Shown here in pieces: positions 1-64,000 of a DNA stretch of 64,000 bases. The stretch is taken from positions 1 through 64,000 of IMG/VR virus record IMGVR_UViG_3300012983_000044; one strand, 5' to 3'. Numbering within the stretch: the first letter of the stretch is position 1; each line of letters opens with the position of its first letter. The stretch is from a virus (Duplodnaviria; Caudoviricetes). The notes beneath the pieces were generated by a model. That model was not told where the DNA came from. It ran no database searches and was given only the letters and a program-made list of their open reading frames with translations. The translations under genes were made by a program, and so were the position numbers.

Positions 1-1
1 G

Positions 2-202
2 ATGCTGCAAATGGTTCTGGTGCTGCTCCAGAAGGGGGGCTATATCGAAGGCGTGAAGGTCGTTGGCGGTATGGTCATTGAGCCTGTCAGGCCGAAGATC
101 ACCGAAAAGGGCTATGCTGACTGGGATGAGAGGGGCAGACCGGAGCATACGGATGAAACAATGGGGTTGATAGAGGATTTCAATAGCATGTCGAAGAAAT
201 AA
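2..202 (+). CDS. Partial hypothetical protein (C-terminus; loosely YjcQ/winged-helix-like)
   Basis: Open frame from the window edge to TAA at 200-202; LQKGGYIEGV...PKITEKG pattern. Confidence 0.4.
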   Translation: MLQMVLVLLQKGGYIEGVKVVGGMVIEPVRPKITEKGYADWDERGRPEHTDETMGLIEDFNSMSKK

Positions 203-296
203 ACTCAATAAACTGAATACAGACGATTAATTAATGTGAGACGGATTTACTGAAATGCGATCCGTCTCACTGTTTTTTGTTTTGGAGGTTGTTGAA

Positions 297-1943
297 ATGG
301 ATAACAAGACATTGTGTTCTGTAATTTCCTGCGAAGTACAAAAAGACATTTTTGCTTACCAGGCATACGAGGATTTTTATGGCATTAATAAGTTGGCTCT
401 GACAGATGATAAGGACTTTGCAATTACAAACCTGAAATGGTTGTCCGAGAAAATCAGTATGAGAATGCCCTTGATTGTTGGGAAGGACTTGGAACTTGGC
501 AGGAAGTTAATGGGACTGCATAGGAAGGTGCTGTTGGCGGCGGCCCCATATGATTTTGACAGCTATATGCTGTTTGTGGAGTGGAATAGGGAACCTTCCA
601 AAAAATTCTGGCCGCCGAGACGCAAGACGCTAAAGCCTATTGCCGATGCTATGCAGGCGTTGACTGACGATAAACTGGACCTGCTTGCAATCAGCCTTCC
701 TCCTGGAGCTGGCAAGAGCACTCTGGCCTTCTTTTATCTCACGTTTGAGGGAGGCAGGAATCCAGACCTTCCCATTCTTACGGGATCACACTCAAATTCA
801 TGGATTAGAGGGGCTTATGACGAATGTCTGAGGATTATGGACCCTAAAGGTGAATATCTGTGGAATGAAGTGTTTCCCACTGTTCAAATATCCAGTACAA
901 ATGCCAAGGATTGCCGTATAGACCTTGGAAGGCGTAAGAGATTTGAAACCTTTGAGTTTACATCAATAGGTACAGGCAATGCCGGTCTCTACAGGGCTGC
1001 AAATCTGCTATACTGTGATGACTTGATTTCTTCATTGGAAGTGGCGCTGTCTCCAGATCGTTTGAGTAAATTGTGGGGAATTTATAATACCGACCTACGC
1101 CAAAGAAAAATCGGTGATCGGTGTAAGGAGCTGCATATTGCTACGCGCTGGGCAACTGGTGATGTCATATCCCTATTGGAGGATATGTACGATGGCGATG
1201 AGAGAGCAAAATTCATATCTATCCCTGCATTGAACGAAAACGATGAGAGCAATTTTGACTATGCTTATGGCGTTGGTTTCAGTACGAAGTTTTACCATGA
1301 ACAGCGCGACATCATGGATGAAGTGAACTGGAGGGCGTTGTATATGCAGCAGCCCATAGATCGAGAAGGAAGGCTGTATGATCCTGATGAGTTGCGTAGA
1401 TATTTTGAGCTTCCAGACGCCATACCTGATGCTGTTATCAGTGTTTGCGATACAAAAGATAAAGGCAGTGACGATTGCGTTATGCCTGTAGCTTATGTAT
1501 ATGGGGATAATTACTATATAGAGGATGTCTTGTGCGATAACGGCAAGCCTGAAATTGTTGACGAACTGCTGATCCAGATGCTCATAAAACATAAGGTTCA
1601 GATGAGCTGCTTTGAAAGCAATGCCGCTGGTGGCCGTGTTGCACAGACTGTTCAGAATGGCGTAAAAGCGCGTGGCGGCATTACAAAGATCGAGACGAGG
1701 TATACCACACAGAATAAAGAAACAAAGATACTCGCCAATTCTCCGTGGGTGAAACAGCACTGTCTATTTAAGGACGATAGTGTAAGCGACAAGAACTATA
1801 AAAAGGCTCTAAATAAACTGTGCGGTTATTCTGTTTCCTCTCGGAACAAGCATGATGATGTTGCTGATGCTTTTAGCCAGCTTGCTTTATATGCCGAGAG
1901 TATGGGCGGGGCGAAGGTACATGTTATCCAGCGTCCTTTCTGA
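297..1943 (+). CDS. terL: Terminase large subunit
   Basis: Walker A PPGAGKST, Walker B LLYCDD, C-terminal nuclease acidic residues (CDTKDKGSDD, KHDDVADA); GGAGG at 284-288 before ATG 297; directly upstream of portal. Confidence 0.93.
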   Translation: MDNKTLCSVISCEVQKDIFAYQAYEDFYGINKLALTDDKDFAITNLKWLSEKISMRMPLIVGKDLELGRKLMGLHRKVLLAAAPYDFDSYMLFVEWNREPSKKFWPPRRKTLKPIADAMQALTDDKLDLLAISLPPGAGKSTLAFFYLTFEGGRNPDLPILTGSHSNSWIRGAYDECLRIMDPKGEYLWNEVFPTVQISSTNAKDCRIDLGRRKRFETFEFTSIGTGNAGLYRAANLLYCDDLISSLEVALSPDRLSKLWGIYNTDLRQRKIGDRCKELHIATRWATGDVISLLEDMYDGDERAKFISIPALNENDESNFDYAYGVGFSTKFYHEQRDIMDEVNWRALYMQQPIDREGRLYDPDELRRYFELPDAIPDAVISVCDTKDKGSDDCVMPVAYVYGDNYYIEDVLCDNGKPEIVDELLIQMLIKHKVQMSCFESNAAGGRVAQTVQNGVKARGGITKIETRYTTQNKETKILANSPWVKQHCLFKDDSVSDKNYKKALNKLCGYSVSSRNKHDDVADAFSQLALYAESMGGAKVHVIQRPF

Positions 1944-1962
1944 AAATAGTTTTCAAAACTAC

Positions 1963-1991
1963 TTGACATGGTTATAAGAACGTGATATAAT
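1963..1991 (+). promoter_or_regulatory. Consensus sigma70/sigmaA promoter with extended -10
   Basis: TTGACA (1963-1968), 17 nt spacer, TGA-TATAAT (TATAAT 1986-1991). Confidence 0.85.
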
Positions 1992-2028
1992 GTAAGTGAT
2001 AAAATAGAATACATAGATGTATTTATTG

Positions 2029-2067
2029 ATGCGAGATGGATTAACTGATATCCATCTCGCATTTTTT
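2029..2067 (+). terminator. Intrinsic terminator
   Basis: Stem ATGCGAGATGGA / TCCATCTCGCAT with a 10-nt loop; a T6 run (2062-2067) overlaps the last stem base. Confidence 0.8.
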
Positions 2068-2069
2068 GT

Positions 2070-2140
2070 AGGAATTTGGTGTAACGGTAGCATGTGCGGC
2101 TCCAACCCGCTTGGTAAGGGTTCAAATCCTTTAATTCCTG
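2070..2140 (+). tRNA. tRNA-Trp (CCA), CCA end not encoded
   Basis: Acceptor AGGAATT/AATTCCT, anticodon arm TGCGG-CTCCAAC-CCGCT, T arm AAGGG-TTCAAAT-CCTTT, discriminator G. Confidence 0.85.
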
Positions 2141-2172
2141 CTTATATCATTCTGAAAGGAGGTCAACCTGCG

Positions 2173-3744
2173 GTGCCGAACAACATTGAATCGTATTGGG
2201 ACAACATTCCTGATGGCGTCCATCCTGTTCTTCCGGCCACTCAGATGTTTGGACGTGTAGAGGTATTGACCGGCGTGGATGAGATCACGCAGGACAACCT
2301 CTGGATGGTGCTGAGCGAGTGCCTTGCGGTCCACTGGTTCAATTCGGCGCAGATTGACTACCTTTACCGCTATAACAGGGGCATGCAGCCGATTCTCGGC
2401 CGCGTAAAAAAGACGCGGCCTGAGATCAACAACAAGGTTGTCGAGAATCATGCCTCCGAGGTCAGCCAGTTCGTGGCGGCATATTTCATGGGTGAGCCTG
2501 TGGTATATGTCCGTCGTGGCGATGATGAGGGTCGTTCAAAGGACATCGAGCTTTTGAATGACTACATGCTATACGAGGATAAGGCTACCCGCGACATGGA
2601 AATGGCTACATGGATGGCAATTTGCGGCGTGGGGTATCGCATGGTCCTGCCTGACCCTGATTCGTTTGATGATCCTGACTTTGCTCCGTTTGAGATAGAT
2701 TCTCCCGATCCGCGTTATACCTTCGTGGCGTACAGTACAGCTTTTGGTCATAAGCGGATGATGGGCGTTCGCATGGTATGGCGGCAGGGCAATGATGGTG
2801 AGTTTAGATGGCTGTATTGCGGATATACACAGACGCATTATTTTGAGATATGGGATGGCGCTGATCTTGTGGTGTGGAAACCGCATACACTGCGGGAAAT
2901 CCCCATTTTCGAGTATCGGCTGAATATGAACATGTTGGGTTCCTTCGAGCCTGCTATTCCCATTCTCAATGCTATCAATACCATTCAGTCAAACCGCGTG
3001 GATGGTTTGGAGCAGTTCGTACAGTCTTTCTTGAAGTTCATCAACTGCGACATCGAGGAAGATACGGTTAAACAGCTCCGGCAAATGGGTGCTATCGTCC
3101 TGAAATCTGTCAACGGATTAAACTCCGATGTGGACCTTGTGTCCCAGGAATTGAATCAGTCTCAGACGCAGACGTTGGTAGATTACCTGTATGACCAGGT
3201 GCTCTATATTTGTGGCCTGCCTACAACTACCAAGGGTGGTGCGTCCACGTCTGATACTGGTCAGGCGGTCCTCTTGCGTGATGGATGGCAGCAGGCGGAG
3301 GCCAGAGCGCAAATCACCGAAAAGCTGTACCGCAAGTCAGAACGCGAGTTCCTTCGGCTGGTGCTCAGGATCATGGGCGAGACCCGTGACATTGACCTGA
3401 AACTGTCCGCTGTCGAGTGTAAGTTTACCCGCCGTCAGCATGACAATCTCCAGAGCAAGTGCCAGGCGTTGACTTCTCTGTTACAGGCAGGCATACATCC
3501 TGAAATCGCCATTGCTACTTCCGGACTGTTCAACGATCCAATGGACGTGTACACGCAGAGCAAGAAATATCTTGAAAAGTGGGAGCCTGTCACCATGCTC
3601 ATGAATGAGATGCTGACGAGTGGCAATATTCCGATGACTACAGAGGCTCCCGAGGACGAACAGACGGCTACTGGGGAAGAAAACACCGAGGAACCCTCTC
3701 CTGAAAGCGAGGAATCCGAGGAGACAGGGCGTGACAATCAGTGA
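2173..3744 (+). CDS. Portal protein (SPP1 gp6-like)
   Basis: GGAGG then GTG 2173, in frame with ORF 2017-3744; INNKVVENHA, GSFEPAIPILNAIN motifs; acidic tail; follows terL. Confidence 0.92.
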   Translation: MPNNIESYWDNIPDGVHPVLPATQMFGRVEVLTGVDEITQDNLWMVLSECLAVHWFNSAQIDYLYRYNRGMQPILGRVKKTRPEINNKVVENHASEVSQFVAAYFMGEPVVYVRRGDDEGRSKDIELLNDYMLYEDKATRDMEMATWMAICGVGYRMVLPDPDSFDDPDFAPFEIDSPDPRYTFVAYSTAFGHKRMMGVRMVWRQGNDGEFRWLYCGYTQTHYFEIWDGADLVVWKPHTLREIPIFEYRLNMNMLGSFEPAIPILNAINTIQSNRVDGLEQFVQSFLKFINCDIEEDTVKQLRQMGAIVLKSVNGLNSDVDLVSQELNQSQTQTLVDYLYDQVLYICGLPTTTKGGASTSDTGQAVLLRDGWQQAEARAQITEKLYRKSEREFLRLVLRIMGETRDIDLKLSAVECKFTRRQHDNLQSKCQALTSLLQAGIHPEIAIATSGLFNDPMDVYTQSKKYLEKWEPVTMLMNEMLTSGNIPMTTEAPEDEQTATGEENTEEPSPESEESEETGRDNQ

Positions 3745-4406
3745 CGACGCCTGACATTTTCGGACATGCGGACAGATCGTTGATGATATTGCTCAACTAC
3801 ATGTCCCATGAATTTCAGAATTTCGCCATACTGCCGTTTGACCGGCTCAACATACTGGATGTCCGCGAGCGCGTGAATGCCATGTATAAACGCATGGAAA
3901 ATATCATTGTGCGTGAATACAACGACATTGCGCTCAAAGTCTATCGTGACGCGGCTATTGAGGCGTCATTGGATGACGATGATTTCCTCCCGTATGATTT
4001 TGTCTGGTCGGTATTGAAAGCCTATGATCCCGTAAGTGACTTTGTGTATACACGGGAGTACATACGCAAGAGAGATCGGTTGTTTGAAAGCATCATTGCC
4101 ACTGAGCTTGGAAATCAGGAGATGCGCAAGAACCTAAAACGCGGACTTGACGTTCTCGCAAACCAAATCAGGCAGTATGCAGACAACATTACGGTCAAGG
4201 CCCGCATCAGGGCTTTTAAGAAGGCGAAAGTCAGATATGTACGATGGGTGACCGAGGATGATGAAAAGGTTTGCAAGATTTGTAGACCGAGAGATGGTGT
4301 CATTTATCGAATAGAGGATTTTCCGACATTGCCCGCTCATTGGCATTGCCGGTGTCATCCAGAAATAGCTACCGAAGAAGAATACCTTGCCCAACAGGCC
4401 GCATGA
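3741..4406 (+). CDS. Minor head morphogenesis protein (SPP1 gp7/Mu F-like)
   Basis: DEKVCKIC and PAHWHCRC motifs; follows portal. Confidence 0.85.
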   Translation: MTTPDIFGHADRSLMILLNYMSHEFQNFAILPFDRLNILDVRERVNAMYKRMENIIVREYNDIALKVYRDAAIEASLDDDDFLPYDFVWSVLKAYDPVSDFVYTREYIRKRDRLFESIIATELGNQEMRKNLKRGLDVLANQIRQYADNITVKARIRAFKKAKVRYVRWVTEDDEKVCKICRPRDGVIYRIEDFPTLPAHWHCRCHPEIATEEEYLAQQAA

Positions 4407-4423
4407 TAAGGAGTGGACCTTTT

Positions 4424-4695
4424 GTGATTCGCAATATCGTTGAACGTATTGTAGGAAACAAGCGTTATATTGTTTCTGCTGGCCTGTCTACTGACGCCAA
4501 GCCCAATGGTGATATTATCACTGGTAGCCGGTTTTGGAAGTAGATACTGGCATTGTATGCGCTTTTGATGAAGTCAGCCAGTCTTGGTATGCACTTGGCA
4601 AAGCAAATTACATCTTTGAAAACTGGACTACTGATACTGGTGACAATGTCACTGATTCTGAAAATCAAAACATAGATTTTCGTGTAGGGGACTAA
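4424..4695 (+). pseudogene. Small structural/decoration-like gene with a -1 frameshift at T4 (4532-4535)
   Basis: AAGGAG RBS, GTG 4424. Frame 1 reads GLSTDAKP...GSRF then stops at 4541-4543; the -1 frame continues LEVDTGIVCAFDE...WTTDTGDNVTDSENQNIDFRVGD*, giving a coherent 90-aa product. Confidence 0.6.
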
Positions 4696-4740
4696 GTTTG
4701 TACATTTATTTGTTGTTGTAAACATAAGAGGTGAGGAAGA

Positions 4741-5277
4741 TTGAGCGAAGCATTTAGCACTGTACAGGTGAATCTCATGCACGGTGTTGGTTCGAGCGGT
4801 ACAGTATGGTCTCGACTTGCTGAGATCAAAGATTTTCCTGATCTCCAGGGCATTATGGAAGGTATCGACAAGACAACCATGTTTGATACTGAGTATACCT
4901 ACCATGATGGCATAAAAACGAATGAACAGAAGTCCTTCACCTGCAACTACAATGAATCGGATTTCAACGCAATTCATTCTCTTGCAGGCGTTGAAATACC
5001 GATTGCGATATGGTTTGGCATTACTACTGATGGGTATAACACCCCTGACGGCAGTCTTGGAAAGTTTGTTGGCCGTGGATATGTCAACGTCTACATAAAC
5101 GGTGAAGGCGTTAATGAAGTCGTTGATATGACGGTAACCGTGACGCTTTCATATGGTTTCATTGAAGCATGGGACCCGATACTTGTGCCTTGGACGACAA
5201 ATGACGGAGACACTGTAACGGACAACGCTGGAAACATTATGTATTTTGACATAAGTCACGGCGGTAATAGTAGATAA
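4741..5277 (+). CDS. Second copy of major tail (tube) protein with C-terminal extension
   Basis: Colinear with 10328-10768; shared blocks EIKDFPDL, NEQKSFTCNYN, PIAIWFG, TPDGSLGKF, VNEVV(D/N)MTVT; TTG start. Confidence 0.85.
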   Translation: MSEAFSTVQVNLMHGVGSSGTVWSRLAEIKDFPDLQGIMEGIDKTTMFDTEYTYHDGIKTNEQKSFTCNYNESDFNAIHSLAGVEIPIAIWFGITTDGYNTPDGSLGKFVGRGYVNVYINGEGVNEVVDMTVTVTLSYGFIEAWDPILVPWTTNDGDTVTDNAGNIMYFDISHGGNSR

Positions 5278-5415
5278 CTGCCGCTATCCTGTTTAGGTGA
5301 AATCCGATGGCTATTAGCCATTTGAGATAGCTTGCGGAGATGCAAGCATAAAAAAGCGCATGCCGCCAAAGAAGGCGGGGTATCAAGTATTGCATGTAAC
5401 ATAAGGAGGAAAAAC

Positions 5416-6036
5416 ATGAGTTTCGACTGGAACGCTGTTGACGGTTACCGCGAGGATATGACCGCCGAAGAGAAGCTGGCCCTGCTGGAAAACTACAATC
5501 CCGGACAGCCTGCCGCTGCGCCCGAACCCGCTCCCGCTGCTGATCCTGCGCCTGAACCTGCCCCGGCTCCTGCACCGAAGCCTGATAAGGCCACTGAGCT
5601 GATGAATGAAGTCAAGTGGAAGCGCGAACGCGACAAGCTGACTTCTGAAAACGCGAACCTGAAGCGCCAGCTCCGCTCCCGCATGAGCGAAGAAGAGGCC
5701 CGCGAGGCGGACCGCAAGGCCGAGATGGAGGCCCGTGACGCCGAGCTGGAGGCCCTGCGCCGGGACAAGACCCTGAGTAATTACCGTGCGAGTTTCATTG
5801 GACGTGGGTTCGAGGAAAGTGCAGCTCAGAAAGCCGCTGAGGCGCTGGCTGATGGTGATGCTGAAACCCTGTTCGATGTTTTGGCGCGGCGCGATCTGAA
5901 CTGGGAAAAGAATATGCGGGCAAAGATTCTGGCTGAAACGCCGAAGCCTCCCGCCAGTGATCCGAACAGCGAGGAGTTCAAGAAACAGGATCAGGCAAAC
6001 CTTCGCCGCATGTTTGGACTGCCTCCCACCAAATAA
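5416..6036 (+). CDS. Capsid scaffolding protein
   Basis: AAGGAGG RBS, ATG 5416; charged helical protein with an APEPAP linker, immediately before the capsid gene. Confidence 0.8.
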   Translation: MSFDWNAVDGYREDMTAEEKLALLENYNPGQPAAAPEPAPAADPAPEPAPAPAPKPDKATELMNEVKWKRERDKLTSENANLKRQLRSRMSEEEAREADRKAEMEARDAELEALRRDKTLSNYRASFIGRGFEESAAQKAAEALADGDAETLFDVLARRDLNWEKNMRAKILAETPKPPASDPNSEEFKKQDQANLRRMFGLPPTK

Positions 6037-6060
6037 CAACCTACAAGGAGGAAAAGAAGT

Positions 6061-6399
6061 ATGCCTTACGCTAACACCATTGCCCTTGCTGAGCGCTATC
6101 TGCCCCTGCTGGATGAGGTGTACAAGTACAGCTCCCGCTCCGCCGTTCTGGACAATCCGAACGTTCAGTTCATCGGCGGCAATGCCGTGAAGGTCTTTAA
6201 GACCAGCATGGACGGCCTGGGCAACTACAGCCGCAACAACGGCTACGTCAACGGCAACGTGAACGGCACCTGGGAGACCATGACCCTCAGGCAGGACCGT
6301 GGCCGTTCCTTCCAGATCGACCGAATGGACAATGAGGAGAGTCTGGACATGGCCTTCGGTACCCTGGCCGGTGAGTTCATCAGGACCAAGGTAGTCCCT
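6061..6399 (+). CDS. Major capsid protein, exon 1
   Basis: Strong RBS and biased codons; ends at GEFIRTKVVP and joins in frame to ENDAYTFAKL at 7263 (303 aa spliced). Confidence 0.9.
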
Positions 6400-7262
6400 A
6401 TTGCGGCGTAACTTTGGGGACAATGTGAAGTAATTCACATTTAGAAAACTTCCTTAATTGCTGGGACATCCTATAGAGGACAATCAGCAGCCAAGGTATG
6501 TGAATTTATAGCGACACCATAGGGGAGGCGCGAAAATGGAAATTTGGAAACCTGTTATCGGATATGAAGGATATTACGAGGTTAGCAGTTGTGGACGTGT
6601 GAGAAGCATTGACCATTATGCGAATACTGGAATCTTGCATTCTAATGAGCGATTGGTCAAAGGGCATGTATTAAAGCAAAACAATAAGCGGAACGGGTAT
6701 CTCACGGTTGATTTATCGAATGGAAACCATGTCAAGACGATACTTGTTCACAAGTTGGTTGCAACAGCTTTTCTTGAAAAGAAGGCTTATCACACGCAAG
6801 TGAACCACATCAACTGCGACAAGCACGATAACCGTGTGGAAAACCTTGAATGGTGTACTGGTGAGGAAAATCGCGCACACGCAAAGGCTAATAACCTTTA
6901 TCATAATCCGAATAAAAAAACGGTGAAATGCAAGCAGACCGGGCAGACGTTTGAAAGTAGCTATAAGGCAGCTGAATGGGTAAACCAAACACGCTATGGT
7001 AATTCAAAACAAACAATGAACATTGCTTGCAAAATCCGTTCTGTATGTACTGGTAAGCAAAGAAGTGCTTATGGGTATACATGGGAACAGGTTTAAGAAA
7101 TCACATACAAGGTTCATCGACTATCCCGTAACGGGAGTAGAGGCAAGCGCCTCGAAATGGGAAGCCCCGCGTAAAGCGGGTGGTGATATAGTCACAACTT
7201 CTACAGCAATGTAGAGCAGTAATGAAACGAATGCAGATTAGCGACCTGCATTGAAGATATTG
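6400..7262 (+). mobile_element. Group I intron in major capsid gene (863 nt)
   Basis: Exon ends in U, intron ends in G. P1 pairs exon GTCCCT (6394-6399) with GGGGAC (6416-6421) with U.G at the splice site. Core motifs AATTGCTGGGA, AATCAGCAGC, ATCGACTA, GATATAGTC. Confidence 0.92.
6536..7096 (+). CDS. Intron-encoded NUMOD4-HNH homing endonuclease
   Basis: EIWKPVIGYEGYYEVSSCGRVRS (NUMOD4); VHKLVATAF, VNHINCDKHDNRVENLEW (HNH). Confidence 0.92.
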   Translation: MEIWKPVIGYEGYYEVSSCGRVRSIDHYANTGILHSNERLVKGHVLKQNNKRNGYLTVDLSNGNHVKTILVHKLVATAFLEKKAYHTQVNHINCDKHDNRVENLEWCTGEENRAHAKANNLYHNPNKKTVKCKQTGQTFESSYKAAEWVNQTRYGNSKQTMNIACKIRSVCTGKQRSAYGYTWEQV

Positions 7263-7835
7263 GAAAATGACGCCTACACCTTCGCCAAGCTGTGCGGTGC
7301 TACTGGCATCCAGAAGGCCACCGCTGCGGACATCACCCCCGGCACTACTGATGTTCCTGGCCTGATCGACACCGCCACCAAGGCGATGAACGAGGCTGAG
7401 GTTCCCGAGGAAGGCCGTCTGCTGTTCATCTCCGAGACTGCCTATGAGGGCCTGAAGAACAAGATCGCCCGCTTCACCGAGAACGGCGAGCGCAACATCT
7501 ACAACGGCATCGAGGCGTACAACGGCATGCGTGTGATTCGCGTACCGCAGACCCGCTTCTACACCGCTATCACCCAGTACGACGGCACCACTTCCGGTCA
7601 GGAGGCTGGCGGCTACATCGGCACTTCCGGCGCGTTCCCCATCAACTTCCTGATGGTCCATCCCAGCGCCATCCTGAAGGTCATGAAGCATGTCCTGCCC
7701 CGTATCTTCACCCCCGACATCAACCAGGCTGCTGATGCGTGGAAGTTCGACTATAGGGCCTACTGGGATACGTTCGTGTATCAGAACAAGGCCCAGGGCA
7801 TCTATCTGCACAACGCGGCTACCGCTCTGACCTAA
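7263..7835 (+). CDS. Major capsid protein, exon 2
   Basis: In-frame continuation of exon 1; biased codons; DAWKFDYRAYWDTFV near C-terminus. Confidence 0.9.
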   Translation, partial: ENDAYTFAKLCGATGIQKATAADITPGTTDVPGLIDTATKAMNEAEVPEEGRLLFISETAYEGLKNKIARFTENGERNIYNGIEAYNGMRVIRVPQTRFYTAITQYDGTTSGQEAGGYIGTSGAFPINFLMVHPSAILKVMKHVLPRIFTPDINQAADAWKFDYRAYWDTFVYQNKAQGIYLHNAATALT

Positions 7836-7850
7836 TCGGAGGACAATGCG

Positions 7851-8003
7851 ATGGCTGTGATGCAGACACCGCAGGGCCTGGTAATTGGGCTGATTCCCGA
7901 AAAGTATCAGCCCAAATCCAAGCCCGTTGCGGAAAAAGACCCCGCGACCGAGGATAAGGTTGAAGCGGCCGCCAAGAAGCCGGGCAGACCCCCGAAGAAG
8001 TAA
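7851..8003 (+). CDS. Small Lys/Pro-rich protein after capsid gene (50 aa)
   Basis: GGAGG RBS, MAVMQTPQGLVIGLIPEK...KPGRPPKK*. Confidence 0.65.
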   Translation: MAVMQTPQGLVIGLIPEKYQPKSKPVAEKDPATEDKVEAAAKKPGRPPKK

Positions 8004-8028
8004 TCGCAGTAAAGGAGGGTAGGACGAT

Positions 8029-8391
8029 ATGAGTATGACCATAGAGGAAAAGCTGGCAATGGTCAAAGCGATTCTTCGCGTTGACGATTCATCCGAAGAT
8101 GCGCTCATTACGACCTACCTTACCTTTGCTGCACGGGAAATATTGGGCTGGCGATATTCCAATGCCAATCCTGACAATGTGCCTACGGAAGTGCCTGCTG
8201 AATATGAGATGACGCAGGTGATGTCTGTAATTGCCGGATATACTCAGAGCGGTGTAGAAAGCCAAATTCTGAGTATTGAGAATGGAATACACAGACATTT
8301 CAAGTACGCCGACATGATGGAATATATTCGCAATAATGTTATTCCAATTGCAGGTGTCATAAGGAGCGTGGTTGATAGTGGGCAAGGTTAA
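8029..8391 (+). CDS. Head-tail connector/adaptor (gp15/gp6-like)
   Basis: Size, position after capsid, SIENGIHRHF motif near C-terminus. Confidence 0.75.
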   Translation: MSMTIEEKLAMVKAILRVDDSSEDALITTYLTFAAREILGWRYSNANPDNVPTEVPAEYEMTQVMSVIAGYTQSGVESQILSIENGIHRHFKYADMMEYIRNNVIPIAGVIRSVVDSGQG

Positions 8392-9007
8392 GGACCTTAC
8401 CGGACAGCGCTTTGGTTTGCTTACCGCTATTGAGCTTTCTGGAAAGGCAAAAAACGGTAACATGCTTTGGAAGTGTTACTGTGATTGTGGAAACACAACT
8501 GTAGTTTTTTCAACAAGTCTCGTACAAGGTACCACGAAAAGCTGTGGGTGTTATAAAAAGCTACGCACTTCCGAAGTAAAACATCGGCATGGGGGAACTG
8601 GTACACGTCTTTACAGGATATGGACCGGAATGCTTTCAAGATGCAAAACGAATCGTCCAAAATTTGTTGCCACTTATGTGTCGCGCAACATTACTGTTTG
8701 CGATGAATGGAAAGATTACCAAGCTTTTCATGATTGGGCAATAAGCAATGGCTACCGCGATGATCTTACCATAGATCGTATAGATGTAAATGGCAACTAT
8801 GAACCCAACAACTGCCGGTGGGTTACTCAGAAAGTCCAGCAAAACAACCGCTCCAACAATCACCTCATTACTTTTAATGGCAAAACACAGACTATGTCTC
8901 AGTGGGCGGATGAGCTTGGTATGCGTGCTATGGCCCTCCAACATAGGATTATGCGCGGTTGGACTGTTGAACAGGCTTTAACCATTCCGATTGGAGGCAG
9001 GCGATGA
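8372..9007 (+). CDS. Free-standing HNH-type endonuclease (DLTGQRFG/CDCG family)
   Basis: DLTGQRFG, CYCDCG, KSCGC, RLYRIW, TIDRIDVNGNYEPNNCRW; AT-richer than flanks. Confidence 0.85.
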   Translation: MIVGKVKDLTGQRFGLLTAIELSGKAKNGNMLWKCYCDCGNTTVVFSTSLVQGTTKSCGCYKKLRTSEVKHRHGGTGTRLYRIWTGMLSRCKTNRPKFVATYVSRNITVCDEWKDYQAFHDWAISNGYRDDLTIDRIDVNGNYEPNNCRWVTQKVQQNNRSNNHLITFNGKTQTMSQWADELGMRAMALQHRIMRGWTVEQALTIPIGGRR

Positions 9008-9414
9008 GGACAGCGAACCGTAACAAGCAGCCTTTCTGGTATGCGCTGTATGATGAAACGGCTGAGGGTTATGACGAATATGGCAATCAGAACAGCACTC
9101 ATCCGACATATGGCAACCCCATAAAGGCTTATGCCAATATATCGCCTGCCCGTGGTGACGTTGCTGCCCGCCAGTTTGGTGACGACGATCAGTATGATAA
9201 GGAAGTGCTTCTTGAGAACAGAGACACACCTATCAACGAGTATGCGGTGCTGTGGATTGATACAGTGCCGCAGCTTGATGAGAACGGCGCGTTAGTCAGG
9301 AATGATAACGGCCAGATCGTTACACCGTGGGACTACATCGTCAAAAAGGTTGGGCGCGGCCTTCCAATCTTTGGCAGTACTATTCTTGCAGTAAGCAAGG
9401 TGAGCGTCTCATGA
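9004..9414 (+). CDS. Head closure (stopper) protein
   Basis: Synteny in connector module; ANISPARG...FG pattern. Confidence 0.65.
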   Translation: MRTANRNKQPFWYALYDETAEGYDEYGNQNSTHPTYGNPIKAYANISPARGDVAARQFGDDDQYDKEVLLENRDTPINEYAVLWIDTVPQLDENGALVRNDNGQIVTPWDYIVKKVGRGLPIFGSTILAVSKVSVS

Positions 9415-9908
9415 GCAGGACAATCAAACTCGGCTTTGACAGCGCCAGCATAACGAGAGCATTGCAAGAACTGCAAGGGTATCAGCTTTGGCTTCGTGAG
9501 AAGGCAGATAAACTGGCAATCGAATTGACGCTCAGAGGGCTTGATTATGTGGCAATGCACTTCGAAAGTGCGTACTACAAAGGCCCACGCGATGACATCA
9601 GCTATGATGTTGAGGACAGGGGCGATGGCGTCTATGCGATTGTTGTAAACGGAGAGACTGCCGTCATAATTGAATTTGGCGCGGGTGTTACACGCGGTTA
9701 CGGCCATCCGCAGGCAGAGGAGTTTGGGTTCGGACCTGGCACATATCCAGGCCAAACTCATGCCATGGATCCCAATGGCTGGTATCTCCCAAGGTCTGCT
9801 GGCGGCGGACATACGGATGGCAACCCTCCAAGTATGTCTATGTACAATACCGCAAAAACGCTGCGTGAAGAACTTGCGAACGTTGCGAGGGAGGTGTTCG
9901 GCAAGTGA
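9411..9908 (+). CDS. HK97 gp10-like tail completion protein
   Basis: ATG 9411 overlaps previous stop; AVIIEFGAG and terminal basic/helical motif. Confidence 0.7.
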   Translation: MSRTIKLGFDSASITRALQELQGYQLWLREKADKLAIELTLRGLDYVAMHFESAYYKGPRDDISYDVEDRGDGVYAIVVNGETAVIIEFGAGVTRGYGHPQAEEFGFGPGTYPGQTHAMDPNGWYLPRSAGGGHTDGNPPSMSMYNTAKTLREELANVAREVFGK

Positions 9909-10321
9909 TTTCGCCGGAGAATCCTTTATTTACTATGGTCGCAAAAGCAACACGCGATGCTTTCCCGGGCGTTTTTGTAACAGGAGAATATGTCAGTCAA
10001 CCACCTGCCTTTCCTGCTGTACATATTGAGGAATTTGACAACTTCCCCGTTCGCTCCACACAAACCAATGTCAGTCTTGAAAACACTGTACAGGTTGTGT
10101 ATGAGGTCAATGTGTACAGCAATTTAACTGGCAGAAAGAAGGCTCAGTGCAAAGCCATCGCTGCTTTTATTGACTCAAAGTTCATGGAGTTGGGGTTTAC
10201 GCGGATTCTGTTAAAACCTGTACAAAACATGAACGACGCAACAATCTACCGCATGTATGGGCGATACCGTGGTGAGGTCGCCAAGGATGCGGATGAGAAC
10301 TACCTTGTATACAGGAGGTAA
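9905..10321 (+). CDS. Tail terminator protein
   Basis: FPAVHIEE, YEVNVYSN, YRMYGRY motifs; precedes tail tube gene. Confidence 0.7.
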   Translation: MISPENPLFTMVAKATRDAFPGVFVTGEYVSQPPAFPAVHIEEFDNFPVRSTQTNVSLENTVQVVYEVNVYSNLTGRKKAQCKAIAAFIDSKFMELGFTRILLKPVQNMNDATIYRMYGRYRGEVAKDADENYLVYRR

Positions 10322-10327
10322 TGAGAC

Positions 10328-10768
10328 ATGTCCCAAGCAATCTCTACGTTCCAGGCCAATCTCATGCAGGGCACGGGTTCTGGCACTGTCAACTGGACGC
10401 AGCTCGTCGAGATCAAGGACTTTCCTGATCTTTGGGGTGCTCCCGAAGCTCTGGACAAGACCACGACATCTGATCCGATGTTCACCTACATCGAGGGTAT
10501 CAAGGCCAACGAGCAGAAGTCCTTCACCTGCAACTACAACGCTGCCGACTTTGCCAAGATCAAGGCGCTGGAGGGTCAGGAAACCCCCATTGCAATTTGG
10601 TTTGGCGCGTCCAAGAGCGGCACTTCCTATACCCCGGATGGCAGCCTGGGCAAGTTCCAGGGCAAGGCGTTCTTGAACGTCTTTGTCAACGGCGGTGCTG
10701 TCAACGAAGTGGTCAATATGACCGTAACTGCGACCATGACCGAAGGCTTTGAACCTGTCAGCGATTAA
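10328..10768 (+). CDS. Major tail (tube) protein
   Basis: Position before chaperones and tape measure; strongly biased codons; 146 aa. Confidence 0.85.
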   Translation: MSQAISTFQANLMQGTGSGTVNWTQLVEIKDFPDLWGAPEALDKTTTSDPMFTYIEGIKANEQKSFTCNYNAADFAKIKALEGQETPIAIWFGASKSGTSYTPDGSLGKFQGKAFLNVFVNGGAVNEVVNMTVTATMTEGFEPVSD

Positions 10769-10781
10769 TAACGCTGGAATT

Positions 10782-10821
10782 GTAGGCAGGAGGTTAATTT
10801 CCAGGTTAAACTCCTGCCTGC
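10782..10821 (+). terminator. Hairpin after tail tube gene (terminator or stabiliser)
   Basis: AGGCAGGAG / CTCCTGCCT inverted repeat; no clear U tract. Confidence 0.5.
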
Positions 10822-10858
10822 TCTCAAATGAGATGAAAAACGAAAGGAAATATCAAGT

Positions 10859-11212
10859 ATGAGCAAGCAGATTAGCTTTGAATACAAGGGCAAGCCGTAT
10901 TGCCTTGAATATACACGCGCTTCTGTCAAGTACATGGAGCAAAATATGGGGTTCAACCCCAATGACATTCAGGACAAGTTGATGACGCGCCTGCCGCAGA
11001 TGTTCCGTGGCGCTTTCATCGCCCATCATCCCGACATCAAGAACAAGGTCGTCGAGGCTATCTATGACACCATGGACGACAAGACCAGCCTGTTCAAGTG
11101 CCTGTTTGAGATGTACAACGATCCCTACAATGAGATGCTGGAGTCTCCCAAGGGTGACAAGGGAAACGTAGTGACATGGACGGCGAACTGGAATATGGAG
11201 GACGAGGATTAA
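10859..11212 (+). CDS. Tail assembly chaperone (lambda G-like)
   Basis: Between tube and tape measure genes; carries the slippery heptamer near its 3' end. Confidence 0.8.
   Translation: MSKQISFEYKGKPYCLEYTRASVKYMEQNMGFNPNDIQDKLMTRLPQMFRGAFIAHHPDIKNKVVEAIYDTMDDKTSLFKCLFEMYNDPYNEMLESPKGDKGNVVTWTANWNMEDED
11161..11167 (+). promoter_or_regulatory. Programmed -1 ribosomal frameshift site G-GGA-AAC
   Basis: Canonical X XXY YYZ heptamer in the correct phase (GGA codon at 11162); the -1 frame is open into ORF 11176-11667. Confidence 0.85.
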
Positions 11213-11667
11213 TCGAGGATCAGCCGTCCGAAACTGAACAATCAAAAACGTATAAGAGCTATTCGGAGGTCTTTGACGCCGCTTTCCCCGAGTATCTTGC
11301 GATGGGCATGACGTATGACCTTTACTGGCATGGAGATGCTTCGCTGGTCAAAGCCTTCCGTAAAGCGAAAAAAATCAGGCGAGAAGAAAAAAACTTTGAA
11401 CTATGGCTTCAAGGGAAATACATTTACGAAGCCATTGGAGCGCTTGCACCCATTCTGAGGACTTCTTTAAGCAAAACTCCGGCGAAGGCTGAAAAATACG
11501 TCAGTAAGCCATATCCGCTTGACGGGGATGCGGCGAAGAAGGCCATAGAGAACGCACAGAAAGCGCGTATGATGGGCGCTTTGGAGAGATTCAAACGCGA
11601 AGCCGAAACAAAGCGGCTTAAACGATTACAGCAGGAAAAGGAGGCGAGAGAAAAAAATGGCGAATGA
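11161..11667 (+). CDS. Tail assembly chaperone extension (lambda T-like; 269-aa GT fusion)
   Basis: Open -1 frame from the slippery site to TAA 11665-11667. Confidence 0.8.
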   Translation, partial: GKRSDMDGELEYGGRGLIEDQPSETEQSKTYKSYSEVFDAAFPEYLAMGMTYDLYWHGDASLVKAFRKAKKIRREEKNFELWLQGKYIYEAIGALAPILRTSLSKTPAKAEKYVSKPYPLDGDAAKKAIENAQKARMMGALERFKREAETKRLKRLQQEKEAREKNGE

Positions 11668-14600
11668 AGGCACGAATGAAGTCAATATTGATCGGCTGTC
11701 AATAGAAGTCAGTGCAAACGCTGAGCCCGCCGCAAAAAGTATCGGTGACCTCGCCTCCGCTGTAAGGAAATTCAATTCTGAAATTGCGAAAAGCAAGGGC
11801 TTTGGAGGACTTGTTACTCTTGCGAACGTCTCCAAGACTGCATCGGACAATATGCAGGACGCTCCGAACAGGCTGCGCGATCTTGCAAATGCTCTGATCC
11901 AGATTTCCAACAGCACTAAGGGACTGAAAATACCATCCGACCTGACTAAGGGCCTTTCTGAAATCGGGACTGCCGTAAAGTCTATCAGCGCAAATATCGG
12001 TCAGCGTATGCAGTCTCTTGCGTCTGGTCTGTCTGCGCTTCGGGACGCGGGGGAAGTGCGGATTTCCAATTCCATTGGAACTGGCATTAACGCCATCAAT
12101 GATGCGCTGGCGAAACTGAATGTCAATAATCTGTCACGCATTGACAGGTTTGTTGAGAGTGTTCGTCAACTGGAAGGCATCAACGGTCTTACTATATCCG
12201 CAAGTTTGGCTCGTGAGATCACGAACATTGCTGAGGCTGCGGAATTGATCAGCGATGTGGATTTCACTCCGCTTCGAGATATGGGCAATGCCGTTGCTCA
12301 TCTTGCGGTTGCGAACGATGTCCGCATCAGCAATCGTCTGGCCGAAAACATCGTCAACCTCAGCGTTGCCGCTCAGGAAGTTCAGGGAACGGATTGGACT
12401 GAGTTTGAACGTATGGCAGAGGGCCTGCGCCATCTTGAAGGGCTTGGGCAGATTCGCATACCGAAAATACGTCCCACACAGCAGCACGTCAAACAGCGCA
12501 AGGACAGCGCCCAAAAGGTGCGTGACGCCAGCGCTACGCAAAATGGTGGAGGGATTGCTAACGCCACTGATGCTGCTGAGCGGGCTGCTGTTAATGTCGA
12601 ACGTCTGCGTGGTACACTGAAAAACGCCAATGATGTGCGTGCGTTTGTGAACGCCAACAGAGATACTGACATTCTTGCTGTGAGGCTGGCTGCGGCGAGG
12701 GATCGCTTACAGGACCTCATTAATACAGGCGAAGGAGAACTAAATCTGAACGCCATTGCCAACGCAACTGAACAAGTAAAGAAGCTTGAACGGGAGCTTG
12801 AAAATGCCCGGCACAGCTCTGTGCGTTTTGCCGAACAATTTGGCGGTGGCTTTGCCAAGGGTGCTGGAATTAGGGGGCTGGTCAGCCAAATTCAGCAGGT
12901 ATTCTCATCTCCCGGCAATGCCATTGGGTTTGGCCTTGGCGTAGCTGTGAGGTTTACGGTGACACAAATAGGTCATCTCACCTCCGCGCTGAAAAATGTC
13001 GGTATCAAGGCATTTACAACAGGCGTGAACGCGCTAAAGACTGCCCTGAACGGCATAGGCTCTGCGGCCATGGCTGCTGGCAAGGGCCTGGTTTCGCTTG
13101 GCAAAATGGGAGCGAGTGGCCTTGCCAGCATTGCAAATATCGAGTTCAAGAGCATTATGTCATTGCCTTCGCTGTTTGCCAACAACCTGAAAGATAGGAT
13201 TGCCGGTGTTGCAAAAAGCATCAGCGGATTTGTACGTTCGCTGGGACGCATTGCTTTTTACAGGGCAATTCGTACTGCGATCAAGGAAGTTACCAAGGCG
13301 TTTACTGATGGTATTGGCAATCTGTATCAGTGGAGTTTGCTGGTAGATCACACCTTTGCAAAGAGCATGGACAAGATTGCAACCTACATGCAGTATCTCA
13401 AAAACAGCCTGGGTGCAATGGTGGCTCCCATCATCAACACGCTTGCGCCAGCCATTGATTTTGTGGTGGATAAGTTTGTTGACGGTATCAACCTTGTGAA
13501 CCAGTTCCTTGCGGCGATTACCGGCAGCGACACCTATACTGCCGCGAAAAAGGTTGCGACGGAATGGGCTGAGAATGAGACCGAGAAGGCCAACAAGAAT
13601 CTGAAAGAGCTGAAAAAGACCATCCTTGGCTTCGATGAGCTGAATATTCTTAACAGGGACACTCGCACGGACGAGCAGAAAAATGGCAAGGAGGTTCCTG
13701 ACTATCGTTCGATGTTTGAAACCCGGAAAGTCGAAAATGACATTTCCGATTTCGCCAGGAAGATTCGTGAAGCGTTTGAGAACGGCGAATGGGCCAGTCT
13801 CGGCGGGATGTTTGCCGACAAGTTTAATGCCTTGGTGGATGGTATTGACTGGCCGGGTCTTGGAAAAAAGCTCGGTGACGGCCTGAATGGTCTCGCTGGT
13901 ATTTACAACGGATTCATGGATGGAGTGGATTGGGTTGGCCTTGGCGATAGTTTTGCTGATGGTCTTAATAGTCTTATTGAGACTGTAAATTGGCGCGAGC
14001 TGGGACGTTCGCTCACACAGCACATTGATGCTCTGTTTGGCGTGATAGCCGGGTTTGTCGAGAAGTTTGACTGGGTAAAGGCAGGTAAAGCCCTTGCCGA
14101 TGCTGTCTATGGCATGTTTGACGGCATTGACTGGGATCAGGTCGGGACAGCGATAGGCAAAGCACTGACTGGCCTCGGAGGAGCGCTACTCAGTTTTGCG
14201 GTAAACTTTCCGTGGGTTGAGGTCGGAACCAGGCTTGGAAATGGAGCGAACAAACTGTTTGAAAATATCAACTGGGAGACTATTGCCAACGGTCTGCTTG
14301 GTGCTTTCAATGGTGCTTTGGATTCACTACTGACTTTCATAAGCACTTTTAAGTGGACAAAGCACGGACAAGAGTTTGCAAAAGGCATTTTAAGGATCGT
14401 TGAGTATTTCCCGACTGCAAAAATGGTTGAATCCATTACATCTGCGCTTACTGGTGTCATGGACTTTATCCTTCCTACAATTACGGACCCTGAGTTTTGG
14501 GATGGTATCGGTGCTCAGTTCAAATCCGCAGTAAGTAAACTGTTCTTGCAGAGCAATCAGTTCTGGAGCACTCTTGGCGATACCGTACTGTCGCTATTCA

Positions 14601-17095
14601 AGGGCGCTTTGCGGTCCATTACGAAGTTTGCCAGTGAATTTGAGTGGGGGGAAGCAGGAAAGAAATTTGGCAATGCCATCTTTAAGATCGTTGACAACTT
14701 CCCGCTTAATGAGCTGGGAACTGCCTTGGAAACGCTCATGGAAGGCGCGTTTGACTTTGTGAATAACATGCTTGGGGAAGAAAACTCACAGATGTTCACA
14801 AAGTTCGGGGATAGGCTTGCCACGTTCTTCAATAATGCCTTTAGCAATAAGACGCTTTTTACCAAGGCTGGCGAAGCAGCCAACAAACTACTGCTTGGCA
14901 TTTTGTCAATCGGAGATTCATTTGTCCGTGGTTTTAACGCCAAAGAGGCCGGTGACAGCATTGCGAGGGCATTGGACAAGATTAATTGGAATACGATTGC
15001 CAGCACTACGTGGGTGCTTATAAAAGAAGCATTTAAGAAAACCGGAGACTTTCTTGATGCGCTGTTTGGAGATGGAACCCGGGTAGAATATGATTCAATG
15101 CTGCGCATGAATCGTATTATCAAAGATGATCGCAGTCTTGGTACGAAGATTGGAGCAAGGATTTCTGCTGCTATTGGGAGTATTGACTGGAAACAGTTTG
15201 GCGCAGATATAGGTAAGGGCGCAAGGGCACTCTTTAGTGCAATAGCAGATTTCTTTAACAAGCTCAGGGACGAAGGCGAGGTCCGAACTGCGATTACGAA
15301 TTTCTTCGCAGGGCTAAAAGTTCGTGAAACGGTTGACGCTGCTATCAGTGCGCTCGGTTCATTCTTTTCGTTTTTTGCCGATGCCTTTAGAGATTCTTTA
15401 TTGGAAGCACTTATTAATGCGTTGAATGGTGTAATAGGCAAAGCGTTGATAGGCAAAGAGAACTACGACGCCCTCGTTTCGGGGAATGTGGATGAAGGCT
15501 TAACCGGAACTGTGTTAAGAGCTCTTATGGGACCTGTGTATGATATGATCGGCAACATCGGTAAAGCAGGCGGTGTATTATTCGGCGGCCTGTTTGGTGG
15601 AGGTTCGGCTCTTGCCGAAGGTGAAGGCCAGGGGTTTACATTTGACACAAACTCCATTACCAACATGTTCATTCAGCCTGGAGGTATTCATGATGCTTTT
15701 GAACAAGGCTGGTCGTCCATCAACGCAATGACAAAAACGTGGATGGAAACCATACAGGGTACGATCTCTCAATCCATTCAGGGAATGGTTACACTGGTTC
15801 TGCAACCCTTGAACAACCTGACTGAAATCGGCATTCCTGGGATTCTACTCAGAATCAACGCTACTGTCACGACGGGGCTTAATGCCATTCAGCAGGCAGT
15901 TTCAGGCGAAGGCGGTATGCAGGGGCTTGTCACGCTGGTGTTGCAGCCTTTGAACAACCTGGCTGACGTTGGTGTTCCCAATAAAATAAACAGCATTGTT
16001 GGTACATTTACAAGTGGCTGGGGAAACATCAACTCTGCGACTGCAACCGCTATGACGCTGCTGCAAACCACGATAATGACGGCCCTTAGCAATCTGTCGA
16101 ATGTTGGAATCCCGACGAAGATGTCCAGTTTTAGCACAACCATTACAAGTGGTTGGAATGCAATAAACTCTGCGACTGCAACCGCTATGACGCTGTTCCA
16201 GAGTACCATACTGACTGCGCTGACTAACCTCGCAAGTGTCGGTTTTCCCACGAAAATGTCCAGTTTCCTTACTACGGTCAGCACGGGGTGGACATCTATA
16301 AACTCCAACACCGCTACATCCATGACGCAGTTCCAGAGTGTTATCATGCAGGCGATGAACAACCTGAGCAATGTTGGGATTCCGAACACGATGCGATCAA
16401 TCTCATCGACGTTCTCAAATGGGTTTTACAGCATCAGCGCTGGTGTGGCTACAACCATGACACAAGTGCAAAGCAGCGTTTTGCAAGCGTTGACAAACAT
16501 TGAGAACGTGCTGCCCGGGCGATTCAGGAACATGGTCAACAGCATCATCAGCGTATCAAACGGCATGATTGGTGGCGTTGAAAGCGCAACAAACAGCGTT
16601 GTCAATGGACTGAATAATGCTCTCCAGGTCCACTTGCGGTTTGACAAACCGTCATGGGCTGGCGGCGGGACTTACACTTGGGACTTTTATCCGAATCTGC
16701 CTCATGTGAATTTCGGGAGGATCAACGCGCTTGCCGAAGGCGGCATATTGGACGGCCCTATAATGCTGACACCCGATGTGCTTGCTGGAGAAGCCGGACG
16801 TGAGGCTGTGCTGCCGCTTGAAAGCCATACCGAGTGGATGGATGAAGTGGCCGAAAGGGTGTTGGCACAATCCGCCGAAAATGGGATTTCGCTGGCAACG
16901 AGCTATGACATTGGCGACTACGAGTACGAGCAAAACAGCGAACAGGAGCTTGCACTTTTGCGTGAACAAAACCGTCTGCTGCAACAGTTGATCGACAAGG
17001 ATTACAACTTTGAGATCACTACAGGGCAGTACGAAAAGGCGCAGCGCCGCACAAACCGCAGGGCCGGGAAAATGATCATTGCTACCGGCACCTAA
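11657..17095 (+). CDS. Tape measure protein
   Basis: 1812 aa, Ala/Gly-rich, periodic Trp/Phe repeats (IDW..LG), LAEGG...GEAGREAVLPL C-terminal motif. Confidence 0.93.
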   Translation: MANEGTNEVNIDRLSIEVSANAEPAAKSIGDLASAVRKFNSEIAKSKGFGGLVTLANVSKTASDNMQDAPNRLRDLANALIQISNSTKGLKIPSDLTKGLSEIGTAVKSISANIGQRMQSLASGLSALRDAGEVRISNSIGTGINAINDALAKLNVNNLSRIDRFVESVRQLEGINGLTISASLAREITNIAEAAELISDVDFTPLRDMGNAVAHLAVANDVRISNRLAENIVNLSVAAQEVQGTDWTEFERMAEGLRHLEGLGQIRIPKIRPTQQHVKQRKDSAQKVRDASATQNGGGIANATDAAERAAVNVERLRGTLKNANDVRAFVNANRDTDILAVRLAAARDRLQDLINTGEGELNLNAIANATEQVKKLERELENARHSSVRFAEQFGGGFAKGAGIRGLVSQIQQVFSSPGNAIGFGLGVAVRFTVTQIGHLTSALKNVGIKAFTTGVNALKTALNGIGSAAMAAGKGLVSLGKMGASGLASIANIEFKSIMSLPSLFANNLKDRIAGVAKSISGFVRSLGRIAFYRAIRTAIKEVTKAFTDGIGNLYQWSLLVDHTFAKSMDKIATYMQYLKNSLGAMVAPIINTLAPAIDFVVDKFVDGINLVNQFLAAITGSDTYTAAKKVATEWAENETEKANKNLKELKKTILGFDELNILNRDTRTDEQKNGKEVPDYRSMFETRKVENDISDFARKIREAFENGEWASLGGMFADKFNALVDGIDWPGLGKKLGDGLNGLAGIYNGFMDGVDWVGLGDSFADGLNSLIETVNWRELGRSLTQHIDALFGVIAGFVEKFDWVKAGKALADAVYGMFDGIDWDQVGTAIGKALTGLGGALLSFAVNFPWVEVGTRLGNGANKLFENINWETIANGLLGAFNGALDSLLTFISTFKWTKHGQEFAKGILRIVEYFPTAKMVESITSALTGVMDFILPTITDPEFWDGIGAQFKSAVSKLFLQSNQFWSTLGDTVLSLFKGALRSITKFASEFEWGEAGKKFGNAIFKIVDNFPLNELGTALETLMEGAFDFVNNMLGEENSQMFTKFGDRLATFFNNAFSNKTLFTKAGEAANKLLLGILSIGDSFVRGFNAKEAGDSIARALDKINWNTIASTTWVLIKEAFKKTGDFLDALFGDGTRVEYDSMLRMNRIIKDDRSLGTKIGARISAAIGSIDWKQFGADIGKGARALFSAIADFFNKLRDEGEVRTAITNFFAGLKVRETVDAAISALGSFFSFFADAFRDSLLEALINALNGVIGKALIGKENYDALVSGNVDEGLTGTVLRALMGPVYDMIGNIGKAGGVLFGGLFGGGSALAEGEGQGFTFDTNSITNMFIQPGGIHDAFEQGWSSINAMTKTWMETIQGTISQSIQGMVTLVLQPLNNLTEIGIPGILLRINATVTTGLNAIQQAVSGEGGMQGLVTLVLQPLNNLADVGVPNKINSIVGTFTSGWGNINSATATAMTLLQTTIMTALSNLSNVGIPTKMSSFSTTITSGWNAINSATATAMTLFQSTILTALTNLASVGFPTKMSSFLTTVSTGWTSINSNTATSMTQFQSVIMQAMNNLSNVGIPNTMRSISSTFSNGFYSISAGVATTMTQVQSSVLQALTNIENVLPGRFRNMVNSIISVSNGMIGGVESATNSVVNGLNNALQVHLRFDKPSWAGGGTYTWDFYPNLPHVNFGRINALAEGGILDGPIMLTPDVLAGEAGREAVLPLESHTEWMDEVAERVLAQSAENGISLATSYDIGDYEYEQNSEQELALLREQNRLLQQLIDKDYNFEITTGQYEKAQRRTNRRAGKMIIATGT
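15780..16400 (+). repeat. Internal degenerate repeats in tape measure gene
   Basis: QG(M/L)VTLVLQPLNNL twice; (S/T)GW..INS.TAT.MT four times, with DNA-level similarity (AACTCTGCGACTGCAACCGCTATGACGCTG twice). Bounds approximate. Confidence 0.7.
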
Positions 17096-17120
17096 GATTT
17101 AACGAGGAGGGACAGGGCAA

Positions 17121-17486
17121 ATGCCAAACCAGGCCTACAATCCTATTCAGAGTGTGGACGGGGTGGCTGTGCCCTGTCCCTCCAAATATGACTGGAAACT
17201 GAGCGATGTTTCTGACGGCGATGCCGGGCGTACAGAGGACGCATTGATGCACAAGATGGAAGTCGCTCAAAAGGTACACATTGAACTGGAATGGAAGAAC
17301 ATACTGGATGGTCCTGCAAGCGCGATTCTCCGGGCATTTAACCCTGAATATATCATAGTCAACTACTACGACTATAAAGCAATGGGATTTCAGACAAAGA
17401 CCTTCTATGTGGGTGACAGACAGGTTACCACATACAGCCGATTGCTTGGAATATCCACGGTTTCATTCAACATTATTGAGCGATAA
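17121..17486 (+). CDS. Distal tail (Dit-like) protein
   Basis: Small ORF between TMP and tail tip; DAGRTED and FYVGDR motifs. Confidence 0.7.
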   Translation: MPNQAYNPIQSVDGVAVPCPSKYDWKLSDVSDGDAGRTEDALMHKMEVAQKVHIELEWKNILDGPASAILRAFNPEYIIVNYYDYKAMGFQTKTFYVGDRQVTTYSRLLGISTVSFNIIER

Positions 17487-17504
17487 AGGCGGCGAATCGC
17501 AGTC

Positions 17505-20500
17505 ATGTACCCGATCACAAATGCAGTAAAGGCGCTGTTTGACGCGGAGCAACGACAGGTGCTTCGCATTACCGGCGCGGACAGGAACGGCAACGCCATT
17601 TATCTTACCGAGGCGAACGTCATGGAGGGCGGCTTCAACATTGACCGCTACTCCTGCAATGGCTCCAAACTTGAAATCGGCACGGCGATTGCCGCCGAAA
17701 TGACCATCAAACTTGACAACCGCCAGGGCCAGTTTGACAACGTTACCTTTGAAGGTGCTGAGCTGTTTGTAGAGGTTGGTATTGCCGACTGGACGAAAGC
17801 GAACCCGGTTGTGAACTATATCCCCTGCGGATATTTTACGCCGGATGAACAGCCCAGGCGATTGAGCACCATATCGCTCAATGCGCTTGACCGTATGACG
17901 AGGTTTGACGATGTTCAGCCCTCCATGCTCCCCTGGACGGACAACCTTGGCAACAGGATCACCGATAACCGCAACAATGTCATCTATTTTGCCGCAGTGC
18001 TTGACTTCCCGGCTACGATAGAAAGCCTTGTGAAGCAGCTTTGCGACATTTGCGCTGTACCCCTTGCCACTGACCTGACATCCATGCCGAACTATGATTA
18101 TATCATTACCGGGCTGCCTGACGTTCAGGGCAATATTACGGCACGAAATATGATCCAGTGGTGTGCTGGTATTATGGCCTCCAATGCGTGGATCGACTGG
18201 GACGGCAAACTGCGTTTTTCCTGGTACGACAATGAGACGGGCTATACCTTAACGACTGCAAACCGTTATGACAGCGATCTATACGAGAATGACATCGTTG
18301 TTACGGGCGTGCAGTGGGTCGATACGAACGACAACAACACAGTTTACCTGTCTGGAACAGGCGAGTATGTGCTGGATATGTCAGACAATGCGCTGATTGA
18401 CAGCTCCATGGCTAATGATGTCCTGAACGATGTCTACAATGTCATACACAGCTTTGCCTATCGTCCGTTTAATGCGACGGTGGTTCCCGCGCCCTATCTG
18501 TGGCCGATGGACAGGATTACGTTTACGGACAAAAACGGCGGCGGGCATGTGAGCCTGTTGACGAATGTCAACTTTACCATCAATGGTACGACTGTCATCG
18601 CGGCCAACGGCGAGACGGCTCAGACGAGCGGCATGGCGATGCCCAGCGGCTTTACGTCAGAGCAACTGCAAATCCTGCGCAAAATCCGCCGCACGAATGC
18701 CGCCGATCTGAATACGGCCATCGACAATGCGACAAAGCTGATTACGGGTGCGGATGGCGGCTATGTCCGGTTCATCTATGATGAAAACGACATACTGACA
18801 GAGATCGTTATACTGGACACCAACGACCTTACAACCGCGACAAAGGTCTGGCGGTTTAACAGCGGTGGCCTTGGCTACAGCAGCAATGGCTATGCGGGTC
18901 CGTACAAGCTGGCTATGACGCAGGATGGGGCCATTGTTGCGGACTTTATCACGACGGGCATAATGAGTGCGAACGTGGTCCGCGCCGGACTGCTGACGGA
19001 TGCCACTGGCAAAAACCTATGGGACCTTGACCGGGGAATATTCAGGCTGGCCGGAAACTCAGAGTTGGACGGGCGTCCCCTTACCCAGCTTTTGAGTGAC
19101 ATTGACGCAACAATTACCAGTGTTGATGTCGAGTTTGCACAGAATCAGAGCCAAACGGTTGCGCCTACGGATGGATGGTCTACAGACGCCCCTTCCTGGG
19201 CGGCGAACTATTATATCTGGCAGAGAACCAAGACGGTCACGCCTTCTGGAGTAAACTACAGTGAACCCGTCTGCATCAGCGGCAGGGACGGCAGCGAGAG
19301 CACGCCTGGTTTGAATCAGGCTACGATCTATCTCTACCAGAGATCAGACGTTCCCCCCGCAAAGCCAACTGTCAGGGCGCTCTACACCTTTGTCAACGGC
19401 ACGTTGTCGCCTATACCGTCTGGATGGTCTCGCAGTATACAGACCGGTTCCGCTCCGTGCTGGGTGACAACTGCAATGGCGATCTCTACCGATACTGAGG
19501 ATTATATCGAGCCGGGAGATTGGGCAGAGCCTGCCATTTTTGCCGAGAATGGCGGTGACGGCAGCAGCATTGACAATATCGTGAACTACTATGCTGTCAG
19601 CGATACCACAAACCCGCCCGCTGATTCTGAGTTCTGGACGCCCGGTGTTCCCGCGCTTTGGACGGATAACTATGGCAATGTCATTACGGCTGGCGCAAGC
19701 GGCAACATCGAGTTCATGCCGCCTGCCGTGCCCCTACCTACTCAGACAGACAGGTATGTTTGGCAATATCAGTTGACGACCTACACGGACGGCACAAGCA
19801 CGAAGTCCAACAAGTATATCAGCTCCATCCTTGGCGATGCCGGTGTCGGTATCAGTCAGATCGTAGAGGAATACTATCTTTCCGCAAGCAACACGGAACA
19901 GGTCTTTGGTGAGTGGTCCACGGAACAGCCTGAATGGGTGAGCGGATATTACATCTGGACGCGGACGGTCATAACGTGGACGGATAACAAGGTCACTACC
20001 ACTGATCCCGTGCTGGCCCAGGCCATCAACCTCGCCAACGAGAATGCTGACGGTGCTGTCAACCTTGCCAACAAGGCCATAGACAACACCAACAATCTTG
20101 ACGCGAGTCTGAATCAGGCGGGCGTGTTTAACCGGCTGACCAACAACGGCGCTGTTCGCGGTATTTTCCTTGAAAATAATCAGATGTACGTCAACGCTGA
20201 TTACATCAAGGGCGGCACGATTGACGCGGCGCTGATCGCGGCTGGCAGTATTATCATCAGTCAGTTAAGTGATAGCGCACAAAGCGCCCTTCTGATCGGC
20301 GCTACGGTCAAGATGCAGTATTACCTCAGCACAAGCCCCACAAAGGCTGAGGGAGGCAGTTGGTCAGATTCGGTTCCTGCATGGAGCACGAACAAGTATG
20401 TCTGGACAAAGACCGTAACGACCAAGAAGTATGCGGATAATACTGAAATATCGACTGATTCCAGTGCGGTTTATGACCGGAACCTGACCGCTGCCCTGAG

Positions 20501-23500
20501 CACGGCTACGTCGGCCTCCAGCAAGGCTACTGCGGCTGAAACGGCGGCAGGGCAGGCTCAAAACACTGCCAACGCGAAGATCACGACCTTCTATCAGCCG
20601 GACGCTCCCACGGCCCAAACGATAGGCGATTTGTGGATTGAAACCGATGCCGGAAACAAGCTGTGGCGATGGAATGGAAGTACGTGGGTTGACGTTCAGG
20701 ATGACGCGATCCAAACAGCGTTGTCGAAGGCTGGCGATGCACAGTCTACGGCAGACAAGAAGATTGTCACCTTCGCACAAACCTCACAGCCTGCTGCGAC
20801 GGATGTTGGTGATCTATGGATAGATACTGCGCACGGAAATAAACTGTCTCGCTGGAATGGTACGAAATGGGAAGATGTTCAGGACACGGCTATTGCTGCT
20901 GCCGCAAGTCTTGCCGGGCAGGCGAAAACTGCGGCGAATAGCGCCATCGTTTCCACTGTTTCAGTGTATTATCGTTCTACAACAAATACTGCACCAACTA
21001 TTGATGGCACTACAAGTATCAAAACTGCGGCAAATACATCGGATGTATGGACGTATGTCATGCCAAGGCCCAAGAATGGATGCTACTTCTTTACTTGTGA
21101 ACGCTATCAGTTTGTGGATAACAGCGTGGCGTTTTCGACGGTGAGAAGCCTTGCCAATGCGACTTATACTTCCGTGTGGTGCTCCGCAAATAACGCAAGT
21201 TACATCGACGGTGCCCACATCTACGCTGGTTCCGTCACTGCGGCCCAAATTGCCGCTGGTACATTAACTGTTGCCAAGTTGGATGAAGATGCACAAAAGA
21301 CGCTTATGTCCAGCGCGAAAAGCTGGACGGAGTATTACCTGAGTACATCTCCTACTCAGGCTACTGGTGGCACATGGTCTGATGAAGTTCCTAAGATATG
21401 GACCAGTGGAAAGTACGTCTGGACAAGGGTTGCCACGCAGTTGACCAAAGCAGATGGGATAGCTGATACAAACATTATCTATTCTACTGCGGTCTACGAC
21501 TGGAATGTGACGCAAGCCCTGAGTACAGCTTCCAGCGCGTCAAGCGCCGCGAATACGGCACAAAACACAGCTAACAGTGCGATCTTCCGCGAGCAGATCA
21601 TATACAGGAGCAGGACAAACGCTACATCGCTGAATGTAAATACTACGTGGGTAACGAACGTAACTGGCAATCAAAACGTATGGACTACCACACGCCCGGT
21701 CTATGATTCCTCTTATCCTGTGCTTTTTGTCGCTGTCCAGCGGCAGACCATGGCTCAGTGGAACAACGGACAGGGGACGACCTGCTCCTGCACTGCGCCG
21801 GTGGTTGATCAGACTACGACGGTGATTGATGGCGGACATATCATTACAGGAAGCATCGACGCCGGAAAGATAAACGCGCAAGACCTGAAGGTCAGCGCGG
21901 CAAACATTACTGGAACATTGACGATTGGCCAGTTGCCGAGTGATGTTGCGGTTGAATCTGATATTCCGGGAAAGGTCAGCGATCTCACTAATGATAGTGG
22001 TTATCAGACTGCTTCCCAGGTAACTACGATTGTTGACGGAAAGATTAGAGCTATTTCAATCAGCGCAGATCAAATCGGAGCTGGCACGATCAACGGCAGT
22101 TTGGTCAAAGCAAAGCTGTTGAATATCGTCGATGCGAGTAACAACGACGTTATGGCTTTTACCTCGGATGCTATCGTCATTGGTAAAACAACTGACGTTC
22201 ATATGCAGCTTGACTACAATTCGATGGAGCTGTTTGATAAAAGCGGAACGTTGGCGTTGACTATTGGCGATATGCGTGATACCTCTGGCAGGGCAAATGT
22301 GTCAGAATTATTTATCGGAAATGGACGTGATGATTCTTTTACCGTAAGTGGTTCCGTTTCAAGTGTTAATAGTGTAATAAGAGATGGCTCTACGACGACT
22401 TCTTATACCAGAAGTGGCAAAACGTTTACCTTTTCTACGACACCGGCAGATGGTGTAGAAATCGTTATAAACTACAAGACTACGGACTCTATTTATCACT
22501 TTAATTATGGAACCATGCGATCCTCTGCTTCGATTGCTGGCAACTGGTCGTTTACGTCAGGCGAAGCATTGGAAGCATCAGGTTTTGCAAGCCTTGCACA
22601 AGGTGAAGCAAATATAGCGAAAGGCAGGAGTAGCCATGCGGAAGGGGCTTACACTACTGCCACTGGACATGCCTCTCATGCAGAAGGATTTAACACAAAC
22701 GCGAGAGGCGATTACAGCCATGCGGAGGGTGGCTATACAGTTGCAGACGCATATTGCCATGCGGATGGATATAACACGCGTGCGCAGGGCGATTACAGCC
22801 ATGCGGAAGGGGTCAATGCGGTTGCGATTGGCGAAGGCACTCATGCAGAGGGACTTGATACAAATGCGGGCGGACATTATAGCCACGCAGAGGGGTATAA
22901 GACATCGGCTTCAGGCGACTACAGCCACGCCGAAGGTGATAATACTTTAGTAAACACGACTGGCGGACACGCCGAAGGATATAGCACATATACTTATGGC
23001 CGTTATGCACATGCCGAGGGGTATGAAACAAATGCAAGCGGTGACTATAGCCACGCAGAGGGGTATCAAACAACCGCGAATGCCGGACATGCAGAAGGGG
23101 TTGGTACGACTTCCACTGTTAGAGCCCATCATGTATGTGGTCGATGGAATATTATCGACGCAAGCGGAGAGTTTATTGAGATAGTTGGCGGTGGAACTGG
23201 CGATAATTCGAGGCGCAACCTTCGTACCCTCAAAACTACTGGCAACGAGTGGATCGGCGGTATCCTCACCCAAGCCTCCGATGCCCGCTTAAAAACCGAA
23301 GCCGGGGAAGTGCCTGACGTTTCCGATATTCCCGCCCGGTGCTTCAAATGGAACGACAAAAAGGGCGCACACGACGATAAGCTGCACCTTGGCTACTTTG
23401 CACAGGATGTTGAAAAAGTTGCTCCGTATCTGGTTGAGGATGACGCCATGGGGTACAAGTCCCTGGACTACATTGGCTTTCTGGTCGCTAAAATAGCGAG

Positions 23501-23540
23501 CCTTGAAAAGCGCGTTGCTGAACTTGAAGCACGCGAATAA
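17505..23540 (+). CDS. Tail tip/fibre protein with repeat modules, SHAEG (YadA-head-like) repeats and C-terminal intramolecular chaperone
   Basis: 2011 aa; repeated YYLS.S.T...G.WS...P...YVWT modules; two GDLWI.T..GNKL.RWNG modules; many (S/C)HAEG repeats; SDARLK then coiled coil (S74-like). Confidence 0.88.
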   Translation: MYPITNAVKALFDAEQRQVLRITGADRNGNAIYLTEANVMEGGFNIDRYSCNGSKLEIGTAIAAEMTIKLDNRQGQFDNVTFEGAELFVEVGIADWTKANPVVNYIPCGYFTPDEQPRRLSTISLNALDRMTRFDDVQPSMLPWTDNLGNRITDNRNNVIYFAAVLDFPATIESLVKQLCDICAVPLATDLTSMPNYDYIITGLPDVQGNITARNMIQWCAGIMASNAWIDWDGKLRFSWYDNETGYTLTTANRYDSDLYENDIVVTGVQWVDTNDNNTVYLSGTGEYVLDMSDNALIDSSMANDVLNDVYNVIHSFAYRPFNATVVPAPYLWPMDRITFTDKNGGGHVSLLTNVNFTINGTTVIAANGETAQTSGMAMPSGFTSEQLQILRKIRRTNAADLNTAIDNATKLITGADGGYVRFIYDENDILTEIVILDTNDLTTATKVWRFNSGGLGYSSNGYAGPYKLAMTQDGAIVADFITTGIMSANVVRAGLLTDATGKNLWDLDRGIFRLAGNSELDGRPLTQLLSDIDATITSVDVEFAQNQSQTVAPTDGWSTDAPSWAANYYIWQRTKTVTPSGVNYSEPVCISGRDGSESTPGLNQATIYLYQRSDVPPAKPTVRALYTFVNGTLSPIPSGWSRSIQTGSAPCWVTTAMAISTDTEDYIEPGDWAEPAIFAENGGDGSSIDNIVNYYAVSDTTNPPADSEFWTPGVPALWTDNYGNVITAGASGNIEFMPPAVPLPTQTDRYVWQYQLTTYTDGTSTKSNKYISSILGDAGVGISQIVEEYYLSASNTEQVFGEWSTEQPEWVSGYYIWTRTVITWTDNKVTTTDPVLAQAINLANENADGAVNLANKAIDNTNNLDASLNQAGVFNRLTNNGAVRGIFLENNQMYVNADYIKGGTIDAALIAAGSIIISQLSDSAQSALLIGATVKMQYYLSTSPTKAEGGSWSDSVPAWSTNKYVWTKTVTTKKYADNTEISTDSSAVYDRNLTAALSTATSASSKATAAETAAGQAQNTANAKITTFYQPDAPTAQTIGDLWIETDAGNKLWRWNGSTWVDVQDDAIQTALSKAGDAQSTADKKIVTFAQTSQPAATDVGDLWIDTAHGNKLSRWNGTKWEDVQDTAIAAAASLAGQAKTAANSAIVSTVSVYYRSTTNTAPTIDGTTSIKTAANTSDVWTYVMPRPKNGCYFFTCERYQFVDNSVAFSTVRSLANATYTSVWCSANNASYIDGAHIYAGSVTAAQIAAGTLTVAKLDEDAQKTLMSSAKSWTEYYLSTSPTQATGGTWSDEVPKIWTSGKYVWTRVATQLTKADGIADTNIIYSTAVYDWNVTQALSTASSASSAANTAQNTANSAIFREQIIYRSRTNATSLNVNTTWVTNVTGNQNVWTTTRPVYDSSYPVLFVAVQRQTMAQWNNGQGTTCSCTAPVVDQTTTVIDGGHIITGSIDAGKINAQDLKVSAANITGTLTIGQLPSDVAVESDIPGKVSDLTNDSGYQTASQVTTIVDGKIRAISISADQIGAGTINGSLVKAKLLNIVDASNNDVMAFTSDAIVIGKTTDVHMQLDYNSMELFDKSGTLALTIGDMRDTSGRANVSELFIGNGRDDSFTVSGSVSSVNSVIRDGSTTTSYTRSGKTFTFSTTPADGVEIVINYKTTDSIYHFNYGTMRSSASIAGNWSFTSGEALEASGFASLAQGEANIAKGRSSHAEGAYTTATGHASHAEGFNTNARGDYSHAEGGYTVADAYCHADGYNTRAQGDYSHAEGVNAVAIGEGTHAEGLDTNAGGHYSHAEGYKTSASGDYSHAEGDNTLVNTTGGHAEGYSTYTYGRYAHAEGYETNASGDYSHAEGYQTTANAGHAEGVGTTSTVRAHHVCGRWNIIDASGEFIEIVGGGTGDNSRRNLRTLKTTGNEWIGGILTQASDARLKTEAGEVPDVSDIPARCFKWNDKKGAHDDKLHLGYFAQDVEKVAPYLVEDDAMGYKSLDYIGFLVAKIASLEKRVAELEARE

Positions 23541-23568
23541 ACAATTTGTTTAAGGAGGAAAGAACACT

Positions 23569-24570
23569 ATGCAGATTACATCTCTGCCCGCAACGAGCAC
23601 CCTTGGCGACAACGACGTACTGGCCGTTGAAGTCAATGGCGTTACCTACAAGATCACTGGCGCTACTCTTGCGGCTGCGCTCCAGAGCATCGGTTCTCCG
23701 CTGGCTGCCGACAAGGGCGGCACTGGCCTGACGGCAAGCCCTTCTCTGCTGACGAACCTTTCCAGCTCCAGCGCCGCGAATATTCTTGCGGCTTCCCCGC
23801 GCCCCGGCGTGACCGGAGTTCTACCGCTGGGCAACGGCGGCCTTGGCAAGGACTTCTCCGCAGCAGCCTCAGTCGCAGGATTCCACAATTCCATCTTCCG
23901 GGGGAAAAACCTGGGCACGTCCCTCACCACGGCGCAGTCCGCGCAGATCACGGCGGGAACCTTCGACGACATGTTCATCGGGGACTACTGGGTCATCAAT
24001 GGCGTCACCTGGCGCATTGCAGACTTCGATCCCTACTACCGCTGCGGCGACAGCGCCAGCCTGGGCCATCACATCGCCGTCGTCCCGGACAACAACCTTT
24101 ATTCCACCAAGTGGAATGAGACGAACGACACTTCTACCGGCTATGTCGGCTCCGCCATTCGCGCCAACATCAAGGCCACATCCGCGTCTGATGCCGGTGC
24201 GGAAGAAAAAGTCATCGCTGCGTTTGGCGATGCGCACGTTCTTGCATACCGTGCCGAGTACCCCACGACCTATGCGGATGGCGCGGCTACCGGCTGGGCT
24301 TGGACGGATGCCCGCGTTGAACTGATGAACGAGGTTGAGGTTTACGGCTGCAACGTGTGGAGCAGCATGCCCGGCTACGAAACCGGCATTAACAAGCGTC
24401 AGCTTTCGCTTTTCCGTCTGGCACCGCAGTTCATCAACATCCGTGCCAACTGGTGGCTTCGGAGCGTCAGGTCCGCTACCGACGCCTGCCATGTCAACAA
24501 CACCGGCTACGCCTCCTCCAACAGTGCGTCCTACTCCCTTGGTGTCCGCCCGCTTTCCTTGATCCACTAA
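23569..24570 (+). CDS. DGR target 1: receptor-binding/fibre protein with C-terminal variable C-type-lectin-fold (DUF6273-like) domain
   Basis: Ends NWWLRS...GVRP; contains VR1; N-terminal QITSLP...GVTYKIT fibre-type segment; follows the tail tip gene. Confidence 0.9.
   Translation: MQITSLPATSTLGDNDVLAVEVNGVTYKITGATLAAALQSIGSPLAADKGGTGLTASPSLLTNLSSSSAANILAASPRPGVTGVLPLGNGGLGKDFSAAASVAGFHNSIFRGKNLGTSLTTAQSAQITAGTFDDMFIGDYWVINGVTWRIADFDPYYRCGDSASLGHHIAVVPDNNLYSTKWNETNDTSTGYVGSAIRANIKATSASDAGAEEKVIAAFGDAHVLAYRAEYPTTYADGAATGWAWTDARVELMNEVEVYGCNVWSSMPGYETGINKRQLSLFRLAPQFINIRANWWLRSVRSATDACHVNNTGYASSNSASYSLGVRPLSLIH
24442..24558 (+). repeat. DGR variable region VR1
   Basis: 117 nt matching TR 25324-25440 with 12 mismatches, all at TR adenines. 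Confidence 0.97.
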
Positions 24571-24573
24571 TCC

Positions 24574-24590
24574 TGCCGCCTGTGGCGGCA
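24574..24590. promoter_or_regulatory. DGR target-recognition hairpin downstream of VR1
   Basis: TGCCGCC-TGT-GGCGGCA, just after the stop codon. Confidence 0.8.
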
Positions 24591-24620
24591 TAACCGAAGC
24601 CATGAAGGGAGGGTAGCTGA

Positions 24621-25301
24621 ATGAGCGGTGTACATAAAAGTGAACGTGGCGAAAGCAAATTTGAAGTTCTGGACCATGCCATTATTCTGAAAAACATGAT
24701 CCGCGAGCTGAGCATATTGCGGAACTATGGCTATAAGGTACGCACGAGCAAGACGCCCAAGAACTTTGAGGCCTGGAGCGAAGCCAGCAAGGAACGCTGG
24801 AAGCAAAAGGAAGAAGAACGCCTCAAAAAGCTGGAATGGCTGGACAGGCACTTCCTTGTTGAGAAGCGCAGGCATGTTGAAGATGATCTCATGCGGATGA
24901 TGCACGGGATCAGCGCCGCCAACGCCATTCAGCGCCCGTCCTCCATGACCGAGGCTGATGAAAGACGAATCCAGCAGGACAGAGCGATTGCGGCTTGCGA
25001 GGATTTGAGGGTGGATTTGCAGGACATCATGGACACTGTTCCGATAGACAAAAACTGGATGACGCATATTGAGCCTGAAATCGTGTCGCAGATCGCTTTG
25101 CTCAAAGCATGGCGCAAGAGTGACAACGATATGCGGAAGGCCGTGCGTGAAGCAGATATGAAACGGTGGATCAAATTCCTGCAAAGGTGTATGAAGGAAG
25201 GTTCAGATACGGAGTTTCTGAAAGGAATCTACCATGCGTTTCTAAATGGTATGGAACGGTGCGAACTGGATGATAAAGACAGAAAAGTGCCGAAACCATA
25301 A
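24621..25301 (+). CDS. avd: DGR accessory variability determinant (Avd-like four-helix protein)
   Basis: Lies between target and TR/RT; helical, with AANAI, R...Q..AI..C and LLKAWRKSD motifs. Confidence 0.8.
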   Translation: MSGVHKSERGESKFEVLDHAIILKNMIRELSILRNYGYKVRTSKTPKNFEAWSEASKERWKQKEEERLKKLEWLDRHFLVEKRRHVEDDLMRMMHGISAANAIQRPSSMTEADERRIQQDRAIAACEDLRVDLQDIMDTVPIDKNWMTHIEPEIVSQIALLKAWRKSDNDMRKAVREADMKRWIKFLQRCMKEGSDTEFLKGIYHAFLNGMERCELDDKDRKVPKP

Positions 25302-25323
25302 ACGTCTATGGGCAAACCTTGTA

Positions 25324-25440
25324 CGTGCCAACTGGTGGCTTCGGAGCGTCAGGTCCGCTACCAACGCCTGCAATGTCAACAACAACGGCAACGCCAACAA
25401 CAACAGTGCGTCCAACTCCAATGGTGTCCGCCCGATTTCC
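25324..25440 (+). ncRNA. DGR template repeat (TR)
   Basis: AAC/AAT-rich (29 A, 12 AAY codons) master copy between avd and RT; matches VR1 and VR2 except at adenines. Confidence 0.96.
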
Positions 25441-25579
25441 GTCCGCTTGCTCTGTTTGCAGTAATTGAAACAGATAGCGAAGGAAAGGAAGGTTTGTCCA
25501 GCCTGGAGCAATCCAGCGAATAGAGCATGTAGCCCGAACATCCGGCTATGGCCGATGATGAGATGGGTGAGGACTTTTT

Positions 25580-26878
25580 ATGAGTGTATTTGAGATGGAT
25601 AGCCTTTCATGGGACAGTCTGCCGGAAGCGCAGCAAACCGCCCATGAATGGAATGACTTGGGGGAACCGAGAGAGTACAGCGTCATTTCCGACGCAAACA
25701 CGCTGTGGGATGCTGCAAACAGCGCCAGGAAGGGAACTTCCTGGAAAGAGAGCGTCCAGAAGTTTTGGTGGTATCGTCTGACACGCATTGCTCAAATGCA
25801 GGATGGGTTGTACCGCTTGGAGCACGGCATGGATAATTCCTATTACCCCAAGCCTGGTTATGAGTTCATGTTGAATGAGCGTGGGCGCATGCGTCCGATC
25901 TGCGGTCAGATAGTGGATGACAGGGTTGTCAGTCACGCTTTGAATGACGCGGTGCTCATCCCGGCAATCAGGCCGTATCTGATTTACGACAATGGCGCAA
26001 GCCTGAAAGACCGTGGCGTTGATTTCTCGCGCCGTAGATTGCTGGTCCATCTTCACAGATATTTCCAGCGCAACGGAACGAACGTTGGATATATACGGAT
26101 GAAGGATCAGAGTAAATATTATGACAACATTCGCCATGACAGACTGCGCGAGATCATAAGCCGTTTTACTGACGATCCCCTGGCGCTGAAACTTGTACAT
26201 ATTTTGCTGCTTGAAAGCCGGGTTGATGTATCGTATATGAGCGATGAGGAATACGCTGAAAGCATGGATGTCAAGTTTGACAGAGTGTCATACCGGGCGA
26301 TGAACTACCCCAGGACCGGCAAACGGAAACTCTGCAAGGGCATGAACGTTGGCGATCAATTTAGTCAAACGGCTGGAATCGTCTATCCATACCAGGTAGA
26401 TAGCTATGCCAAGACGGTTCTCGGCAGCAAATACTACGCGAGATATATGGATGACAGCTACGACATTGACAGCGATCTTTCTGTACTGAGGCGACGGGCA
26501 ACCCTGATCGACAAGAAGGCAGACACGCTTGGCATGTATACGAATGTTCGGAAAACGTGCATTGCAAGGCTTGACAAGGGGTTTGTGTATTTACAGCGCA
26601 AAATCCGCCTTCGCTGTGATGGCAGCATAGATGTCAAACTCAGGCCGAAGGCCGTAACGAGGATCAAGCGCAGAATCCGAAAACTGCGTGAAAAAGTCCA
26701 GAGCGGGAAAGTCCCTCTCCTGGACATGGCAAACATGGTGAAAAGCTGGATATGTGCAAGGCGCGACTGCCTTACCTATCCCCAGCTTCGCACAATAGAA
26801 CTGACTGTTTTATCAATTTACGGGAGGGAAGCATATGAATACGTTTACGATCACTCTGAGCAATGGTCGGCAGTTTAG
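25580..26878 (+). CDS. DGR reverse transcriptase
   Basis: YMDD catalytic motif, GMNVGDQFSQ (SQ signature of DGR RTs), DRVVSHAL; adjacent to TR. Confidence 0.96.
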   Translation: MSVFEMDSLSWDSLPEAQQTAHEWNDLGEPREYSVISDANTLWDAANSARKGTSWKESVQKFWWYRLTRIAQMQDGLYRLEHGMDNSYYPKPGYEFMLNERGRMRPICGQIVDDRVVSHALNDAVLIPAIRPYLIYDNGASLKDRGVDFSRRRLLVHLHRYFQRNGTNVGYIRMKDQSKYYDNIRHDRLREIISRFTDDPLALKLVHILLLESRVDVSYMSDEEYAESMDVKFDRVSYRAMNYPRTGKRKLCKGMNVGDQFSQTAGIVYPYQVDSYAKTVLGSKYYARYMDDSYDIDSDLSVLRRRATLIDKKADTLGMYTNVRKTCIARLDKGFVYLQRKIRLRCDGSIDVKLRPKAVTRIKRRIRKLREKVQSGKVPLLDMANMVKSWICARRDCLTYPQLRTIELTVLSIYGREAYEYVYDHSEQWSAV

Positions 26879-27176
26879 CGGCATTACGATGAACGGCAGT
26901 ATGTTCGTCAGTAAGACTGAGATCACTGCCGATGACCTGAGCAGGGCGGCTCTGAAAACCGTCACCATCGCTGAGACTGACGGCGACAAGACCACAACCA
27001 GCACCCTTGCAAACGCTGTTTGCGACGCGATCCTGCACTGGCCGGAGGGCTGGCTGTTCAACATCCGGGAAATGTCTGAGGTCGAAAGCAATAAGGCCCG
27101 GATCGAGTCTCTGCTGGACGACCTGACCAACACGCAGATGGCCCTCTGCGATGTCTACGAAATGATTGGAGGTTAA
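26835..27176 (+). CDS. Hypothetical protein (tail-module accessory)
   Basis: GGGAGG RBS; C-terminal TQMALCDVYE coiled segment typical of genes preceding CD1375-like ORFs. Confidence 0.65.
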   Translation: MNTFTITLSNGRQFSGITMNGSMFVSKTEITADDLSRAALKTVTIAETDGDKTTTSTLANAVCDAILHWPEGWLFNIREMSEVESNKARIESLLDDLTNTQMALCDVYEMIGG

Positions 27177-27182
27177 AAGAAT

Positions 27183-27290
27183 ATGGCACAGATTTACGCA
27201 AGCCTGATTCGGAAAGGGATGAAAACCCTCGATGATGTTCCCGAGGCGCTTCGTGAAGCAGTTCGGAAACTGCTTGAAGGAGATACTTAA
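27183..27290 (+). CDS. CD1375/XkdX-like small protein, copy 1
   Basis: MAQIYASLIRKGMKTLDDVPEALREAVRKLLEGDT*; GGAGG RBS. Confidence 0.7.
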   Translation: MAQIYASLIRKGMKTLDDVPEALREAVRKLLEGDT

Positions 27291-27330
27291 TCAAATCATC
27301 CTCTGGATGCTTGGAAAGGTGGTGGAAGAT

Positions 27331-27456
27331 GTGGCTATCGTTTACGCGACACTGATTATCAAGGGCCGCAAGACTTTTGCGGATGTCCCCGATACTCTGA
27401 AGGAGCAGGTCCGTCAGATTCTCATTGATCTCGATGTGCCTGAGCTGGCCGAGTAA
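27331..27456 (+). CDS. CD1375/XkdX-like small protein, copy 2
   Basis: GTG start; AIVYATLIIKGRKTFADVPDTLKEQVRQIL; paralogue of the preceding ORF. Confidence 0.7.
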   Translation: MAIVYATLIIKGRKTFADVPDTLKEQVRQILIDLDVPELAE

Positions 27457-27540
27457 TTACGTCTACTCTGTGGCTGTGGGAGCGCCTGGTTTATCAGGCT
27501 TTCCCATGGCCTGTAATCACGAAGCGAGGATTGATATAAA

Positions 27541-27996
27541 GTGATGTGTAAGTACGGGGATGCTGGCTTTTTGGCGTTGCCGTGGCAGGATTTCAGCGTC
27601 CCGCTATACAATGGCAGAGCCGTTAAGGACGCTCAGGCCATTGTTGATAGAGAGAACAGCGCGGAGATAAAACCGCGGTTTGGCGGTGGACACTGTGATT
27701 ATATTGCAGACCATAGCTCTCAGGGCTTCGACATCATCCGGGAGTGCAAATTCAACACGCCCGCCATTGTACAAACACCGACTTCATCCCGGATTTATCG
27801 CTGGGTGGCAACGATGAATGGGCGGAACACTGGCAAGAACCTGATTGCCTGTACAGGCCAAGCACTGACAAATGTCAAGTGGGCAGACCTTTGTCTGTAC
27901 ACTTGCAATGATGCCGGTGGGAAAAATATCACTATGGTGTTTTTTAAGTTCCAGGAGGAGCTTAAATACCCCATATACAAGGCAGGTGGAATATGA
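27541..27996 (+). CDS. Hypothetical protein
   Basis: 151-aa ORF abutting the endolysin start. Confidence 0.5.
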   Translation: MMCKYGDAGFLALPWQDFSVPLYNGRAVKDAQAIVDRENSAEIKPRFGGGHCDYIADHSSQGFDIIRECKFNTPAIVQTPTSSRIYRWVATMNGRNTGKNLIACTGQALTNVKWADLCLYTCNDAGGKNITMVFFKFQEELKYPIYKAGGI

Positions 27997-28845
27997 GTGG
28001 CTATAGACTTTGATAAATACAAATACGCGGCAGACAAACACTGGATTGTCAACAGCGGCAAGGATGAAAACAACGGGACAATAGGCGGCAAAGCCGGAGA
28101 TCAGACTGGACATGAAGCCGAGATACGCACATGGTACAATCGGCCTTGGACGGTGGTGCTTCGCTATCCCGATCAGGCGGTTGCTAACGAGATTGCCGAC
28201 CTCGCAATCGCTATGGCACTCAACAACCTGATCGGCTATGACCAAAATCAGCGCACATCCTACTGGACGCAGCTTAAAGCTGCGGGTTATGACCCATCCA
28301 AAATCACAGTGGCGTGCGAGGAAGATTGCACAGCCGGGGTGAGTGCAAATGTACGCGCCGCCGGGTACATCTTCGGTATCAAAAAGCTCCAAGATGTGCC
28401 TATCTGTTCCAGCCGAAATATGAAGGCGGAGTTCACTAAGGCTGGCTTCATCGCCCTGACTGCATCCAAGTACCTGACGAGCGGCAGCTACCTTCTGCCA
28501 GGTGACATCCTGCTTTACGAGAGCCATCATGCGGCGACGAACGTCACGCTTGGCAAGAGCGTGAAGGAGCAGTGGAAGCCACGGCCACAACCCACACCTG
28601 ATCCGGAACCGACGCCTGATCCTGAGCCGAAGCCAGAGGTCCAGCCTCCGTTTGTTGCCATCACTGGCAACAGCGTCTATGTCCGCAAGGGGCCTGACAC
28701 TACCTTTGGCTCCATTGGCGCGGTTCACGGCGGAGACAGACTTCATTACTTTGGCTATGATTATCCTGATAATGGTTGGCATTTGGTGGAATATCTCAAC
28801 CAGACTGGTTGGGTGTCCGGGAAATACAGCCATGTGGAATCTTAG
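27997..28845 (+). CDS. Endolysin (NlpC/P60-CHAP-like catalytic domain, Pro-rich linker, SH3b)
   Basis: GYDQ, EDCTAGV (Cys), PGDILL..HH, PTPDPEP linker, VYVRKGP...GWVSGKY. Confidence 0.85.
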   Translation: MAIDFDKYKYAADKHWIVNSGKDENNGTIGGKAGDQTGHEAEIRTWYNRPWTVVLRYPDQAVANEIADLAIAMALNNLIGYDQNQRTSYWTQLKAAGYDPSKITVACEEDCTAGVSANVRAAGYIFGIKKLQDVPICSSRNMKAEFTKAGFIALTASKYLTSGSYLLPGDILLYESHHAATNVTLGKSVKEQWKPRPQPTPDPEPTPDPEPKPEVQPPFVAITGNSVYVRKGPDTTFGSIGAVHGGDRLHYFGYDYPDNGWHLVEYLNQTGWVSGKYSHVES

Positions 28846-28865
28846 CAGAAAGGCGATGAACCCCA

Positions 28866-29162
28866 ATGAACGAGGAAAAAATTAATCAAATCATCGAAAC
28901 CCAGGCGCGGATGGAGGAACAGATCAAGACGCTGTTTAAGCAGCAGGCGGAGATCAAGGAATTGACCGAGACAGTGCAAAAGCTGGCGATTGCTCTTGAA
29001 AAGCAAGGCATGGCGCTCCAATCTACCGAGAAGAAGGTTGATGGCGTCAAGTCAGATGTGGATGAGATCAAGGCAAAGCCGTCTAAGCGATGGGACGCCA
29101 TAATTGCCGCGCTTATTACGGGCGTCATCGGTTTTCTGCTCGCTAAGTTCGGAATGAAATAA
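28866..29162 (+). CDS. Holin-like protein (coiled coil plus C-terminal TM; XhlA/BhlA-like)
   Basis: Coiled-coil N-terminus, single C-terminal hydrophobic helix; follows endolysin. Confidence 0.65.
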   Translation: MNEEKINQIIETQARMEEQIKTLFKQQAEIKELTETVQKLAIALEKQGMALQSTEKKVDGVKSDVDEIKAKPSKRWDAIIAALITGVIGFLLAKFGMK

Positions 29163-29180
29163 CGGAGGGAAAACGCAATC

Positions 29181-29501
29181 ATGAAAGCTATGCTGTCCCA
29201 GCCTATGGCTGGCAAGACCGATGAGGAAATTATGGCAACCCGCGATAATGCCATTGACGCGCTGAAAGAGATGGGCTATGAGGTCGTAAACACCCTGTTC
29301 ACTGACGACTGGTACAGCTCTGAGGCTATGAAGGAACGTGGCGTTGAGAATATCCCGCTTTGTTTCCTTGCGAAGTCGCTGGAGAATATGTCTCTTTGCC
29401 ATGCTGCGTATTTCTGCAAAGGCTGGGAAAATGCTCGTGGCTGCCGTATCGAGCATGAGGCCGCGAAAGCATATGGCCTTACAATCATCTACGAGGAATG
29501 A
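29181..29501 (+). CDS. DUF4406-like / nucleoside deoxyribosyltransferase-fold protein
   Basis: LSQPMAG and FCKGWENARGCRIEH motifs. Confidence 0.7.
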   Translation: MKAMLSQPMAGKTDEEIMATRDNAIDALKEMGYEVVNTLFTDDWYSSEAMKERGVENIPLCFLAKSLENMSLCHAAYFCKGWENARGCRIEHEAAKAYGLTIIYEE

Positions 29502-29520
29502 GAGAGGAGATAAAGAAACC

Positions 29521-29955
29521 ATGAAGAAGCTGTTTGCTATTCTGTTTGTCCTGGCAATGCTGGCGCTGGGTGTATACGGTTACGCGGCGGAAGCAATCGA
29601 AGTCGCCGCAGACGTGGCTCAGGGCGTCGAGGCTGTGACCGACATTGCTCAGTCTGCGCCCTCCGGCACACTGCCCACATCGCCCTTTACATGGGAGGCA
29701 CTGGGCACGATTGCCGGTTGCACGGCTTTTGCTCTGCTTTTCGTCCAGCTCATTAAGGCCCCGTTGGATAAGGTCTGGAAGATTCCGACGCGAGCGCTGG
29801 TTTACGTCGTCTGCCTAATCCTGATGTTGGCAAGCGCAGCCTTTGGCGGAGGCTTGACTATGGAGAGTGCTGCCCTTGCCGTCGTGAACGCTGTCATCCC
29901 GACATTGGCCGCAATGGGCGCATACGAACTTGTGTTTGCAAAACTGGATAAATGA
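29521..29955 (+). CDS. Membrane protein, probable holin
   Basis: N-terminal signal-like helix plus three hydrophobic segments; end of lysis module. Confidence 0.65.
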   Translation: MKKLFAILFVLAMLALGVYGYAAEAIEVAADVAQGVEAVTDIAQSAPSGTLPTSPFTWEALGTIAGCTAFALLFVQLIKAPLDKVWKIPTRALVYVVCLILMLASAAFGGGLTMESAALAVVNAVIPTLAAMGAYELVFAKLDK

Positions 29956-29962
29956 CTTCATC

Positions 29963-29995
29963 TCACCCTACTCCCCAAATCAGGGAGTAGGGTGA
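29963..29995. terminator. Hairpin ending the late operon
   Basis: 13-bp stem TCACCCTACTCCC / GGGAGTAGGGTGA. Confidence 0.75.
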
Positions 29996-30008
29996 TTTAC
30001 GCCAAATC

Positions 30009-30030
30009 TGTTACCAACCGTGTTACCAAT
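30009..30030 (+). repeat. Integrase arm-type sites, left of core
   Basis: TGTTACCAAC (30009) and TGTTACCAAT (30021), 12-bp spacing. Confidence 0.7.
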
Positions 30031-30147
30031 AGAATTAGATAATCCGATACAAAACAAGATAATTTGCAAAGTGAGCGCAAAACGTCTGAACCATATTTAG
30101 GTTCATTAGTCCATCAAAACCACAATATATAGTGTATATCAACAAAT

Positions 30148-30179
30148 AAAACCCTACATGTTGTGTCATGCAGGGTTTT
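30148..30179. terminator. Terminator placed just 3' of the reconstituted tRNA
   Basis: AAAACCCTACATG / CATGCAGGGTTTT hairpin with A and T runs on either side. Confidence 0.7.
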
Positions 30180-30242
30180 TGGCGGAGAAGGAGGGATTTG
30201 AACCCTCGCGGCAGTTATCCCACCCTACTCCCTTAGCAGGGG
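30180..30242 (-). other. attP core: 3' part of tRNA-Ser(GCU)
   Basis: Minus strand reads CCCCTGCTAAGGGAGTAGGGTGGGATAACTGCCGCGAGGGTTCAAATCCCTCCTTCTCCGCCA (anticodon GCT, long variable arm, T loop, CCA); next to the integrase 3' end. Confidence 0.88.
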
Positions 30243-30281
30243 TTACTAAAATCCAATAAAATCAATACTTTTTGCCTGCAA

Positions 30282-30302
30282 AGATACCAACTTGTTACCA
30301 AC
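30282..30302 (+). repeat. Integrase arm-type sites, right of core
   Basis: AGATACCAAC (30282) and TGTTACCAAC (30293), same orientation as the left pair. Confidence 0.7.
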
Positions 30303-30317
30303 ACGGTTTTTGGTCGT

Positions 30318-31466
30318 TTATTCAGTTTTGTCCTCGTTTTTGTCTGTTCTGGTGATAGTGTTGGCTGCATTTAGCACATCTGCCTCGTCAGGATGGGCAT
30401 AGCGATCCAGCATTTTTGTAGTGGACCAACGCATCATGCGCTTGATGGTTTGCGGGGCTATGCCTTCCGTGATTGCAAGGCGCGTGGCCGTAGAATGACG
30501 GCAACAATACGGCTCCAGCTTGCGGCATTTTGCTGCTTTCAAGGCGTCGTAGTATGTGGCATACCATTTGTCCTCGTTCCTCGGCCATATATAGCCTGAT
30601 GGCTGGGCATGGGCGATCAGGTCCTCAACCATCGGGATTACATCGTTTGGCAGAAATACCGGTGACTCCTTGCGGACCTTGGTTTTCATGCCTACGCCAG
30701 TGATCTTGTGGCCTGCGATGTCTATATACTCAACTTTGAGTTGTTGCATCTCTCCAGGCATCATTCCTGTGTAGATCATCAGCAACGGTATGGAGGCTCG
30801 CATATCTCCGCTTTCATAGAGTTTCCATAGCGCTGTCTGTTCATCGTCCGTGAATACCTGGCGCTCTTTTTCTTCCAGCTTTGGCAAGATGATGTATGAC
30901 GGTATGTCCTTTGAGCACCATCCATCTGCCCCAGCCAGTTCAAACAGCTTTGTCAAGACGGTCTTGCAATCCCGGACCGTATAGTAGGTCTTTGCGACTG
31001 CGTTCACGGCGTCCCTGAGTTCTGCTACGGTGATTTGGTCTATCGGGCGGTATTGGAGCGCGTCTTTGAGTTTTTTCCACGCGCCACTGTAGGCAGTTTG
31101 CTTGGACTTCGACAAGGCCAGCAGTTCGCCTTCCGAGTAGGTATTCCAGTAGTCAATGAGCTGTGGGGCCATAACCTTCGGCTTATCGTCGATTTCGCGT
31201 AAGGCTTGGCAGTATTCCAGCGCTTCGCGTTTGGTAGAGAATCCACCCTTTGTACGATAGACGGCTTTCTTGCGCGGCGGATTGCTGTCCGGCACGGGAT
31301 CATATCTCACGACGATCCTTGCCGTCCACGTCTTGCCGCGCTTGATGGCTGTGCCTAAACCATTTCCGCGTTTGTGTTTTGCACGCAATGGCTCCTGCCT
31401 TGTGCCGCAATACGGGCAGAATACGGCGTCTGACGGCATGTCCTTTGAACACTTGCGGCAATTCAT
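30318..31466 (-). CDS. int: Tyrosine integrase with N-terminal zinc ribbon
   Basis: CxxC...CxxC N-terminus; catalytic R (TGMMPGE region, degenerate), RHSTAT, RYAH. Confidence 0.92.
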   Translation of the reverse strand: MNCRKCSKDMPSDAVFCPYCGTRQEPLRAKHKRGNGLGTAIKRGKTWTARIVVRYDPVPDSNPPRKKAVYRTKGGFSTKREALEYCQALREIDDKPKVMAPQLIDYWNTYSEGELLALSKSKQTAYSGAWKKLKDALQYRPIDQITVAELRDAVNAVAKTYYTVRDCKTVLTKLFELAGADGWCSKDIPSYIILPKLEEKERQVFTDDEQTALWKLYESGDMRASIPLLMIYTGMMPGEMQQLKVEYIDIAGHKITGVGMKTKVRKESPVFLPNDVIPMVEDLIAHAQPSGYIWPRNEDKWYATYYDALKAAKCRKLEPYCCRHSTATRLAITEGIAPQTIKRMMRWSTTKMLDRYAHPDEADVLNAANTITRTDKNEDKTE

Positions 31467-31468
31467 GG

Positions 31469-31498
31469 TTGACAGTCCTTTCGTGGGCGTGATATAAT
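31469..31498 (+). promoter_or_regulatory. Consensus promoter overlapping the integrase RBS, firing away from int
   Basis: TTGACA (31469-31474), 18 nt, TGA-TATAAT (31493-31498). Confidence 0.65.
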
Positions 31499-31884
31499 CC
31501 AGACAATCCAGCTAACCAAATAATCAGGGCAGGACTGATCCTCCTGTTTCTTCCAAGCCCGCCTGGTGGCGTAGCTGGATGGGGAGCGCTTGCGCTCGGT
31601 GTTGCGTGACGGAATAGACGGCTTGCGCCGGTAAAACCGATTGGCGAAGGACAGTTTGGTGTGTGCATGCAACGTGACCCAAACAGCCATGAGGTAAACG
31701 TAGACGCTGATTGGTCAGCGGCGTGGGCGCATACGGTCAAGTTGCATTTGACAGGAGCGTTTGACAAAAGATTGGACACACCTCGCATGTATGGTGCAAA
31801 TCCATACCGCAACATTTATCTGGCCGGGAAACCGGCCTTTTTTAATAACCGTATTTCCGTGATCGGGAGGCGCTTGTGATGGAA

Positions 31885-32313
31885 TCATTTTACAATAAAC
31901 CGTTTGAAGAAAGCGATAATGTCAGCGATATGAGCGAAAATAAAAGCCACTGCGCTACTGATAACCGCCGTGATGAAAGCCATTTTGATGCCATCATTCC
32001 CGTTCTTTATGTTATTATTGGTGAGCTTGGCGTCATTATTGGCTTCCTGTTCACGCACTTTTTTCTTCATTCGTAAATAATCGCGTCCATCTTCTGACAA
32101 GCGATATTTGATTGTGTCTCGATCAACATCCGGTGTTCGACAGTAGGCCCATTTGATTTTTGTTTCAGCCAAATAACCCTTTTCGAGTAATTGGCCCACC
32201 AGAGACCTTGCTACATCAATTCTATAGATGGTTGCAAGGTCTTTTATGCTTATGCCATCATCGGCCTCGTCGTATCGCTCCAGCAAACCCAGCATTTCAA
32301 ATTCGTTTTTCAT
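31885..32313 (-). CDS. Winged-helix-like protein with C-terminal TM helix, downstream of cI
   Basis: 142-aa ORF; hydrophobic C-terminal segment; RBS present. Confidence 0.6.
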   Translation of the reverse strand: MKNEFEMLGLLERYDEADDGISIKDLATIYRIDVARSLVGQLLEKGYLAETKIKWAYCRTPDVDRDTIKYRLSEDGRDYLRMKKKVREQEANNDAKLTNNNIKNGNDGIKMAFITAVISSAVAFIFAHIADIIAFFKRFIVK

Positions 32314-32333
32314 AGCCTTCGTCCATCACGTCA

Positions 32334-32699
32334 TCAGCTTGAAGCTTTCCCGTCTTGCTGGACGAGCCGGGCTTCGGCGGCGTCTAACTCATTCATGCAC
32401 ACTTGGATGATTCTGAAACGGCCTTTAGAATCTGCGGCACGGAACGCTTCGATCAATGTCCATTCATCTTCCGAAAGTGCATCATCCCTTTTACCGTAAT
32501 CGGCATCTTTTTTGTTTTCTGAAAAATAATATCCTTCGACACCAAAGTAGTCAGCGAACTTTGATATAACACTCCCTCTTGGCTCGACGCCGTTCTTCCA
32601 TTTGCTGATATTTCCGCTACTCATACCAAGTTCGTTGACTACGTTAGTGATTTTAAGACCACGTTCATTGCAAATTTGAATCAATTTATCATAAAACAT
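32334..32699 (-). CDS. CI-like repressor (XRE HTH)
   Basis: MFYDKLIQIC...ELGMSSGNISKWKNGVEP...KFADYFGV; divergent from lytic genes. Confidence 0.88.
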   Translation of the reverse strand: MFYDKLIQICNERGLKITNVVNELGMSSGNISKWKNGVEPRGSVISKFADYFGVEGYYFSENKKDADYGKRDDALSEDEWTLIEAFRAADSKGRFRIIQVCMNELDAAEARLVQQDGKASS

Positions 32700-32748
32700 A
32701 ATACTGCACCTCTGGACTATTATATATTCTAATGGTGCGTAAAAACCA

Positions 32749-32777
32749 TTGACAAACGCACCAAAGGAATGTATAAT
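32749..32777 (+). promoter_or_regulatory. Early lytic promoter with flanking operator-like inverted repeat
   Basis: TTGACA-17-TATAAT; inverted repeat TGGTGCGT / ACGCACCA straddles the -35. Confidence 0.85.
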
Positions 32778-32938
32778 AGTCAATGTCAACGGAAGTTGTT
32801 AAACCAAAAATCAAACACACCCTACCGGGAAGCCTCCCGCCAAGGAAAGTGGTCGGTCTATTTGGAACTCGCAACTTCATTATAGGCTAAAAACGGTTTA
32901 TGGTCAACAACTTTCGTTGGACAATGTATTGACGAAAA

Positions 32939-33205
32939 ATGCACTTAAAGCGCATTGCGAGGGAGGTGAATATCCAGGTGCATGATGAACGAAGGGCGAT
33001 CCGCAATCGGCTGGGCGACAACAGGCTTACTTTCGTTTGGCTGATTGACCAGCTCCATATGCGCGGAATCGTTACTGACAAGACTGAATTAAGCTCGGTA
33101 TTCGCCGGTACGCGCAACGGGCCGAAGGCGAAAGAAATTTTGGCGACTTCTGAGCTGATACTGAACGAATATGAAACCAAGTTCGCGGCCAAGGCTGCGA
33201 CATAG
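32939..33205 (+). CDS. Cro-like small DNA-binding protein
   Basis: First rightward ORF after the switch; HTH-like pattern. Confidence 0.55.
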   Translation: MHLKRIAREVNIQVHDERRAIRNRLGDNRLTFVWLIDQLHMRGIVTDKTELSSVFAGTRNGPKAKEILATSELILNEYETKFAAKAAT

Positions 33206-33208
33206 GCG

Positions 33209-33433
33209 GTGAAGCAAATGACCATCGACGAGATCAGGGCCAGTGACAAGGACATGTTGACGCCATCGGACGTTGCGCCGGTTTTGAATTGTCATCCGTA
33301 CAGCCTGAACGTCACGGCCAAGACCAACATCAAGGCGCTTGGGTTCCCGGCCTGTCTGGTTGGCACACGGTTGAAAATTCCGAGGATTGGTTTCCTTCGG
33401 TGGTATGACGGCTTGCAGGAGGTTACAACGTAA
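33209..33433 (+). CDS. Excisionase-like HTH protein
   Basis: LTPSDVAPVL...GTRLKIPR...FLRW pattern. Confidence 0.7.
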   Translation: MKQMTIDEIRASDKDMLTPSDVAPVLNCHPYSLNVTAKTNIKALGFPACLVGTRLKIPRIGFLRWYDGLQEVTT

Positions 33434-34254
33434 TGGCAGATCGTGACTTTAAGGGCGTATTCATCCCGAAGGCAATCTGGCTGAACAGGAACCTTAACCT
33501 TACGGATAAGGCTGTGCTGGTTGAGATTGACAGCCTGGATAACGGCGAGGATGGATGCTGGGCCAGCAACAAGCACTTTGCGCAAATGCTGGGCTGCACC
33601 GAACGTCAGGCGTCGGCGTCCATTTCAAAGCTCGTGAACATGGGCTATGTCAAGGTTCTCAGCTTCGACGGACGTACCCGGTATCTGCGGAGCCTCATGA
33701 ACGAGAAATGCGCCGAACAGGAGCACGAAAACCGCGAGGCAGCGTCACGGGAACTTCCAGGCAGCCTGACGGAAACTTCTACCCTGCCTGACGAAAACTT
33801 CCAGGCAGCCTCACAAAAACTTCCACCAAGTAAACCAAAGAGAAATACAAGGAGTAAAACACTGAGTATTTCTAAGAATCCTACGGATTCTTGCTCGGAG
33901 CCGGAAAAATCCGCCTCCGAGCCGACTGAACCGGCTGTGATTTCTCTGCCGCTCAATGACGGCACTGAGCATCCTGTCACCCAGGCGGACATCGACAAGT
34001 ATGTGAGCCTTTACCCGGCTGTAGACGTGATGCAGGAGCTTCGGAAGATGGTCGGGTGGATAGACGCAAGTCCCAAGAACAGGAAAACGCGCAAGGGAAT
34101 CAAGCGGTTCATCAATAGCTGGCTTTCTCGGGAGCAGGACAGAGGCGGAGGCAGGAAAGCGCAGGCGGCAGATCGGCCACAATCCAACGCCTTCGGCCTT
34201 GACCGGCGCAACAACAATACGCCTAAACCGTTCGGGGGTGGGATCATTGTCTGA
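33433..34254 (+). CDS. Replication initiator (N-terminal HTH, C-terminal DnaD-like domain)
   Basis: CWASNKHFAQMLG HTH; YPAVDVMQELRKM...W...FINSWL; upstream of loader; contains iterons. Confidence 0.85.
   Translation: MADRDFKGVFIPKAIWLNRNLNLTDKAVLVEIDSLDNGEDGCWASNKHFAQMLGCTERQASASISKLVNMGYVKVLSFDGRTRYLRSLMNEKCAEQEHENREAASRELPGSLTETSTLPDENFQAASQKLPPSKPKRNTRSKTLSISKNPTDSCSEPEKSASEPTEPAVISLPLNDGTEHPVTQADIDKYVSLYPAVDVMQELRKMVGWIDASPKNRKTRKGIKRFINSWLSREQDRGGGRKAQAADRPQSNAFGLDRRNNNTPKPFGGGIIV
33727..33827 (+). repeat. 22-bp iterons (probable replication origin)
   Basis: Units at 33727, 33749, 33771, 33793 and partial 33815, consensus G(A/G)AAACTTCCAGGCAGCCT(G/C)AC, followed by an A-rich tract. Confidence 0.75.
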
Positions 34255-35155
34255 GCAGGATGGGCGGCTGTCCGAAGTCGTCAAGGCACTGGAAGGGCTT
34301 GGAGCATTGACGCGGGAACAGTTCAGAGAGCGGGAGTACAAGCGGCTGGTGACGATTATGAACGAGCGCAATGCCCGGCCGGGGAAACTGAACGTGGATC
34401 ACATGGACGGTTTCGGCAGGCTGGTTCATGGGGATGGGATCGACTGTCAAAGGTGCCTGAACCGTGGCGCGGTAATGGTGATTCGGTATGATGGCACGAG
34501 CCTTCCGACGCTGGAATATCAGCCCTGCGATTGCGTAAAGCGCAGGGGCTACGCCAGACGGTTGAGCGATTCCGGGCTTGCAAGGGCTACGAGGAAATAT
34601 CGGTTCGACAACTTTGAGACCGTGGAGCCGTGGCAGACCTACATGCTGGACAAGGCGCGAAAGTACGTCCGGGAAGGTGCTACGGAAGGCAAGTGGCTGT
34701 ACATCGGCGGTCAGAGCGGAAGCGGCAAGACCCATCTCTGCACGGCGGTTGCGAACGAGCTGCTAAAGTGCGGCGATCTGAAATACGTCGTATGGCCGCA
34801 GACAGCAAGGTACATCAAAAGCCTTATCACCGATGATGAACGCTACGAAACTGAGGTCATGGCGCTCCAGAACGTGAAATTTCTGTACCTGGACGATTTC
34901 TTCAAGCCCGTGTTCAACGCCAACGGCATGGAGGCCATTTCGACGGCAGCGGATGTCCGGCTGGCCTACGATGTGCTGAACTACCGCTATCTGGCAGAGA
35001 TGCCGACGATCCTCTCCAGCGAATGGTTCTCCGCTGAACTGGCGCAGATCGACGAGGCGACGGCGGGGCGGATTGCGGAGGCGTGTGGAGAGTACAAAAT
35101 CGACGTCGGGCGCGATGTAAAGCGGAATCACAGGCTGAAAAGCGAGGTGATCTAA
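34247..35155 (+). CDS. DnaC/IstB-like helicase loader ATPase
   Basis: Walker A GQSGSGKTHL, Walker B LYLDDFFK, CxxC zinc motifs. Confidence 0.9.
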   Translation: MSEQDGRLSEVVKALEGLGALTREQFREREYKRLVTIMNERNARPGKLNVDHMDGFGRLVHGDGIDCQRCLNRGAVMVIRYDGTSLPTLEYQPCDCVKRRGYARRLSDSGLARATRKYRFDNFETVEPWQTYMLDKARKYVREGATEGKWLYIGGQSGSGKTHLCTAVANELLKCGDLKYVVWPQTARYIKSLITDDERYETEVMALQNVKFLYLDDFFKPVFNANGMEAISTAADVRLAYDVLNYRYLAEMPTILSSEWFSAELAQIDEATAGRIAEACGEYKIDVGRDVKRNHRLKSEVI

Positions 35156-35293
35156 CTGTGAACAGTTGTTGATTGCACGAGGTTAGGTAAGGCGTTGCGA
35201 GGCGTGGCGCTGTAGGTTGAGGCGCGGCAGACAAGGCAGGGTAAGACTGGCCACAAACAAGATGGATTAACAAATTCAAGACGATGAAAATTT

Positions 35294-36388
35294 GTGAGGA
35301 GGATTAACATTATGGCTACTGCAAAGAAGGTTGAACTGGTTGAGATCAAGCCCATCGAAGAAACTGTCCTGAACGTGCGTGTGGTTGGCGATTCGCCGCT
35401 GATTACCCACTGCTGGGACGCCAAAGCCAAGCGCGAGATTCTGGAAAAGGAAATGAACCTGACCAAGGTCAAGAGGCGCGATCCCAAAAATCCTGTGGCT
35501 GACTTCTGCGCTTCCATGTACTGGCTGACGCCGATGCCGGAGGAGTTCACCGATGAAGCGGTGGACGCAGCGATGGCGAACGCCCGGTTCGGCTTCCCGG
35601 TGACCGGCTTCAAGCAGGCAGCAATCAGCGCGGCCTACCGCAATGGCTGGGCGAAGGACAAGATGTCCCTGCGCGGCGCATTCTTCATCGCGCCAGACGC
35701 CAACGGCTACTATGCCGGTGATCTGATGTTGAACGATGCCAGGACCAAGATCGACATCATCCCGAATGTGTTCCTGCACAATCAGCTCATTGAGATCAAG
35801 GGCAGCAAACCGGTGATGCGGCAGGACATGGTAAAGGTCGGCATGGGCGCTGCGGACATCCGCTATCGCGCCGAGTTTACGGAATGGTATTGCGATATGC
35901 AGATTCGCTATTCATGGAAGTACGGTAGCCGATTCTCGGCACAGATGGTCGGCGAGCAGTTTGAGGCCATCGAGAAGCGCGACGGAACGCTGACCAAATC
36001 GGCCATCGTGGACGCGGCCCGGAGCGAGGACAGCCCCATGCACGGCATGTTTGAGTGGGATGACGCTGTGGCCGGCGAACTGTACCGCGAGAATCAGGCG
36101 GGCTACTACATTCGCACGCTGGAGGTCAAGATCGTGCCGGTAGGCAATCCGAACGGCAAGCCCGTCACGATGCGCGGATATGTCAATGTAGCGCCGGTTA
36201 TCAAGAACGCGCCCGAGGGGAAAGGCACGTTCATGAACGTGAACAGGGCCATTGAACAGCCTGACACGTACATGATCGTGCTGGAACGCGCTAAGAACCA
36301 GTTGCGGATTTTCCGCGAGCAGTACAAGAACATCAAAGAACTGGAGCCTGTGTTTGCGGCGATCAACCAGGTTGTGATGGAGGTATGA
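35294..36388 (+). CDS. Conserved phage hypothetical protein, apparently two domains fused
   Basis: 364 aa with biased codons; GFPVTGFKQA...DIRYR half and YSWK...FEWDD...A half. Confidence 0.7.
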   Translation: MRRINIMATAKKVELVEIKPIEETVLNVRVVGDSPLITHCWDAKAKREILEKEMNLTKVKRRDPKNPVADFCASMYWLTPMPEEFTDEAVDAAMANARFGFPVTGFKQAAISAAYRNGWAKDKMSLRGAFFIAPDANGYYAGDLMLNDARTKIDIIPNVFLHNQLIEIKGSKPVMRQDMVKVGMGAADIRYRAEFTEWYCDMQIRYSWKYGSRFSAQMVGEQFEAIEKRDGTLTKSAIVDAARSEDSPMHGMFEWDDAVAGELYRENQAGYYIRTLEVKIVPVGNPNGKPVTMRGYVNVAPVIKNAPEGKGTFMNVNRAIEQPDTYMIVLERAKNQLRIFREQYKNIKELEPVFAAINQVVMEV

Positions 36389-36391
36389 AAT

Positions 36392-36760
36392 ATGGCAGAG
36401 ACCAGGCGCGGCGCGGTAATGCTGCTGACAAGTGGCGATCCCGCGATATACAACGCGATTGCTGATGGGATTTTGACTGCGAGGGCTTTGACGCCTTCGC
36501 AGCCCGAGACCCCGGAGGCGGCGATGATCCGCAAACGCGCGGCGGATGCCCTGCGCCGCATAGACATGCGGTGCAGGCCGAAGGAGGCCGACGATGACGA
36601 CATCGAGACCCGGATTTTGAAGGCGCAGGCGACTTATGGCACGGTATCCAGGCCGTCCGTATTGCGGAGCATCGGTGGGAAACTGTTGGGACTGTACGGT
36701 TTTGCAGTGCTAAAGGTGCATGACTTCCTCGATTTCGATAACGCGCGGTGGAGAGGGTGA
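36392..36760 (+). CDS. Hypothetical protein
   Basis: ORF with GGAGG RBS, coupled to previous gene. Confidence 0.55.
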   Translation: MAETRRGAVMLLTSGDPAIYNAIADGILTARALTPSQPETPEAAMIRKRAADALRRIDMRCRPKEADDDDIETRILKAQATYGTVSRPSVLRSIGGKLLGLYGFAVLKVHDFLDFDNARWRG

Positions 36761-36771
36761 TGAACTGACTA

Positions 36772-37388
36772 TGTGGATCAGGGATTTCAGGGAGCGCATG
36801 GGCCTGGAACTGGACGAGCTTGCGAAGGCCGTCAACATGTACAGGCGCTTTACGAAGCAGAGAATCAATGGCGTTGTCAGCGATGTACTGATACACACCC
36901 TTGAAGTTGATGACAAGGCCATCACCCATCCGGTATTAGCGAATGCGATTGCCGTAGTTTGCGGAGCAACGCGGGAGGAGCGCAACAGCATCGTTGCGGA
37001 ACACAATCGGTGTGAGACATGGATTTGCCCGGCAGACAGCGAAACGGAAAAGCTCATCAGGAGGGCGATCTACACTGCGACAGGGCGGTTGCCGGAGGAT
37101 GAACCTAAGCGCAATGAAGTCAGCCCTCAAAAGCTGGCAGCACAATTCAAGAAGCGCCCGGTAGTGAAACTGAACAGGATGGGCAATACACTGGAAAGCT
37201 ACGATTCGGTGCTGGACGCCGCAAATCTCAATGGTTTGAGCAACAAGTATGTGCGGAACAGGTGTCGCAGGACGATCAAGGATCAGCGGTTCATGTTCGC
37301 CGGTGATCGCGGGTACACCTTCCGCTATGCGGATGAATGGGACGCCATGTCGCAGGCTGAGAGGCTTGCTGATATAAACGCCAGGTAG
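36772..37388 (+). CDS. Hypothetical DNA-binding protein (C-terminal NUMOD1-like segment)
   Basis: RPVVKLNRMGNTLESYDSVLDAA...VRNRC...GYTFRY pattern. Confidence 0.6.
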
Positions 37389-38092
37389 AGCGCCTGGCGG
37401 ATGTGGGAGGCCGACGATAGATCGCGGCGCAAGACCGTGGGGATTCCTGGATTGCGCTCGGCAAGGCAGACCCTTGCGCCTCCCGGATGATGATTAAAGA
37501 TTGGAGAGGGGGATTGGTTCGCATGAAGAAATGGCTGAACGTGCTTGCAAAGTAAGATTTCATCATCGCCCAGCAGCCCCAGTTCCAGGGCCAAGAAATG
37601 GAGGCACCATCCAGCATGAGATATACTTCGGGATTTACTTAGCGGCCATACAAAAGGCCGATATATAAACCTCTTGCGATTGTGACGGTTTGAAAGACAA
37701 TGGTCTCAGTCAAAAAGCAAGTAGAAAACCTGTGTGGGCCTATCGGCGGAGGCTGGATGCCGTGGATGTGGATGGGCGGAAAGCCCAGGGAGCCGGGTTT
37801 ACATACATGAGGTTTACCGGCAACAATACAGATTGCTCAAAACTGAAAGGAGGCATGGCTGATGGCCTGGATTTGCTGGTATGCGCAGAGAGGCATAGCG
37901 AATTGCGCGAAAGACGTTATCTCGCTGGTCTGGACAATGCCTGAGTGTCCGAAGCGGCTTGGCAAAAGGGAAACGTCCCTGCATATCTGCGTGGCGTCCA
38001 GGGTTCGCAGATGCACAGCGGCCACGGGCGAGTAAATGCGGAAGATGCTCAGGCATGACACCTTCCGGCAGGCGCGGTTGCCTGCCGGATGT

Positions 38093-38166
38093 GGGCGAAT
38101 AGCTCAAACGGCAAGAGCAGCGGACTTTACATCCGTAGGATGATGGTTCAAATCCATCTTCGCCAG
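38093..38166 (+). tRNA. tRNA with UUA anticodon (ochre-suppressor-like or pseudo-tRNA)
   Basis: D arm GCTC/GAGC, anticodon arm GCGGA-CTTTACA-TCCGT, T arm GATGG-TTCAAAT-CCATC; G1:A72 mismatch and C37. Confidence 0.65.
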
Positions 38167-38310
38167 CGCGTCGTTTAATGGCATTCTTTGTGCGGGGCTA
38201 TAAGCCCAGCCGCATGCGTAATACTCCTCGCATGGGCGTCCGCCTGTAAGGCTGTACCTTCTTTTTTAGGTGGGTTTTTCAAAGGACGGCACTTATCAAA
38301 GGCGGGCTAT

Positions 38311-38381
38311 GCCGCCATCTTCCAAAGGCAGGAAAGCTGATCCGTAATCAGTGAATGTGGGTTCGATTCCTACTGGCGGCT
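38311..38381 (+). tRNA. tRNA-Thr (CGU), non-canonical C33
   Basis: GCCGCCA/TGGCGGC acceptor, GCTGA-TCCGTAA-TCAGT, GTGGG-TTCGATT-CCTAC. Confidence 0.75.
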
Positions 38382-38384
38382 TTT

Positions 38385-38455
38385 GCCGATGTAGTTCAAC
38401 GGTAAAACTGGTGCCTTGTAAGCACCTGTTCAGGGTTCGATTCCCTGCATCGGCT
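38385..38455 (+). tRNA. tRNA-Thr (UGU)
   Basis: GCCGATG/CATCGGC acceptor, GGTGC-CTTGTAA-GCACC, CAGGG-TTCGATT-CCCTG. Confidence 0.9.
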
Positions 38456-38463
38456 TTGATTAT

Positions 38464-38792
38464 GGGGTAGTAAAGGTTTCGACGGATCACGGAGAGCATT
38501 GAGATCGCGGGTAGGCGGAGCACCTTACGCAGCGCCCAAAAGAAACGATAATTACGATTATTTCCCTGCGGTAGCCTAAACCGCGCCCTAAACAGCGGAC
38601 CTGCTGACTGGTAACCGCTTGCGGGTCGAAGAAAAGCCAGCGCCACGAGTTTCCTGCTTCTCGCTTAAAAAGCAGGTGGTGGAAATCAAATCGGTCCCAG
38701 TGCGCCGGGCACTTAAAAACCGGCTATCGCGTAAGTAATTCTCAGTGTGTTTTGTGGTTCGGACAGGGGTTCGATTCCCCTCTACTCCACCA
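38464..38792 (+). ncRNA. ssrA: tmRNA
   Basis: 5' GGGGTAGTAAAGGTTTCGAC and 3' GACAGGGGTTCGATTCCCCTCTACTCCACCA with G3.U70; internal tag frame ending NDNYDYFPAVA* (TAA 38577-38579). Confidence 0.9.
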
Positions 38793-38882
38793 GCCCACGG
38801 CAACAGGCGCGTGGGGATGCTTGACAGGCTGCGAGAAATTTCCCCCGTTTCCCTCGCGTAAAGCTCAATAGAAACGGGATTG

Positions 38883-39039
38883 GGTCGCGGTGGCGGAATA
38901 TGTAGACGCTAATGCAGCCGTTGAGGTAGAGGTTCCTGTTCGAATCAGGGCGGCGATCTTGAGGGGAAGTCCCGTATCGCTGACGCTGTGTGGGTAAATG
39001 CCTTTACCATGTGTGGTGTAAATCCACACCCGCGATCCA
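38883..39039 (+). ncRNA. Class II tRNA-like RNA with the anticodon loop replaced by a 66-nt structured insert
   Basis: Acceptor, Leu-type D arm, anticodon stem, variable arm and T arm all pair by eye (see findings). Confidence 0.6.
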
Positions 39040-39061
39040 CAACACGAAAGGTGATGGTTGT

Positions 39062-39214
39062 ATGAGTGTATGCAAATGGTTGTCGGATGACTTCAACGAG
39101 GTTTGCGTCAACGGTGATTGCCCGGCCTGCGCTGATTTTTGCCCGACGACCAATTATCCGGGGCTGTGCCGTTACTTTGAGGATGATGGGAAGGATGCGG
39201 ATGACGGTTTATGA
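39062..39214 (+). CDS. Small Cys-rich protein
   Basis: AAAGGTGA RBS; MSVCKWL...CVNGDCPACADFCP...CRYF. Confidence 0.6.
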   Translation: MSVCKWLSDDFNEVCVNGDCPACADFCPTTNYPGLCRYFEDDGKDADDGL

Positions 39215-39428
39215 GAAGTGGGAACGCGCAGATGACGAGGTATTCCACCTGGGCGAAGCGATTGACCAGTTGAGTCAGGTGCGCGACTGTGACGACATGA
39301 TCCAGCGTTTGAAGGATCGAATGACGGTCATTGGCTTTGAGCGTGACCAATATCATGCGATGCTGGAGGAACAGAACCGGCGCGAGGATGCAGAACTGAG
39401 CAGGGAGTACATGTTAGCGACGATATGA
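39195..39428 (+). CDS. Hypothetical coiled-coil protein
   Basis: ORF coupled to neighbours. Confidence 0.55.
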   Translation: MRMTVYEKWERADDEVFHLGEAIDQLSQVRDCDDMIQRLKDRMTVIGFERDQYHAMLEEQNRREDAELSREYMLATI

Positions 39429-39441
39429 GAGAGGTGAGAGG

Positions 39442-40410
39442 TTGAACATTAAGAACATGAAGGTCTTTGCCGACACCCGCAAGATGTCCCATGAGGAATG
39501 GCTGGTGTCGCGCAGGAACGGCATTGGCGGCTCGGATGCAAGCTCCATACTGGGAGTGAATCCGTACAGTTCGCCGTTGAAGGTCTACCTGGACAAGATT
39601 GGCAAGGGCGAGGACAAGGAAACCAACGAGGCCATGCGCCAGGGCACGGACCTGGAGCAGTATGTGGCGGACAGATTCGTGGAGGCCACTGGAAAGAAGG
39701 TTCGCCGGTGCAACAAGATACTCCAGCACCCGGCATATCCGTGGATGCTTGCCAACATTGACCGGGACATCGTGGGGGAAAATGCCGGATTGGAGTGCAA
39801 GACCACTTCCCCGTATTCCAAGTTTGAGTTTGAGGAAGGCGAGATCAACCCGCACTACTACTGGCAGTGTGTTCACTACATGGCTGTGACCTGGGCGGAG
39901 AGATGGTATGTCAGCATCGTGGTCTTGGGCAAGGCCCATCACATCTTCTGCATTGAACGCGACGATGATTCCATTGCGACGCTCATCGAAGCTGAAAAGG
40001 ACTTCTGGCAAAACAATGTCGAGCGAAAGGTGCCGCCGCTTCCCACGGGGAGCGAGACAGACGATGACGCGATCCGCATGCTCTATCCCAAGGGCGAACA
40101 GGGTGATGCTTACATCGCCCTGGACTATGTGGACAATGTGCTGAACCTCCGAGCATTGAAGGTCAAGCAGCGCGACGAGCTACAGGCGGAGATCAACGAG
40201 ATAGATCAGCAGCTCAAAATGACCATGGGGACGTTTGAGCTTGGCATAAGCCCTAACTGGACGGTGCGTTGGACGAACACATGCAGCAACCGCATTGATA
40301 CCAAGGCGCTGAAAGCCAAATATCCGAAGATCGCGGCGGAAGTGACGAAACCCACGCCTGGACGGAGATTCAGCGTGGCGGCAGTGAAAAAGAATGAAAC
40401 CGATATATGA
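39442..40410 (+). CDS. YqaJ-like (lambda Exo family) recombination exonuclease
   Basis: WLVSRRNGIGGSD, LANIDR, LECKT, YYWQCVHYM. Confidence 0.93.
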   Translation: MNIKNMKVFADTRKMSHEEWLVSRRNGIGGSDASSILGVNPYSSPLKVYLDKIGKGEDKETNEAMRQGTDLEQYVADRFVEATGKKVRRCNKILQHPAYPWMLANIDRDIVGENAGLECKTTSPYSKFEFEEGEINPHYYWQCVHYMAVTWAERWYVSIVVLGKAHHIFCIERDDDSIATLIEAEKDFWQNNVERKVPPLPTGSETDDDAIRMLYPKGEQGDAYIALDYVDNVLNLRALKVKQRDELQAEINEIDQQLKMTMGTFELGISPNWTVRWTNTCSNRIDTKALKAKYPKIAAEVTKPTPGRRFSVAAVKKNETDI

Positions 40411-41083
40411 ACCGAAGGGCAAGGCCAAAGAATACGGAGATTTGGCCCTGAACATCTACACGGGTTGCCCACACAGATGTTTTTACTGTTTTGCACCCTC
40501 TGTACTGCGCCGCGACCGGGAGAAATTTCACAGCGATGTAAGGCCGCGTGAAAACATCGTCGAAGAAACCCGCAAGCAGTTGGAGCGCGAGAAGATCACT
40601 GACAGGTTGATTCACTTGTGCTTTACCTGTGATCCCTACCCTACCGGGTACAACACTTTGGTGACTCGGAGAATCATCGAAGTGCTGAAAGAATATGGGA
40701 ATCATGTTCAGATACTTACAAAGGGTGATGGTACGCGGGATTTCGACCTTCTGGATGACGAGGATTGGTACGGGATTACCATTGACGGCAATAAGGTGAT
40801 TTCTGCCGGATGTCCGCCTGTTTTTCAGATAAGGCGAGCAAAAGAACGCGGGATAAAAACGTGGGTGAGCTTTGAACCCGTTCTTGATACTGAGCGTGTG
40901 CTGTTTCTGATAGAAGCCATGGCCCCAACGATGGACAAGGTGAAAATCGGAAAACTGAACTATCATCCGTCCGACATCGACTGGAAGAAGTTCGGCAACG
41001 ATGCGGAAGCGCTTTGCAAAAGGCTTGGATTGGACTACTACATAAAGGATAGTCTGCGAGCAGAGATGGAAAAAGAAAAATGA
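40394..41083 (+). CDS. Radical SAM protein
   Basis: NIYTGCPHRCFYC (CxxxCxxC), DPYP, ILTK, TWVSFEP. Confidence 0.88.
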   Translation: MKPIYEPKGKAKEYGDLALNIYTGCPHRCFYCFAPSVLRRDREKFHSDVRPRENIVEETRKQLEREKITDRLIHLCFTCDPYPTGYNTLVTRRIIEVLKEYGNHVQILTKGDGTRDFDLLDDEDWYGITIDGNKVISAGCPPVFQIRRAKERGIKTWVSFEPVLDTERVLFLIEAMAPTMDKVKIGKLNYHPSDIDWKKFGNDAEALCKRLGLDYYIKDSLRAEMEKEK

Positions 41084-42032
41084 TGATGACTCATTTATCA
41101 CTGTTTAGCGGTATCGGTGGCCTGGATTTGGCAGCAGAGGCAGCAGGGTTTATCACTGTAGGGCAGTGTGAATGGGCTGACTATCAGACAAAAGTGCTTG
41201 AAAGGCACTGGCCTGATGTGCCGCGCTGGCGTGACATTCGGACGCTTACGGGAGATAGTTTCTATGAACGGACAGGATTACGAACAGTTGACGTTATTTC
41301 CGGAGGATTCCCTTGCCAGCCGTTTAGCCAAGCCGGGAAGCGAAAAGGCGAGGATGATGACCGTTACCTCTGGCCTGAAATGCTTAGAGTCATACAGGAG
41401 CTTCGGCCAACTTGGGTGCTTGGTGAAAACGTTGCTGGGATCATCAATCTGGCACTCGACTCGGTGCTTTCTGACTTGGAAAATATCGGCTACTCCACGC
41501 AAGCGTTTAATATTCCGGCTTGTGGCGTCGATGCCCCGCATAAGAGAGAACGAATCGCTATTCTGGCCTACTCCATCGACGGGAGCAGCGCTTTGCGGCG
41601 GAACAGGGAACTTCAAGACATTGAAGAAAATGGCCGAAAAAGGGCTGATAACAGAGAGCGAACGTCGGCAGTTATCGCAAGGGAACGGAGGCAAGACAAA
41701 CCCGGCGCTATTGGAATGGTTGATGGGTTACGAGCAGCAGTTTACAAGGCTGATATTAACCCCTACAGCGACGGATTACAAAGGCGGATCAATGACGCGC
41801 TGCTGGACGACCAGAAAATTGCGGGGGGGGGTGGGTTCGAGTGTTCGAGCCTGCGCCACTTCCTGGAGATCACTCCGCTTGGGAAAATTGGCCAGATGAA
41901 CCCGGAGTGGATAGAGTGGTTGATGGGATACCCAATCGGGTGGACCGAATTAGATGTCTCGGAAACGCGGTAGTGCCACAACAGTTTTATCCGTTTTTCA
42001 AGGTTATATACGATATTGAGAAGGAGGAATAA
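41080..42032 (+). CDS. C5-cytosine DNA methyltransferase, frameshifted at G9 (41823-41831)
   Basis: SLFSGIGG (I), GGFPCQPFS (IV), ENV (VI), RERI (VIII). Motif X (RIRCLGNAVVP) lies in the -1 frame (ORF 41841-42032); G10 restores 317 aa. Confidence 0.88.
41264..41973 (+). CDS. Overprinted partner ORF inside the methyltransferase gene (WPTP...NPxxxEWLMG), also broken at G9
   Basis: Own RBS GGGAG before ATG 41264; two TP...NP..EWLMGY units, the second completed only with G10 (236 aa). Confidence 0.7.
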
Positions 42033-42034
42033 GA

Positions 42035-42280
42035 TTGGACGACAAGGCATTGAAGATCGTTCGGGATTACATCACCGAGCATCTGGACAAGAGCGACCAG
42101 ACGCCGACCTTTGAGGTGTACATGGTCTGGAAGGCCAAAGTGCTTCAGAACTGGAAGTACCTGATCTCCAGCACGCTGTTTGACGGCATGTACTACGAGC
42201 TGACCTACAACGGCGATAAGAAGGAATGGTATCTGGACGCCTACAAGAAGTTTGAGAATCGTGTGATTAAGGAGGATTAA
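42035..42280 (+). CDS. DUF6275-like small protein
   Basis: VYMVWKAKVLQNWK...DGMYYELTYNGDKKEWYLDAYKK. Confidence 0.75.
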   Translation: MDDKALKIVRDYITEHLDKSDQTPTFEVYMVWKAKVLQNWKYLISSTLFDGMYYELTYNGDKKEWYLDAYKKFENRVIKED

Positions 42281-42282
42281 AG

Positions 42283-42640
42283 ATGGAACAGACGACGATC
42301 AAGACCCCGAAAAAGACGGCGGCGCTGGCTCCCAAGACGACCCAGGCAGTGGCGAAGAAGCAGGGTACGGCGCTGGACTACCTGAACAACGGGAAGTTCA
42401 AGGAACAGCTTGCGGCGGCTCTGCCGAAGTTCCTGGACACCGACCACTTCATTCGCTCGGCAATCACTGAGTTCCGGCTGAATCCCGAGCTGGCTGAGTG
42501 CTCTGTCCCCTCTGTGCTGGGCTACTTCATGCAGGCGGCGGCTTGCGGTCTGGAGCCCGCGTCGATGCTGGGACAGTGCTACCCCGTGCCGTTCAACAAC
42601 AAAAAGACGGGGCAGAGGGAAGCACAGTTCATTTGTGGCT
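42283..42640 (+). CDS. recT: RecT-like single-strand annealing protein, exon 1
   Basis: LAECSVPSVLG, GLEP..LGQCYPVPF, AQFICG; spliced junction gives GY-RGMLSIARRSG (294 aa). Confidence 0.9.
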
Positions 42641-43440
42641 GAAACTTTGCGGTCACATTAAACCGTGTGAACCCTATTACTCAGGGGTGTGCCGAAAGGT
42701 GCTAACGGGGGAACCCGCCGACAAAGGGCAATCCCGTGCTTTAAGGAGATAGCGATGATAGCCATTTACAAGATCACCAACACCACAAACGGTCAATTCT
42801 ACATCGGTTCTTCCGGGAATTACAGGAAGCGATTGCAGAAGTGGCGAGACTGGCGTAACAGCGCCAGTAATCCGAAACTGATCCATGATTTTCAGACCAT
42901 CGGATTTGACAAGTTCGTGTTTGAGGTCATTCAGGAGTTGCCGCCCGGAACATCGAGGCGTGAACGGGAACAGATGGAATATGATTTGATCCATCAGTTA
43001 CAGCCGTTCTACAACACGATAGGGAAGGAACGACCGCCTGATACGCGAGAAAAGCTACGCAATGCGAGCCTTGGAAGGAAGCATACTGCCGAGGAATTGC
43101 AAAAACAATCCGCTTCCCTGAAAGCGAGATTTGCAGAACATTCGAGAGACGGTTCATGTACATTCAAACCTGTCTTTGTGGTGGAGACGGGGGAGACGTT
43201 TGAAAACGTAAAGGCGGCGACTGCTGCCCTGGGATGCGGAGATGGATGCGTGAGCAGAGCATTAAAGCGCCCGAATTATACGGTGAGAGGCTATCACGTT
43301 CGATACTTGGAGTGTAGAGACTAACCGCGATGAATGTAGCGGTGTAGGGCCGAGGATGAGTTACGGCCCGAAGTGCATGGCATCCGAAAGGATGAAGATA
43401 TAGTCCACTCCCGCAGGATGGTAAACTGCGGGGATGAGTG
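42641..43440 (+). mobile_element. Group I intron in recT (800 nt)
   Basis: Exon ends U (42640), intron ends G (43440). P1 pairs TGTGGCT with GGTCACA (42651-42657). Core motifs GGCAATCCCGTG, GAGACTA, AAGATATAGTC. Confidence 0.92.
42755..43324 (+). CDS. Intron-encoded GIY-YIG homing endonuclease
   Basis: AIYKITN...FYIGSS, catalytic R, E and N positions, NUMOD3-like basic tail; AAGGAG RBS. Confidence 0.9.
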   Translation: MIAIYKITNTTNGQFYIGSSGNYRKRLQKWRDWRNSASNPKLIHDFQTIGFDKFVFEVIQELPPGTSRREREQMEYDLIHQLQPFYNTIGKERPPDTREKLRNASLGRKHTAEELQKQSASLKARFAEHSRDGSCTFKPVFVVETGETFENVKAATAALGCGDGCVSRALKRPNYTVRGYHVRYLECRD

Positions 43441-43967
43441 ACAGAGGAATGTTGAGTATCGCGCGGCGCAGCGGCGAAATTGCCAGTGTTGACGCGCAGA
43501 TCGTCCACGCGAATGATACGTTCGACATTGAGTATGGCCTGGAGCCGAAGCTGGTCCATAAGCCCTGCCTGACCGGTGATCCCGGTCAGATGATCGGCGC
43601 GTATGTCGTGGTCCGCTTCAAGGGTGATGGCGTGGAACCGCTGATGAAGTACATGCCGAAATCCGAGATCGACAATCACCGCAAGCGCAGCAAGGCCAGT
43701 TCCTACGGCCCGTGGGTCACCGACTATGACGAGATGGCGAAAAAGACCGTGTTCCGCAGCGTGTTCAAGTGGCTGCCTATCTCCATTGAGCAGATTCAGG
43801 CGACGACAACGGACGGCGCGGTTTCCCGCTACAACGCCAATGCCAAGACGGATGACATCGAGGACCTGGTGGAGGTCGAGTTTGTGGCCGCCGAGGATGA
43901 CAGCCGCGTGACGGCGGAGGAGGCAGTTGAGCAGTTCGCAGGCGGAGATGACAAGCAGGAGGGTTGA
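43441..43967 (+). CDS. recT: RecT-like protein, exon 2
   Basis: GPWVTDYDEMAKKTV.R...KWLP motif. Confidence 0.9.
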
Positions 43968-43991
43968 TCCCTCCTGCACAACAAATGGAGG

Positions 43992-44666
43992 ATGGATAAC
44001 ATGTGCGAAAGCAAAAATGACACCGTGAACATTCACGCCTCGTGCGGTTCGTTCTTTGTGGATGTGACCATTCAGGGGGCGGCATGGCCGCATGTGGCAG
44101 ATGAAGATCGCGTGCCCGTTGAAGTTGCTGGCAGGCCCCGCGTTGGTGAGGTCATGCGCTTCGAGTTAACGGATGGTGAACCTGTTGAGGTGATGGTGCT
44201 GGAGGATGACGGCGATGCGGCGACGCTCATTTTCGTTGATTGCCTGAAAGACGAATACCCTCTGAAAGAAGATGGGGATTACAGCGGCGGGTACGAAAGC
44301 TCCGATCTGAGGAAGAAGCTCAACGATGAAATCCTGAAACGCTTCCCGCAGGAAATGCTCAAACGCATGGTGCCTTTCGCCAACGGGGATATGCTCAGAA
44401 TCCCTACTGAGCGTGAAATTTTTGGCGAGAACAAGTATGGCAAAGAAGAACCCGATACCGTGCGGCAGTTTGAAGCCATGAAAAAGCGCAGGAACCGCAT
44501 TGCGTTCCAGGGTTTGAACGGCGATTGGGAATGGTATTGGCTACAGAACAAAGTTCGGAGCGTCAGGTCCGCTACCCACGCCTGCAATGTCTACGCCCAC
44601 GGCTACGCCGGCTACACCAGTGCGTCCACCTCCTATGGTGTCCGCCCGCTTTTCAAATATCGGTAA
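43992..44666 (+). CDS. DGR target 2: DUF6273-like protein in the early region
   Basis: GGYESSDLRKKLN, WYWLQ...GVRP; contains VR2; no signal peptide or TM segment seen. Confidence 0.9.
   Translation: MDNMCESKNDTVNIHASCGSFFVDVTIQGAAWPHVADEDRVPVEVAGRPRVGEVMRFELTDGEPVEVMVLEDDGDAATLIFVDCLKDEYPLKEDGDYSGGYESSDLRKKLNDEILKRFPQEMLKRMVPFANGDMLRIPTEREIFGENKYGKEEPDTVRQFEAMKKRRNRIAFQGLNGDWEWYWLQNKVRSVRSATHACNVYAHGYAGYTSASTSYGVRPLFKYR
44554..44652 (+). repeat. DGR variable region VR2
   Basis: About 99 nt matching the TR with 13 mismatches, all at TR adenines. Confidence 0.95.
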
Positions 44667-44669
44667 TCC

Positions 44670-44686
44670 CGCCGCCTGTGGCGGCG
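44670..44686. promoter_or_regulatory. DGR target-recognition hairpin downstream of VR2
   Basis: CGCCGCC-TGT-GGCGGCG, same core as after VR1. Confidence 0.8.
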
Positions 44687-44705
44687 AAAAGAAAGGATAA
44701 GTGAT

Positions 44706-45077
44706 ATGGCACAGCAGAGACAGATCAAGAAGCTGGATGAGCTGATGGATGGAGCGTTGACCGAACGCTTCAACTATGAGATGGACCGCGTGCTCCAGAA
44801 CGTGTTTGACCTGAACGCGGATCCCAAGAAGAAGCGGCAGATTCAGATCATCATTGAGATCACGCCGAACGAGCGCCGTGACGCTGCGGAGTTCAAGGTT
44901 GATGTAAAGTCGCGGCTTGCACAGCCGATGCCCGTTGCACAGACGGTGATGCTCTATCAGGATGATGACGGCAACGTGACGGCGACGGAGATCACCAATC
45001 AGATTCCGGGCCAGATGAATATGGACGGCGGTGTAACCATTCCCAAGGTCGTCCAGTTTGACACGGCGACGAACTAA
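44706..45077 (+). CDS. Conserved phage hypothetical protein
   Basis: GALTERF...VF..I.D.N...KKKR.I, IPGQM motif; strong RBS. Confidence 0.75.
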   Translation: MAQQRQIKKLDELMDGALTERFNYEMDRVLQNVFDLNADPKKKRQIQIIIEITPNERRDAAEFKVDVKSRLAQPMPVAQTVMLYQDDDGNVTATEITNQIPGQMNMDGGVTIPKVVQFDTATN

Positions 45078-45091
45078 GGAGGAAAAAGAGC

Positions 45092-45883
45092 ATGAAGGCA
45101 AATGAGTACATGCAGATCGCTACGCCGGAGGCGGCGCGGGCTGAGATGGAATACCTGGTCAATACCGGCAGGAGGGCACGGGAGGCGGAGGAAACCCCGC
45201 AGGTGGTGAATATCCTGGGCGAAACCTATACCGCCTATAAGGGCCGCCTGGAGCGCGTGAAGCCATTCCGCGAGGAAAAGCCGGATGTGTTCGAGGCGTT
45301 CTCCCTGTCCGGCCTGGTGGACTTCATCAAGGCAGATGTGGACGGCATGTTCAACGAGAAGGATTACCGTCACACCGTCAGAGTGGTCAATACCCGCAAG
45401 GTCGAAGTGCTCACTCCTATGTACGGCTATTACAAGGAGCGCGATGTTGTGGCGAAGTGCGACGCTCTGGTGCCCGACATTCCGTTCGGCAGATTCATGG
45501 ATGTTGACGAGTTCCAGATCATGCTCCAGAGCCGCTTTGAGGACAGCACCAACCGGGCGCTGGTGCTACAGCTTTCCGGCAGCCTGAGAAGCGAGCAGAG
45601 CAATCAGATTGCCGACGATGGCGTGAGCCAGAAGGTCACGATCAAGCGCGGTGTTGCGACAGCGGATGACGTGACCGTCAAGAATCCCGTTACGCTGCGC
45701 CCCCTGCGCACGTTCTACGAGGTTGAACAGCCTGAAAGCCCGTTCATTCTCCGCTTCAATGAAAACGCCAATGCGGCCCTGTTTGAGGGCGACGGCGGCG
45801 CGTGGAAACTGCGTGCCGTTGAAAACATTCGTAACTGGCTGGTGGCAAAGCTGGCAGGATGCAATGTGGAAGTCATTGCGTAA
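45092..45883 (+). CDS. Conserved phage hypothetical protein (partner of previous gene)
   Basis: DDGVSQKVT, NPVTLRP.RTF.EVEQPES.F, ALFEGDGGAWK. Confidence 0.75.
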   Translation: MKANEYMQIATPEAARAEMEYLVNTGRRAREAEETPQVVNILGETYTAYKGRLERVKPFREEKPDVFEAFSLSGLVDFIKADVDGMFNEKDYRHTVRVVNTRKVEVLTPMYGYYKERDVVAKCDALVPDIPFGRFMDVDEFQIMLQSRFEDSTNRALVLQLSGSLRSEQSNQIADDGVSQKVTIKRGVATADDVTVKNPVTLRPLRTFYEVEQPESPFILRFNENANAALFEGDGGAWKLRAVENIRNWLVAKLAGCNVEVIA

Positions 45884-45886
45884 ACG

Positions 45887-46171
45887 ATGGCAGCGGATGG
45901 CAACTGGAGGAAGCTCCCTCACCCTAAGACCCCGGTTCCTCCCGGCAATCGCTTTGCGGACCGGCTGTGGTGGGTGATGGAGACGCACGGACATTCCGCA
46001 CTGAGGGTCAGCAGGATCGTTGGCGTAAGCTGCAAGACGATATTCACCTATCTGTCCGGATATGAAAACCCGAAGGTGAAAGTGGTCGTTGCTCTGGCAA
46101 AGCATTACGGTGTCACAACCGACTTCCTGCTGGGCCTGTCGGATGATCAGAACGGGGCGCATGTGAACTGA
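45887..46171 (+). CDS. XRE-family HTH regulator
   Basis: RVSRIVGVS..TI..Y..G...P....ALAKHYGVTTDFLLG. Confidence 0.8.
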   Translation: MAADGNWRKLPHPKTPVPPGNRFADRLWWVMETHGHSALRVSRIVGVSCKTIFTYLSGYENPKVKVVVALAKHYGVTTDFLLGLSDDQNGAHVN

Positions 46172-46309
46172 GCCGCTGACGGCGGCGGGCGGGTGGCGGG
46201 TTGATAGATAGATTTGAAACGGATTTAATGCTGCGAGACGGATTGAGATTTCAGGGATGGATTTATAAGGAGGACGATAAAAGACAGACATGCGTGGAGG
46301 ATAGATATT

Positions 46310-46717
46310 GTGAATAAAGTCATTGAGATCGGACGAATCGCAACTGACATCGAAAGCAAGGTAACGCAGAGCGGCATTTCATGGGCGACGTTCAAGATTG
46401 CCGTAAACCGCAGATTCAGGAACGCTGATGGAAAGCGCGACGCGGATTTTATTCCGGTGGTGGCGTGGCGGCAGTCGGCAGACTATGTGAAGCAATACGG
46501 ACATAAGGGTGACCGTGTTGCCGTGTGTGGCTCTGTGCAGGTGCGGAGCTACGATGCCCAGGACGGCAGCAAGAGGTATGTGACAGAGATCAATGCCGAT
46601 GAGATCGAACTGCTTGGAGGGCGAAGCGAGAACACGCAGACCTCTACGCAAGCCCAAAGCATGGAGCAGCAGGGGTTTACGGAAGTGGATGACGATGACG
46701 ATCAGTTGCTGTTCTGA
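46310..46717 (+). CDS. ssb: Single-stranded DNA-binding protein
   Basis: NKVIEIGR, ADFIPVVAWR, KGDRVAVCG, acidic DDDDQLLF tail. Confidence 0.93.
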   Translation: MNKVIEIGRIATDIESKVTQSGISWATFKIAVNRRFRNADGKRDADFIPVVAWRQSADYVKQYGHKGDRVAVCGSVQVRSYDAQDGSKRYVTEINADEIELLGGRSENTQTSTQAQSMEQQGFTEVDDDDDQLLF

Positions 46718-46734
46718 TCCGAAGGAGAAAGCAG

Positions 46735-47295
46735 ATGAGTTTATTGGGGAGCCGGATCGCAGGAGGCAACACGGCCTACAATCGCGTGAAGTCAGATTTT
46801 TACCCTACCCCCCCCGAAGCGACACAAGCACTTCTGAATTTCCTTAGACTGCCGATTGGCACAAAGGTGTGGGAACCTGCGTATGGCAGCGGATGTATGG
46901 CGGAGGTTATGAGAAAGAATGGGCTGACTGTAATCGGAACCGATATTGAAACCGGAACCGATTATCTGACGGCAAGCCTTCCTGAAAGTGACGTGTCGTG
47001 GATCATAACCAACCCTCCGTTTTCTATTGCGGATGGATTCATTGAGCGCAGTTATGAGCATTGCCTGCCATTTGCATTGCTCTTAAAGACACAGTTCTGG
47101 CACGCACGAAAGAGGTACGATATGTTCGCAAAGAATCGTCCTGCCTATATTCTGCCGCTTACATGGCGTCCGGACTTTATGTTCAAGCAACGTGGGAAAG
47201 GCTCTCCGCTTATGGATGTTACGTGGACTGTGTGGATTCCCGGAAACCACAAGAGTGCCTACATACCACTTAAAAAGCCAGTGACAAGCCCGTAG
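46735..47295 (+). CDS. Putative amino (N6-adenine/N4-cytosine) methyltransferase with in-frame C8 tract
   Basis: DFYPTP, VWEPAYGSG (motif I), IITNPPF (motif IV); C8 at 46808-46815. Confidence 0.8.
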   Translation: MSLLGSRIAGGNTAYNRVKSDFYPTPPEATQALLNFLRLPIGTKVWEPAYGSGCMAEVMRKNGLTVIGTDIETGTDYLTASLPESDVSWIITNPPFSIADGFIERSYEHCLPFALLLKTQFWHARKRYDMFAKNRPAYILPLTWRPDFMFKQRGKGSPLMDVTWTVWIPGNHKSAYIPLKKPVTSP

Positions 47296-47311
47296 AAGGA
47301 AGTGAACCAAC

Positions 47312-48715
47312 GTGTCCTCAGATTTTGTCCAGGAGCAGATCAAAAAGTCAGGCGATGACAAGTTCCGCAATAAGGATGCGGAAAGCGCCGTCATAGGCTA
47401 TATTCTAACCGGCAAAGCGGACGCTGAGGACATCGTTGGGAGCCTGAGTCCGGAGGATTTTGGATATGTCGTTTCAGCACAGATATACAAGGCAATTCAA
47501 CATGTTGCTTCGCAGGGGCAACATGTTGACCTGGTGACTGTTGGTCAGGCGCTACAGGAGCTATATCCGGCTGAGACGGAAAAGAAGCTGTCAGAGGCCA
47601 TAACGCGGTGCTTTAGTGATAATCTGAGATACCGGCACAGAAACCCCGCTGAATGGATTCAGATTATTAAAAAGCTCGCTGTACGGCGTCGGGCTATCAC
47701 CAGCATAGATAAGCTGGTGGGTAACCTTCGGGACCCGACGAAGGACATCAACGAGGCGCTTGCTGAAATCGAAGCAACGGCTTCGGGCGTTGAAAGCTCA
47801 GAGGTTAAATGGACGAGTGTGGCAGATGTGGCGATGCGCACGTTTGAATACCTGGAGCAGAGACAGCAGGGAAAAATACCGGCCATCACAAGCGGCATTA
47901 GCGGAATTGACAGGATGATCGGGGGCTTTTTCGGTGGCGAGCTGACGATCATTGCCGCAAGACCGGCAGTCGGGAAGAGCGCTTTTGGCTTGAATATCGC
48001 AATGAGCGCCACTGACAAGGGCTTCAAGGTCTGCTTTGTGTCCTGCGAGATGAATGACACGGGCTATGGGCAAAGGATGCTCTCACGCGAGGCATGGGTG
48101 AACGGAGAAACGCTGCGCAAGGCGGAGATCGACGCGGATGAATGGGACAGGTTGGTGACGGCTCTGAGCATTATCGGTGCTATGCCGATTGAGTTCATGT
48201 TCGCCAAGGACAATCCAAACGGCATGACGCTGGAAAACGTCACGCGGTCCATTCGCCAAAAAGCCCGGCGCGGCGAGGTCGATATGCTGATCGTGGACTA
48301 CATCGGCATACTGCAAACAGAGCGACGGTTCCGGGAGGACCGAGATCGCGTGAAGTTCATCACATCGGAGCTTAAAAAGCTGTCTCAGGTGGCGAATATC
48401 CCTGTCATCGCCCTGTGTCAGGTCAACCGTGACGCCCACGGCCAGATGCCAACGATGGCCCAGCTCCGTGACAGTGGCTCTGTGGAGCAGGATTCGGATG
48501 GAATTATGTTCCTGCATCGGCCCGAAAGCAACCGCGATCCAACCATCCACCCAAACGACGTTGCCGGGTTTGAGCAGATGAACAGTGGAACAGCATACAT
48601 CTCGTTGAATGTCGCCAAACAGCGCAATGGCAAAACGGGCATGATAAATCTGATATTTGACCCAGGCGTGATGAGATACGCAGAGATTGCGAGAATGGAG
48701 GAACAGAAGGCGTGA
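47312..48715 (+). CDS. dnaB: Replicative DnaB-like helicase
   Basis: AARPAVGKS, VDYIG, LCQVNR, LRDSGSVEQDSD, VAKQRNG. Confidence 0.95.
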   Translation: MSSDFVQEQIKKSGDDKFRNKDAESAVIGYILTGKADAEDIVGSLSPEDFGYVVSAQIYKAIQHVASQGQHVDLVTVGQALQELYPAETEKKLSEAITRCFSDNLRYRHRNPAEWIQIIKKLAVRRRAITSIDKLVGNLRDPTKDINEALAEIEATASGVESSEVKWTSVADVAMRTFEYLEQRQQGKIPAITSGISGIDRMIGGFFGGELTIIAARPAVGKSAFGLNIAMSATDKGFKVCFVSCEMNDTGYGQRMLSREAWVNGETLRKAEIDADEWDRLVTALSIIGAMPIEFMFAKDNPNGMTLENVTRSIRQKARRGEVDMLIVDYIGILQTERRFREDRDRVKFITSELKKLSQVANIPVIALCQVNRDAHGQMPTMAQLRDSGSVEQDSDGIMFLHRPESNRDPTIHPNDVAGFEQMNSGTAYISLNVAKQRNGKTGMINLIFDPGVMRYAEIARMEEQKA

Positions 48716-49411
48716 CGTATGAGGAGTTTTTGCAGGGAAAGATTGACATTGCGGAAGAGACGGGGATTGTCGTTGAATCGGAAGCTGTCAATCCAGCGCT
48801 GAAACCGCATCAGAGAGACGCAGTTTTGTGGGCTTTAAGGGGGGGGAAGAAGGGCGCTGTTTGAAAGCTTTGGGCTTGGCAAAACCGTTCAACAGCTGGA
48901 ATGGTCGAGACTGATTCACGAGCGTACAGGCGTCAGGGTTCTGATCGTGTGTCCGCTTGGTGTCAAGCAGGAATTTCAGTTGGATGCGATTCGACTGCTG
49001 AAATGGCTGGCAGCACCGCCGTATGTGCGGACGGATGCGGAGGCGGCGGCGACGGACGCGCCGATTGTGCTGACCAACTACGAGCGCGTGCGGGACGGGG
49101 ACATCGACCCGAAGCGGTTCGGCGCGGTGTCGCTGGATGAGGCGAGCTGTCTGAGAAGCTATGGCAGTAAGACCTATGCTCTTGTATTACTGAAATCTCA
49201 GGAGCAGGAGTTGCGTTACCGCACACCCCAAAAGGTAGAACACGAAGCCACGCTCAAAAGGTGTTGCACCTGTCCGTCGTGCGGAAACGTGCTGGATCAG
49301 TTTGAACAGTTTGGAGTGGGAAAAGTCAGGATCATGAACGATTATTGCCACTTCTGCGGCCAGGCGTTGGATTGGAGCGACGAGGAAAAGAGTTTAGTGA
49401 GGTTCAAATGA
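48712..49411 (+). pseudogene. Truncated SNF2-like helicase N-terminus (frameshift at G8 48839-48846) fused to a zinc-ribbon C-terminus
   Basis: LKPHQ..AV, FGLGKT (motif I), TNYE, LDEAS (motif II). After GSKTY the sequence turns into an unrelated CPSCG...YCHFCGQALDW domain; helicase C-terminal motifs are absent. Confidence 0.7.
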
Positions 49412-49731
49412 CCGAGAGGGAGCGGCAGGAGTCAGCCAAGAAGGTCATTGACGTTTTGAACCGTTATCCAAACTACCTGTTTGGTGACAGGCCAAGTGTC
49501 AGCACTTCTGAGATCATTGAGCTGCTGCAAATCTATATTCCCCGCAAACTGGAGGGCGACGGCACTGGCTGGGCGATGTGTCCGAACTGCGGAACCTACG
49601 TCGAGGATTATCACCCGGCATATAGCAACAGACTGGACGGCACTCATCGAAAGCACTGTAACAACTGCGGTCAGGCACTTATATGGGAAGTTGAGATGTG
49701 GAATGAACGCACAAACGAAAGAAATGATTGA
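49408..49731 (+). CDS. Small zinc-ribbon protein
   Basis: CPNCG...HCNNCGQALIW. Confidence 0.65.
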   Translation: MTERERQESAKKVIDVLNRYPNYLFGDRPSVSTSEIIELLQIYIPRKLEGDGTGWAMCPNCGTYVEDYHPAYSNRLDGTHRKHCNNCGQALIWEVEMWNERTNERND

Positions 49732-50059
49732 TCTGCCGTCAGAATGGGACATTTCTACCAAGATCAGTTTCCTTCAAAGGCGCGTGATTGTGTACTCCAT
49801 CCAATACTACGAGTTCAACGCGACGGTTATCAGCGACGCACAGTATGACGCCATCGCCCGGCAACTGGAAAGCCTGATGAGGTCGGCAACGCCCGAGGAA
49901 CTTGAAAGAAGCACCTATTGGTATTGCATGTACAATTTCACTGCTGCGACGGGGTTTGACATCTATTCAAGGCTTGACCCAAAAGATAAAGAATATCTGG
50001 AGCATATTGCTGACATTGTTCTGGATGATTACAGACACATGATGGGATTGAAAGGGTGA
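49703..50059 (+). CDS. Stand-alone protein resembling NAD+-dependent ligase domain Ia
   Basis: YYEFNATVISDAQYDAIARQL resembles the LigA Y..D...I.DA.YD...R.L pattern. Confidence 0.6.
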   Translation: MNAQTKEMIDLPSEWDISTKISFLQRRVIVYSIQYYEFNATVISDAQYDAIARQLESLMRSATPEELERSTYWYCMYNFTAATGFDIYSRLDPKDKEYLEHIADIVLDDYRHMMGLKG

Positions 50060-50065
50060 TGAACA

Positions 50066-50536
50066 TTGATCTACATAGGGGTCGATCCCGGAAAGAAAGG
50101 CGGTTTCTGCCTGCTTGAACAGGGTGCAAGCGGTCAACGGACTGTCGAGGTCTATCCGTGGGACGACGACGAATTTGTACACAAGATGCGGATGCTCGCA
50201 GAGGATGATGACATCCGTAAGGCCGGGATCGTTGCGGCAGTGGAGAGGGTTGGAGCCATGCATGGCCAGGGTGTAACGAGCATGTTTTCTTTCGGACGTT
50301 CCCTGGGGTTCATTGAGGGTGTGCTTTCCGGGTGCTGGATCAGCTATCAGCTTGTACCTCCGAACGTCTGGAAGAAGTCGTTCTCGCTGATTGGCAAGGA
50401 CAAACAGGCGTCTATTGAGACCTGCAAGAGGCTGTTTCCAGGGATAAACCTGCTGCCCAGTGACAGGTGCAGGAAAGAATCGGATGGTGAAGCCGAAAGT
50501 GTCCTTTTGGCGGAGTACGCGAGGAGAAACCTATGA
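50066..50536 (+). CDS. RuvC-like Holliday junction resolvase
   Basis: YIGVDPGKKGG, VERV, GVTSMFSFG, W.K, DG.AE..LLA. Confidence 0.85.
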   Translation: MIYIGVDPGKKGGFCLLEQGASGQRTVEVYPWDDDEFVHKMRMLAEDDDIRKAGIVAAVERVGAMHGQGVTSMFSFGRSLGFIEGVLSGCWISYQLVPPNVWKKSFSLIGKDKQASIETCKRLFPGINLLPSDRCRKESDGEAESVLLAEYARRNL

Positions 50537-51704
50537 ACGACCAAATGAAAATAACTTCTGATGGACGAATCAAGGGTGAACATGAGTGGAAGGTTGAGGC
50601 CGCAATAAAGCGGCTGCAATCCTTTGAACCGAAAAACGGGGAGGGCTACTACCTTGCGTTTTCAGGTGGCAAGGACAGCCAGTGCGTATACCATCTGTGT
50701 AAGATGGCCGGGGTGAAGTTTGACGCACACTATGCCATTACAAGCGTTGATCCGCCAGAGCTGATCTATTTCATCCGCGAACATTACCCGGATGTCGAAT
50801 TTACCCGCCAGCACTATGACGACGGGAAACCCGAACACTACTATCCGGACGGACGCCCGAAACCTATTACCATGTGGAGTTTGATCGCGGATCACACACT
50901 GCCCCCGACACGCAAGGTACGTTACTGCTGTGCCTCGCTAAAGGAGCCGGGGGGGGATCGCGCGTAGTGGTCACGGGCGTTCGATGGGCCGAGAGCAATA
51001 ACCGGAAGCAGACCCATGGTGTGGCGAACATCCAGGGCAAGCCGAAGCATACGCAGCGGATTGCGGATGAATATGGGGCTGAGTACAAACTGAATAAGCA
51101 CGGCGAAGTCATCATGAATGACGATAACGATGCGAACAGACGGATGCTGGAGCATTGCTATCGTACACAGAAAACGATGGTAAACCCAATCGTGGATTGG
51201 GCTGACGAGGATGTATGGGATTTTCTGAACGAAAACAACATACCGCATTGCTGTCTGTATGACGAGGGTTATACGAGGCTGGGCTGCATTGGCTGTCCGC
51301 TGGCCGGGACAAAGCAAATGCTCCGAGACTTTGAACGCTATCCGAAGTACAAAGAAGCCTATATCCGGGCATTTCAGAGGATGATCGACAACCATCCCGG
51401 GCAGATCAAAATATTGGACCCGAACAGCGATACCAAGTTCAAGCTGGATGTGCCTGACGAAATCGGGGGGGTGGGGGATTCACAGGTGTTACTTCCGAAC
51501 CGCCAAAGCGGCATATCAATGGTATCTCAGCGGAAGCTACGAGATACGGAGCTGAAACCGTGTTCAGGTTCTTCACCACAAACTGTAACAGATAATTCTG
51601 CGGGGGGGTGCGGATTCTTGCAGAAGCGATGTTCAGACGATGGATCAGGTTCTCGATGTGCTGAATACGTGTTCACGCATTGGGTGGAAATGGGCGCTAT
51701 TTGA
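50533..51704 (+). CDS. PAPS-reductase-family protein, frameshifted at G8 (50949-50956)
   Basis: AFSGGKDS, CC..LKE then (-1 frame) TGVRWAES, NPIVDW, RLGCIGCP; G9 restores 390 aa. Confidence 0.85.
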
Positions 51705-51721
51705 AAACGCGAGGACTTATC

Positions 51722-51949
51722 ATGAACGACAAATCTCCCTGCTACGGCGATGGCGATGGATGTCCGGATCGCACTGCAACCTGTCACGCAAGCTGTGAGC
51801 GCTATGCTGCATGGTCAGCCGAACAGAGATCAAAACCCAAAGCACATCCCCAGGGCGAGATCGACGCGGATGTGGTGCTGAAAACAAGGAAAAAACGGCT
51901 GATACGCTACAGCCATGAGAAATACGACGAGAAACGGAGGAAGAGATGA
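51722..51949 (+). CDS. Small Cys-containing basic protein
   Basis: SPC...GC.DR...CH..CERY..W pattern. Confidence 0.6.
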   Translation: MNDKSPCYGDGDGCPDRTATCHASCERYAAWSAEQRSKPKAHPQGEIDADVVLKTRKKRLIRYSHEKYDEKRRKR

Positions 51950-52113
51950 TGGAAATGCTTCAAAGGATGGGACAGATGTTCATTGTCGGTGTGAACGGCG
52001 CGTGTGCAGTGGTGGGATTCGTGCTTGGCTGCGCGGCGATGCTTGCGGTGATCGGATTCATTGCCAACATCTTCAGGAGGCTGATGAACCGTGGCGAAAT
52101 TGACGAGGATTGA
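51949..52113 (+). CDS. Small membrane protein
   Basis: GGAGG RBS; long hydrophobic stretch. Confidence 0.5.
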   Translation: MEMLQRMGQMFIVGVNGACAVVGFVLGCAAMLAVIGFIANIFRRLMNRGEIDED

Positions 52114-52457
52114 AGCGGCAGTGCTGGCGATTCTGACGCTGCTGAATATCGGCGTACAGGTTTACCGCTTTGCCCGCAAAGTGCCTGATGAACCTCCGAG
52201 GATGATTCAGGGATGCTTTGACAGCACGAACCGATATTTTGTAAAGGACTGCTACAGATGATGAGCATGGGAAAGCGATCCAGAAACTGCGTGGGAACCA
52301 CGAGGATTTTGTGGAACCGGGATTATGAAGCGTATATCTGCGAGAAGTGCGGCAAGGTGATCTAATACAACTTTGACTACAGGCATTGTCCGTACTGCGG
52401 ACGAAGGGTCATTCACACGGACGCGCGAGGGTATGAGGTGCCATCGGTGGTGATGAA

Positions 52458-53153
52458 GTGGCGGTGACGGATAACACGTCGCGGGACAAGTGGCGCAAAC
52501 GGATGCGCCAGGAGAAGCGATGTGTAAACTGCGGGAAGCAGGACGAGAGGACCCTGGCTGGAAAGACGCGCTGTCAAACGTGTGCAGAACGGGATTCTCT
52601 CAGGTGGAAAGAGCGCATGGATGCAGCGCCACAAAAGAGAGTCGTCAAAAACATCGCACAACAGGAATGGCGCAAGATGCTGCGCGAAAGTCATTTGTGC
52701 GTCGATTGCAAAAAGCAGGATGCCTATACGCTGAATGGCCACGTAAGGTGTTTCGAGTGCTCGCAAAAAAACAGCAAACGGGCTTGCAAAGTGGCGATGG
52801 TGAACCGGGAAAAGCGCAAGCTCGACGCAAAGACAAGGCGGGATCAGCGTCGGGAAAGCGGAAAGTGTACACGCTGCGGAGGGGAAAAGCCGACATATGA
52901 TCTGCACATGGTCTGCGCAACGTGTCGCGCAAAAATGAATGCCAGACGAAAGGATAGGATGGCGGAGCAGGAGGGTTACTATCCGCGTGGGACGCCGGGG
53001 CTGTGCTACTTCTGCCTCCATCCTGTCATGGAAGGCAAAAAGGTCTGCCAGCGATGCTATGATGCGCGTCTGCCGGGGATGAAGAAGGCACGGGAGACGG
53101 CCTGGAAGAAGAACGGACAACACATCTGGAGGCGACAACAATGGGGAAAGTGA
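52458..53153 (+). CDS. Basic protein with repeated CxxC pairs
   Basis: Eight CxxC units arranged as CV.CGK...RC..C modules. Confidence 0.7.
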   Translation: MAVTDNTSRDKWRKRMRQEKRCVNCGKQDERTLAGKTRCQTCAERDSLRWKERMDAAPQKRVVKNIAQQEWRKMLRESHLCVDCKKQDAYTLNGHVRCFECSQKNSKRACKVAMVNREKRKLDAKTRRDQRRESGKCTRCGGEKPTYDLHMVCATCRAKMNARRKDRMAEQEGYYPRGTPGLCYFCLHPVMEGKKVCQRCYDARLPGMKKARETAWKKNGQHIWRRQQWGK

Positions 53154-53824
53154 TAATACTGCCCGAAACCACTGAGCGCCCTATTACCATGATCGGTCAG
53201 ATGGCCGGGGTGTGCCGGGGTGTAGACACGTCGGACGATGAAAGAAACTACAAGCGCGGATGGGACTGCATCACATCCGGACACGGAAGGACCATGGAAT
53301 ACCCGGACGTGTACATGGTGCTGGATGGGTACAGCGCGAGGGTGATCCGAGAATGGTACACCCACATTGGAGGGATGCCGACACGATTGCAGGCGAGCAC
53401 GCGGTACATCGACTATGGCGCGTTTGAATATGTGACACCCAAAAGCATCGAGGCAGATGAAGATGCGCTGGAGCGCTATCAGGATTGCATGCAAATGATA
53501 GCGCAGGACATAAACGGGCTTATAGCTCAGGGCGTTCCCCGTGAGGATGCTGCTCTGCTGCTGCCGTTGGGCATGACAACCCGCGTCGTGGACAAGCGCA
53601 ATCTACGCAATCTGATCGACATGAGCCGCCAGAGGATGTGTTCAAAGGCATATTGGGAGTTTCGAGAGATGTTCGGAGACATCAGCGGGGCGTTGAGCCG
53701 GTACAGTGACGAGTGGGAAATGATTACTGACCACCTGTTCATGCCGAAATGCAAGGCGGTTGGGTTTTGTACTGAAAAACATGGATGCGGCATGATGCCA
53801 ACGAGGGGTGAAGCTGAAAAATGA
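53141..53824 (+). CDS. thyX: FAD-dependent thymidylate synthase
   Basis: SGHGRTMEY, QASTRY, REDAALLLP, R.C..AYWE.R. Confidence 0.9.
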   Translation: MGKVIILPETTERPITMIGQMAGVCRGVDTSDDERNYKRGWDCITSGHGRTMEYPDVYMVLDGYSARVIREWYTHIGGMPTRLQASTRYIDYGAFEYVTPKSIEADEDALERYQDCMQMIAQDINGLIAQGVPREDAALLLPLGMTTRVVDKRNLRNLIDMSRQRMCSKAYWEFREMFGDISGALSRYSDEWEMITDHLFMPKCKAVGFCTEKHGCGMMPTRGEAEK

Positions 53825-54555
53825 GAGAGGACTTGACCGGCAGAAGATTCGGGCATTGGATTGTGCTTGGCGTAGGTGAGCGCAGCCAAAGCGGTAGGTT
53901 CAGATGGAGATGCAAATGTGATTGCGGAACTGAAAAGGATGTGTTCGCACATGTGATGATTTCCGGGCAGTCTAAATCGTGCGGCTGCGGTATAGACGGT
54001 CATCCATGCTCTTTTAAGGATATTACCGGGCAACGGTTCGGAAAACTTGTGGCGATAAAACCAGTCTCCAAAAGAACGAAAGACGAGAGTGTTCATTGGG
54101 AGTGCAAATGCGATTGCGGACATATCACTGTTGTAAACGGCAATGATTTGCGCCGCGGTACAACAAAGTCATGTGGATGTTCTCACGCAGAACAGCTTGC
54201 GGCAATAGATCGAACAAAGATAAGCCACAAGAAACATGGAGCGTTTGACAGATATGGGAATGGAGAACGATTATACGGTGTCTGGAAGGGGATGAAACAG
54301 AGATGTCATAATCCAAATTTCCCAAAGTACAAATATTACGGAGGACGCGGAATAAAGGTTTGCGACGAATGGTTGCACGACTATGCGGCGTTTCGTACAT
54401 GGGCTTTGGAAAATGGATATGACGCTAAAGCAAAAAAATGGGATTGCACAATAGACAGAATAGACAACGATAAGGGGTACAGTCCAAGTAATTGCAGATG
54501 GGTTGATGTGAAAACCCAAGCAATGAATAAAAGGCCAAGGGGGACTGCTATATGA
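53821..54555 (+). CDS. Free-standing HNH-type endonuclease, paralogue of 8372-9007
   Basis: Two DLTG/DITG.RFG...CKCDCG...SCGC units; YGGRGIKVC, TIDRIDNDKGYSPSNCRW. Confidence 0.85.
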   Translation: MREDLTGRRFGHWIVLGVGERSQSGRFRWRCKCDCGTEKDVFAHVMISGQSKSCGCGIDGHPCSFKDITGQRFGKLVAIKPVSKRTKDESVHWECKCDCGHITVVNGNDLRRGTTKSCGCSHAEQLAAIDRTKISHKKHGAFDRYGNGERLYGVWKGMKQRCHNPNFPKYKYYGGRGIKVCDEWLHDYAAFRTWALENGYDAKAKKWDCTIDRIDNDKGYSPSNCRWVDVKTQAMNKRPRGTAI

Positions 54556-54824
54556 GATTAGTTCTAAGTTACTGCCCTGAAAAGCGCGGCTGTGGAAGGT
54601 GGGAGCGTCGAGATGGCGGCGAAGAAACCTAACCAAACGGAATTGCTATCCGCAATCCGCAAGAAGTGCCTGGACTGTTCAGGCGGCATGCGCAACGAGG
54701 TCAGGGATTGCAGGATAAAGGATTGTCCGCTGTATAGGTATCGGAGAAACGCTATGGAAGATGATGAGCAGGAGGCGAAATGATGGCGAGGTACGTTGAC
54801 ATATGACGTGAAGGGGGTGAGATA

Positions 54825-55151
54825 ATGGCAGAATACATAGACGTGATGCGCCAATGGCAAAGAATGTGTAAGTCGATGCAGATGAAAAATATGGGTTGCA
54901 AGGAAGGGTGTCCGTTAGGACGCAATCAGGCATGTGGTGAACTTGAATATGCTTCGCTGGATGAAATAAAGGATGCAGAAGCCGTGATACTGAAATGGGC
55001 GAAGGAAAACCCGGAGCCCGTCTATCCATCATGGCTTGAAGCAATGGGCTGGGGCGAACTCCAATGGTGTGAAGTAAAGGCCATTCTTGCAAGGCCTATG
55101 GATTCGGAAAATGCAAAGAAGCTGGGAATTGAACCGAAGGAAGCGAAATGA
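54825..55151 (+). CDS. Cys-rich hypothetical protein (paralogue of 63194-63601)
   Basis: W..E.PE.VYP.W and P....A.KLG motifs shared. Confidence 0.65.
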   Translation: MAEYIDVMRQWQRMCKSMQMKNMGCKEGCPLGRNQACGELEYASLDEIKDAEAVILKWAKENPEPVYPSWLEAMGWGELQWCEVKAILARPMDSENAKKLGIEPKEAK

Positions 55152-55360
55152 TGGCAAATACGAATGAAAGCTGCAAAAACTGCAAGCGTCGATACCGTCT
55201 CCGCAAGAACGACTATTCCCAGGGTGGATGCGAGCACAGCGACATGGAGGGGTATGTTTGCATGTGCTTATCCAGAGAAGGTATAGCAGAGTGGATGGTC
55301 GGGCTGAATGATGAGGATGAAATCTGTGAGTGTTATTCACCAAAGGAGGACAAACTGTGA
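55148..55360 (+). CDS. Small Cys-rich protein
   Basis: ORF with six Cys, coupled start/stop. Confidence 0.6.
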   Translation: MMANTNESCKNCKRRYRLRKNDYSQGGCEHSDMEGYVCMCLSREGIAEWMVGLNDEDEICECYSPKEDKL

Positions 55361-55767
55361 GGGTAAAACTTGACCCAGGCGCTTTTGAATTGACACGCGC
55401 CCACGATACCGATGCTGGTTTGGATATTCGGGCCATTTCCGATGGGATTGTGCGTGCTCACCAGTCGGCCACGTTTCATACCGGGATTCATGTGGAACTA
55501 CCTCATGAGATCATGGGCGATATTCGCCCGAAATCCGGCCTGATGTTTCACCATGATTTGCTGACGTTTGGCACAGTGGATCAGGGCTTCTCGGGCGAGG
55601 TTATGGTGCATTTGTTCAACCTTGGCAGCGAGGATTATTGCGTGCATCGCGGCGACAAGATTGCACAACTGGTGACGACGAAGGTCGTCTATGAACCTGT
55701 CGAGATCGTTGATGAAATCAGCGGTGGTGACAGGGGAACGAGCGGTTTTGGCAGCAGCGGGAGATGA
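55357..55767 (+). CDS. dut: dUTPase (trimeric)
   Basis: AGLDI, RPKSG, GTVDQGFSGE, IAQLV, RGTSGFGSSG. Confidence 0.93.
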   Translation: MRVKLDPGAFELTRAHDTDAGLDIRAISDGIVRAHQSATFHTGIHVELPHEIMGDIRPKSGLMFHHDLLTFGTVDQGFSGEVMVHLFNLGSEDYCVHRGDKIAQLVTTKVVYEPVEIVDEISGGDRGTSGFGSSGR

Positions 55768-55983
55768 AATACGATGAGTTTGATTGACAAGCTGAGCTGC
55801 ATGGTCGGCAATCACAAGTATTCTGCGATGACAACAGCGGTGACAGCCGTTGATGGAGATATTTGCAGGGTAGAATGCACTTGCGTCCATTGTGGAAAAT
55901 ACAACTGCTTCCTGACGACCTTCACGGCCTTGGAGAAAACCGCCGAAAAGTGCCATGAGCAGATGGAACGATGGTAATGGACT

Positions 55984-56334
55984 ATGTACGCTGATCCTGA
56001 ACAGGGCAAAGCCTGGGCACGCAATCAATACCGGCAGCGTCGAGATGACGGCATATGCGTGAAGTGTGGAAAGAGATTTGCCGATGCTGGGCGCTGTATG
56101 TGTCGGATGTGTGGAAAGGCGGCAAAGGCAATCAAGGCAAAGAACGATCCTGATGGCGCAAGGCACCTGGCATGGTTCAAAAATCGAATCAGTGAACGGA
56201 AGGAATTGGGGCTTTGCGTCGATTGCGGGAAAAGAATTGCGGAAACTCAGTTCATCCGATGCAAGTCATGTCGCAGGCGCAGGGCTGAGTATCAGCAGGT
56301 CAGGAGAATACGCGAGAGGATTCACGGAGCGTAA
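55984..56334 (+). CDS. Basic CxxC-repeat protein (related to 52458-53153)
   Basis: CVKCGK...C.MC and CVDCGK...RCKSC modules. Confidence 0.65.
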   Translation: MYADPEQGKAWARNQYRQRRDDGICVKCGKRFADAGRCMCRMCGKAAKAIKAKNDPDGARHLAWFKNRISERKELGLCVDCGKRIAETQFIRCKSCRRRRAEYQQVRRIRERIHGA

Positions 56335-56978
56335 AGGTGGTGATACAAATGCGGAAGTCAACCGTGTCTTATATACGCCGGTTTAAGTGTAGCGTGTGCG
56401 GGGCCGATGCCACGGCCCCGAAGCTATCCAGAACCGGCAATGGACACGTCAAGACGATGTACTGCCCTGTATGCAGGAGAGAGCGGGACTTCGTACAGGT
56501 TGGCATAGACAAAATGAGGTAGGTGAGACGATGGGGTGGAATGAGGACGCCAACCGGCGCAGGGTATTGAGGCGGTTTTTGCAACTCTGGAATATGGTTC
56601 CGGACAATACGTTTGCGGAGGTTGTCGCTGATGTATTTGGGCTGCAAGCCGACGATATGAAATGCAGGACCGACGAGGCGGTGTTCAGTAGGATCAATGA
56701 TCTGATCTACGGCAAGGCGGATATGATCTACAAGACGAAACTGCACAGAAACGCGCCGACGCAGGCCGACAATATTTCAGCGTGGCAGGATTATACATCC
56801 GATGACTACGTTAGGGCACGTTCGTTTCTCGACGAAATCAAGGTCCACACAGATGTGCTCACGCGCCAGGAGTACGCAACGATCAAGGGAATGGCCCTGC
56901 AAGGGGATATTATGGCTGCCAGAGAAGGGCTGACGGCGATCCTTGAAAGAAAGCAGAAAAGGGTTGGGTGAAGGGACT

Positions 56979-57053
56979 ATGAATACGAAGCCGATGTTTT
57001 CAAGTGCTACCGATGAATATGAAACGCCGCAGAAGTTTTTCGATACTCTGTAA
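56979..57053 (+). pseudogene. 5' remnant of a phage N6-adenine methyltransferase gene
   Basis: MNTKPMFSSATDEYETPQKFFDTL* matches the FSS.TD.W.TP..FF..L start of phage Dam-type enzymes; the rest is missing. Confidence 0.6.
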
Positions 57054-57058
57054 AGGGG

Positions 57059-57328
57059 ATGGGCCAAATGCTTAACTACACTCTGAATACCAACAACCAG
57101 AATGAGGCGCTTTTCATCATGCGGGCTGGCAAGGACTACGTTTATGGTACGATGCCTTACGCCAGGGCCGCGAAGATGTGTGAGGACGGAAAAGTCACCA
57201 GGGGCGACAATGCGGACTATCCCGTGGCCGTGGATGACAAGTATTTCTTTAGCGGCCAGGTGGTGGAAGAAGTGGCCGCTGAGGCTGTTGAACCCGCCAG
57301 GAAACCCAAGAGAAGGTCAAAGAAGTGA
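57059..57328 (+). CDS. Hypothetical protein
   Basis: Biased codons, RBS, basic tail. Confidence 0.6.
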   Translation: MGQMLNYTLNTNNQNEALFIMRAGKDYVYGTMPYARAAKMCEDGKVTRGDNADYPVAVDDKYFFSGQVVEEVAAEAVEPARKPKRRSKK

Positions 57329-57344
57329 CGGGGAGGACAGAAAG

Positions 57345-57587
57345 ATGGCAAAGAAAATGTACCGCTACTACTGCATTCTGCGCCCGCCGATGATCGGCAC
57401 AGTGCCACGCGGCATGGTGAATATCGTCTGCTTCGACAATCGGCGCTATGTGGACGAGATCGAGCGAGAAGCCTGGGGCTATGTGGAGTACAGTAAGAAG
57501 CTGACACCCCAGCAGGTCATACAGTTCGAGATGGCAGTTCCCGTGAAGAAGCATGGTGGATGCAACGGGGATTACTGCGAGATATAG
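57345..57587 (+). CDS. Small protein resembling the DarA C-terminal (polyvalent-protein) domain
   Basis: YRYY...RP..IGT.P, FD.R, AWGYVEY...LT.....FE pattern. Confidence 0.55.
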   Translation: MAKKMYRYYCILRPPMIGTVPRGMVNIVCFDNRRYVDEIEREAWGYVEYSKKLTPQQVIQFEMAVPVKKHGGCNGDYCEI

Positions 57588-57596
57588 GAGGACAGC

Positions 57597-57887
57597 ATGG
57601 GATATTCGAGGATAGAGCGCGAAACGACCATCATCTTCAACGAGGAAGAATCCACTGCCAGCGTGTGGACGTGTTCGCCAATGACGATGCGAAAACTGGA
57701 CAAGCTGTGCGACGAGCTGCCGGACACCTACAGGTGCGTGCTTGTGGATGATAAGGCCCAGGCGAAGCGGTACGAGATGCCGAAGAAGCTGGTGTCTTTC
57801 AGAAAGCCGAAGGTGATGTCGGAAGAACAGCGGGAGGCAACGGCAGAGCGCATGCGTGCGGTATGGCAGGCTAAAAAAGAGGAATAG
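57597..57887 (+). CDS. Conserved phage hypothetical protein
   Basis: ERETTIIFNEEE..ASVWT....RKL.KL...PK.LVSFRKP. Confidence 0.7.
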   Translation: MGYSRIERETTIIFNEEESTASVWTCSPMTMRKLDKLCDELPDTYRCVLVDDKAQAKRYEMPKKLVSFRKPKVMSEEQREATAERMRAVWQAKKEE

Positions 57888-57959
57888 CTAATATTGCCGT
57901 TTTGCGCTGGTAAATAAAAGGGTTGCGGAGCGTTCACTGTACGGACGATAATTCCCCCA

Positions 57960-58436
57960 TTGAAAGCGGTGGACGCTTCGCAACAAAGCAAAATACCGGG
58001 CGAAAATGGGAAAGATATACATTTGGAGGATTGCACAATGGCTGATATGGTTGAACATCCGTCCCATTACTGCATGGGCGGCATTGAGTGCATAGACGCG
58101 ATTAAGGCGGCGCTGGGTGATAAATACATAGGGTTTCTGGTAGGGAACGTCATCAAATACTGCTGGCGCTACGAGCACAAGAACGGCGCGGAGGATTTGC
58201 GCAAGGCGAAGTTCTATCTTGAACAGGCGATAGGAGAGATGGAAATACAGAATGTGGTGTACACCAGTAACCGCAGGGATGTGGTGCTGTGCCAGGATTG
58301 CAAGCATCGCGGTACAAAGTATTGTATATTTAGCCATGTGGACGAATGGTTTTTAGAAGGCTATGGGAGTAAAGATTTTGGCGATGATTGGTTTTGTAAG
58401 GACGGGGAACGGAGGGATGATAAATGCGCCCGATAG
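57960..58436 (+). CDS. DUF3310 (SaV-like) protein with Cys-rich tail
   Basis: VEHPSHY..GGIECIDAI, GNVIKYCWR..HKNG.EDLRKA. Confidence 0.85.
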   Translation: MKAVDASQQSKIPGENGKDIHLEDCTMADMVEHPSHYCMGGIECIDAIKAALGDKYIGFLVGNVIKYCWRYEHKNGAEDLRKAKFYLEQAIGEMEIQNVVYTSNRRDVVLCQDCKHRGTKYCIFSHVDEWFLEGYGSKDFGDDWFCKDGERRDDKCAR

Positions 58437-58727
58437 ATGCGGATGCCTTGAATAAGACGTTGCAGGAGCGCGTCGGTAGCCCAAAGAGTGATGAACTCTA
58501 TGAGGTCAATCTTGTGTATCATTGAAGCGCCCACGCTTGCATTTCGAGAAGAGAGGCTCGGAAAATGGATACGCAGGGGATGCACAGGAAGGCCGCAGTA
58601 TGACCCAACAACAGACTACTATGGGTATGCACATAGATCTACTAATTGCGGAGGCGCATCTTATTTTCCGTGCGATTACCCGGACAGCTTTTACAGAAGA
58701 TGCGGAGTAAAGATGGATGGAAGGTGA
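58424..58727 (+). pseudogene. Degenerate RPIDADAL-type zinc-ribbon gene
   Basis: MRPIDADAL start is out of frame with EAPT...GKWI...; zinc-ligand Cys positions appear decayed (RSTNCG, FYRRCG). Confidence 0.5.
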
Positions 58728-59007
58728 AAGTATGATTGACATATCTGCACCGGATGACCTGGTTTGCAACGACTGTGCAAACTACGACACGTCTGAATGC
58801 GTCTGCATGTTGGATTGGACAATACAAGCATGAGTAAAGCAATGCGCAAGCCTCGTCCTTCAATGCCGCGTTGGTGGTGGCTTGGACAGGATGGCTGCTG
58901 GTTCTGCAAGGGCCGCAACAACTGTAACCAGTGCAAGGCGGCGCGAAGCTCTGCCAAGGCCGTGGAATCCGGGAGAAAACGGGACAAGCAACAAAAGCTG
59001 AGGATGA

Positions 59008-59673
59008 ATGACTATGAGTAGATCATCGGCATACCGCGCCACTCGCGGCTATGAGAACTGCCAGAAGCGCATTTATGATGGCGTGGGCGAGTACAACATC
59101 CCGGCGCTGGAGCCGGTGACCTATCTGCCAAACGTGGAGAGTTGGATCAGTTTCAACAAGACGCGCACGGTCCGGAGGATGTACGACAAGGGCGTTCACT
59201 TCTTCATCGACGACTACCAGTTTCAGCGCGTTTGGGATCAGCCCGATTCCTATGTTGACATGCTCGCTCATTATGCCGCTGTTTGTACGCCTGATTTCTC
59301 GCCCTACAGTGATTTTCCAAAGGTGATCCAGCTCTATAACCACTACCGCAAGCACTGGCTGGGAGCCTACTGGCAGGAACACGGCATTACCGTGATCCCG
59401 ACCATCACCTGGTCAAGCCCTGACACGCTGGAATGGGCCTTCGATGGGGAGCCGGTGGGCGGGATCGTGGCGCTTTCCAGCGTGGGAATGTTCGATAGCA
59501 CAGAACACAGGGCGTGGCTGATAGATGGCTACGAGATGATGCTGGACGTGCTGATGCCGACAAAGGTGCTGTGGAAGGGCAAGGTTCCGGATGAACTCAA
59601 AGATGATGAGCGGATCATAGTAATGAAAAGCATATTGGACGATCTGCATAAGCTGCCGAGAAAGAAGGGGTGA
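59008..59673 (+). CDS. DUF4417-family protein
   Basis: HFFIDDYQFQRVW, TPDFS.Y.D.P, IPTITW, AFDG.P.GGIVA.S.VG. Confidence 0.82.
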   Translation: MTMSRSSAYRATRGYENCQKRIYDGVGEYNIPALEPVTYLPNVESWISFNKTRTVRRMYDKGVHFFIDDYQFQRVWDQPDSYVDMLAHYAAVCTPDFSPYSDFPKVIQLYNHYRKHWLGAYWQEHGITVIPTITWSSPDTLEWAFDGEPVGGIVALSSVGMFDSTEHRAWLIDGYEMMLDVLMPTKVLWKGKVPDELKDDERIIVMKSILDDLHKLPRKKG

Positions 59674-60326
59674 TGGTGATGCCGAAAGGTGGAAGCGGAT
59701 TCAGAAATGCGGCATGGAATGGTGCTGTTAAGGCTGGTAAAGGTGCTTCACGAGATTGGCGACTGTCTGATCCTACAAAATATGCCAAGGATATACAAAA
59801 GGCATTCCAGAGCATGTATCGCTCAGGCATTGTCATACAGCGCGACGAACGTGGCAGGGTGATAGGCTGGAAAGGGACAGATGAGGCAATTATGAAGGCT
59901 GGGGAGAGACTGCTAAATCTTGCACAGCGTATGTCAAATGACCTGGAGCTATACAATCCTGAGCAAGCAAGAGAGTATTCGATTTTACGTCAGAAGTATG
60001 GCAATGCGATTAGCGTCAGCTCCAAGGACTGGAAAGAATTTCTCAATACCAAACGAGCCAGAGATACTGTACTTATAAATCCTCGCGGACGGCGCGGGAT
60101 CGCCTCTGGAGCAGACGCAAGAGCTGAGGAAGTCGGAGGCGAAGGTGGAAACGTTGTGAATACGCTACATTCCATGAACGAGGCATTGAATGATCAGAGA
60201 CGTATGATATGGCGAAAGCCTATGGACGGCGGAGAGCGAAATGAATACGTTGGGAATATCAATGAAACGTTGATAAAGCAATACGAGAGAGCGGAGAAAG
60301 CAGCTTGGAAAAGGAGAAAAACATGA
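59670..60326 (+). CDS. Hypothetical basic protein coupled to DUF4417 gene
   Basis: Overlapping start; PKGGSG N-terminus. Confidence 0.6.
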   Translation: MMVMPKGGSGFRNAAWNGAVKAGKGASRDWRLSDPTKYAKDIQKAFQSMYRSGIVIQRDERGRVIGWKGTDEAIMKAGERLLNLAQRMSNDLELYNPEQAREYSILRQKYGNAISVSSKDWKEFLNTKRARDTVLINPRGRRGIASGADARAEEVGGEGGNVVNTLHSMNEALNDQRRMIWRKPMDGGERNEYVGNINETLIKQYERAEKAAWKRRKT

Positions 60327-60871
60327 CGGAAAACATAAAGGAAACCGTTCAGGATATAGTGAGACTGCTGGCTCCTATTGATGGTGATGAAAATGATGAA
60401 TACGACAATGATCACTTTACCACGTCATTCAAGTTGGCGGTAGATGCTGCACGAAAATGGCGGGATGGGCATGGTGGAAATGTTCGCGCCAGCATTAGTG
60501 TACAATGGGATGAGAACGGAAAACCTATGGTAACTATTACACCCATTGGAGAATCAGAGGATGAGCAAAATCATTGACTTTATTTCAAGATTCAAGGGCA
60601 GCGAGCACGTTTTTCTATATGGGTGTTGCTACTGGTTTGCGTTTATCCTGAGCAATCGGTTTTATGCCGAATACCCGGAGATCATGTATGAGCCGGTTGA
60701 AGGACACTTTGTCACAAAGATAAAAATGGCCGCTACTACGATGTTCGCGGAGACGTGACGGATGAATATTGCATCAAATCCATGTATCGTCTGGAGGATA
60801 TGGCGCAGGGAGATAGTAGCTGGTACAGGCATTTGATGCGGGATTGCAGGGACTTTGAAAGGGTGGAGTGA

Positions 60872-62674
60872 GTGGAAAACAGGGACAGTGTGGTGGCGAA
60901 CCTCGAAAGATTGCGCGATGAAATGAAAAGCGGTTCGGTACGAACAACGGTGGGAGCCAGTGGTGTAGTACGGCGCATGGACTGGCTTGATGATGCCATA
61001 GCCATGTTGCAAGCCCAAAAACCTCATCTCATAACAGCGATGGATTTTGAGAATAACCCTAATGTTGATGACCTTGGTCGCCTTGCCGGATGGCTTGAAA
61101 CACGTCCTGGAGCCGGAGAGGAATTTGAGCGAGAGGGCTGGGTAACTATCAATAAACTTTTCATGGAGAACAACAAGTATAGAGTTTGGACAGGGAAGCC
61201 ATCTGAGCAGCAAAAGAGGGAGGAGAAATGGGAATGACGATTGATCGGATAATAGATTTGCTCAAAATTGAGCAAAAGTGTATACTTCGCAACACTAATA
61301 ATGAGTGTAACAGACAGTGCGGCGAGTGTGATTTGGTGCAGGACGATGGCGAACTCTATGAGATGTACAATTATGCGATTACTGCATTAAATGCGCAGAA
61401 ACCAAGATTGATGGCATTGGAAGAAATATCGGCTATACCAACGGACACCGAAGGCAACGCGCCCGTATGGATGGAAACAAGGATCATGAACAACAAGGGC
61501 GAGCTGACTTATTTTGAGGCCAGCATTCTATGGTTTGTCGAAGACGGCTGGTGGCGTCGATTTGATCCTGTTCGCACTGGATGGGAGGACAGAAAGGCGG
61601 ACACTTACGGCATTACATGGCGCTGCTGGACATCGCCTCCCGACGAGAAAACGAGGAATGAAACGTCATGGGACGTTTGAAACGATGGCCGATGCCAAAG
61701 AACGCGCATTTCTCGCACTACTGCTGCCATTGCAAATACTGGGCGTTTATCAAAGATGTTGGATGTGCGCATATTGGAATATGCAAAACACCATACGGTG
61801 AACCTGTCGAAAGAGATGCGTATGACAAACCCTGCGGATTATGGAAGGAGATGAAATTAATAGATGACAGATACCGATAAGCTGAACAGGGCGATAGGCA
61901 GCCTGGAGCTTTGTCTTAAAGGTCTAAGTGATCTGTGTCCATATAAGAACAGCGACGCGCCGGGAGGATGCAGGGATGAGCTGATGTATGACGCCATGAC
62001 GCTGCTGTGTGCGCAGGTGCCGCGAGTATTGACGTTGGCTGAGGTTCTTGAATCGGAGGTTTTATATGCGGAGGATATAGACAAAAAAGATGTTATTCCT
62101 GTTTTGTTCAATGCCCGCTGGGGTGACCAAATTGTTTTGATAAAGCCCCATTTATACGGCGGGAGGTCGCATAAGTTTTCGGTTTTGATATGTGATTACG
62201 GGAAACGTTGGCGCTGCTGGAGTAAAAAGCCAACGGATAAACAGCGGCTGGAGGTGGAATGGGATGATTGATCGGCTGAAGGTCATCAATGGGCTGGAAT
62301 GCCACGTAAATGGGCACCCGCATACGCGATGCCATAAATGCCCTTATTGGGGAACCGGGCCGCACGGAAGTTCAGAATGCAGCGTACTGGCTGCTGATGC
62401 CCTTGTCCTGCTGAAAGCACAGGAACCGTGCTTGATGACGTTGGATGATGCAATTAATTCTGAAATGGTTTGGGTCGAATGTTCTAATGGTGATGGTGGC
62501 TATGGAACATGCAGATTTGTTGAGATTTACGGAATGATTGCAGCGGAAGTATTTATGTTGAAAAACAAATATCCAGAACGTAACCGTTTGAATCCAGAAA
62601 AGTATTTGAGGGAGTGGCGCTGCTGGACATCCTGTCCGACCGACAAACAGAGGGAGGCGACACCGTGGGCGTAA
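60872..62674 (+). repeat. Array of four paralogous small ORFs (60872-61237, 61228-61680, 61864-62271, 62264-62674)
   Basis: Shared AQ.PR..(T/A)L.E and Y...WR.W...P...R....W C-terminus. Confidence 0.75.
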
Positions 62675-62876
62675 GCGTTATGAAGATTTATGAGTATACC
62701 GTTGAATGTGATAATTGTAAAGCGCTTGAAGTATATCACTCTTTGGATTGGGATAACGGCATACAGATTCACGACAAACGAACAGCACTCAAGGCCAGCG
62801 GATATAAAGTGCGAAATGGACAGGTGCTATGCCCTGAATGTTTGAAGGAAGATGACATTATCAGGAGGAACAATCC

Positions 62877-63194
62877 ATGGAGATAAGGGATGACATGATT
62901 TCGAGGGCGGCGGCGATTGATTATCTGATGACCAATATGGGATGGCATGACGAGGACGGATATGAAGTTGACGATGCTGACGAGAAACGTGCCATCATAA
63001 CAGATTTGGTCAACGGGATTCCTGCCGTGGACGCTATGCCGGTGGTACATGGACGGTGGAAGGAAAGTAAATGCCTTGATGAATGTTTCTGGATATGTTC
63101 AAATTGTGGTTTTCCAAGTGAAGCACTTGCCGCGCCAAAGCTATACAAGTTTTGCCCGAATTGCGGCGCAAAAATGGACAAGGAGGCGAGATAA
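62877..63194 (+). CDS. Zinc-ribbon hypothetical protein
   Basis: ISR.AAI, VVHGRW, CSNCG, FCPNCGAKMD. Confidence 0.7.
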   Translation: MEIRDDMISRAAAIDYLMTNMGWHDEDGYEVDDADEKRAIITDLVNGIPAVDAMPVVHGRWKESKCLDECFWICSNCGFPSEALAAPKLYKFCPNCGAKMDKEAR

Positions 63195-63601
63195 TGGCTG
63201 AATTTGTTACGGTCATGTCGGAGTTTATGCGGCTATGTGACAGCTTCGACCTGTGCGAAAAATGCCCTGTAAATCAAGAGGGTTTTAGCTGTGATTGCGA
63301 CCATCAGGGCTACTCAAAGACAGGCGCGGCAGAGCTTGAACACATCATCATGACATGGGCCGCAGACCACCCGGAGCTGGTTTATCCGACATGGGGCGAA
63401 TGGCTGGAACAGCAAGGGATTTGCTTTAGCTCTCTAACACATCGCAACCATGTTGGTGGCGTAATAATTCCTGAAGTATTCAATTATCAAATCGAAGGCA
63501 AAACAGCTTTTATGTGCGGCAATAAGGTGAATGAACCCATCCCCGACGACATTGCGCAGAAGCTGGGGATGAGCCGAAGGTGGGCGCATGAAATGCTGTG
63601 A
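63194..63601 (+). CDS. Cys-rich hypothetical protein (paralogue of 54825-55151)
   Basis: MAEFVTVM...WAADHPELVYPTW...PIPDDIAQKLG. Confidence 0.65.
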   Translation: MAEFVTVMSEFMRLCDSFDLCEKCPVNQEGFSCDCDHQGYSKTGAAELEHIIMTWAADHPELVYPTWGEWLEQQGICFSSLTHRNHVGGVIIPEVFNYQIEGKTAFMCGNKVNEPIPDDIAQKLGMSRRWAHEML

Positions 63602-63883
63602 GAATTGCGCGTGGTTTGAATCTGAATGGAGATGATAAAATGGAGATGATAAATCGTAGCGAGCTGATACGGGCAATCAAATGCAACCAACGAAATCGCC
63701 GTGGTGAGTATTTCGACTGCAAGATGGAATATTGCCCTTACTGGCGGGAGGACAAGGAAACCGGGTATTCTATTTGTGATACCTACAAGATAGAATCTGA
63801 TGCGGTTGAGCTTCTGACGATGGACACAGTATTGGAGGATGACCTTAAATGACAGACCAAAAGCGAAAGGCGGTGAAGTGGGA

Positions 63884-64000
63884 ATGATTGGTAAGGACAA
63901 GGTGCTGATTGGTCTTGGACAGCATATCAGTGGCAGAACGCCACAAAGGTGTGGAAACTGCCCGTACTTCAACGGCGATTCTGGATATGGAGTTTCCTGC
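63884..64000 (+). CDS. Partial ORF; N-terminus resembles 62264-62674
   Basis: MIGKDKVLIGLGQHISG...RCGNCPY versus MIDRLKVINGLECHVNG...RCHKCPY. Confidence 0.5.
   Translation, partial: MIGKDKVLIGLGQHISGRTPQRCGNCPYFNGDSGYGVSC

Follow-up and report, generated by a model that had tools for sequence, protein, structure and literature searches.

We propose that the methyltransferase gene at positions 41080 to 42032 of the phage DNA analysed here (a single stretch of 64 kb, hereafter the window) encodes an orphan two-chain phage C5-methyltransferase (C5-MTase) with a slipped-strand contingency switch at a hinge, that is, at a simple repeat lying where the two chains are read from the same bases in different frames. 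We hold this proposal to be probable. The switch itself is well supported, with the restriction that the support comes solely from differences between contigs, all of which are metagenome assemblies. In the window the hinge is a run of nine Gs (G9, 41823-41831; this feature and all those below are on the plus strand), and the OFF state that we attribute to this copy is an inference, not an observation.

The large chain, alpha, begins in frame A (position mod 3 = 1), which, as read directly from the sequence, runs from 41080 to 41973 and whose ATG shares bases, in the arrangement ATGA, with the TGA of the radical-SAM ORF lying before it (40394-41083). A DUF6275 ORF is found on the 3' side and no restriction gene is adjacent. 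The part of alpha that precedes the tract (41080-41822) displays FSGIGG (motif I), GGFPCQPFS (motif IV, PCQ at 41311-41319), GENV (motif VI) and HKRER (motif VIII), and it matches Pfam PF00145 over profile positions 1-166 of 324 (E = 1.9e-37) as well as TIGR00675 dcm (E = 1e-30). The motif order of a C5-MTase was thus tested on 41080-41575, and motifs I, IV, VI and VIII are indeed present in one chain; from about 41575 alpha goes on as a linker. On the other hand, motif X (GNAV) does not belong to the same chain as motifs I-VIII in the window. It is found as RIRCLGNAVVP after G9, in the frame with position mod 3 = 0 (-1 relative to A), within a module that reads WPDEPGV...RIRCLGNAVVPQQ and terminates at 42032. 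This C-terminal module of alpha, WENWPDEPGVDRVVDGIPNRVDRIRCLGNAVVPQQ (41832-42032), ends frame A in the relatives whose chains are in register, such as contig L005, where motif X is joined to motifs I-VIII; here it is orphaned. A GTG at 41841 could start a 63-aa ORF holding the orphaned module.

The second chain, beta, is encoded in frame B (+1 relative to A), which starts at an ATG at 41264 placed behind a GGGAG Shine-Dalgarno sequence (41250-41254) and a 9-nt spacer, and which stays open to 41899. Before the tract (41264-41822) it specifies an N-terminal domain (EQLTLFPEDS..., then SSIWHSTRC.LTWK) and a variable region made of WPTP and PTPxAxDYKG modules with an internal NPALLEWLMGY. Beyond the tract, the truncated chain ends in an out-of-register tail of about 22 codons (41832-41899, stop codon at 41897-41899). 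The C-terminal module proper to beta, TPLGKIGQMNPEWIEWLMGYPIGWTEL (41832-41973), is motif-IX-like and ends the +1 ORF in in-register relatives; in the window it is fused to the alpha linker, and NPEWIEWLMGYPIGWTEL sits after the tract in frame A, with the stop at 41973. One additional G would convert 41080-42032 into an ORF of 954 nt (317 aa) and 41264-41973 into one of 711 nt (236 aa), and either G10 or G7 would re-register both chains. In the beta frame, the distance from anchor to anchor is 200 nt (mod 3 = 2) in the window as against 180 or 183 nt in in-register relatives. The first-pass annotation had stated that G9 parts motifs I-VIII from motif X, that it cuts frame B off from its natural end NPEWIEWLMGYPIGW, and that a tenth G restores both products. 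We re-read the coordinates and found them right, the arithmetic agrees, and intact relatives possess those two products. A wholly nested beta with its own start is seen in relatives; for the window, this holds on condition that the tract is taken to be G10.

This nested layout was observed well outside the window. About 100 related phage and bacterial loci contain a nested +1 ORF with a conserved start, and in nearly all of them the ATG lies 13 codons 5' of the motif-IV position and follows a GGAG-like Shine-Dalgarno sequence. In almost every relative (about 70 from IMG/VR) an open +1 frame extends over 190-295 codons, against only about 30-100 for the +2 frame. The Paenibacillus phage Likha has both coding sequences annotated, a 345-aa methylase with a 234-aa methylase nested inside it, and two papers on Paenibacillus larvae phages list two 'DNA-cytosine methyltransferase' genes without discussing the nesting. 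An equivalent intact pair is present but unannotated in the Lacticaseibacillus phage R9.1 and in one faecal phage contig, and an E. coli prophage methylase includes a full-length nested +1 ORF that hhalign relates to the beta profile at 99.1%. In species-representative genomes, 51 of the 59 loci that could be resolved, from many bacterial phyla, are nested; the layout is thus both widespread and under-annotated. Beta itself matches phrog_1008 (E = 7e-29), with 1296 database homologues, and was not recognised in Pfam and NCBIfam searches. A few matches fall on contigs labelled archaeal, where the loci remain unresolved. The variable-region peptide specific to the window's clade had no relative in the species-representative genomes, although the beta profile did find relatives there.

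One could also wonder whether alpha and beta might be portions of a single polypeptide made through two programmed frameshifts, from A to B after motif VIII and from B back to A before motif X. We rejected this possibility, because the beta N-terminal part and the alpha spacer, each of about 100 codons, stay open in all in-register relatives, because a Shine-Dalgarno sequence and an ATG dedicated to beta are conserved, and because synonymous sites of alpha are suppressed exactly from the start of beta. Databases do contain A-to-B fusion proteins (P0062, P0087, P0135, P0137 and P0144), with the change of frame at differing places; they were treated as individual frameshifted copies or assembly errors.

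Substitution counts by the Nei-Gojobori method gave a direct view of selection in the two frames. In frame A, pS is 0.73-0.81 before the beta start, falls to 0.30-0.53 over the overlap with the beta N-terminal part, and climbs again to 0.69 once beta has ended, with a pN of 0.08 there. In the variable region, within the window's clade, frame B shows a pS of 0.67 and a pN of 0.225 (ratio 0.34); for the identical bases read in frame A, pS is 0.226 and pN 0.366, an apparent ratio of 1.62. The SSIWHSTRC.LTW block has a pN of 0.06 in B. These regional values indicate that A is constrained over motifs IV-VIII and X, and that B is constrained over the variable region, the C-terminal motif and the SSIWHSTRC.LTW block. 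As far as such counts can tell, the middle of alpha would be merely kept open and not constrained in its amino acids. Together with the conserved start of the nested +1 ORF, they demonstrate that the gene is dual-coded, as had been claimed from the window alone.

Structure prediction agrees with an unconstrained alpha middle. In the AF2 model of the in-register L005 alpha, confidence is mostly good for residues 1-170 and 294-313, and pLDDT stays below 50 for residues 171-293; the best PDB match of the model is M.HhaI (E = 1.6e-13, about 172 columns), and other C5-MTases match too. In the in-register relatives, unlike in the window, alpha carries both motifs I-VIII and motif X. For beta, AF2 modelling of the chain alone from a 45-sequence alignment reached a pLDDT of only 46.6, too poor for a fold search, and the beta profile yielded nothing but a chance match (E = 1.6) against PDB sequences. 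The NPxWxEWLMGxPxGW of beta was assigned to motif IX from its pattern and from its place before motif X in actinophage beta chains, Pfam giving no score. This assignment is supported by actinophage beta genes in which (E/A)WMMG.P.GW is followed by IGNGV in the same frame. The case for beta as the small domain plus motif IX is drawn from its motif pattern, from its position and from its homology to the actinophage beta chains.

We then come to the repeat. G9 is the sole homopolymer of at least 9 in the 64 kb window, but mononucleotide shuffling of the window produced a G/C run of at least 9 in 46% of cases, so that the tract is unremarkable by itself and the case rests on the comparison with relatives. 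Exact-flank pattern scans of viral_contigs and metagenome_contigs, near-identical records being excluded, revealed no tract-length variants of this phage. The clade of uncultured phages to which the window belongs was more informative. With a repeat in a contingency locus defined as at least 7 Gs or at least 6 dinucleotide units within an ORF, a condition that G9 fulfils, every scorable clade member (38 contigs) has a simple repeat at the hinge, between the last PTPxAxDYKG module of beta and its TPLG...NPxWxEWLMG end. The repeat is G7-G12, C9, (AG)6-15.5 or (CA)6.5-10.5, and it translates as Gly runs, (Glu-Arg)n or (His-Thr)n. One MAG (L127) has G6 at the hinge, and the tract length of contig L100 is absent from the repeat measurements. 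Ten of the 38 contigs are in register, 19 are in the -1 register like the window, eight are in the +1 register, and the remaining one (L093) is shifted elsewhere, at an AGAGAGA of motif VIII. By comparison, some 40 unique relatives lack a repeat, and every one of them is in register (Fisher p = 3.9e-13 versus the repeat-bearing ones).

Several observations locate the change of frame in the repeat itself. In every case the shift in frame between upstream beta and motif IX matches the one between alpha and motif X, which is the expected product of a single indel at the hinge. A single G, in an otherwise matching context, makes the difference within two pairs of contigs: L021 (G8, -1) with L032 (G9, in register), and L014 (G8, -1) with L005 (G9, in register). 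A tree built from the sequence 5' of the hinge unites the contigs of the repeat-bearing clade (SH-aLRT 89) and calls for no fewer than 15 changes of register and 10 of repeat type; sister contigs are found in different registers, among them the window (-1) and L005 (in register). Apart from the motif VIII shift of L093, no other stop or frameshift was found in the modules flanking the hinge at the scored loci, which is not what ordinary decay would leave; one contig, L061, has a stop in beta. Clade members are also present in two MAGs, named Ruminococcaceae and Oscillospiraceae, as (AG)8 in register and (AG)11 at +1. The nearest bacterial matches are MAGs named Ruminococcaceae, Oscillospiraceae and Succinivibrionaceae, and from these names the host is probably a member of the Ruminococcaceae or Oscillospiraceae. 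Altogether, a tract whose length differs among close relatives and explains their changes of frame is what a contingency locus should show. The variation of tract length with register in related genomes, which the first-pass annotation had suggested looking for, was therefore found, and its inference of a slippage switch is strengthened, between contigs only. With a constant site, a changing type of repeat and registers distributed more or less at random among genomes, these sequences point to selection for mutability itself in a methylase gene.

Other explanations deserve to be weighed against a slipped-strand switch. The real phage could have G10, the gene then being an intact nested alpha/beta methyltransferase and the G9 of the contig a sequencing or assembly error. 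We consider this unlikely as a general account, though it keeps a real chance. All the data come from metagenome assemblies, which could miscall long repeats, and the excess of the -1 register in the clade (19 of 38, p = 0.04) could reflect under-calling. Moreover, three of the four G/C runs of at least 8 in the window coincide with frame breaks, the other two being G8 tracts at 48839, in an SNF2-like ORF, and at 50949, where a gene with a PAPS-reductase domain is split. These two tracts fit either several contingency loci or an assembly error specific to poly-G. The bias would not be uniform, however, as the break at 48839 needs a correction opposite in direction to those at 41823 and 50949; large structural ORFs of 5.5 and 6 kb elsewhere in the window are unbroken, and A/T runs of up to 7 cause no breaks. 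In the clade, the less error-prone dinucleotide repeats (AG)8-15.5 and (CA)6.5-10.5 are spread over the registers in the same way, and +1 registers are found besides -1. Even if its length were wrong, a coding tract of at least nine Gs would itself be hypermutable. Without read-level data, a miscalled G10 nevertheless cannot be excluded for this particular contig.

The shift could instead be dealt with at the level of expression, slippage of RNA polymerase or of the ribosome on G9 supplying some in-register alpha and beta at a low, tuned dose, without any heritable switch. Long homopolymers are known sites of transcriptional slippage and tRNA-Gly can re-pair perfectly in either shifted frame on a G run, and a hairpin is predicted (z = -2.35) whose 5' arm contains the tract. 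Yet in the window the tract lies inside the stem and not upstream of it, no conserved downstream stimulator was found, and relatives carry (AG)n, (CA)n or C9 at the hinge, none of which is a slippery heptamer. The criteria for a programmed ribosomal frameshift, namely a conserved slippery heptamer, a downstream structure and a fixed register, are not met, all three registers being found. As repeat types differ and a conserved stimulator is missing, slippage cannot explain the pattern of the clade, and we regard it as quite improbable in place of a switch. It is compatible with switching at the DNA level without being a substitute for it, and slippage on G9 may leave the 'off' state leaky. Finally, the methyltransferase could be no longer needed in this lineage, the frameshift being the first lesion of a decaying pseudogene. 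This idea could draw on the 28 clade members out of 38 that are out of register, on the additional shift of L093 and on the stop of L061. We find it scarcely plausible, since the out-of-register copies keep both flanking modules open and under purifying selection, the breaks are confined to the repeat, and the tree intermingles in-register copies with out-of-register ones.

We therefore return to the two-chain enzyme with a slipped-strand switch, of which the following scheme can be drawn. Alpha would provide the catalytic large domain, with motifs I-VIII, the unconstrained spacer and motif X. Beta, translated from its own Shine-Dalgarno sequence and ATG inside alpha, would bring an N-terminal domain for association, the variable region with its PTP repeats and the motif-IX-like end; the assembly of the two chains is inferred. 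The hypermutable repeat would occupy the place where the alpha spacer overlaps the last linker of beta, presumably the only part of the gene where neither frame is harmed by arbitrary sequence. Slipped-strand mispairing during replication could alter the length of the tract and thereby re-register both chains together; that this happens frequently and reversibly within a population is likewise an inference. In register, both chains would be complete and the phage DNA presumably methylated, hence protected from Type II restriction. One base off, as in the window (-1), alpha lacks motif X and beta lacks motif IX, and from this loss we presume, without having shown it, that the enzyme is inactive. 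Unmethylated phage DNA would in turn escape methylation-dependent (Type IV) restriction, an ecological rationale that is also inferred.

A more elaborate hypothesis, which we find rather doubtful, is that the hinge acts as a three-position shuffler of modules whose registers may differ in activity or specificity. Register 0 would give alpha with motif X and beta with motif IX; register -1 would give alpha with motif IX and a short motif X peptide, for which the GTG just 3' of the purine-rich tract is a possible start; and register +1 would give beta with motif X, an actinophage-like layout. In this hypothesis, the poly-G loci at 41823 (C5-MTase), 48839 (SNF2-like) and 50949 (PAPS-reductase-like) would form a phage 'phasome' in DNA-modification genes. 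If true, such a phasome would yield combinatorial epigenetic variants, a bet-hedge against both restriction and methylation-dependent defence.

Leaving the shuffler aside, a slipped-strand switch in this gene would matter for several reasons. This gene decides whether phage DNA is marked against restriction, and a hinge in a doubly coded stretch means that one slip edits two proteins. This would be a compact natural case in which overlapping genes constrain the placement of a switch and can exploit it. Besides, a nested beta of the M.EcoHK31I type, usually deemed a curiosity, is widespread and mostly unannotated in phages and prophages of many bacterial phyla. Methylome annotation that calls alpha alone would miss a required subunit, the requirement being known for M.EcoHK31I.

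A parallel can be drawn with known contingency loci. Phase-variable methyltransferases are well studied in bacterial pathogens; phage contingency loci have been proposed recently, mainly for receptor-binding genes and T-even phages. Poly-G phase variation is documented for receptor-binding genes of Fletchervirus, contingency loci have been proposed in T2 and T4, and a poly-G tract in the methylase gene of the Bordetella phage BPP-1 has been noted without follow-up (bioRxiv 10.1101/2025.10.21.683753). With simple-repeat contingency loci as a class, which takes in the phase-variable methyltransferases of Haemophilus, Neisseria, Helicobacter and Campylobacter as well as the phage loci (Fletchervirus, T2/T4, BPP-1), the gene shares a homopolymer or dinucleotide repeat within an ORF whose length sets the frame, a register that differs among close relatives, and a modification enzyme as the target. 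Unlike in these systems, a single tract in a dual-coded stretch re-registers two chains and swaps C-terminal modules between frames, one type of repeat (G, C, AG, CA) replaces another at a constant site, and the switching is deduced from contig comparisons and not measured. The literature that we searched describes neither a repeat within the doubly coded portion of a nested methylase nor such a hinge conserved throughout a clade.

The less-described part is thus the hinge repeat and not the nested architecture. The latter is not new and is M.EcoHK31I-like in its layout. M.EcoHK31I of E. coli, a C5-MTase made of two polypeptides (Lee, Kam & Shaw 1995, after the accounts in PMC2836561 and PMC3404938), recognises YGGCCR and has its beta within alpha in another frame (PMC2836561); its activity needs both chains, association depends on the N-terminal part of beta, and its TRD has been placed on alpha (PMC2836561, PMC3404938). 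The likeness lies in a beta nested in alpha in another frame, and extends to the E. coli prophage methyltransferase whose nested ORF is homologous to the beta profile. The differences are that the middle of the phage alpha is unconstrained and predicted to be disordered, the conserved modules of the variable region being in beta; that the phage gene stands between radical-SAM and DUF6275 ORFs without an adjacent restriction gene; and that no simple repeat or phase variation is mentioned for M.EcoHK31I (PMC2836561, PMC3404938). With a TRD on alpha in one case and an unconstrained alpha middle in the other, the two systems may differ in organisation.

M.AquI and the two-gene methylases of actinophages offer a second term of comparison, since they too are two-chain C5-MTases with the chains in different overlapping frames. 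Examples among actinophages are gp80/gp79 of the Mycobacterium phage Rebeuca, gp70/71 of Kingsley and gp4 of the Gordonia phage Geodirt. Their beta chains share with the beta described here the PTP repeats and an (E/A)W(L/M)MG.P.GW motif, and hhalign relates the beta profile to Geodirt gp4 at 95%. In M.AquI and the actinophages, alpha ends after motif VIII and beta follows it, carrying motifs IX and X in one frame, whereas in the type found in the window motif X is back in the alpha frame, hence a beta that is fully nested. The +1 register of the clade, in which beta is joined to motif X, partly mimics the actinophage layout, without motif IX.

Every G/C run of at least eight nucleotides in the window was found within the early/DNA-modification region at 41.8-51 kb, which holds three G tracts and one C8 tract, the latter (46808-46815) lying in frame inside ORF 46735-47295. 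At a second G tract, G8 at 48839-48846, an SNF2-type gene falls out of register. Between 48808 and 48900, the SNF2-type start (..HQRDAVLWALRGG) is read in frame 1 and ..FGLGKTVQQL, past the tract, in frame 2. The loss of one nucleotide or the gain of two would correct this gene at 48839, a direction opposite to that of the methylase tract, the G9 tract at the hinge of the dual-coded C5-methyltransferase gene.

The third G tract, G8 at 50949-50956, is located in the overlap of ORF 50533-50967 with ORF 50874-51704. Since the two ORFs overlap at the tract and the downstream one matches only the C-terminal part of the Pfam profile PAPS_reduct (profile positions 102-174/175), a PAPS-reductase-family gene seems, judging from the sequence, to be split at this point. 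Two G7 runs are also observed downstream, at 51465 and 51602.

Frame changes were also observed away from the hinge. Three near-identical database proteins of 414-415 aa (P0135, P0137 and P0144) have the N-terminus of the alpha chain fused to the beta frame, the nested +1 frame, at three different sites, all in a stretch of roughly 15 codons around motif IV; the junction region may be another slippage-prone spot, or else reflect assembly error. A clade member, L093 (IMGVR_UViG_3300031760_003876), is shifted at the motif-VIII stretch AAGAGAGA and not at the hinge, so that the N-terminal part of beta continues into the alpha spacer and motif X.

Overlapping chains were left unannotated in other genomes. 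In Gordonia phage Geodirt (L086, 858-2076), only the beta-type gp4 (1210-2076) is annotated as a DNA methyltransferase; a 297-aa ORF (858-1751) with motifs I-VIII, which is read in a different frame and shares about 540 nt with gp4, carries no annotation. In an E. coli PT62 prophage (L124, 898-1657), the annotated cytosine methylase of 245 aa is covered over nearly its full length by an unannotated +1 ORF of 251 aa with the C-terminal sequence QLNPQWVEWFMGWPIGWTEL.

Finally, an A7 run (11651-11657) lies where ORF 11158-11664 meets the 5.5-kb ORF 11573-17092. The arrangement resembles the tail-chaperone frameshift site that commonly precedes a tape-measure gene.

Follow-up and report, generated by a model that had tools for sequence, protein, structure and literature searches.

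The locus described here raises the question of whether the single DGR of a phage can rewrite, besides a gene in the tail module, a second gene situated among early genes some 19 kb away and, if so, what the product of that second gene might do. The question arose from a first-pass annotation of the stretch of DNA that we analyzed in full (64,000 nt, referred to below as the window), which is part of a virus record of 72,248 nt rated 100% complete. The features under discussion are listed in Table 1.

Table 1. Components of the DGR and its two target genes in the window
Feature	Position	Strand	Basis or remarks
DGR target 1, 333-aa tail-module protein	23569..24570	+	ORF; C-terminal DUF6273-like end
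VR1, with IMH-like run at 24541-24552	24442..24558	+	mismatches to TR at A only
Hairpin after VR1	24575..24589	+	exact motif search and DNA fold, -8.6 kcal/mol
Avd-like accessory gene, 226 aa, longer than usual	24621..25301	+	between target 1 and TR
Template repeat (TR)	25324..25440	+	IMH*-like end is GGTGTCCGCCCG-A
DGR-type reverse transcriptase (RT), 432 aa	25580..26878	+	phrog_1423, 3.2e-42
DGR target 2, 221-aa stand-alone DUF6273/C-type-lectin-like protein	44001..44666	+	DUF6273, 1.8e-9; phrog_21980, 1.5e-23
VR2	44554..44649	+	13/13 mismatches at TR adenines
IMH-like 3′ end of VR2	44637..44654	+	GGTGTCCGCCCG-C; differs from TR as VR1 does
Hairpin after VR2	44671..44685	+	fold -9.7 kcal/mol; sequence and 22-nt spacing as after VR1

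One template repeat and two variable repeats

A search combining ORFs, repeats and profiles located a compact DGR cassette directly 3′ of the tail genes. The gene of target 1 immediately follows that of a 2011-aa tail protein, and its product matches Pfam DUF6273 with 23.3 bits, slightly below the cut-off. In an ungapped comparison VR1 (24442-24553) differs from the matching part of the TR (25324-25435) at 12 positions, all 12 of which are adenines in the TR. The hairpin that follows VR1 has a 7-bp GC stem and a TGT loop and lies 22 nt beyond the IMH-like run. The TR is adjoined by an intact RT gene: the YMDD and GDQFSQ (G-x3-SQ) motifs are read without interruption from the translation, and the protein scores 26.1 bits against Pfam RVT_1, which is under the Pfam cut-off of 29.6. 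Searches of Pfam and PHROG with the accessory ORF returned no matches. A weak pairwise match (E 0.002) was obtained with orf23, the Avd of Roseburia phage Shimadzu, and it takes in the end of the proteins (LKAWRKSD/LKGWRKND). Separately, a 42-nt periodic repeat coding for a (D)YSHAEG-type motif was observed at 22632-23062, near the C-terminus of the 2011-aa tail protein.

VR2 is located 19.2 kb downstream of the TR. It had been described as differing from the TR by 13 mismatches, all at adenines, and ungapped comparison of its 96 nt with TR positions 25340-25435 reproduced this count. All the mismatches fall on the 27 adenines in this stretch of the TR, with none at the remaining 69 positions. 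A chance repeat was considered as the explanation of VR2 and rejected, the probability that 13 random mismatches would all fall on A being 5e-9. When the complete record was searched with the TR by BLAST, exactly three TR-like copies were detected, namely the TR itself, VR1 and VR2 (E 3e-30 for the last). This result and the restriction of mismatches to adenines bear out the view that a single TR serves two VRs. The additional statement that VR1 and VR2 carry different substitutions holds only in part, since seven substituted TR positions are common to both.

The elements that border VR1 on its 3′ side were also found at VR2, as the first-pass annotation had claimed, and with the same 22-nt spacing. 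The sequence GGTGTCCGCCCG occurs three times in the window, followed by C at both VRs and by A at the TR. The sequence GCCGCCTGTGGCGGC occurs twice, in each case 22 nt past the GGTGTCCGCCCG run and directly preceded by TAATCC. The hairpin after VR2 lacks a T run and was absent from the terminator-like sites picked up in a scan of the region (see below). At its 5′ end (44554-44576) VR2 is identical to the TR over 23 nt, and 5′ homology of this kind is needed for cDNA integration.

By analogy with the BPP-1 paradigm, RNA of the TR would be copied into cDNA by an error-prone RT that misreads adenines, and the cDNA would then replace the VR in either target gene. Targeting of the cDNA at the 3′ side could be provided by the IMH-like run together with the downstream hairpin, and its 5′ end might be resolved within the 23-nt block of perfect homology. 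Read in the frame of VR2, the TR contains ten AAC and two AAT codons. The expected product of the second target gene would be a soluble protein in which about 12 C-terminal residues coded by AAC/AAT are randomised.

Variation of VR2 among relatives

Comparison of 16 proteins with 76-100% identity revealed that they are near-invariant except in a linker (residues ~30-48) and at exactly the positions coded by AAC. At the DNA level, four distinct relatives show variation in 22 of the 27 VR columns corresponding to TR adenines, compared with 9 of the remaining 69 (Fisher p = 3e-10); in the part of the gene that precedes the VR, the proportion of variable columns is 19%. Residue types were also counted in two clusters of at least 90% identity, with 10-15 sequences. 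The hypervariable VR positions (AAC or AAT in the TR) displayed 4-9 residue types, mostly 6-9, and all but a few of the other variable sites had two. The A-specific polymorphism that had been put forward as a population check on VR2 is thus present in relatives.

Since relatives vary at exactly the AAC-coded positions, it is highly probable that VR2 is a genuine second target of the single DGR of this phage and that the site is active now or has been so recently. For the strain represented by the window, we infer current activity from these relatives and not from its own reads, a circumstance that speaks for regarding VR2 as a frozen relic or as an ordinary duplicated segment that is not, or never was, rewritten by a DGR. 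We consider this very improbable: the mismatches are strictly confined to A with no decay at the 69 non-A positions, the IMH-like run and the hairpin have been kept at VR2, and near-identical relatives are hypervariable at exactly the AAC positions. Overall, because the cis elements are present, the RT is intact and the variation among relatives fits, the proposed rewriting mechanism at VR2 appears as secure as sequence analysis allows.

Genomic position of the VR2 gene

The genome is arranged in the order of packaging, head, tail, DGR and lysis genes, followed by a minus-strand integrase and repressor and by a long plus-strand array of early genes. This array starts with genes of the replication initiator, a DnaC-like loader, a RecE-like exonuclease and a C5 methyltransferase, continues with recT, the VR2 gene, phrog_997, phrog_1029 and an HTH protein, and ends with SSB, a methyltransferase and a DnaB-like helicase. 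The VR2 gene is therefore no part of the structural module but has recT on one side and the phrog_997, SSB and DnaB genes on the other, in agreement with its first description. It begins 34 nt past recT, and the next gene follows 40 nt 3′ of it. Scanning of positions 38000-50000 for promoters and terminators gave nothing above shuffled sequences. Tight packing on the same strand, without a terminator-like T run, suggests that the VR2 gene is co-transcribed with the early genes.

The recT gene preceding VR2 is itself split (42283-43967). Residues 1-128 of the intact RecT of a relative (L012; 294 aa) correspond to 42283-42666, and residues 121-295 to the second recT part at 43443-43967. The insert of ~800 nt carries an ORF for a GIY-YIG homing endonuclease (42689-43324) and a match to a group I intron (43166-43432), which is sub-threshold with 18.2 bits versus a gathering score of 50. 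This insert is probably a mobile group I intron.

The product of the VR2 gene

The start of the VR2 gene had been placed at 43992, where an in-frame ATG is indeed found. The ATG at 44001 is the likelier start; a GGAGG sequence (43987-43991) is located 9 nt upstream, and the resulting protein of 221 aa is that given in database gene calls. Its residues 154-221 match Pfam DUF6273, and phrog_21980, which it also matches, is a family without assigned function in PHROGs. It aligns with target 1 with 31% identity over 156 columns.

Modelling with AlphaFold, for which 65 homologues were used, gave a confident prediction of residues 45-165, a poor one of the N-terminal 42 residues and low confidence in the VR loop (pLDDT <50). 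The C-type-lectin/DUF6273 fold was recognised solely by exhaustive structural comparison; Foldseek against the PDB yielded only meaningless weak matches with the model, and a sequence-profile search of the PDB yielded nothing. In the exhaustive comparison, residues 43-221 of the model matched the N-terminal DUF6273 domain of the Thomasclavelia ramosa IgA peptidase (IgAse), a domain named in PMC12402451, with Z 10.3 over 148 aligned residues. Further matches were to the DGR protein TvpA (Z 5.4), Lcl (Z 4.2), PvdO (Z 4.1) and TaqVP (Z 2.7), and a weak one to Mtd (Z 2.5). Matches in BFVD were to other unannotated DUF6273 phage proteins and are uninformative on function. On the strength of the DUF6273 match and the structural matches, the model indicates that target 2 is one C-type-lectin-like domain plus a short extension. 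By the Pfam match and the model, in which the VR loop has low pLDDT, VR2 codes for the C-terminal part of this fold.

The protein is acidic, with a pI of 5.3. No transmembrane segment could be found in it (the maximum Kyte-Doolittle mean over 19 residues is 1.09), and no fibre or anchor domain was recognised in the model, where residues 43-221 form a single domain. Hydropathy, model and fold matches are thus all in line with the original description of a protein without a transmembrane segment or a fibre-type domain.

Homologues in other phages and their templates

Homologues of target 2 fall into 1905 clusters at E <= 1e-3, most of them 185-225 aa in length, and come from prophages of Lachnospiraceae, Oscillospiraceae, Christensenellales and Faecalibacterium. 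Megablast of positions 41000-48000 against 50,697 phage records detected no near relative. Two isolated phages carry a homologue, Acutalibacter phage Fontainebleau (tblastn 2e-28) and Roseburia phage Shimadzu (orf43). In the former it is located between DNA polymerase I and a helicase, and in the latter between a methyltransferase and Erf; in both phages the RT is behind the tail genes and VR1 is in a tail-module gene. Comparison of the 3′ end of the homologue with the TR of the same phage showed that 16 of 17 mismatches are at adenines in Fontainebleau and 14 of 14 in Shimadzu. In the Fontainebleau record (ON453893; L001/L004) the TR is at ~35105-35194, VR1 at ~34390-34479 and VR2 at ~9800-9889. 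The product of its VR2 gene, WAK78934, is given there just as a hypothetical protein, and our literature search found no paper on the Fontainebleau DGR.

The same relationship was analyzed in ten long IMG/VR records, of which the eight rated at least 90% complete were counted. All eight encode a DGR-type RT, with 36-45% identity to the RT of the window in seven and ~30% in the eighth. In seven of the eight, the 3′ end of the small gene matches a TR located next to the RT, and the mismatches located at TR adenines amount to 15/15, 19/20, 16/17, 5/5, 18/18, 4/4 and 15/15. For the remaining complete relative (L040/G001), a search reaching 1.5 kb from each of its two RTs gave no TR match.

It had been suggested that a native gene "captured" an end compatible with the TR, because homology to the TR starts abruptly within the gene. 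The comparison lends this no support, as homologues match their own TRs in seven of the eight complete relatives and in Shimadzu and Fontainebleau. In the three phages where the start of TR homology was located (the phage of the window, Shimadzu and Fontainebleau), it lies just after a conserved WYW motif, and this common start favours common descent of the VR-bearing gene. Taken together, the matches to the respective TRs and the start after WYW suggest an old and habitual second DGR target, in which retrohoming would keep step with each TR, and not a recent capture.

Family members vary at their N-terminus. Close relatives have a conserved N-terminal stretch of 25 residues in common; in more distant homologues, which begin near residue 47, the N-terminal segment is missing. 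A search for longer, fused forms gave one protein of 415 aa, encoded on a 3-kb contig, in which a partial domain adjoins a D5-type primase; this fusion could be artefactual. Members of 245-301 aa have extensions without a Pfam match, with the exception of one DUF6275 fusion. That 274-aa protein (P0018) is a DUF6275-DUF6273 fusion, and in close relatives of the phage of the window (L012, 8822-9079) an 85-aa DUF6275 protein is encoded separately, immediately before recT. These arrangements hint that the two early proteins are functionally linked.

Neighbouring genes and possible functions

To characterize the setting of the family, 80 IMG/VR loci were condensed to 33 distinct contexts, and in each of these the two closest genes of appreciable size to either side were scanned, 126 proteins altogether. 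The most frequent neighbouring PHROG families were primase (11), Holliday-junction resolvase (9) and helicase (7), followed by methyltransferase (4), polymerase (3) and sigma factor (3). In metagenomic contigs the homologue is found 3′ of an intact recT or beside helicase, methylase, Erf or VapE-type primase genes. Such small DGR targets, among them Shimadzu orf43 and the members of phrog_21980, habitually reside in the recombination/replication block of gut Clostridia phages and have as their partner a target in the tail module that draws on the same TR.

Head, tail and packaging families are absent from the 25 most frequent neighbours in the 33 contexts. This has to be set against the possibility that target 2 is a component of the virion, either a second RBP or a decoration adhesin, encoded off-module and attached via its short N-terminal segment or the lectin domain itself. 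Its fold and TR-coded binding site are as in the tail-module target, and the N-terminal 25 residues conserved in close relatives could be a docking peptide. Receptor binding has also been proposed as the role of DUF6273 targets remote from the cassette (10.1101/2024.10.15.618418) and of small single-domain ones adjoining it (PMC10743442). The more distant homologues nevertheless dispense with the N-terminal segment, and the model contains no fibre or anchor domain. The lack of a signal peptide, which the first-pass annotation had counted towards a cytoplasmic protein, does not discriminate, since virion proteins are likewise without one. A literature search for virion proteomics of family members found none. 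On balance a place in the virion is doubtful, although a real possibility.

A free, non-virion ligand binder made early, to which we give about an even chance, is favoured by the position of the gene, by the missing attachment domain and by the tendency of the whole family to accompany replication genes. C-type-lectin DGR targets are typically extracellular binders, and a free protein could in principle work outside the cell as a soluble lectin released at lysis, with cell-wall debris, neighbouring bacteria, mucus or host glycans as candidate ligands. Target 2 is acidic and has no transmembrane segment, and its closest solved fold is the DUF6273 domain of an IgA peptidase that is secreted by a gut bacterium (PMC12402451). 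A protein needed only at lysis would, however, be expected among the late or lysis genes and not between recT and SSB, and without a secretion signal its release would be wholly lysis-dependent. Such a role strikes us as distinctly unlikely.

The free early binder might instead act inside the cell. The specific proposal of a cytoplasmic inhibitor or decoy of a host defence protein is compatible with the position of the gene, which is its basis. In a more general form, the small DUF6273 proteins would be intracellular, early-expressed hypervariable binders with which phages hedge their bets against variable host factors, for example those of defence or restriction; we put this forward tentatively, as a rather unlikely but specific suggestion. 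If it were correct, the family would be to phages what the DGR-diversified cytoplasmic "antigen sensors" are to multicellular bacteria (PMC10907252), and phage DGRs would gain a second role beside tropism switching.

Comparison with known systems

The BPP-1 DGR is composed of mtd, avd, TR and brt. The system in the window resembles it in A-specific mutagenesis, the IMH-like run, the downstream hairpin and a C-type-lectin fold with a C-terminal VR. In BPP-1, however, there is only one VR, and it belongs to a trimeric tail-fibre protein of 381 aa with N-terminal domains, whereas the second target in the window has a single domain and is encoded amid early genes at a distance of 19 kb. Its 221 aa, the N-terminal 42 of which are modelled with low confidence, include no Mtd-type fibre or attachment domains ahead of the lectin domain.

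The closest parallel is phage Shimadzu (record LR596903), in which VR2 in orf43 was described by Cornuault et al. (10.1101/575076). At each of the two VRs of that phage, ~2% of virion reads were found to contain 10-15 changes of the DGR type, and both VRs were changed in five of five phage isolates from mice (10.1101/575076). The protein encoded by orf43 is homologous to target 2 (32% identity over 79% of the query, E 2e-15), its gene lies among methyltransferase, Erf and SSB genes, and one TR serves a VR1 in a tail gene and a remote VR2 with A-only mismatches and a hairpin after it. The two phages differ in lineage and host. Moreover, in the window the VR2 gene follows a recT split by the intron-like insert, target 2 has an extra, poorly conserved N-terminal segment of ~45 aa, and the accessory protein, at 226 aa, is longer than the Avd of Shimadzu (136 aa).

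Faecalibacterium phages Lelie and CP11 have 'large' and 'small' DUF6273 targets whose function was called unclear (PMC11792537). The second VR gene of Toutatisvirus, likewise of the DUF6273 type, is a core gene at a distance of 17,480 nt from the TR, and receptor binding was suggested for it (10.1101/2024.10.15.618418). By description, these phages are like the one studied here in having two VRs per DGR, both in DUF6273 targets and both C-terminal; unlike us, their authors lean to receptor binding and do not discuss a position in the replication module. Quimbyvirus has a distal DGR target among defence-type genes, which was presumed non-structural because of its nuclease and methyltransferase neighbours and for which a role in phage-host conflict was proposed (PMC8008677). 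The likeness noted here is one of layout. Quimbyvirus is a Bacteroides phage with a frameshifted RT, and the distal target belongs to a defence-type island and is encoded on the opposite strand. In the two-target DGRs of Baykov et al. the targets adjoin the cassette (PMC10743442), and remote targets were undetectable by the design of the largest DGR survey (PMC8144416).

Neither part of the first-pass proposal is consequently new, since both the observation and its interpretation have published precedents: the remote second target in Shimadzu, Lelie, CP11 and Toutatis, and the idea of a non-structural, conflict-related DGR target in Quimbyvirus (PMC8008677). Taken alone, the VR2 locus is one more well-documented two-target phage DGR. 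The main interest is in the function of the family, which has thousands of members in gut Clostridia phages with replication and recombination genes as its commonest neighbours. What is added here is the census of neighbouring families in 33 contexts, along with the DGR RT in all eight and the matching template in seven of eight complete relatives. Cultivable carriers of the family exist in Shimadzu (R. intestinalis) and Fontainebleau (A. muris).

Other features of the genome

A cluster of RNA genes with two tRNA-Thr genes is present in the early region (38093-38792). It includes a suppressor-type tRNA with the anticodon TTA, which reads UAA (38093-38167), and a phage tmRNA (38464-38792) with the tag peptide GAPYAAPKRNDNYDYFPAVA. 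In a rough ORF map, TAA stops terminate 11 of 18 structural and DGR genes versus 4 of 27 early genes. The VR2 gene also ends in TAA, and in the stretch 44664-44708 a run of 13 sense codons, uninterrupted by a further stop, leads in frame to the ATG of the next gene (44706). Hypothetically, read-through by the UAA-reading tRNA of the phage would fuse the VR2 protein to the phrog_997 protein; an in-frame neighbour on the 3′ side has a one-in-three probability of arising by accident.

Four tandem 22-nt repeats (ACGRAAACTTCCAGGCAGCCTG-like) were found at 33725-33834, inside the replication-initiator gene (33433-34254), and look like iterons of the phage origin. Finally, ARAGORN and Rfam both identified a tRNA-Trp (CCA) at 2070-2141, inside the 5′ end of a 575-aa ORF (2017-3744), so that either the true start of this ORF is further downstream or the predicted tRNA extends over coding sequence.
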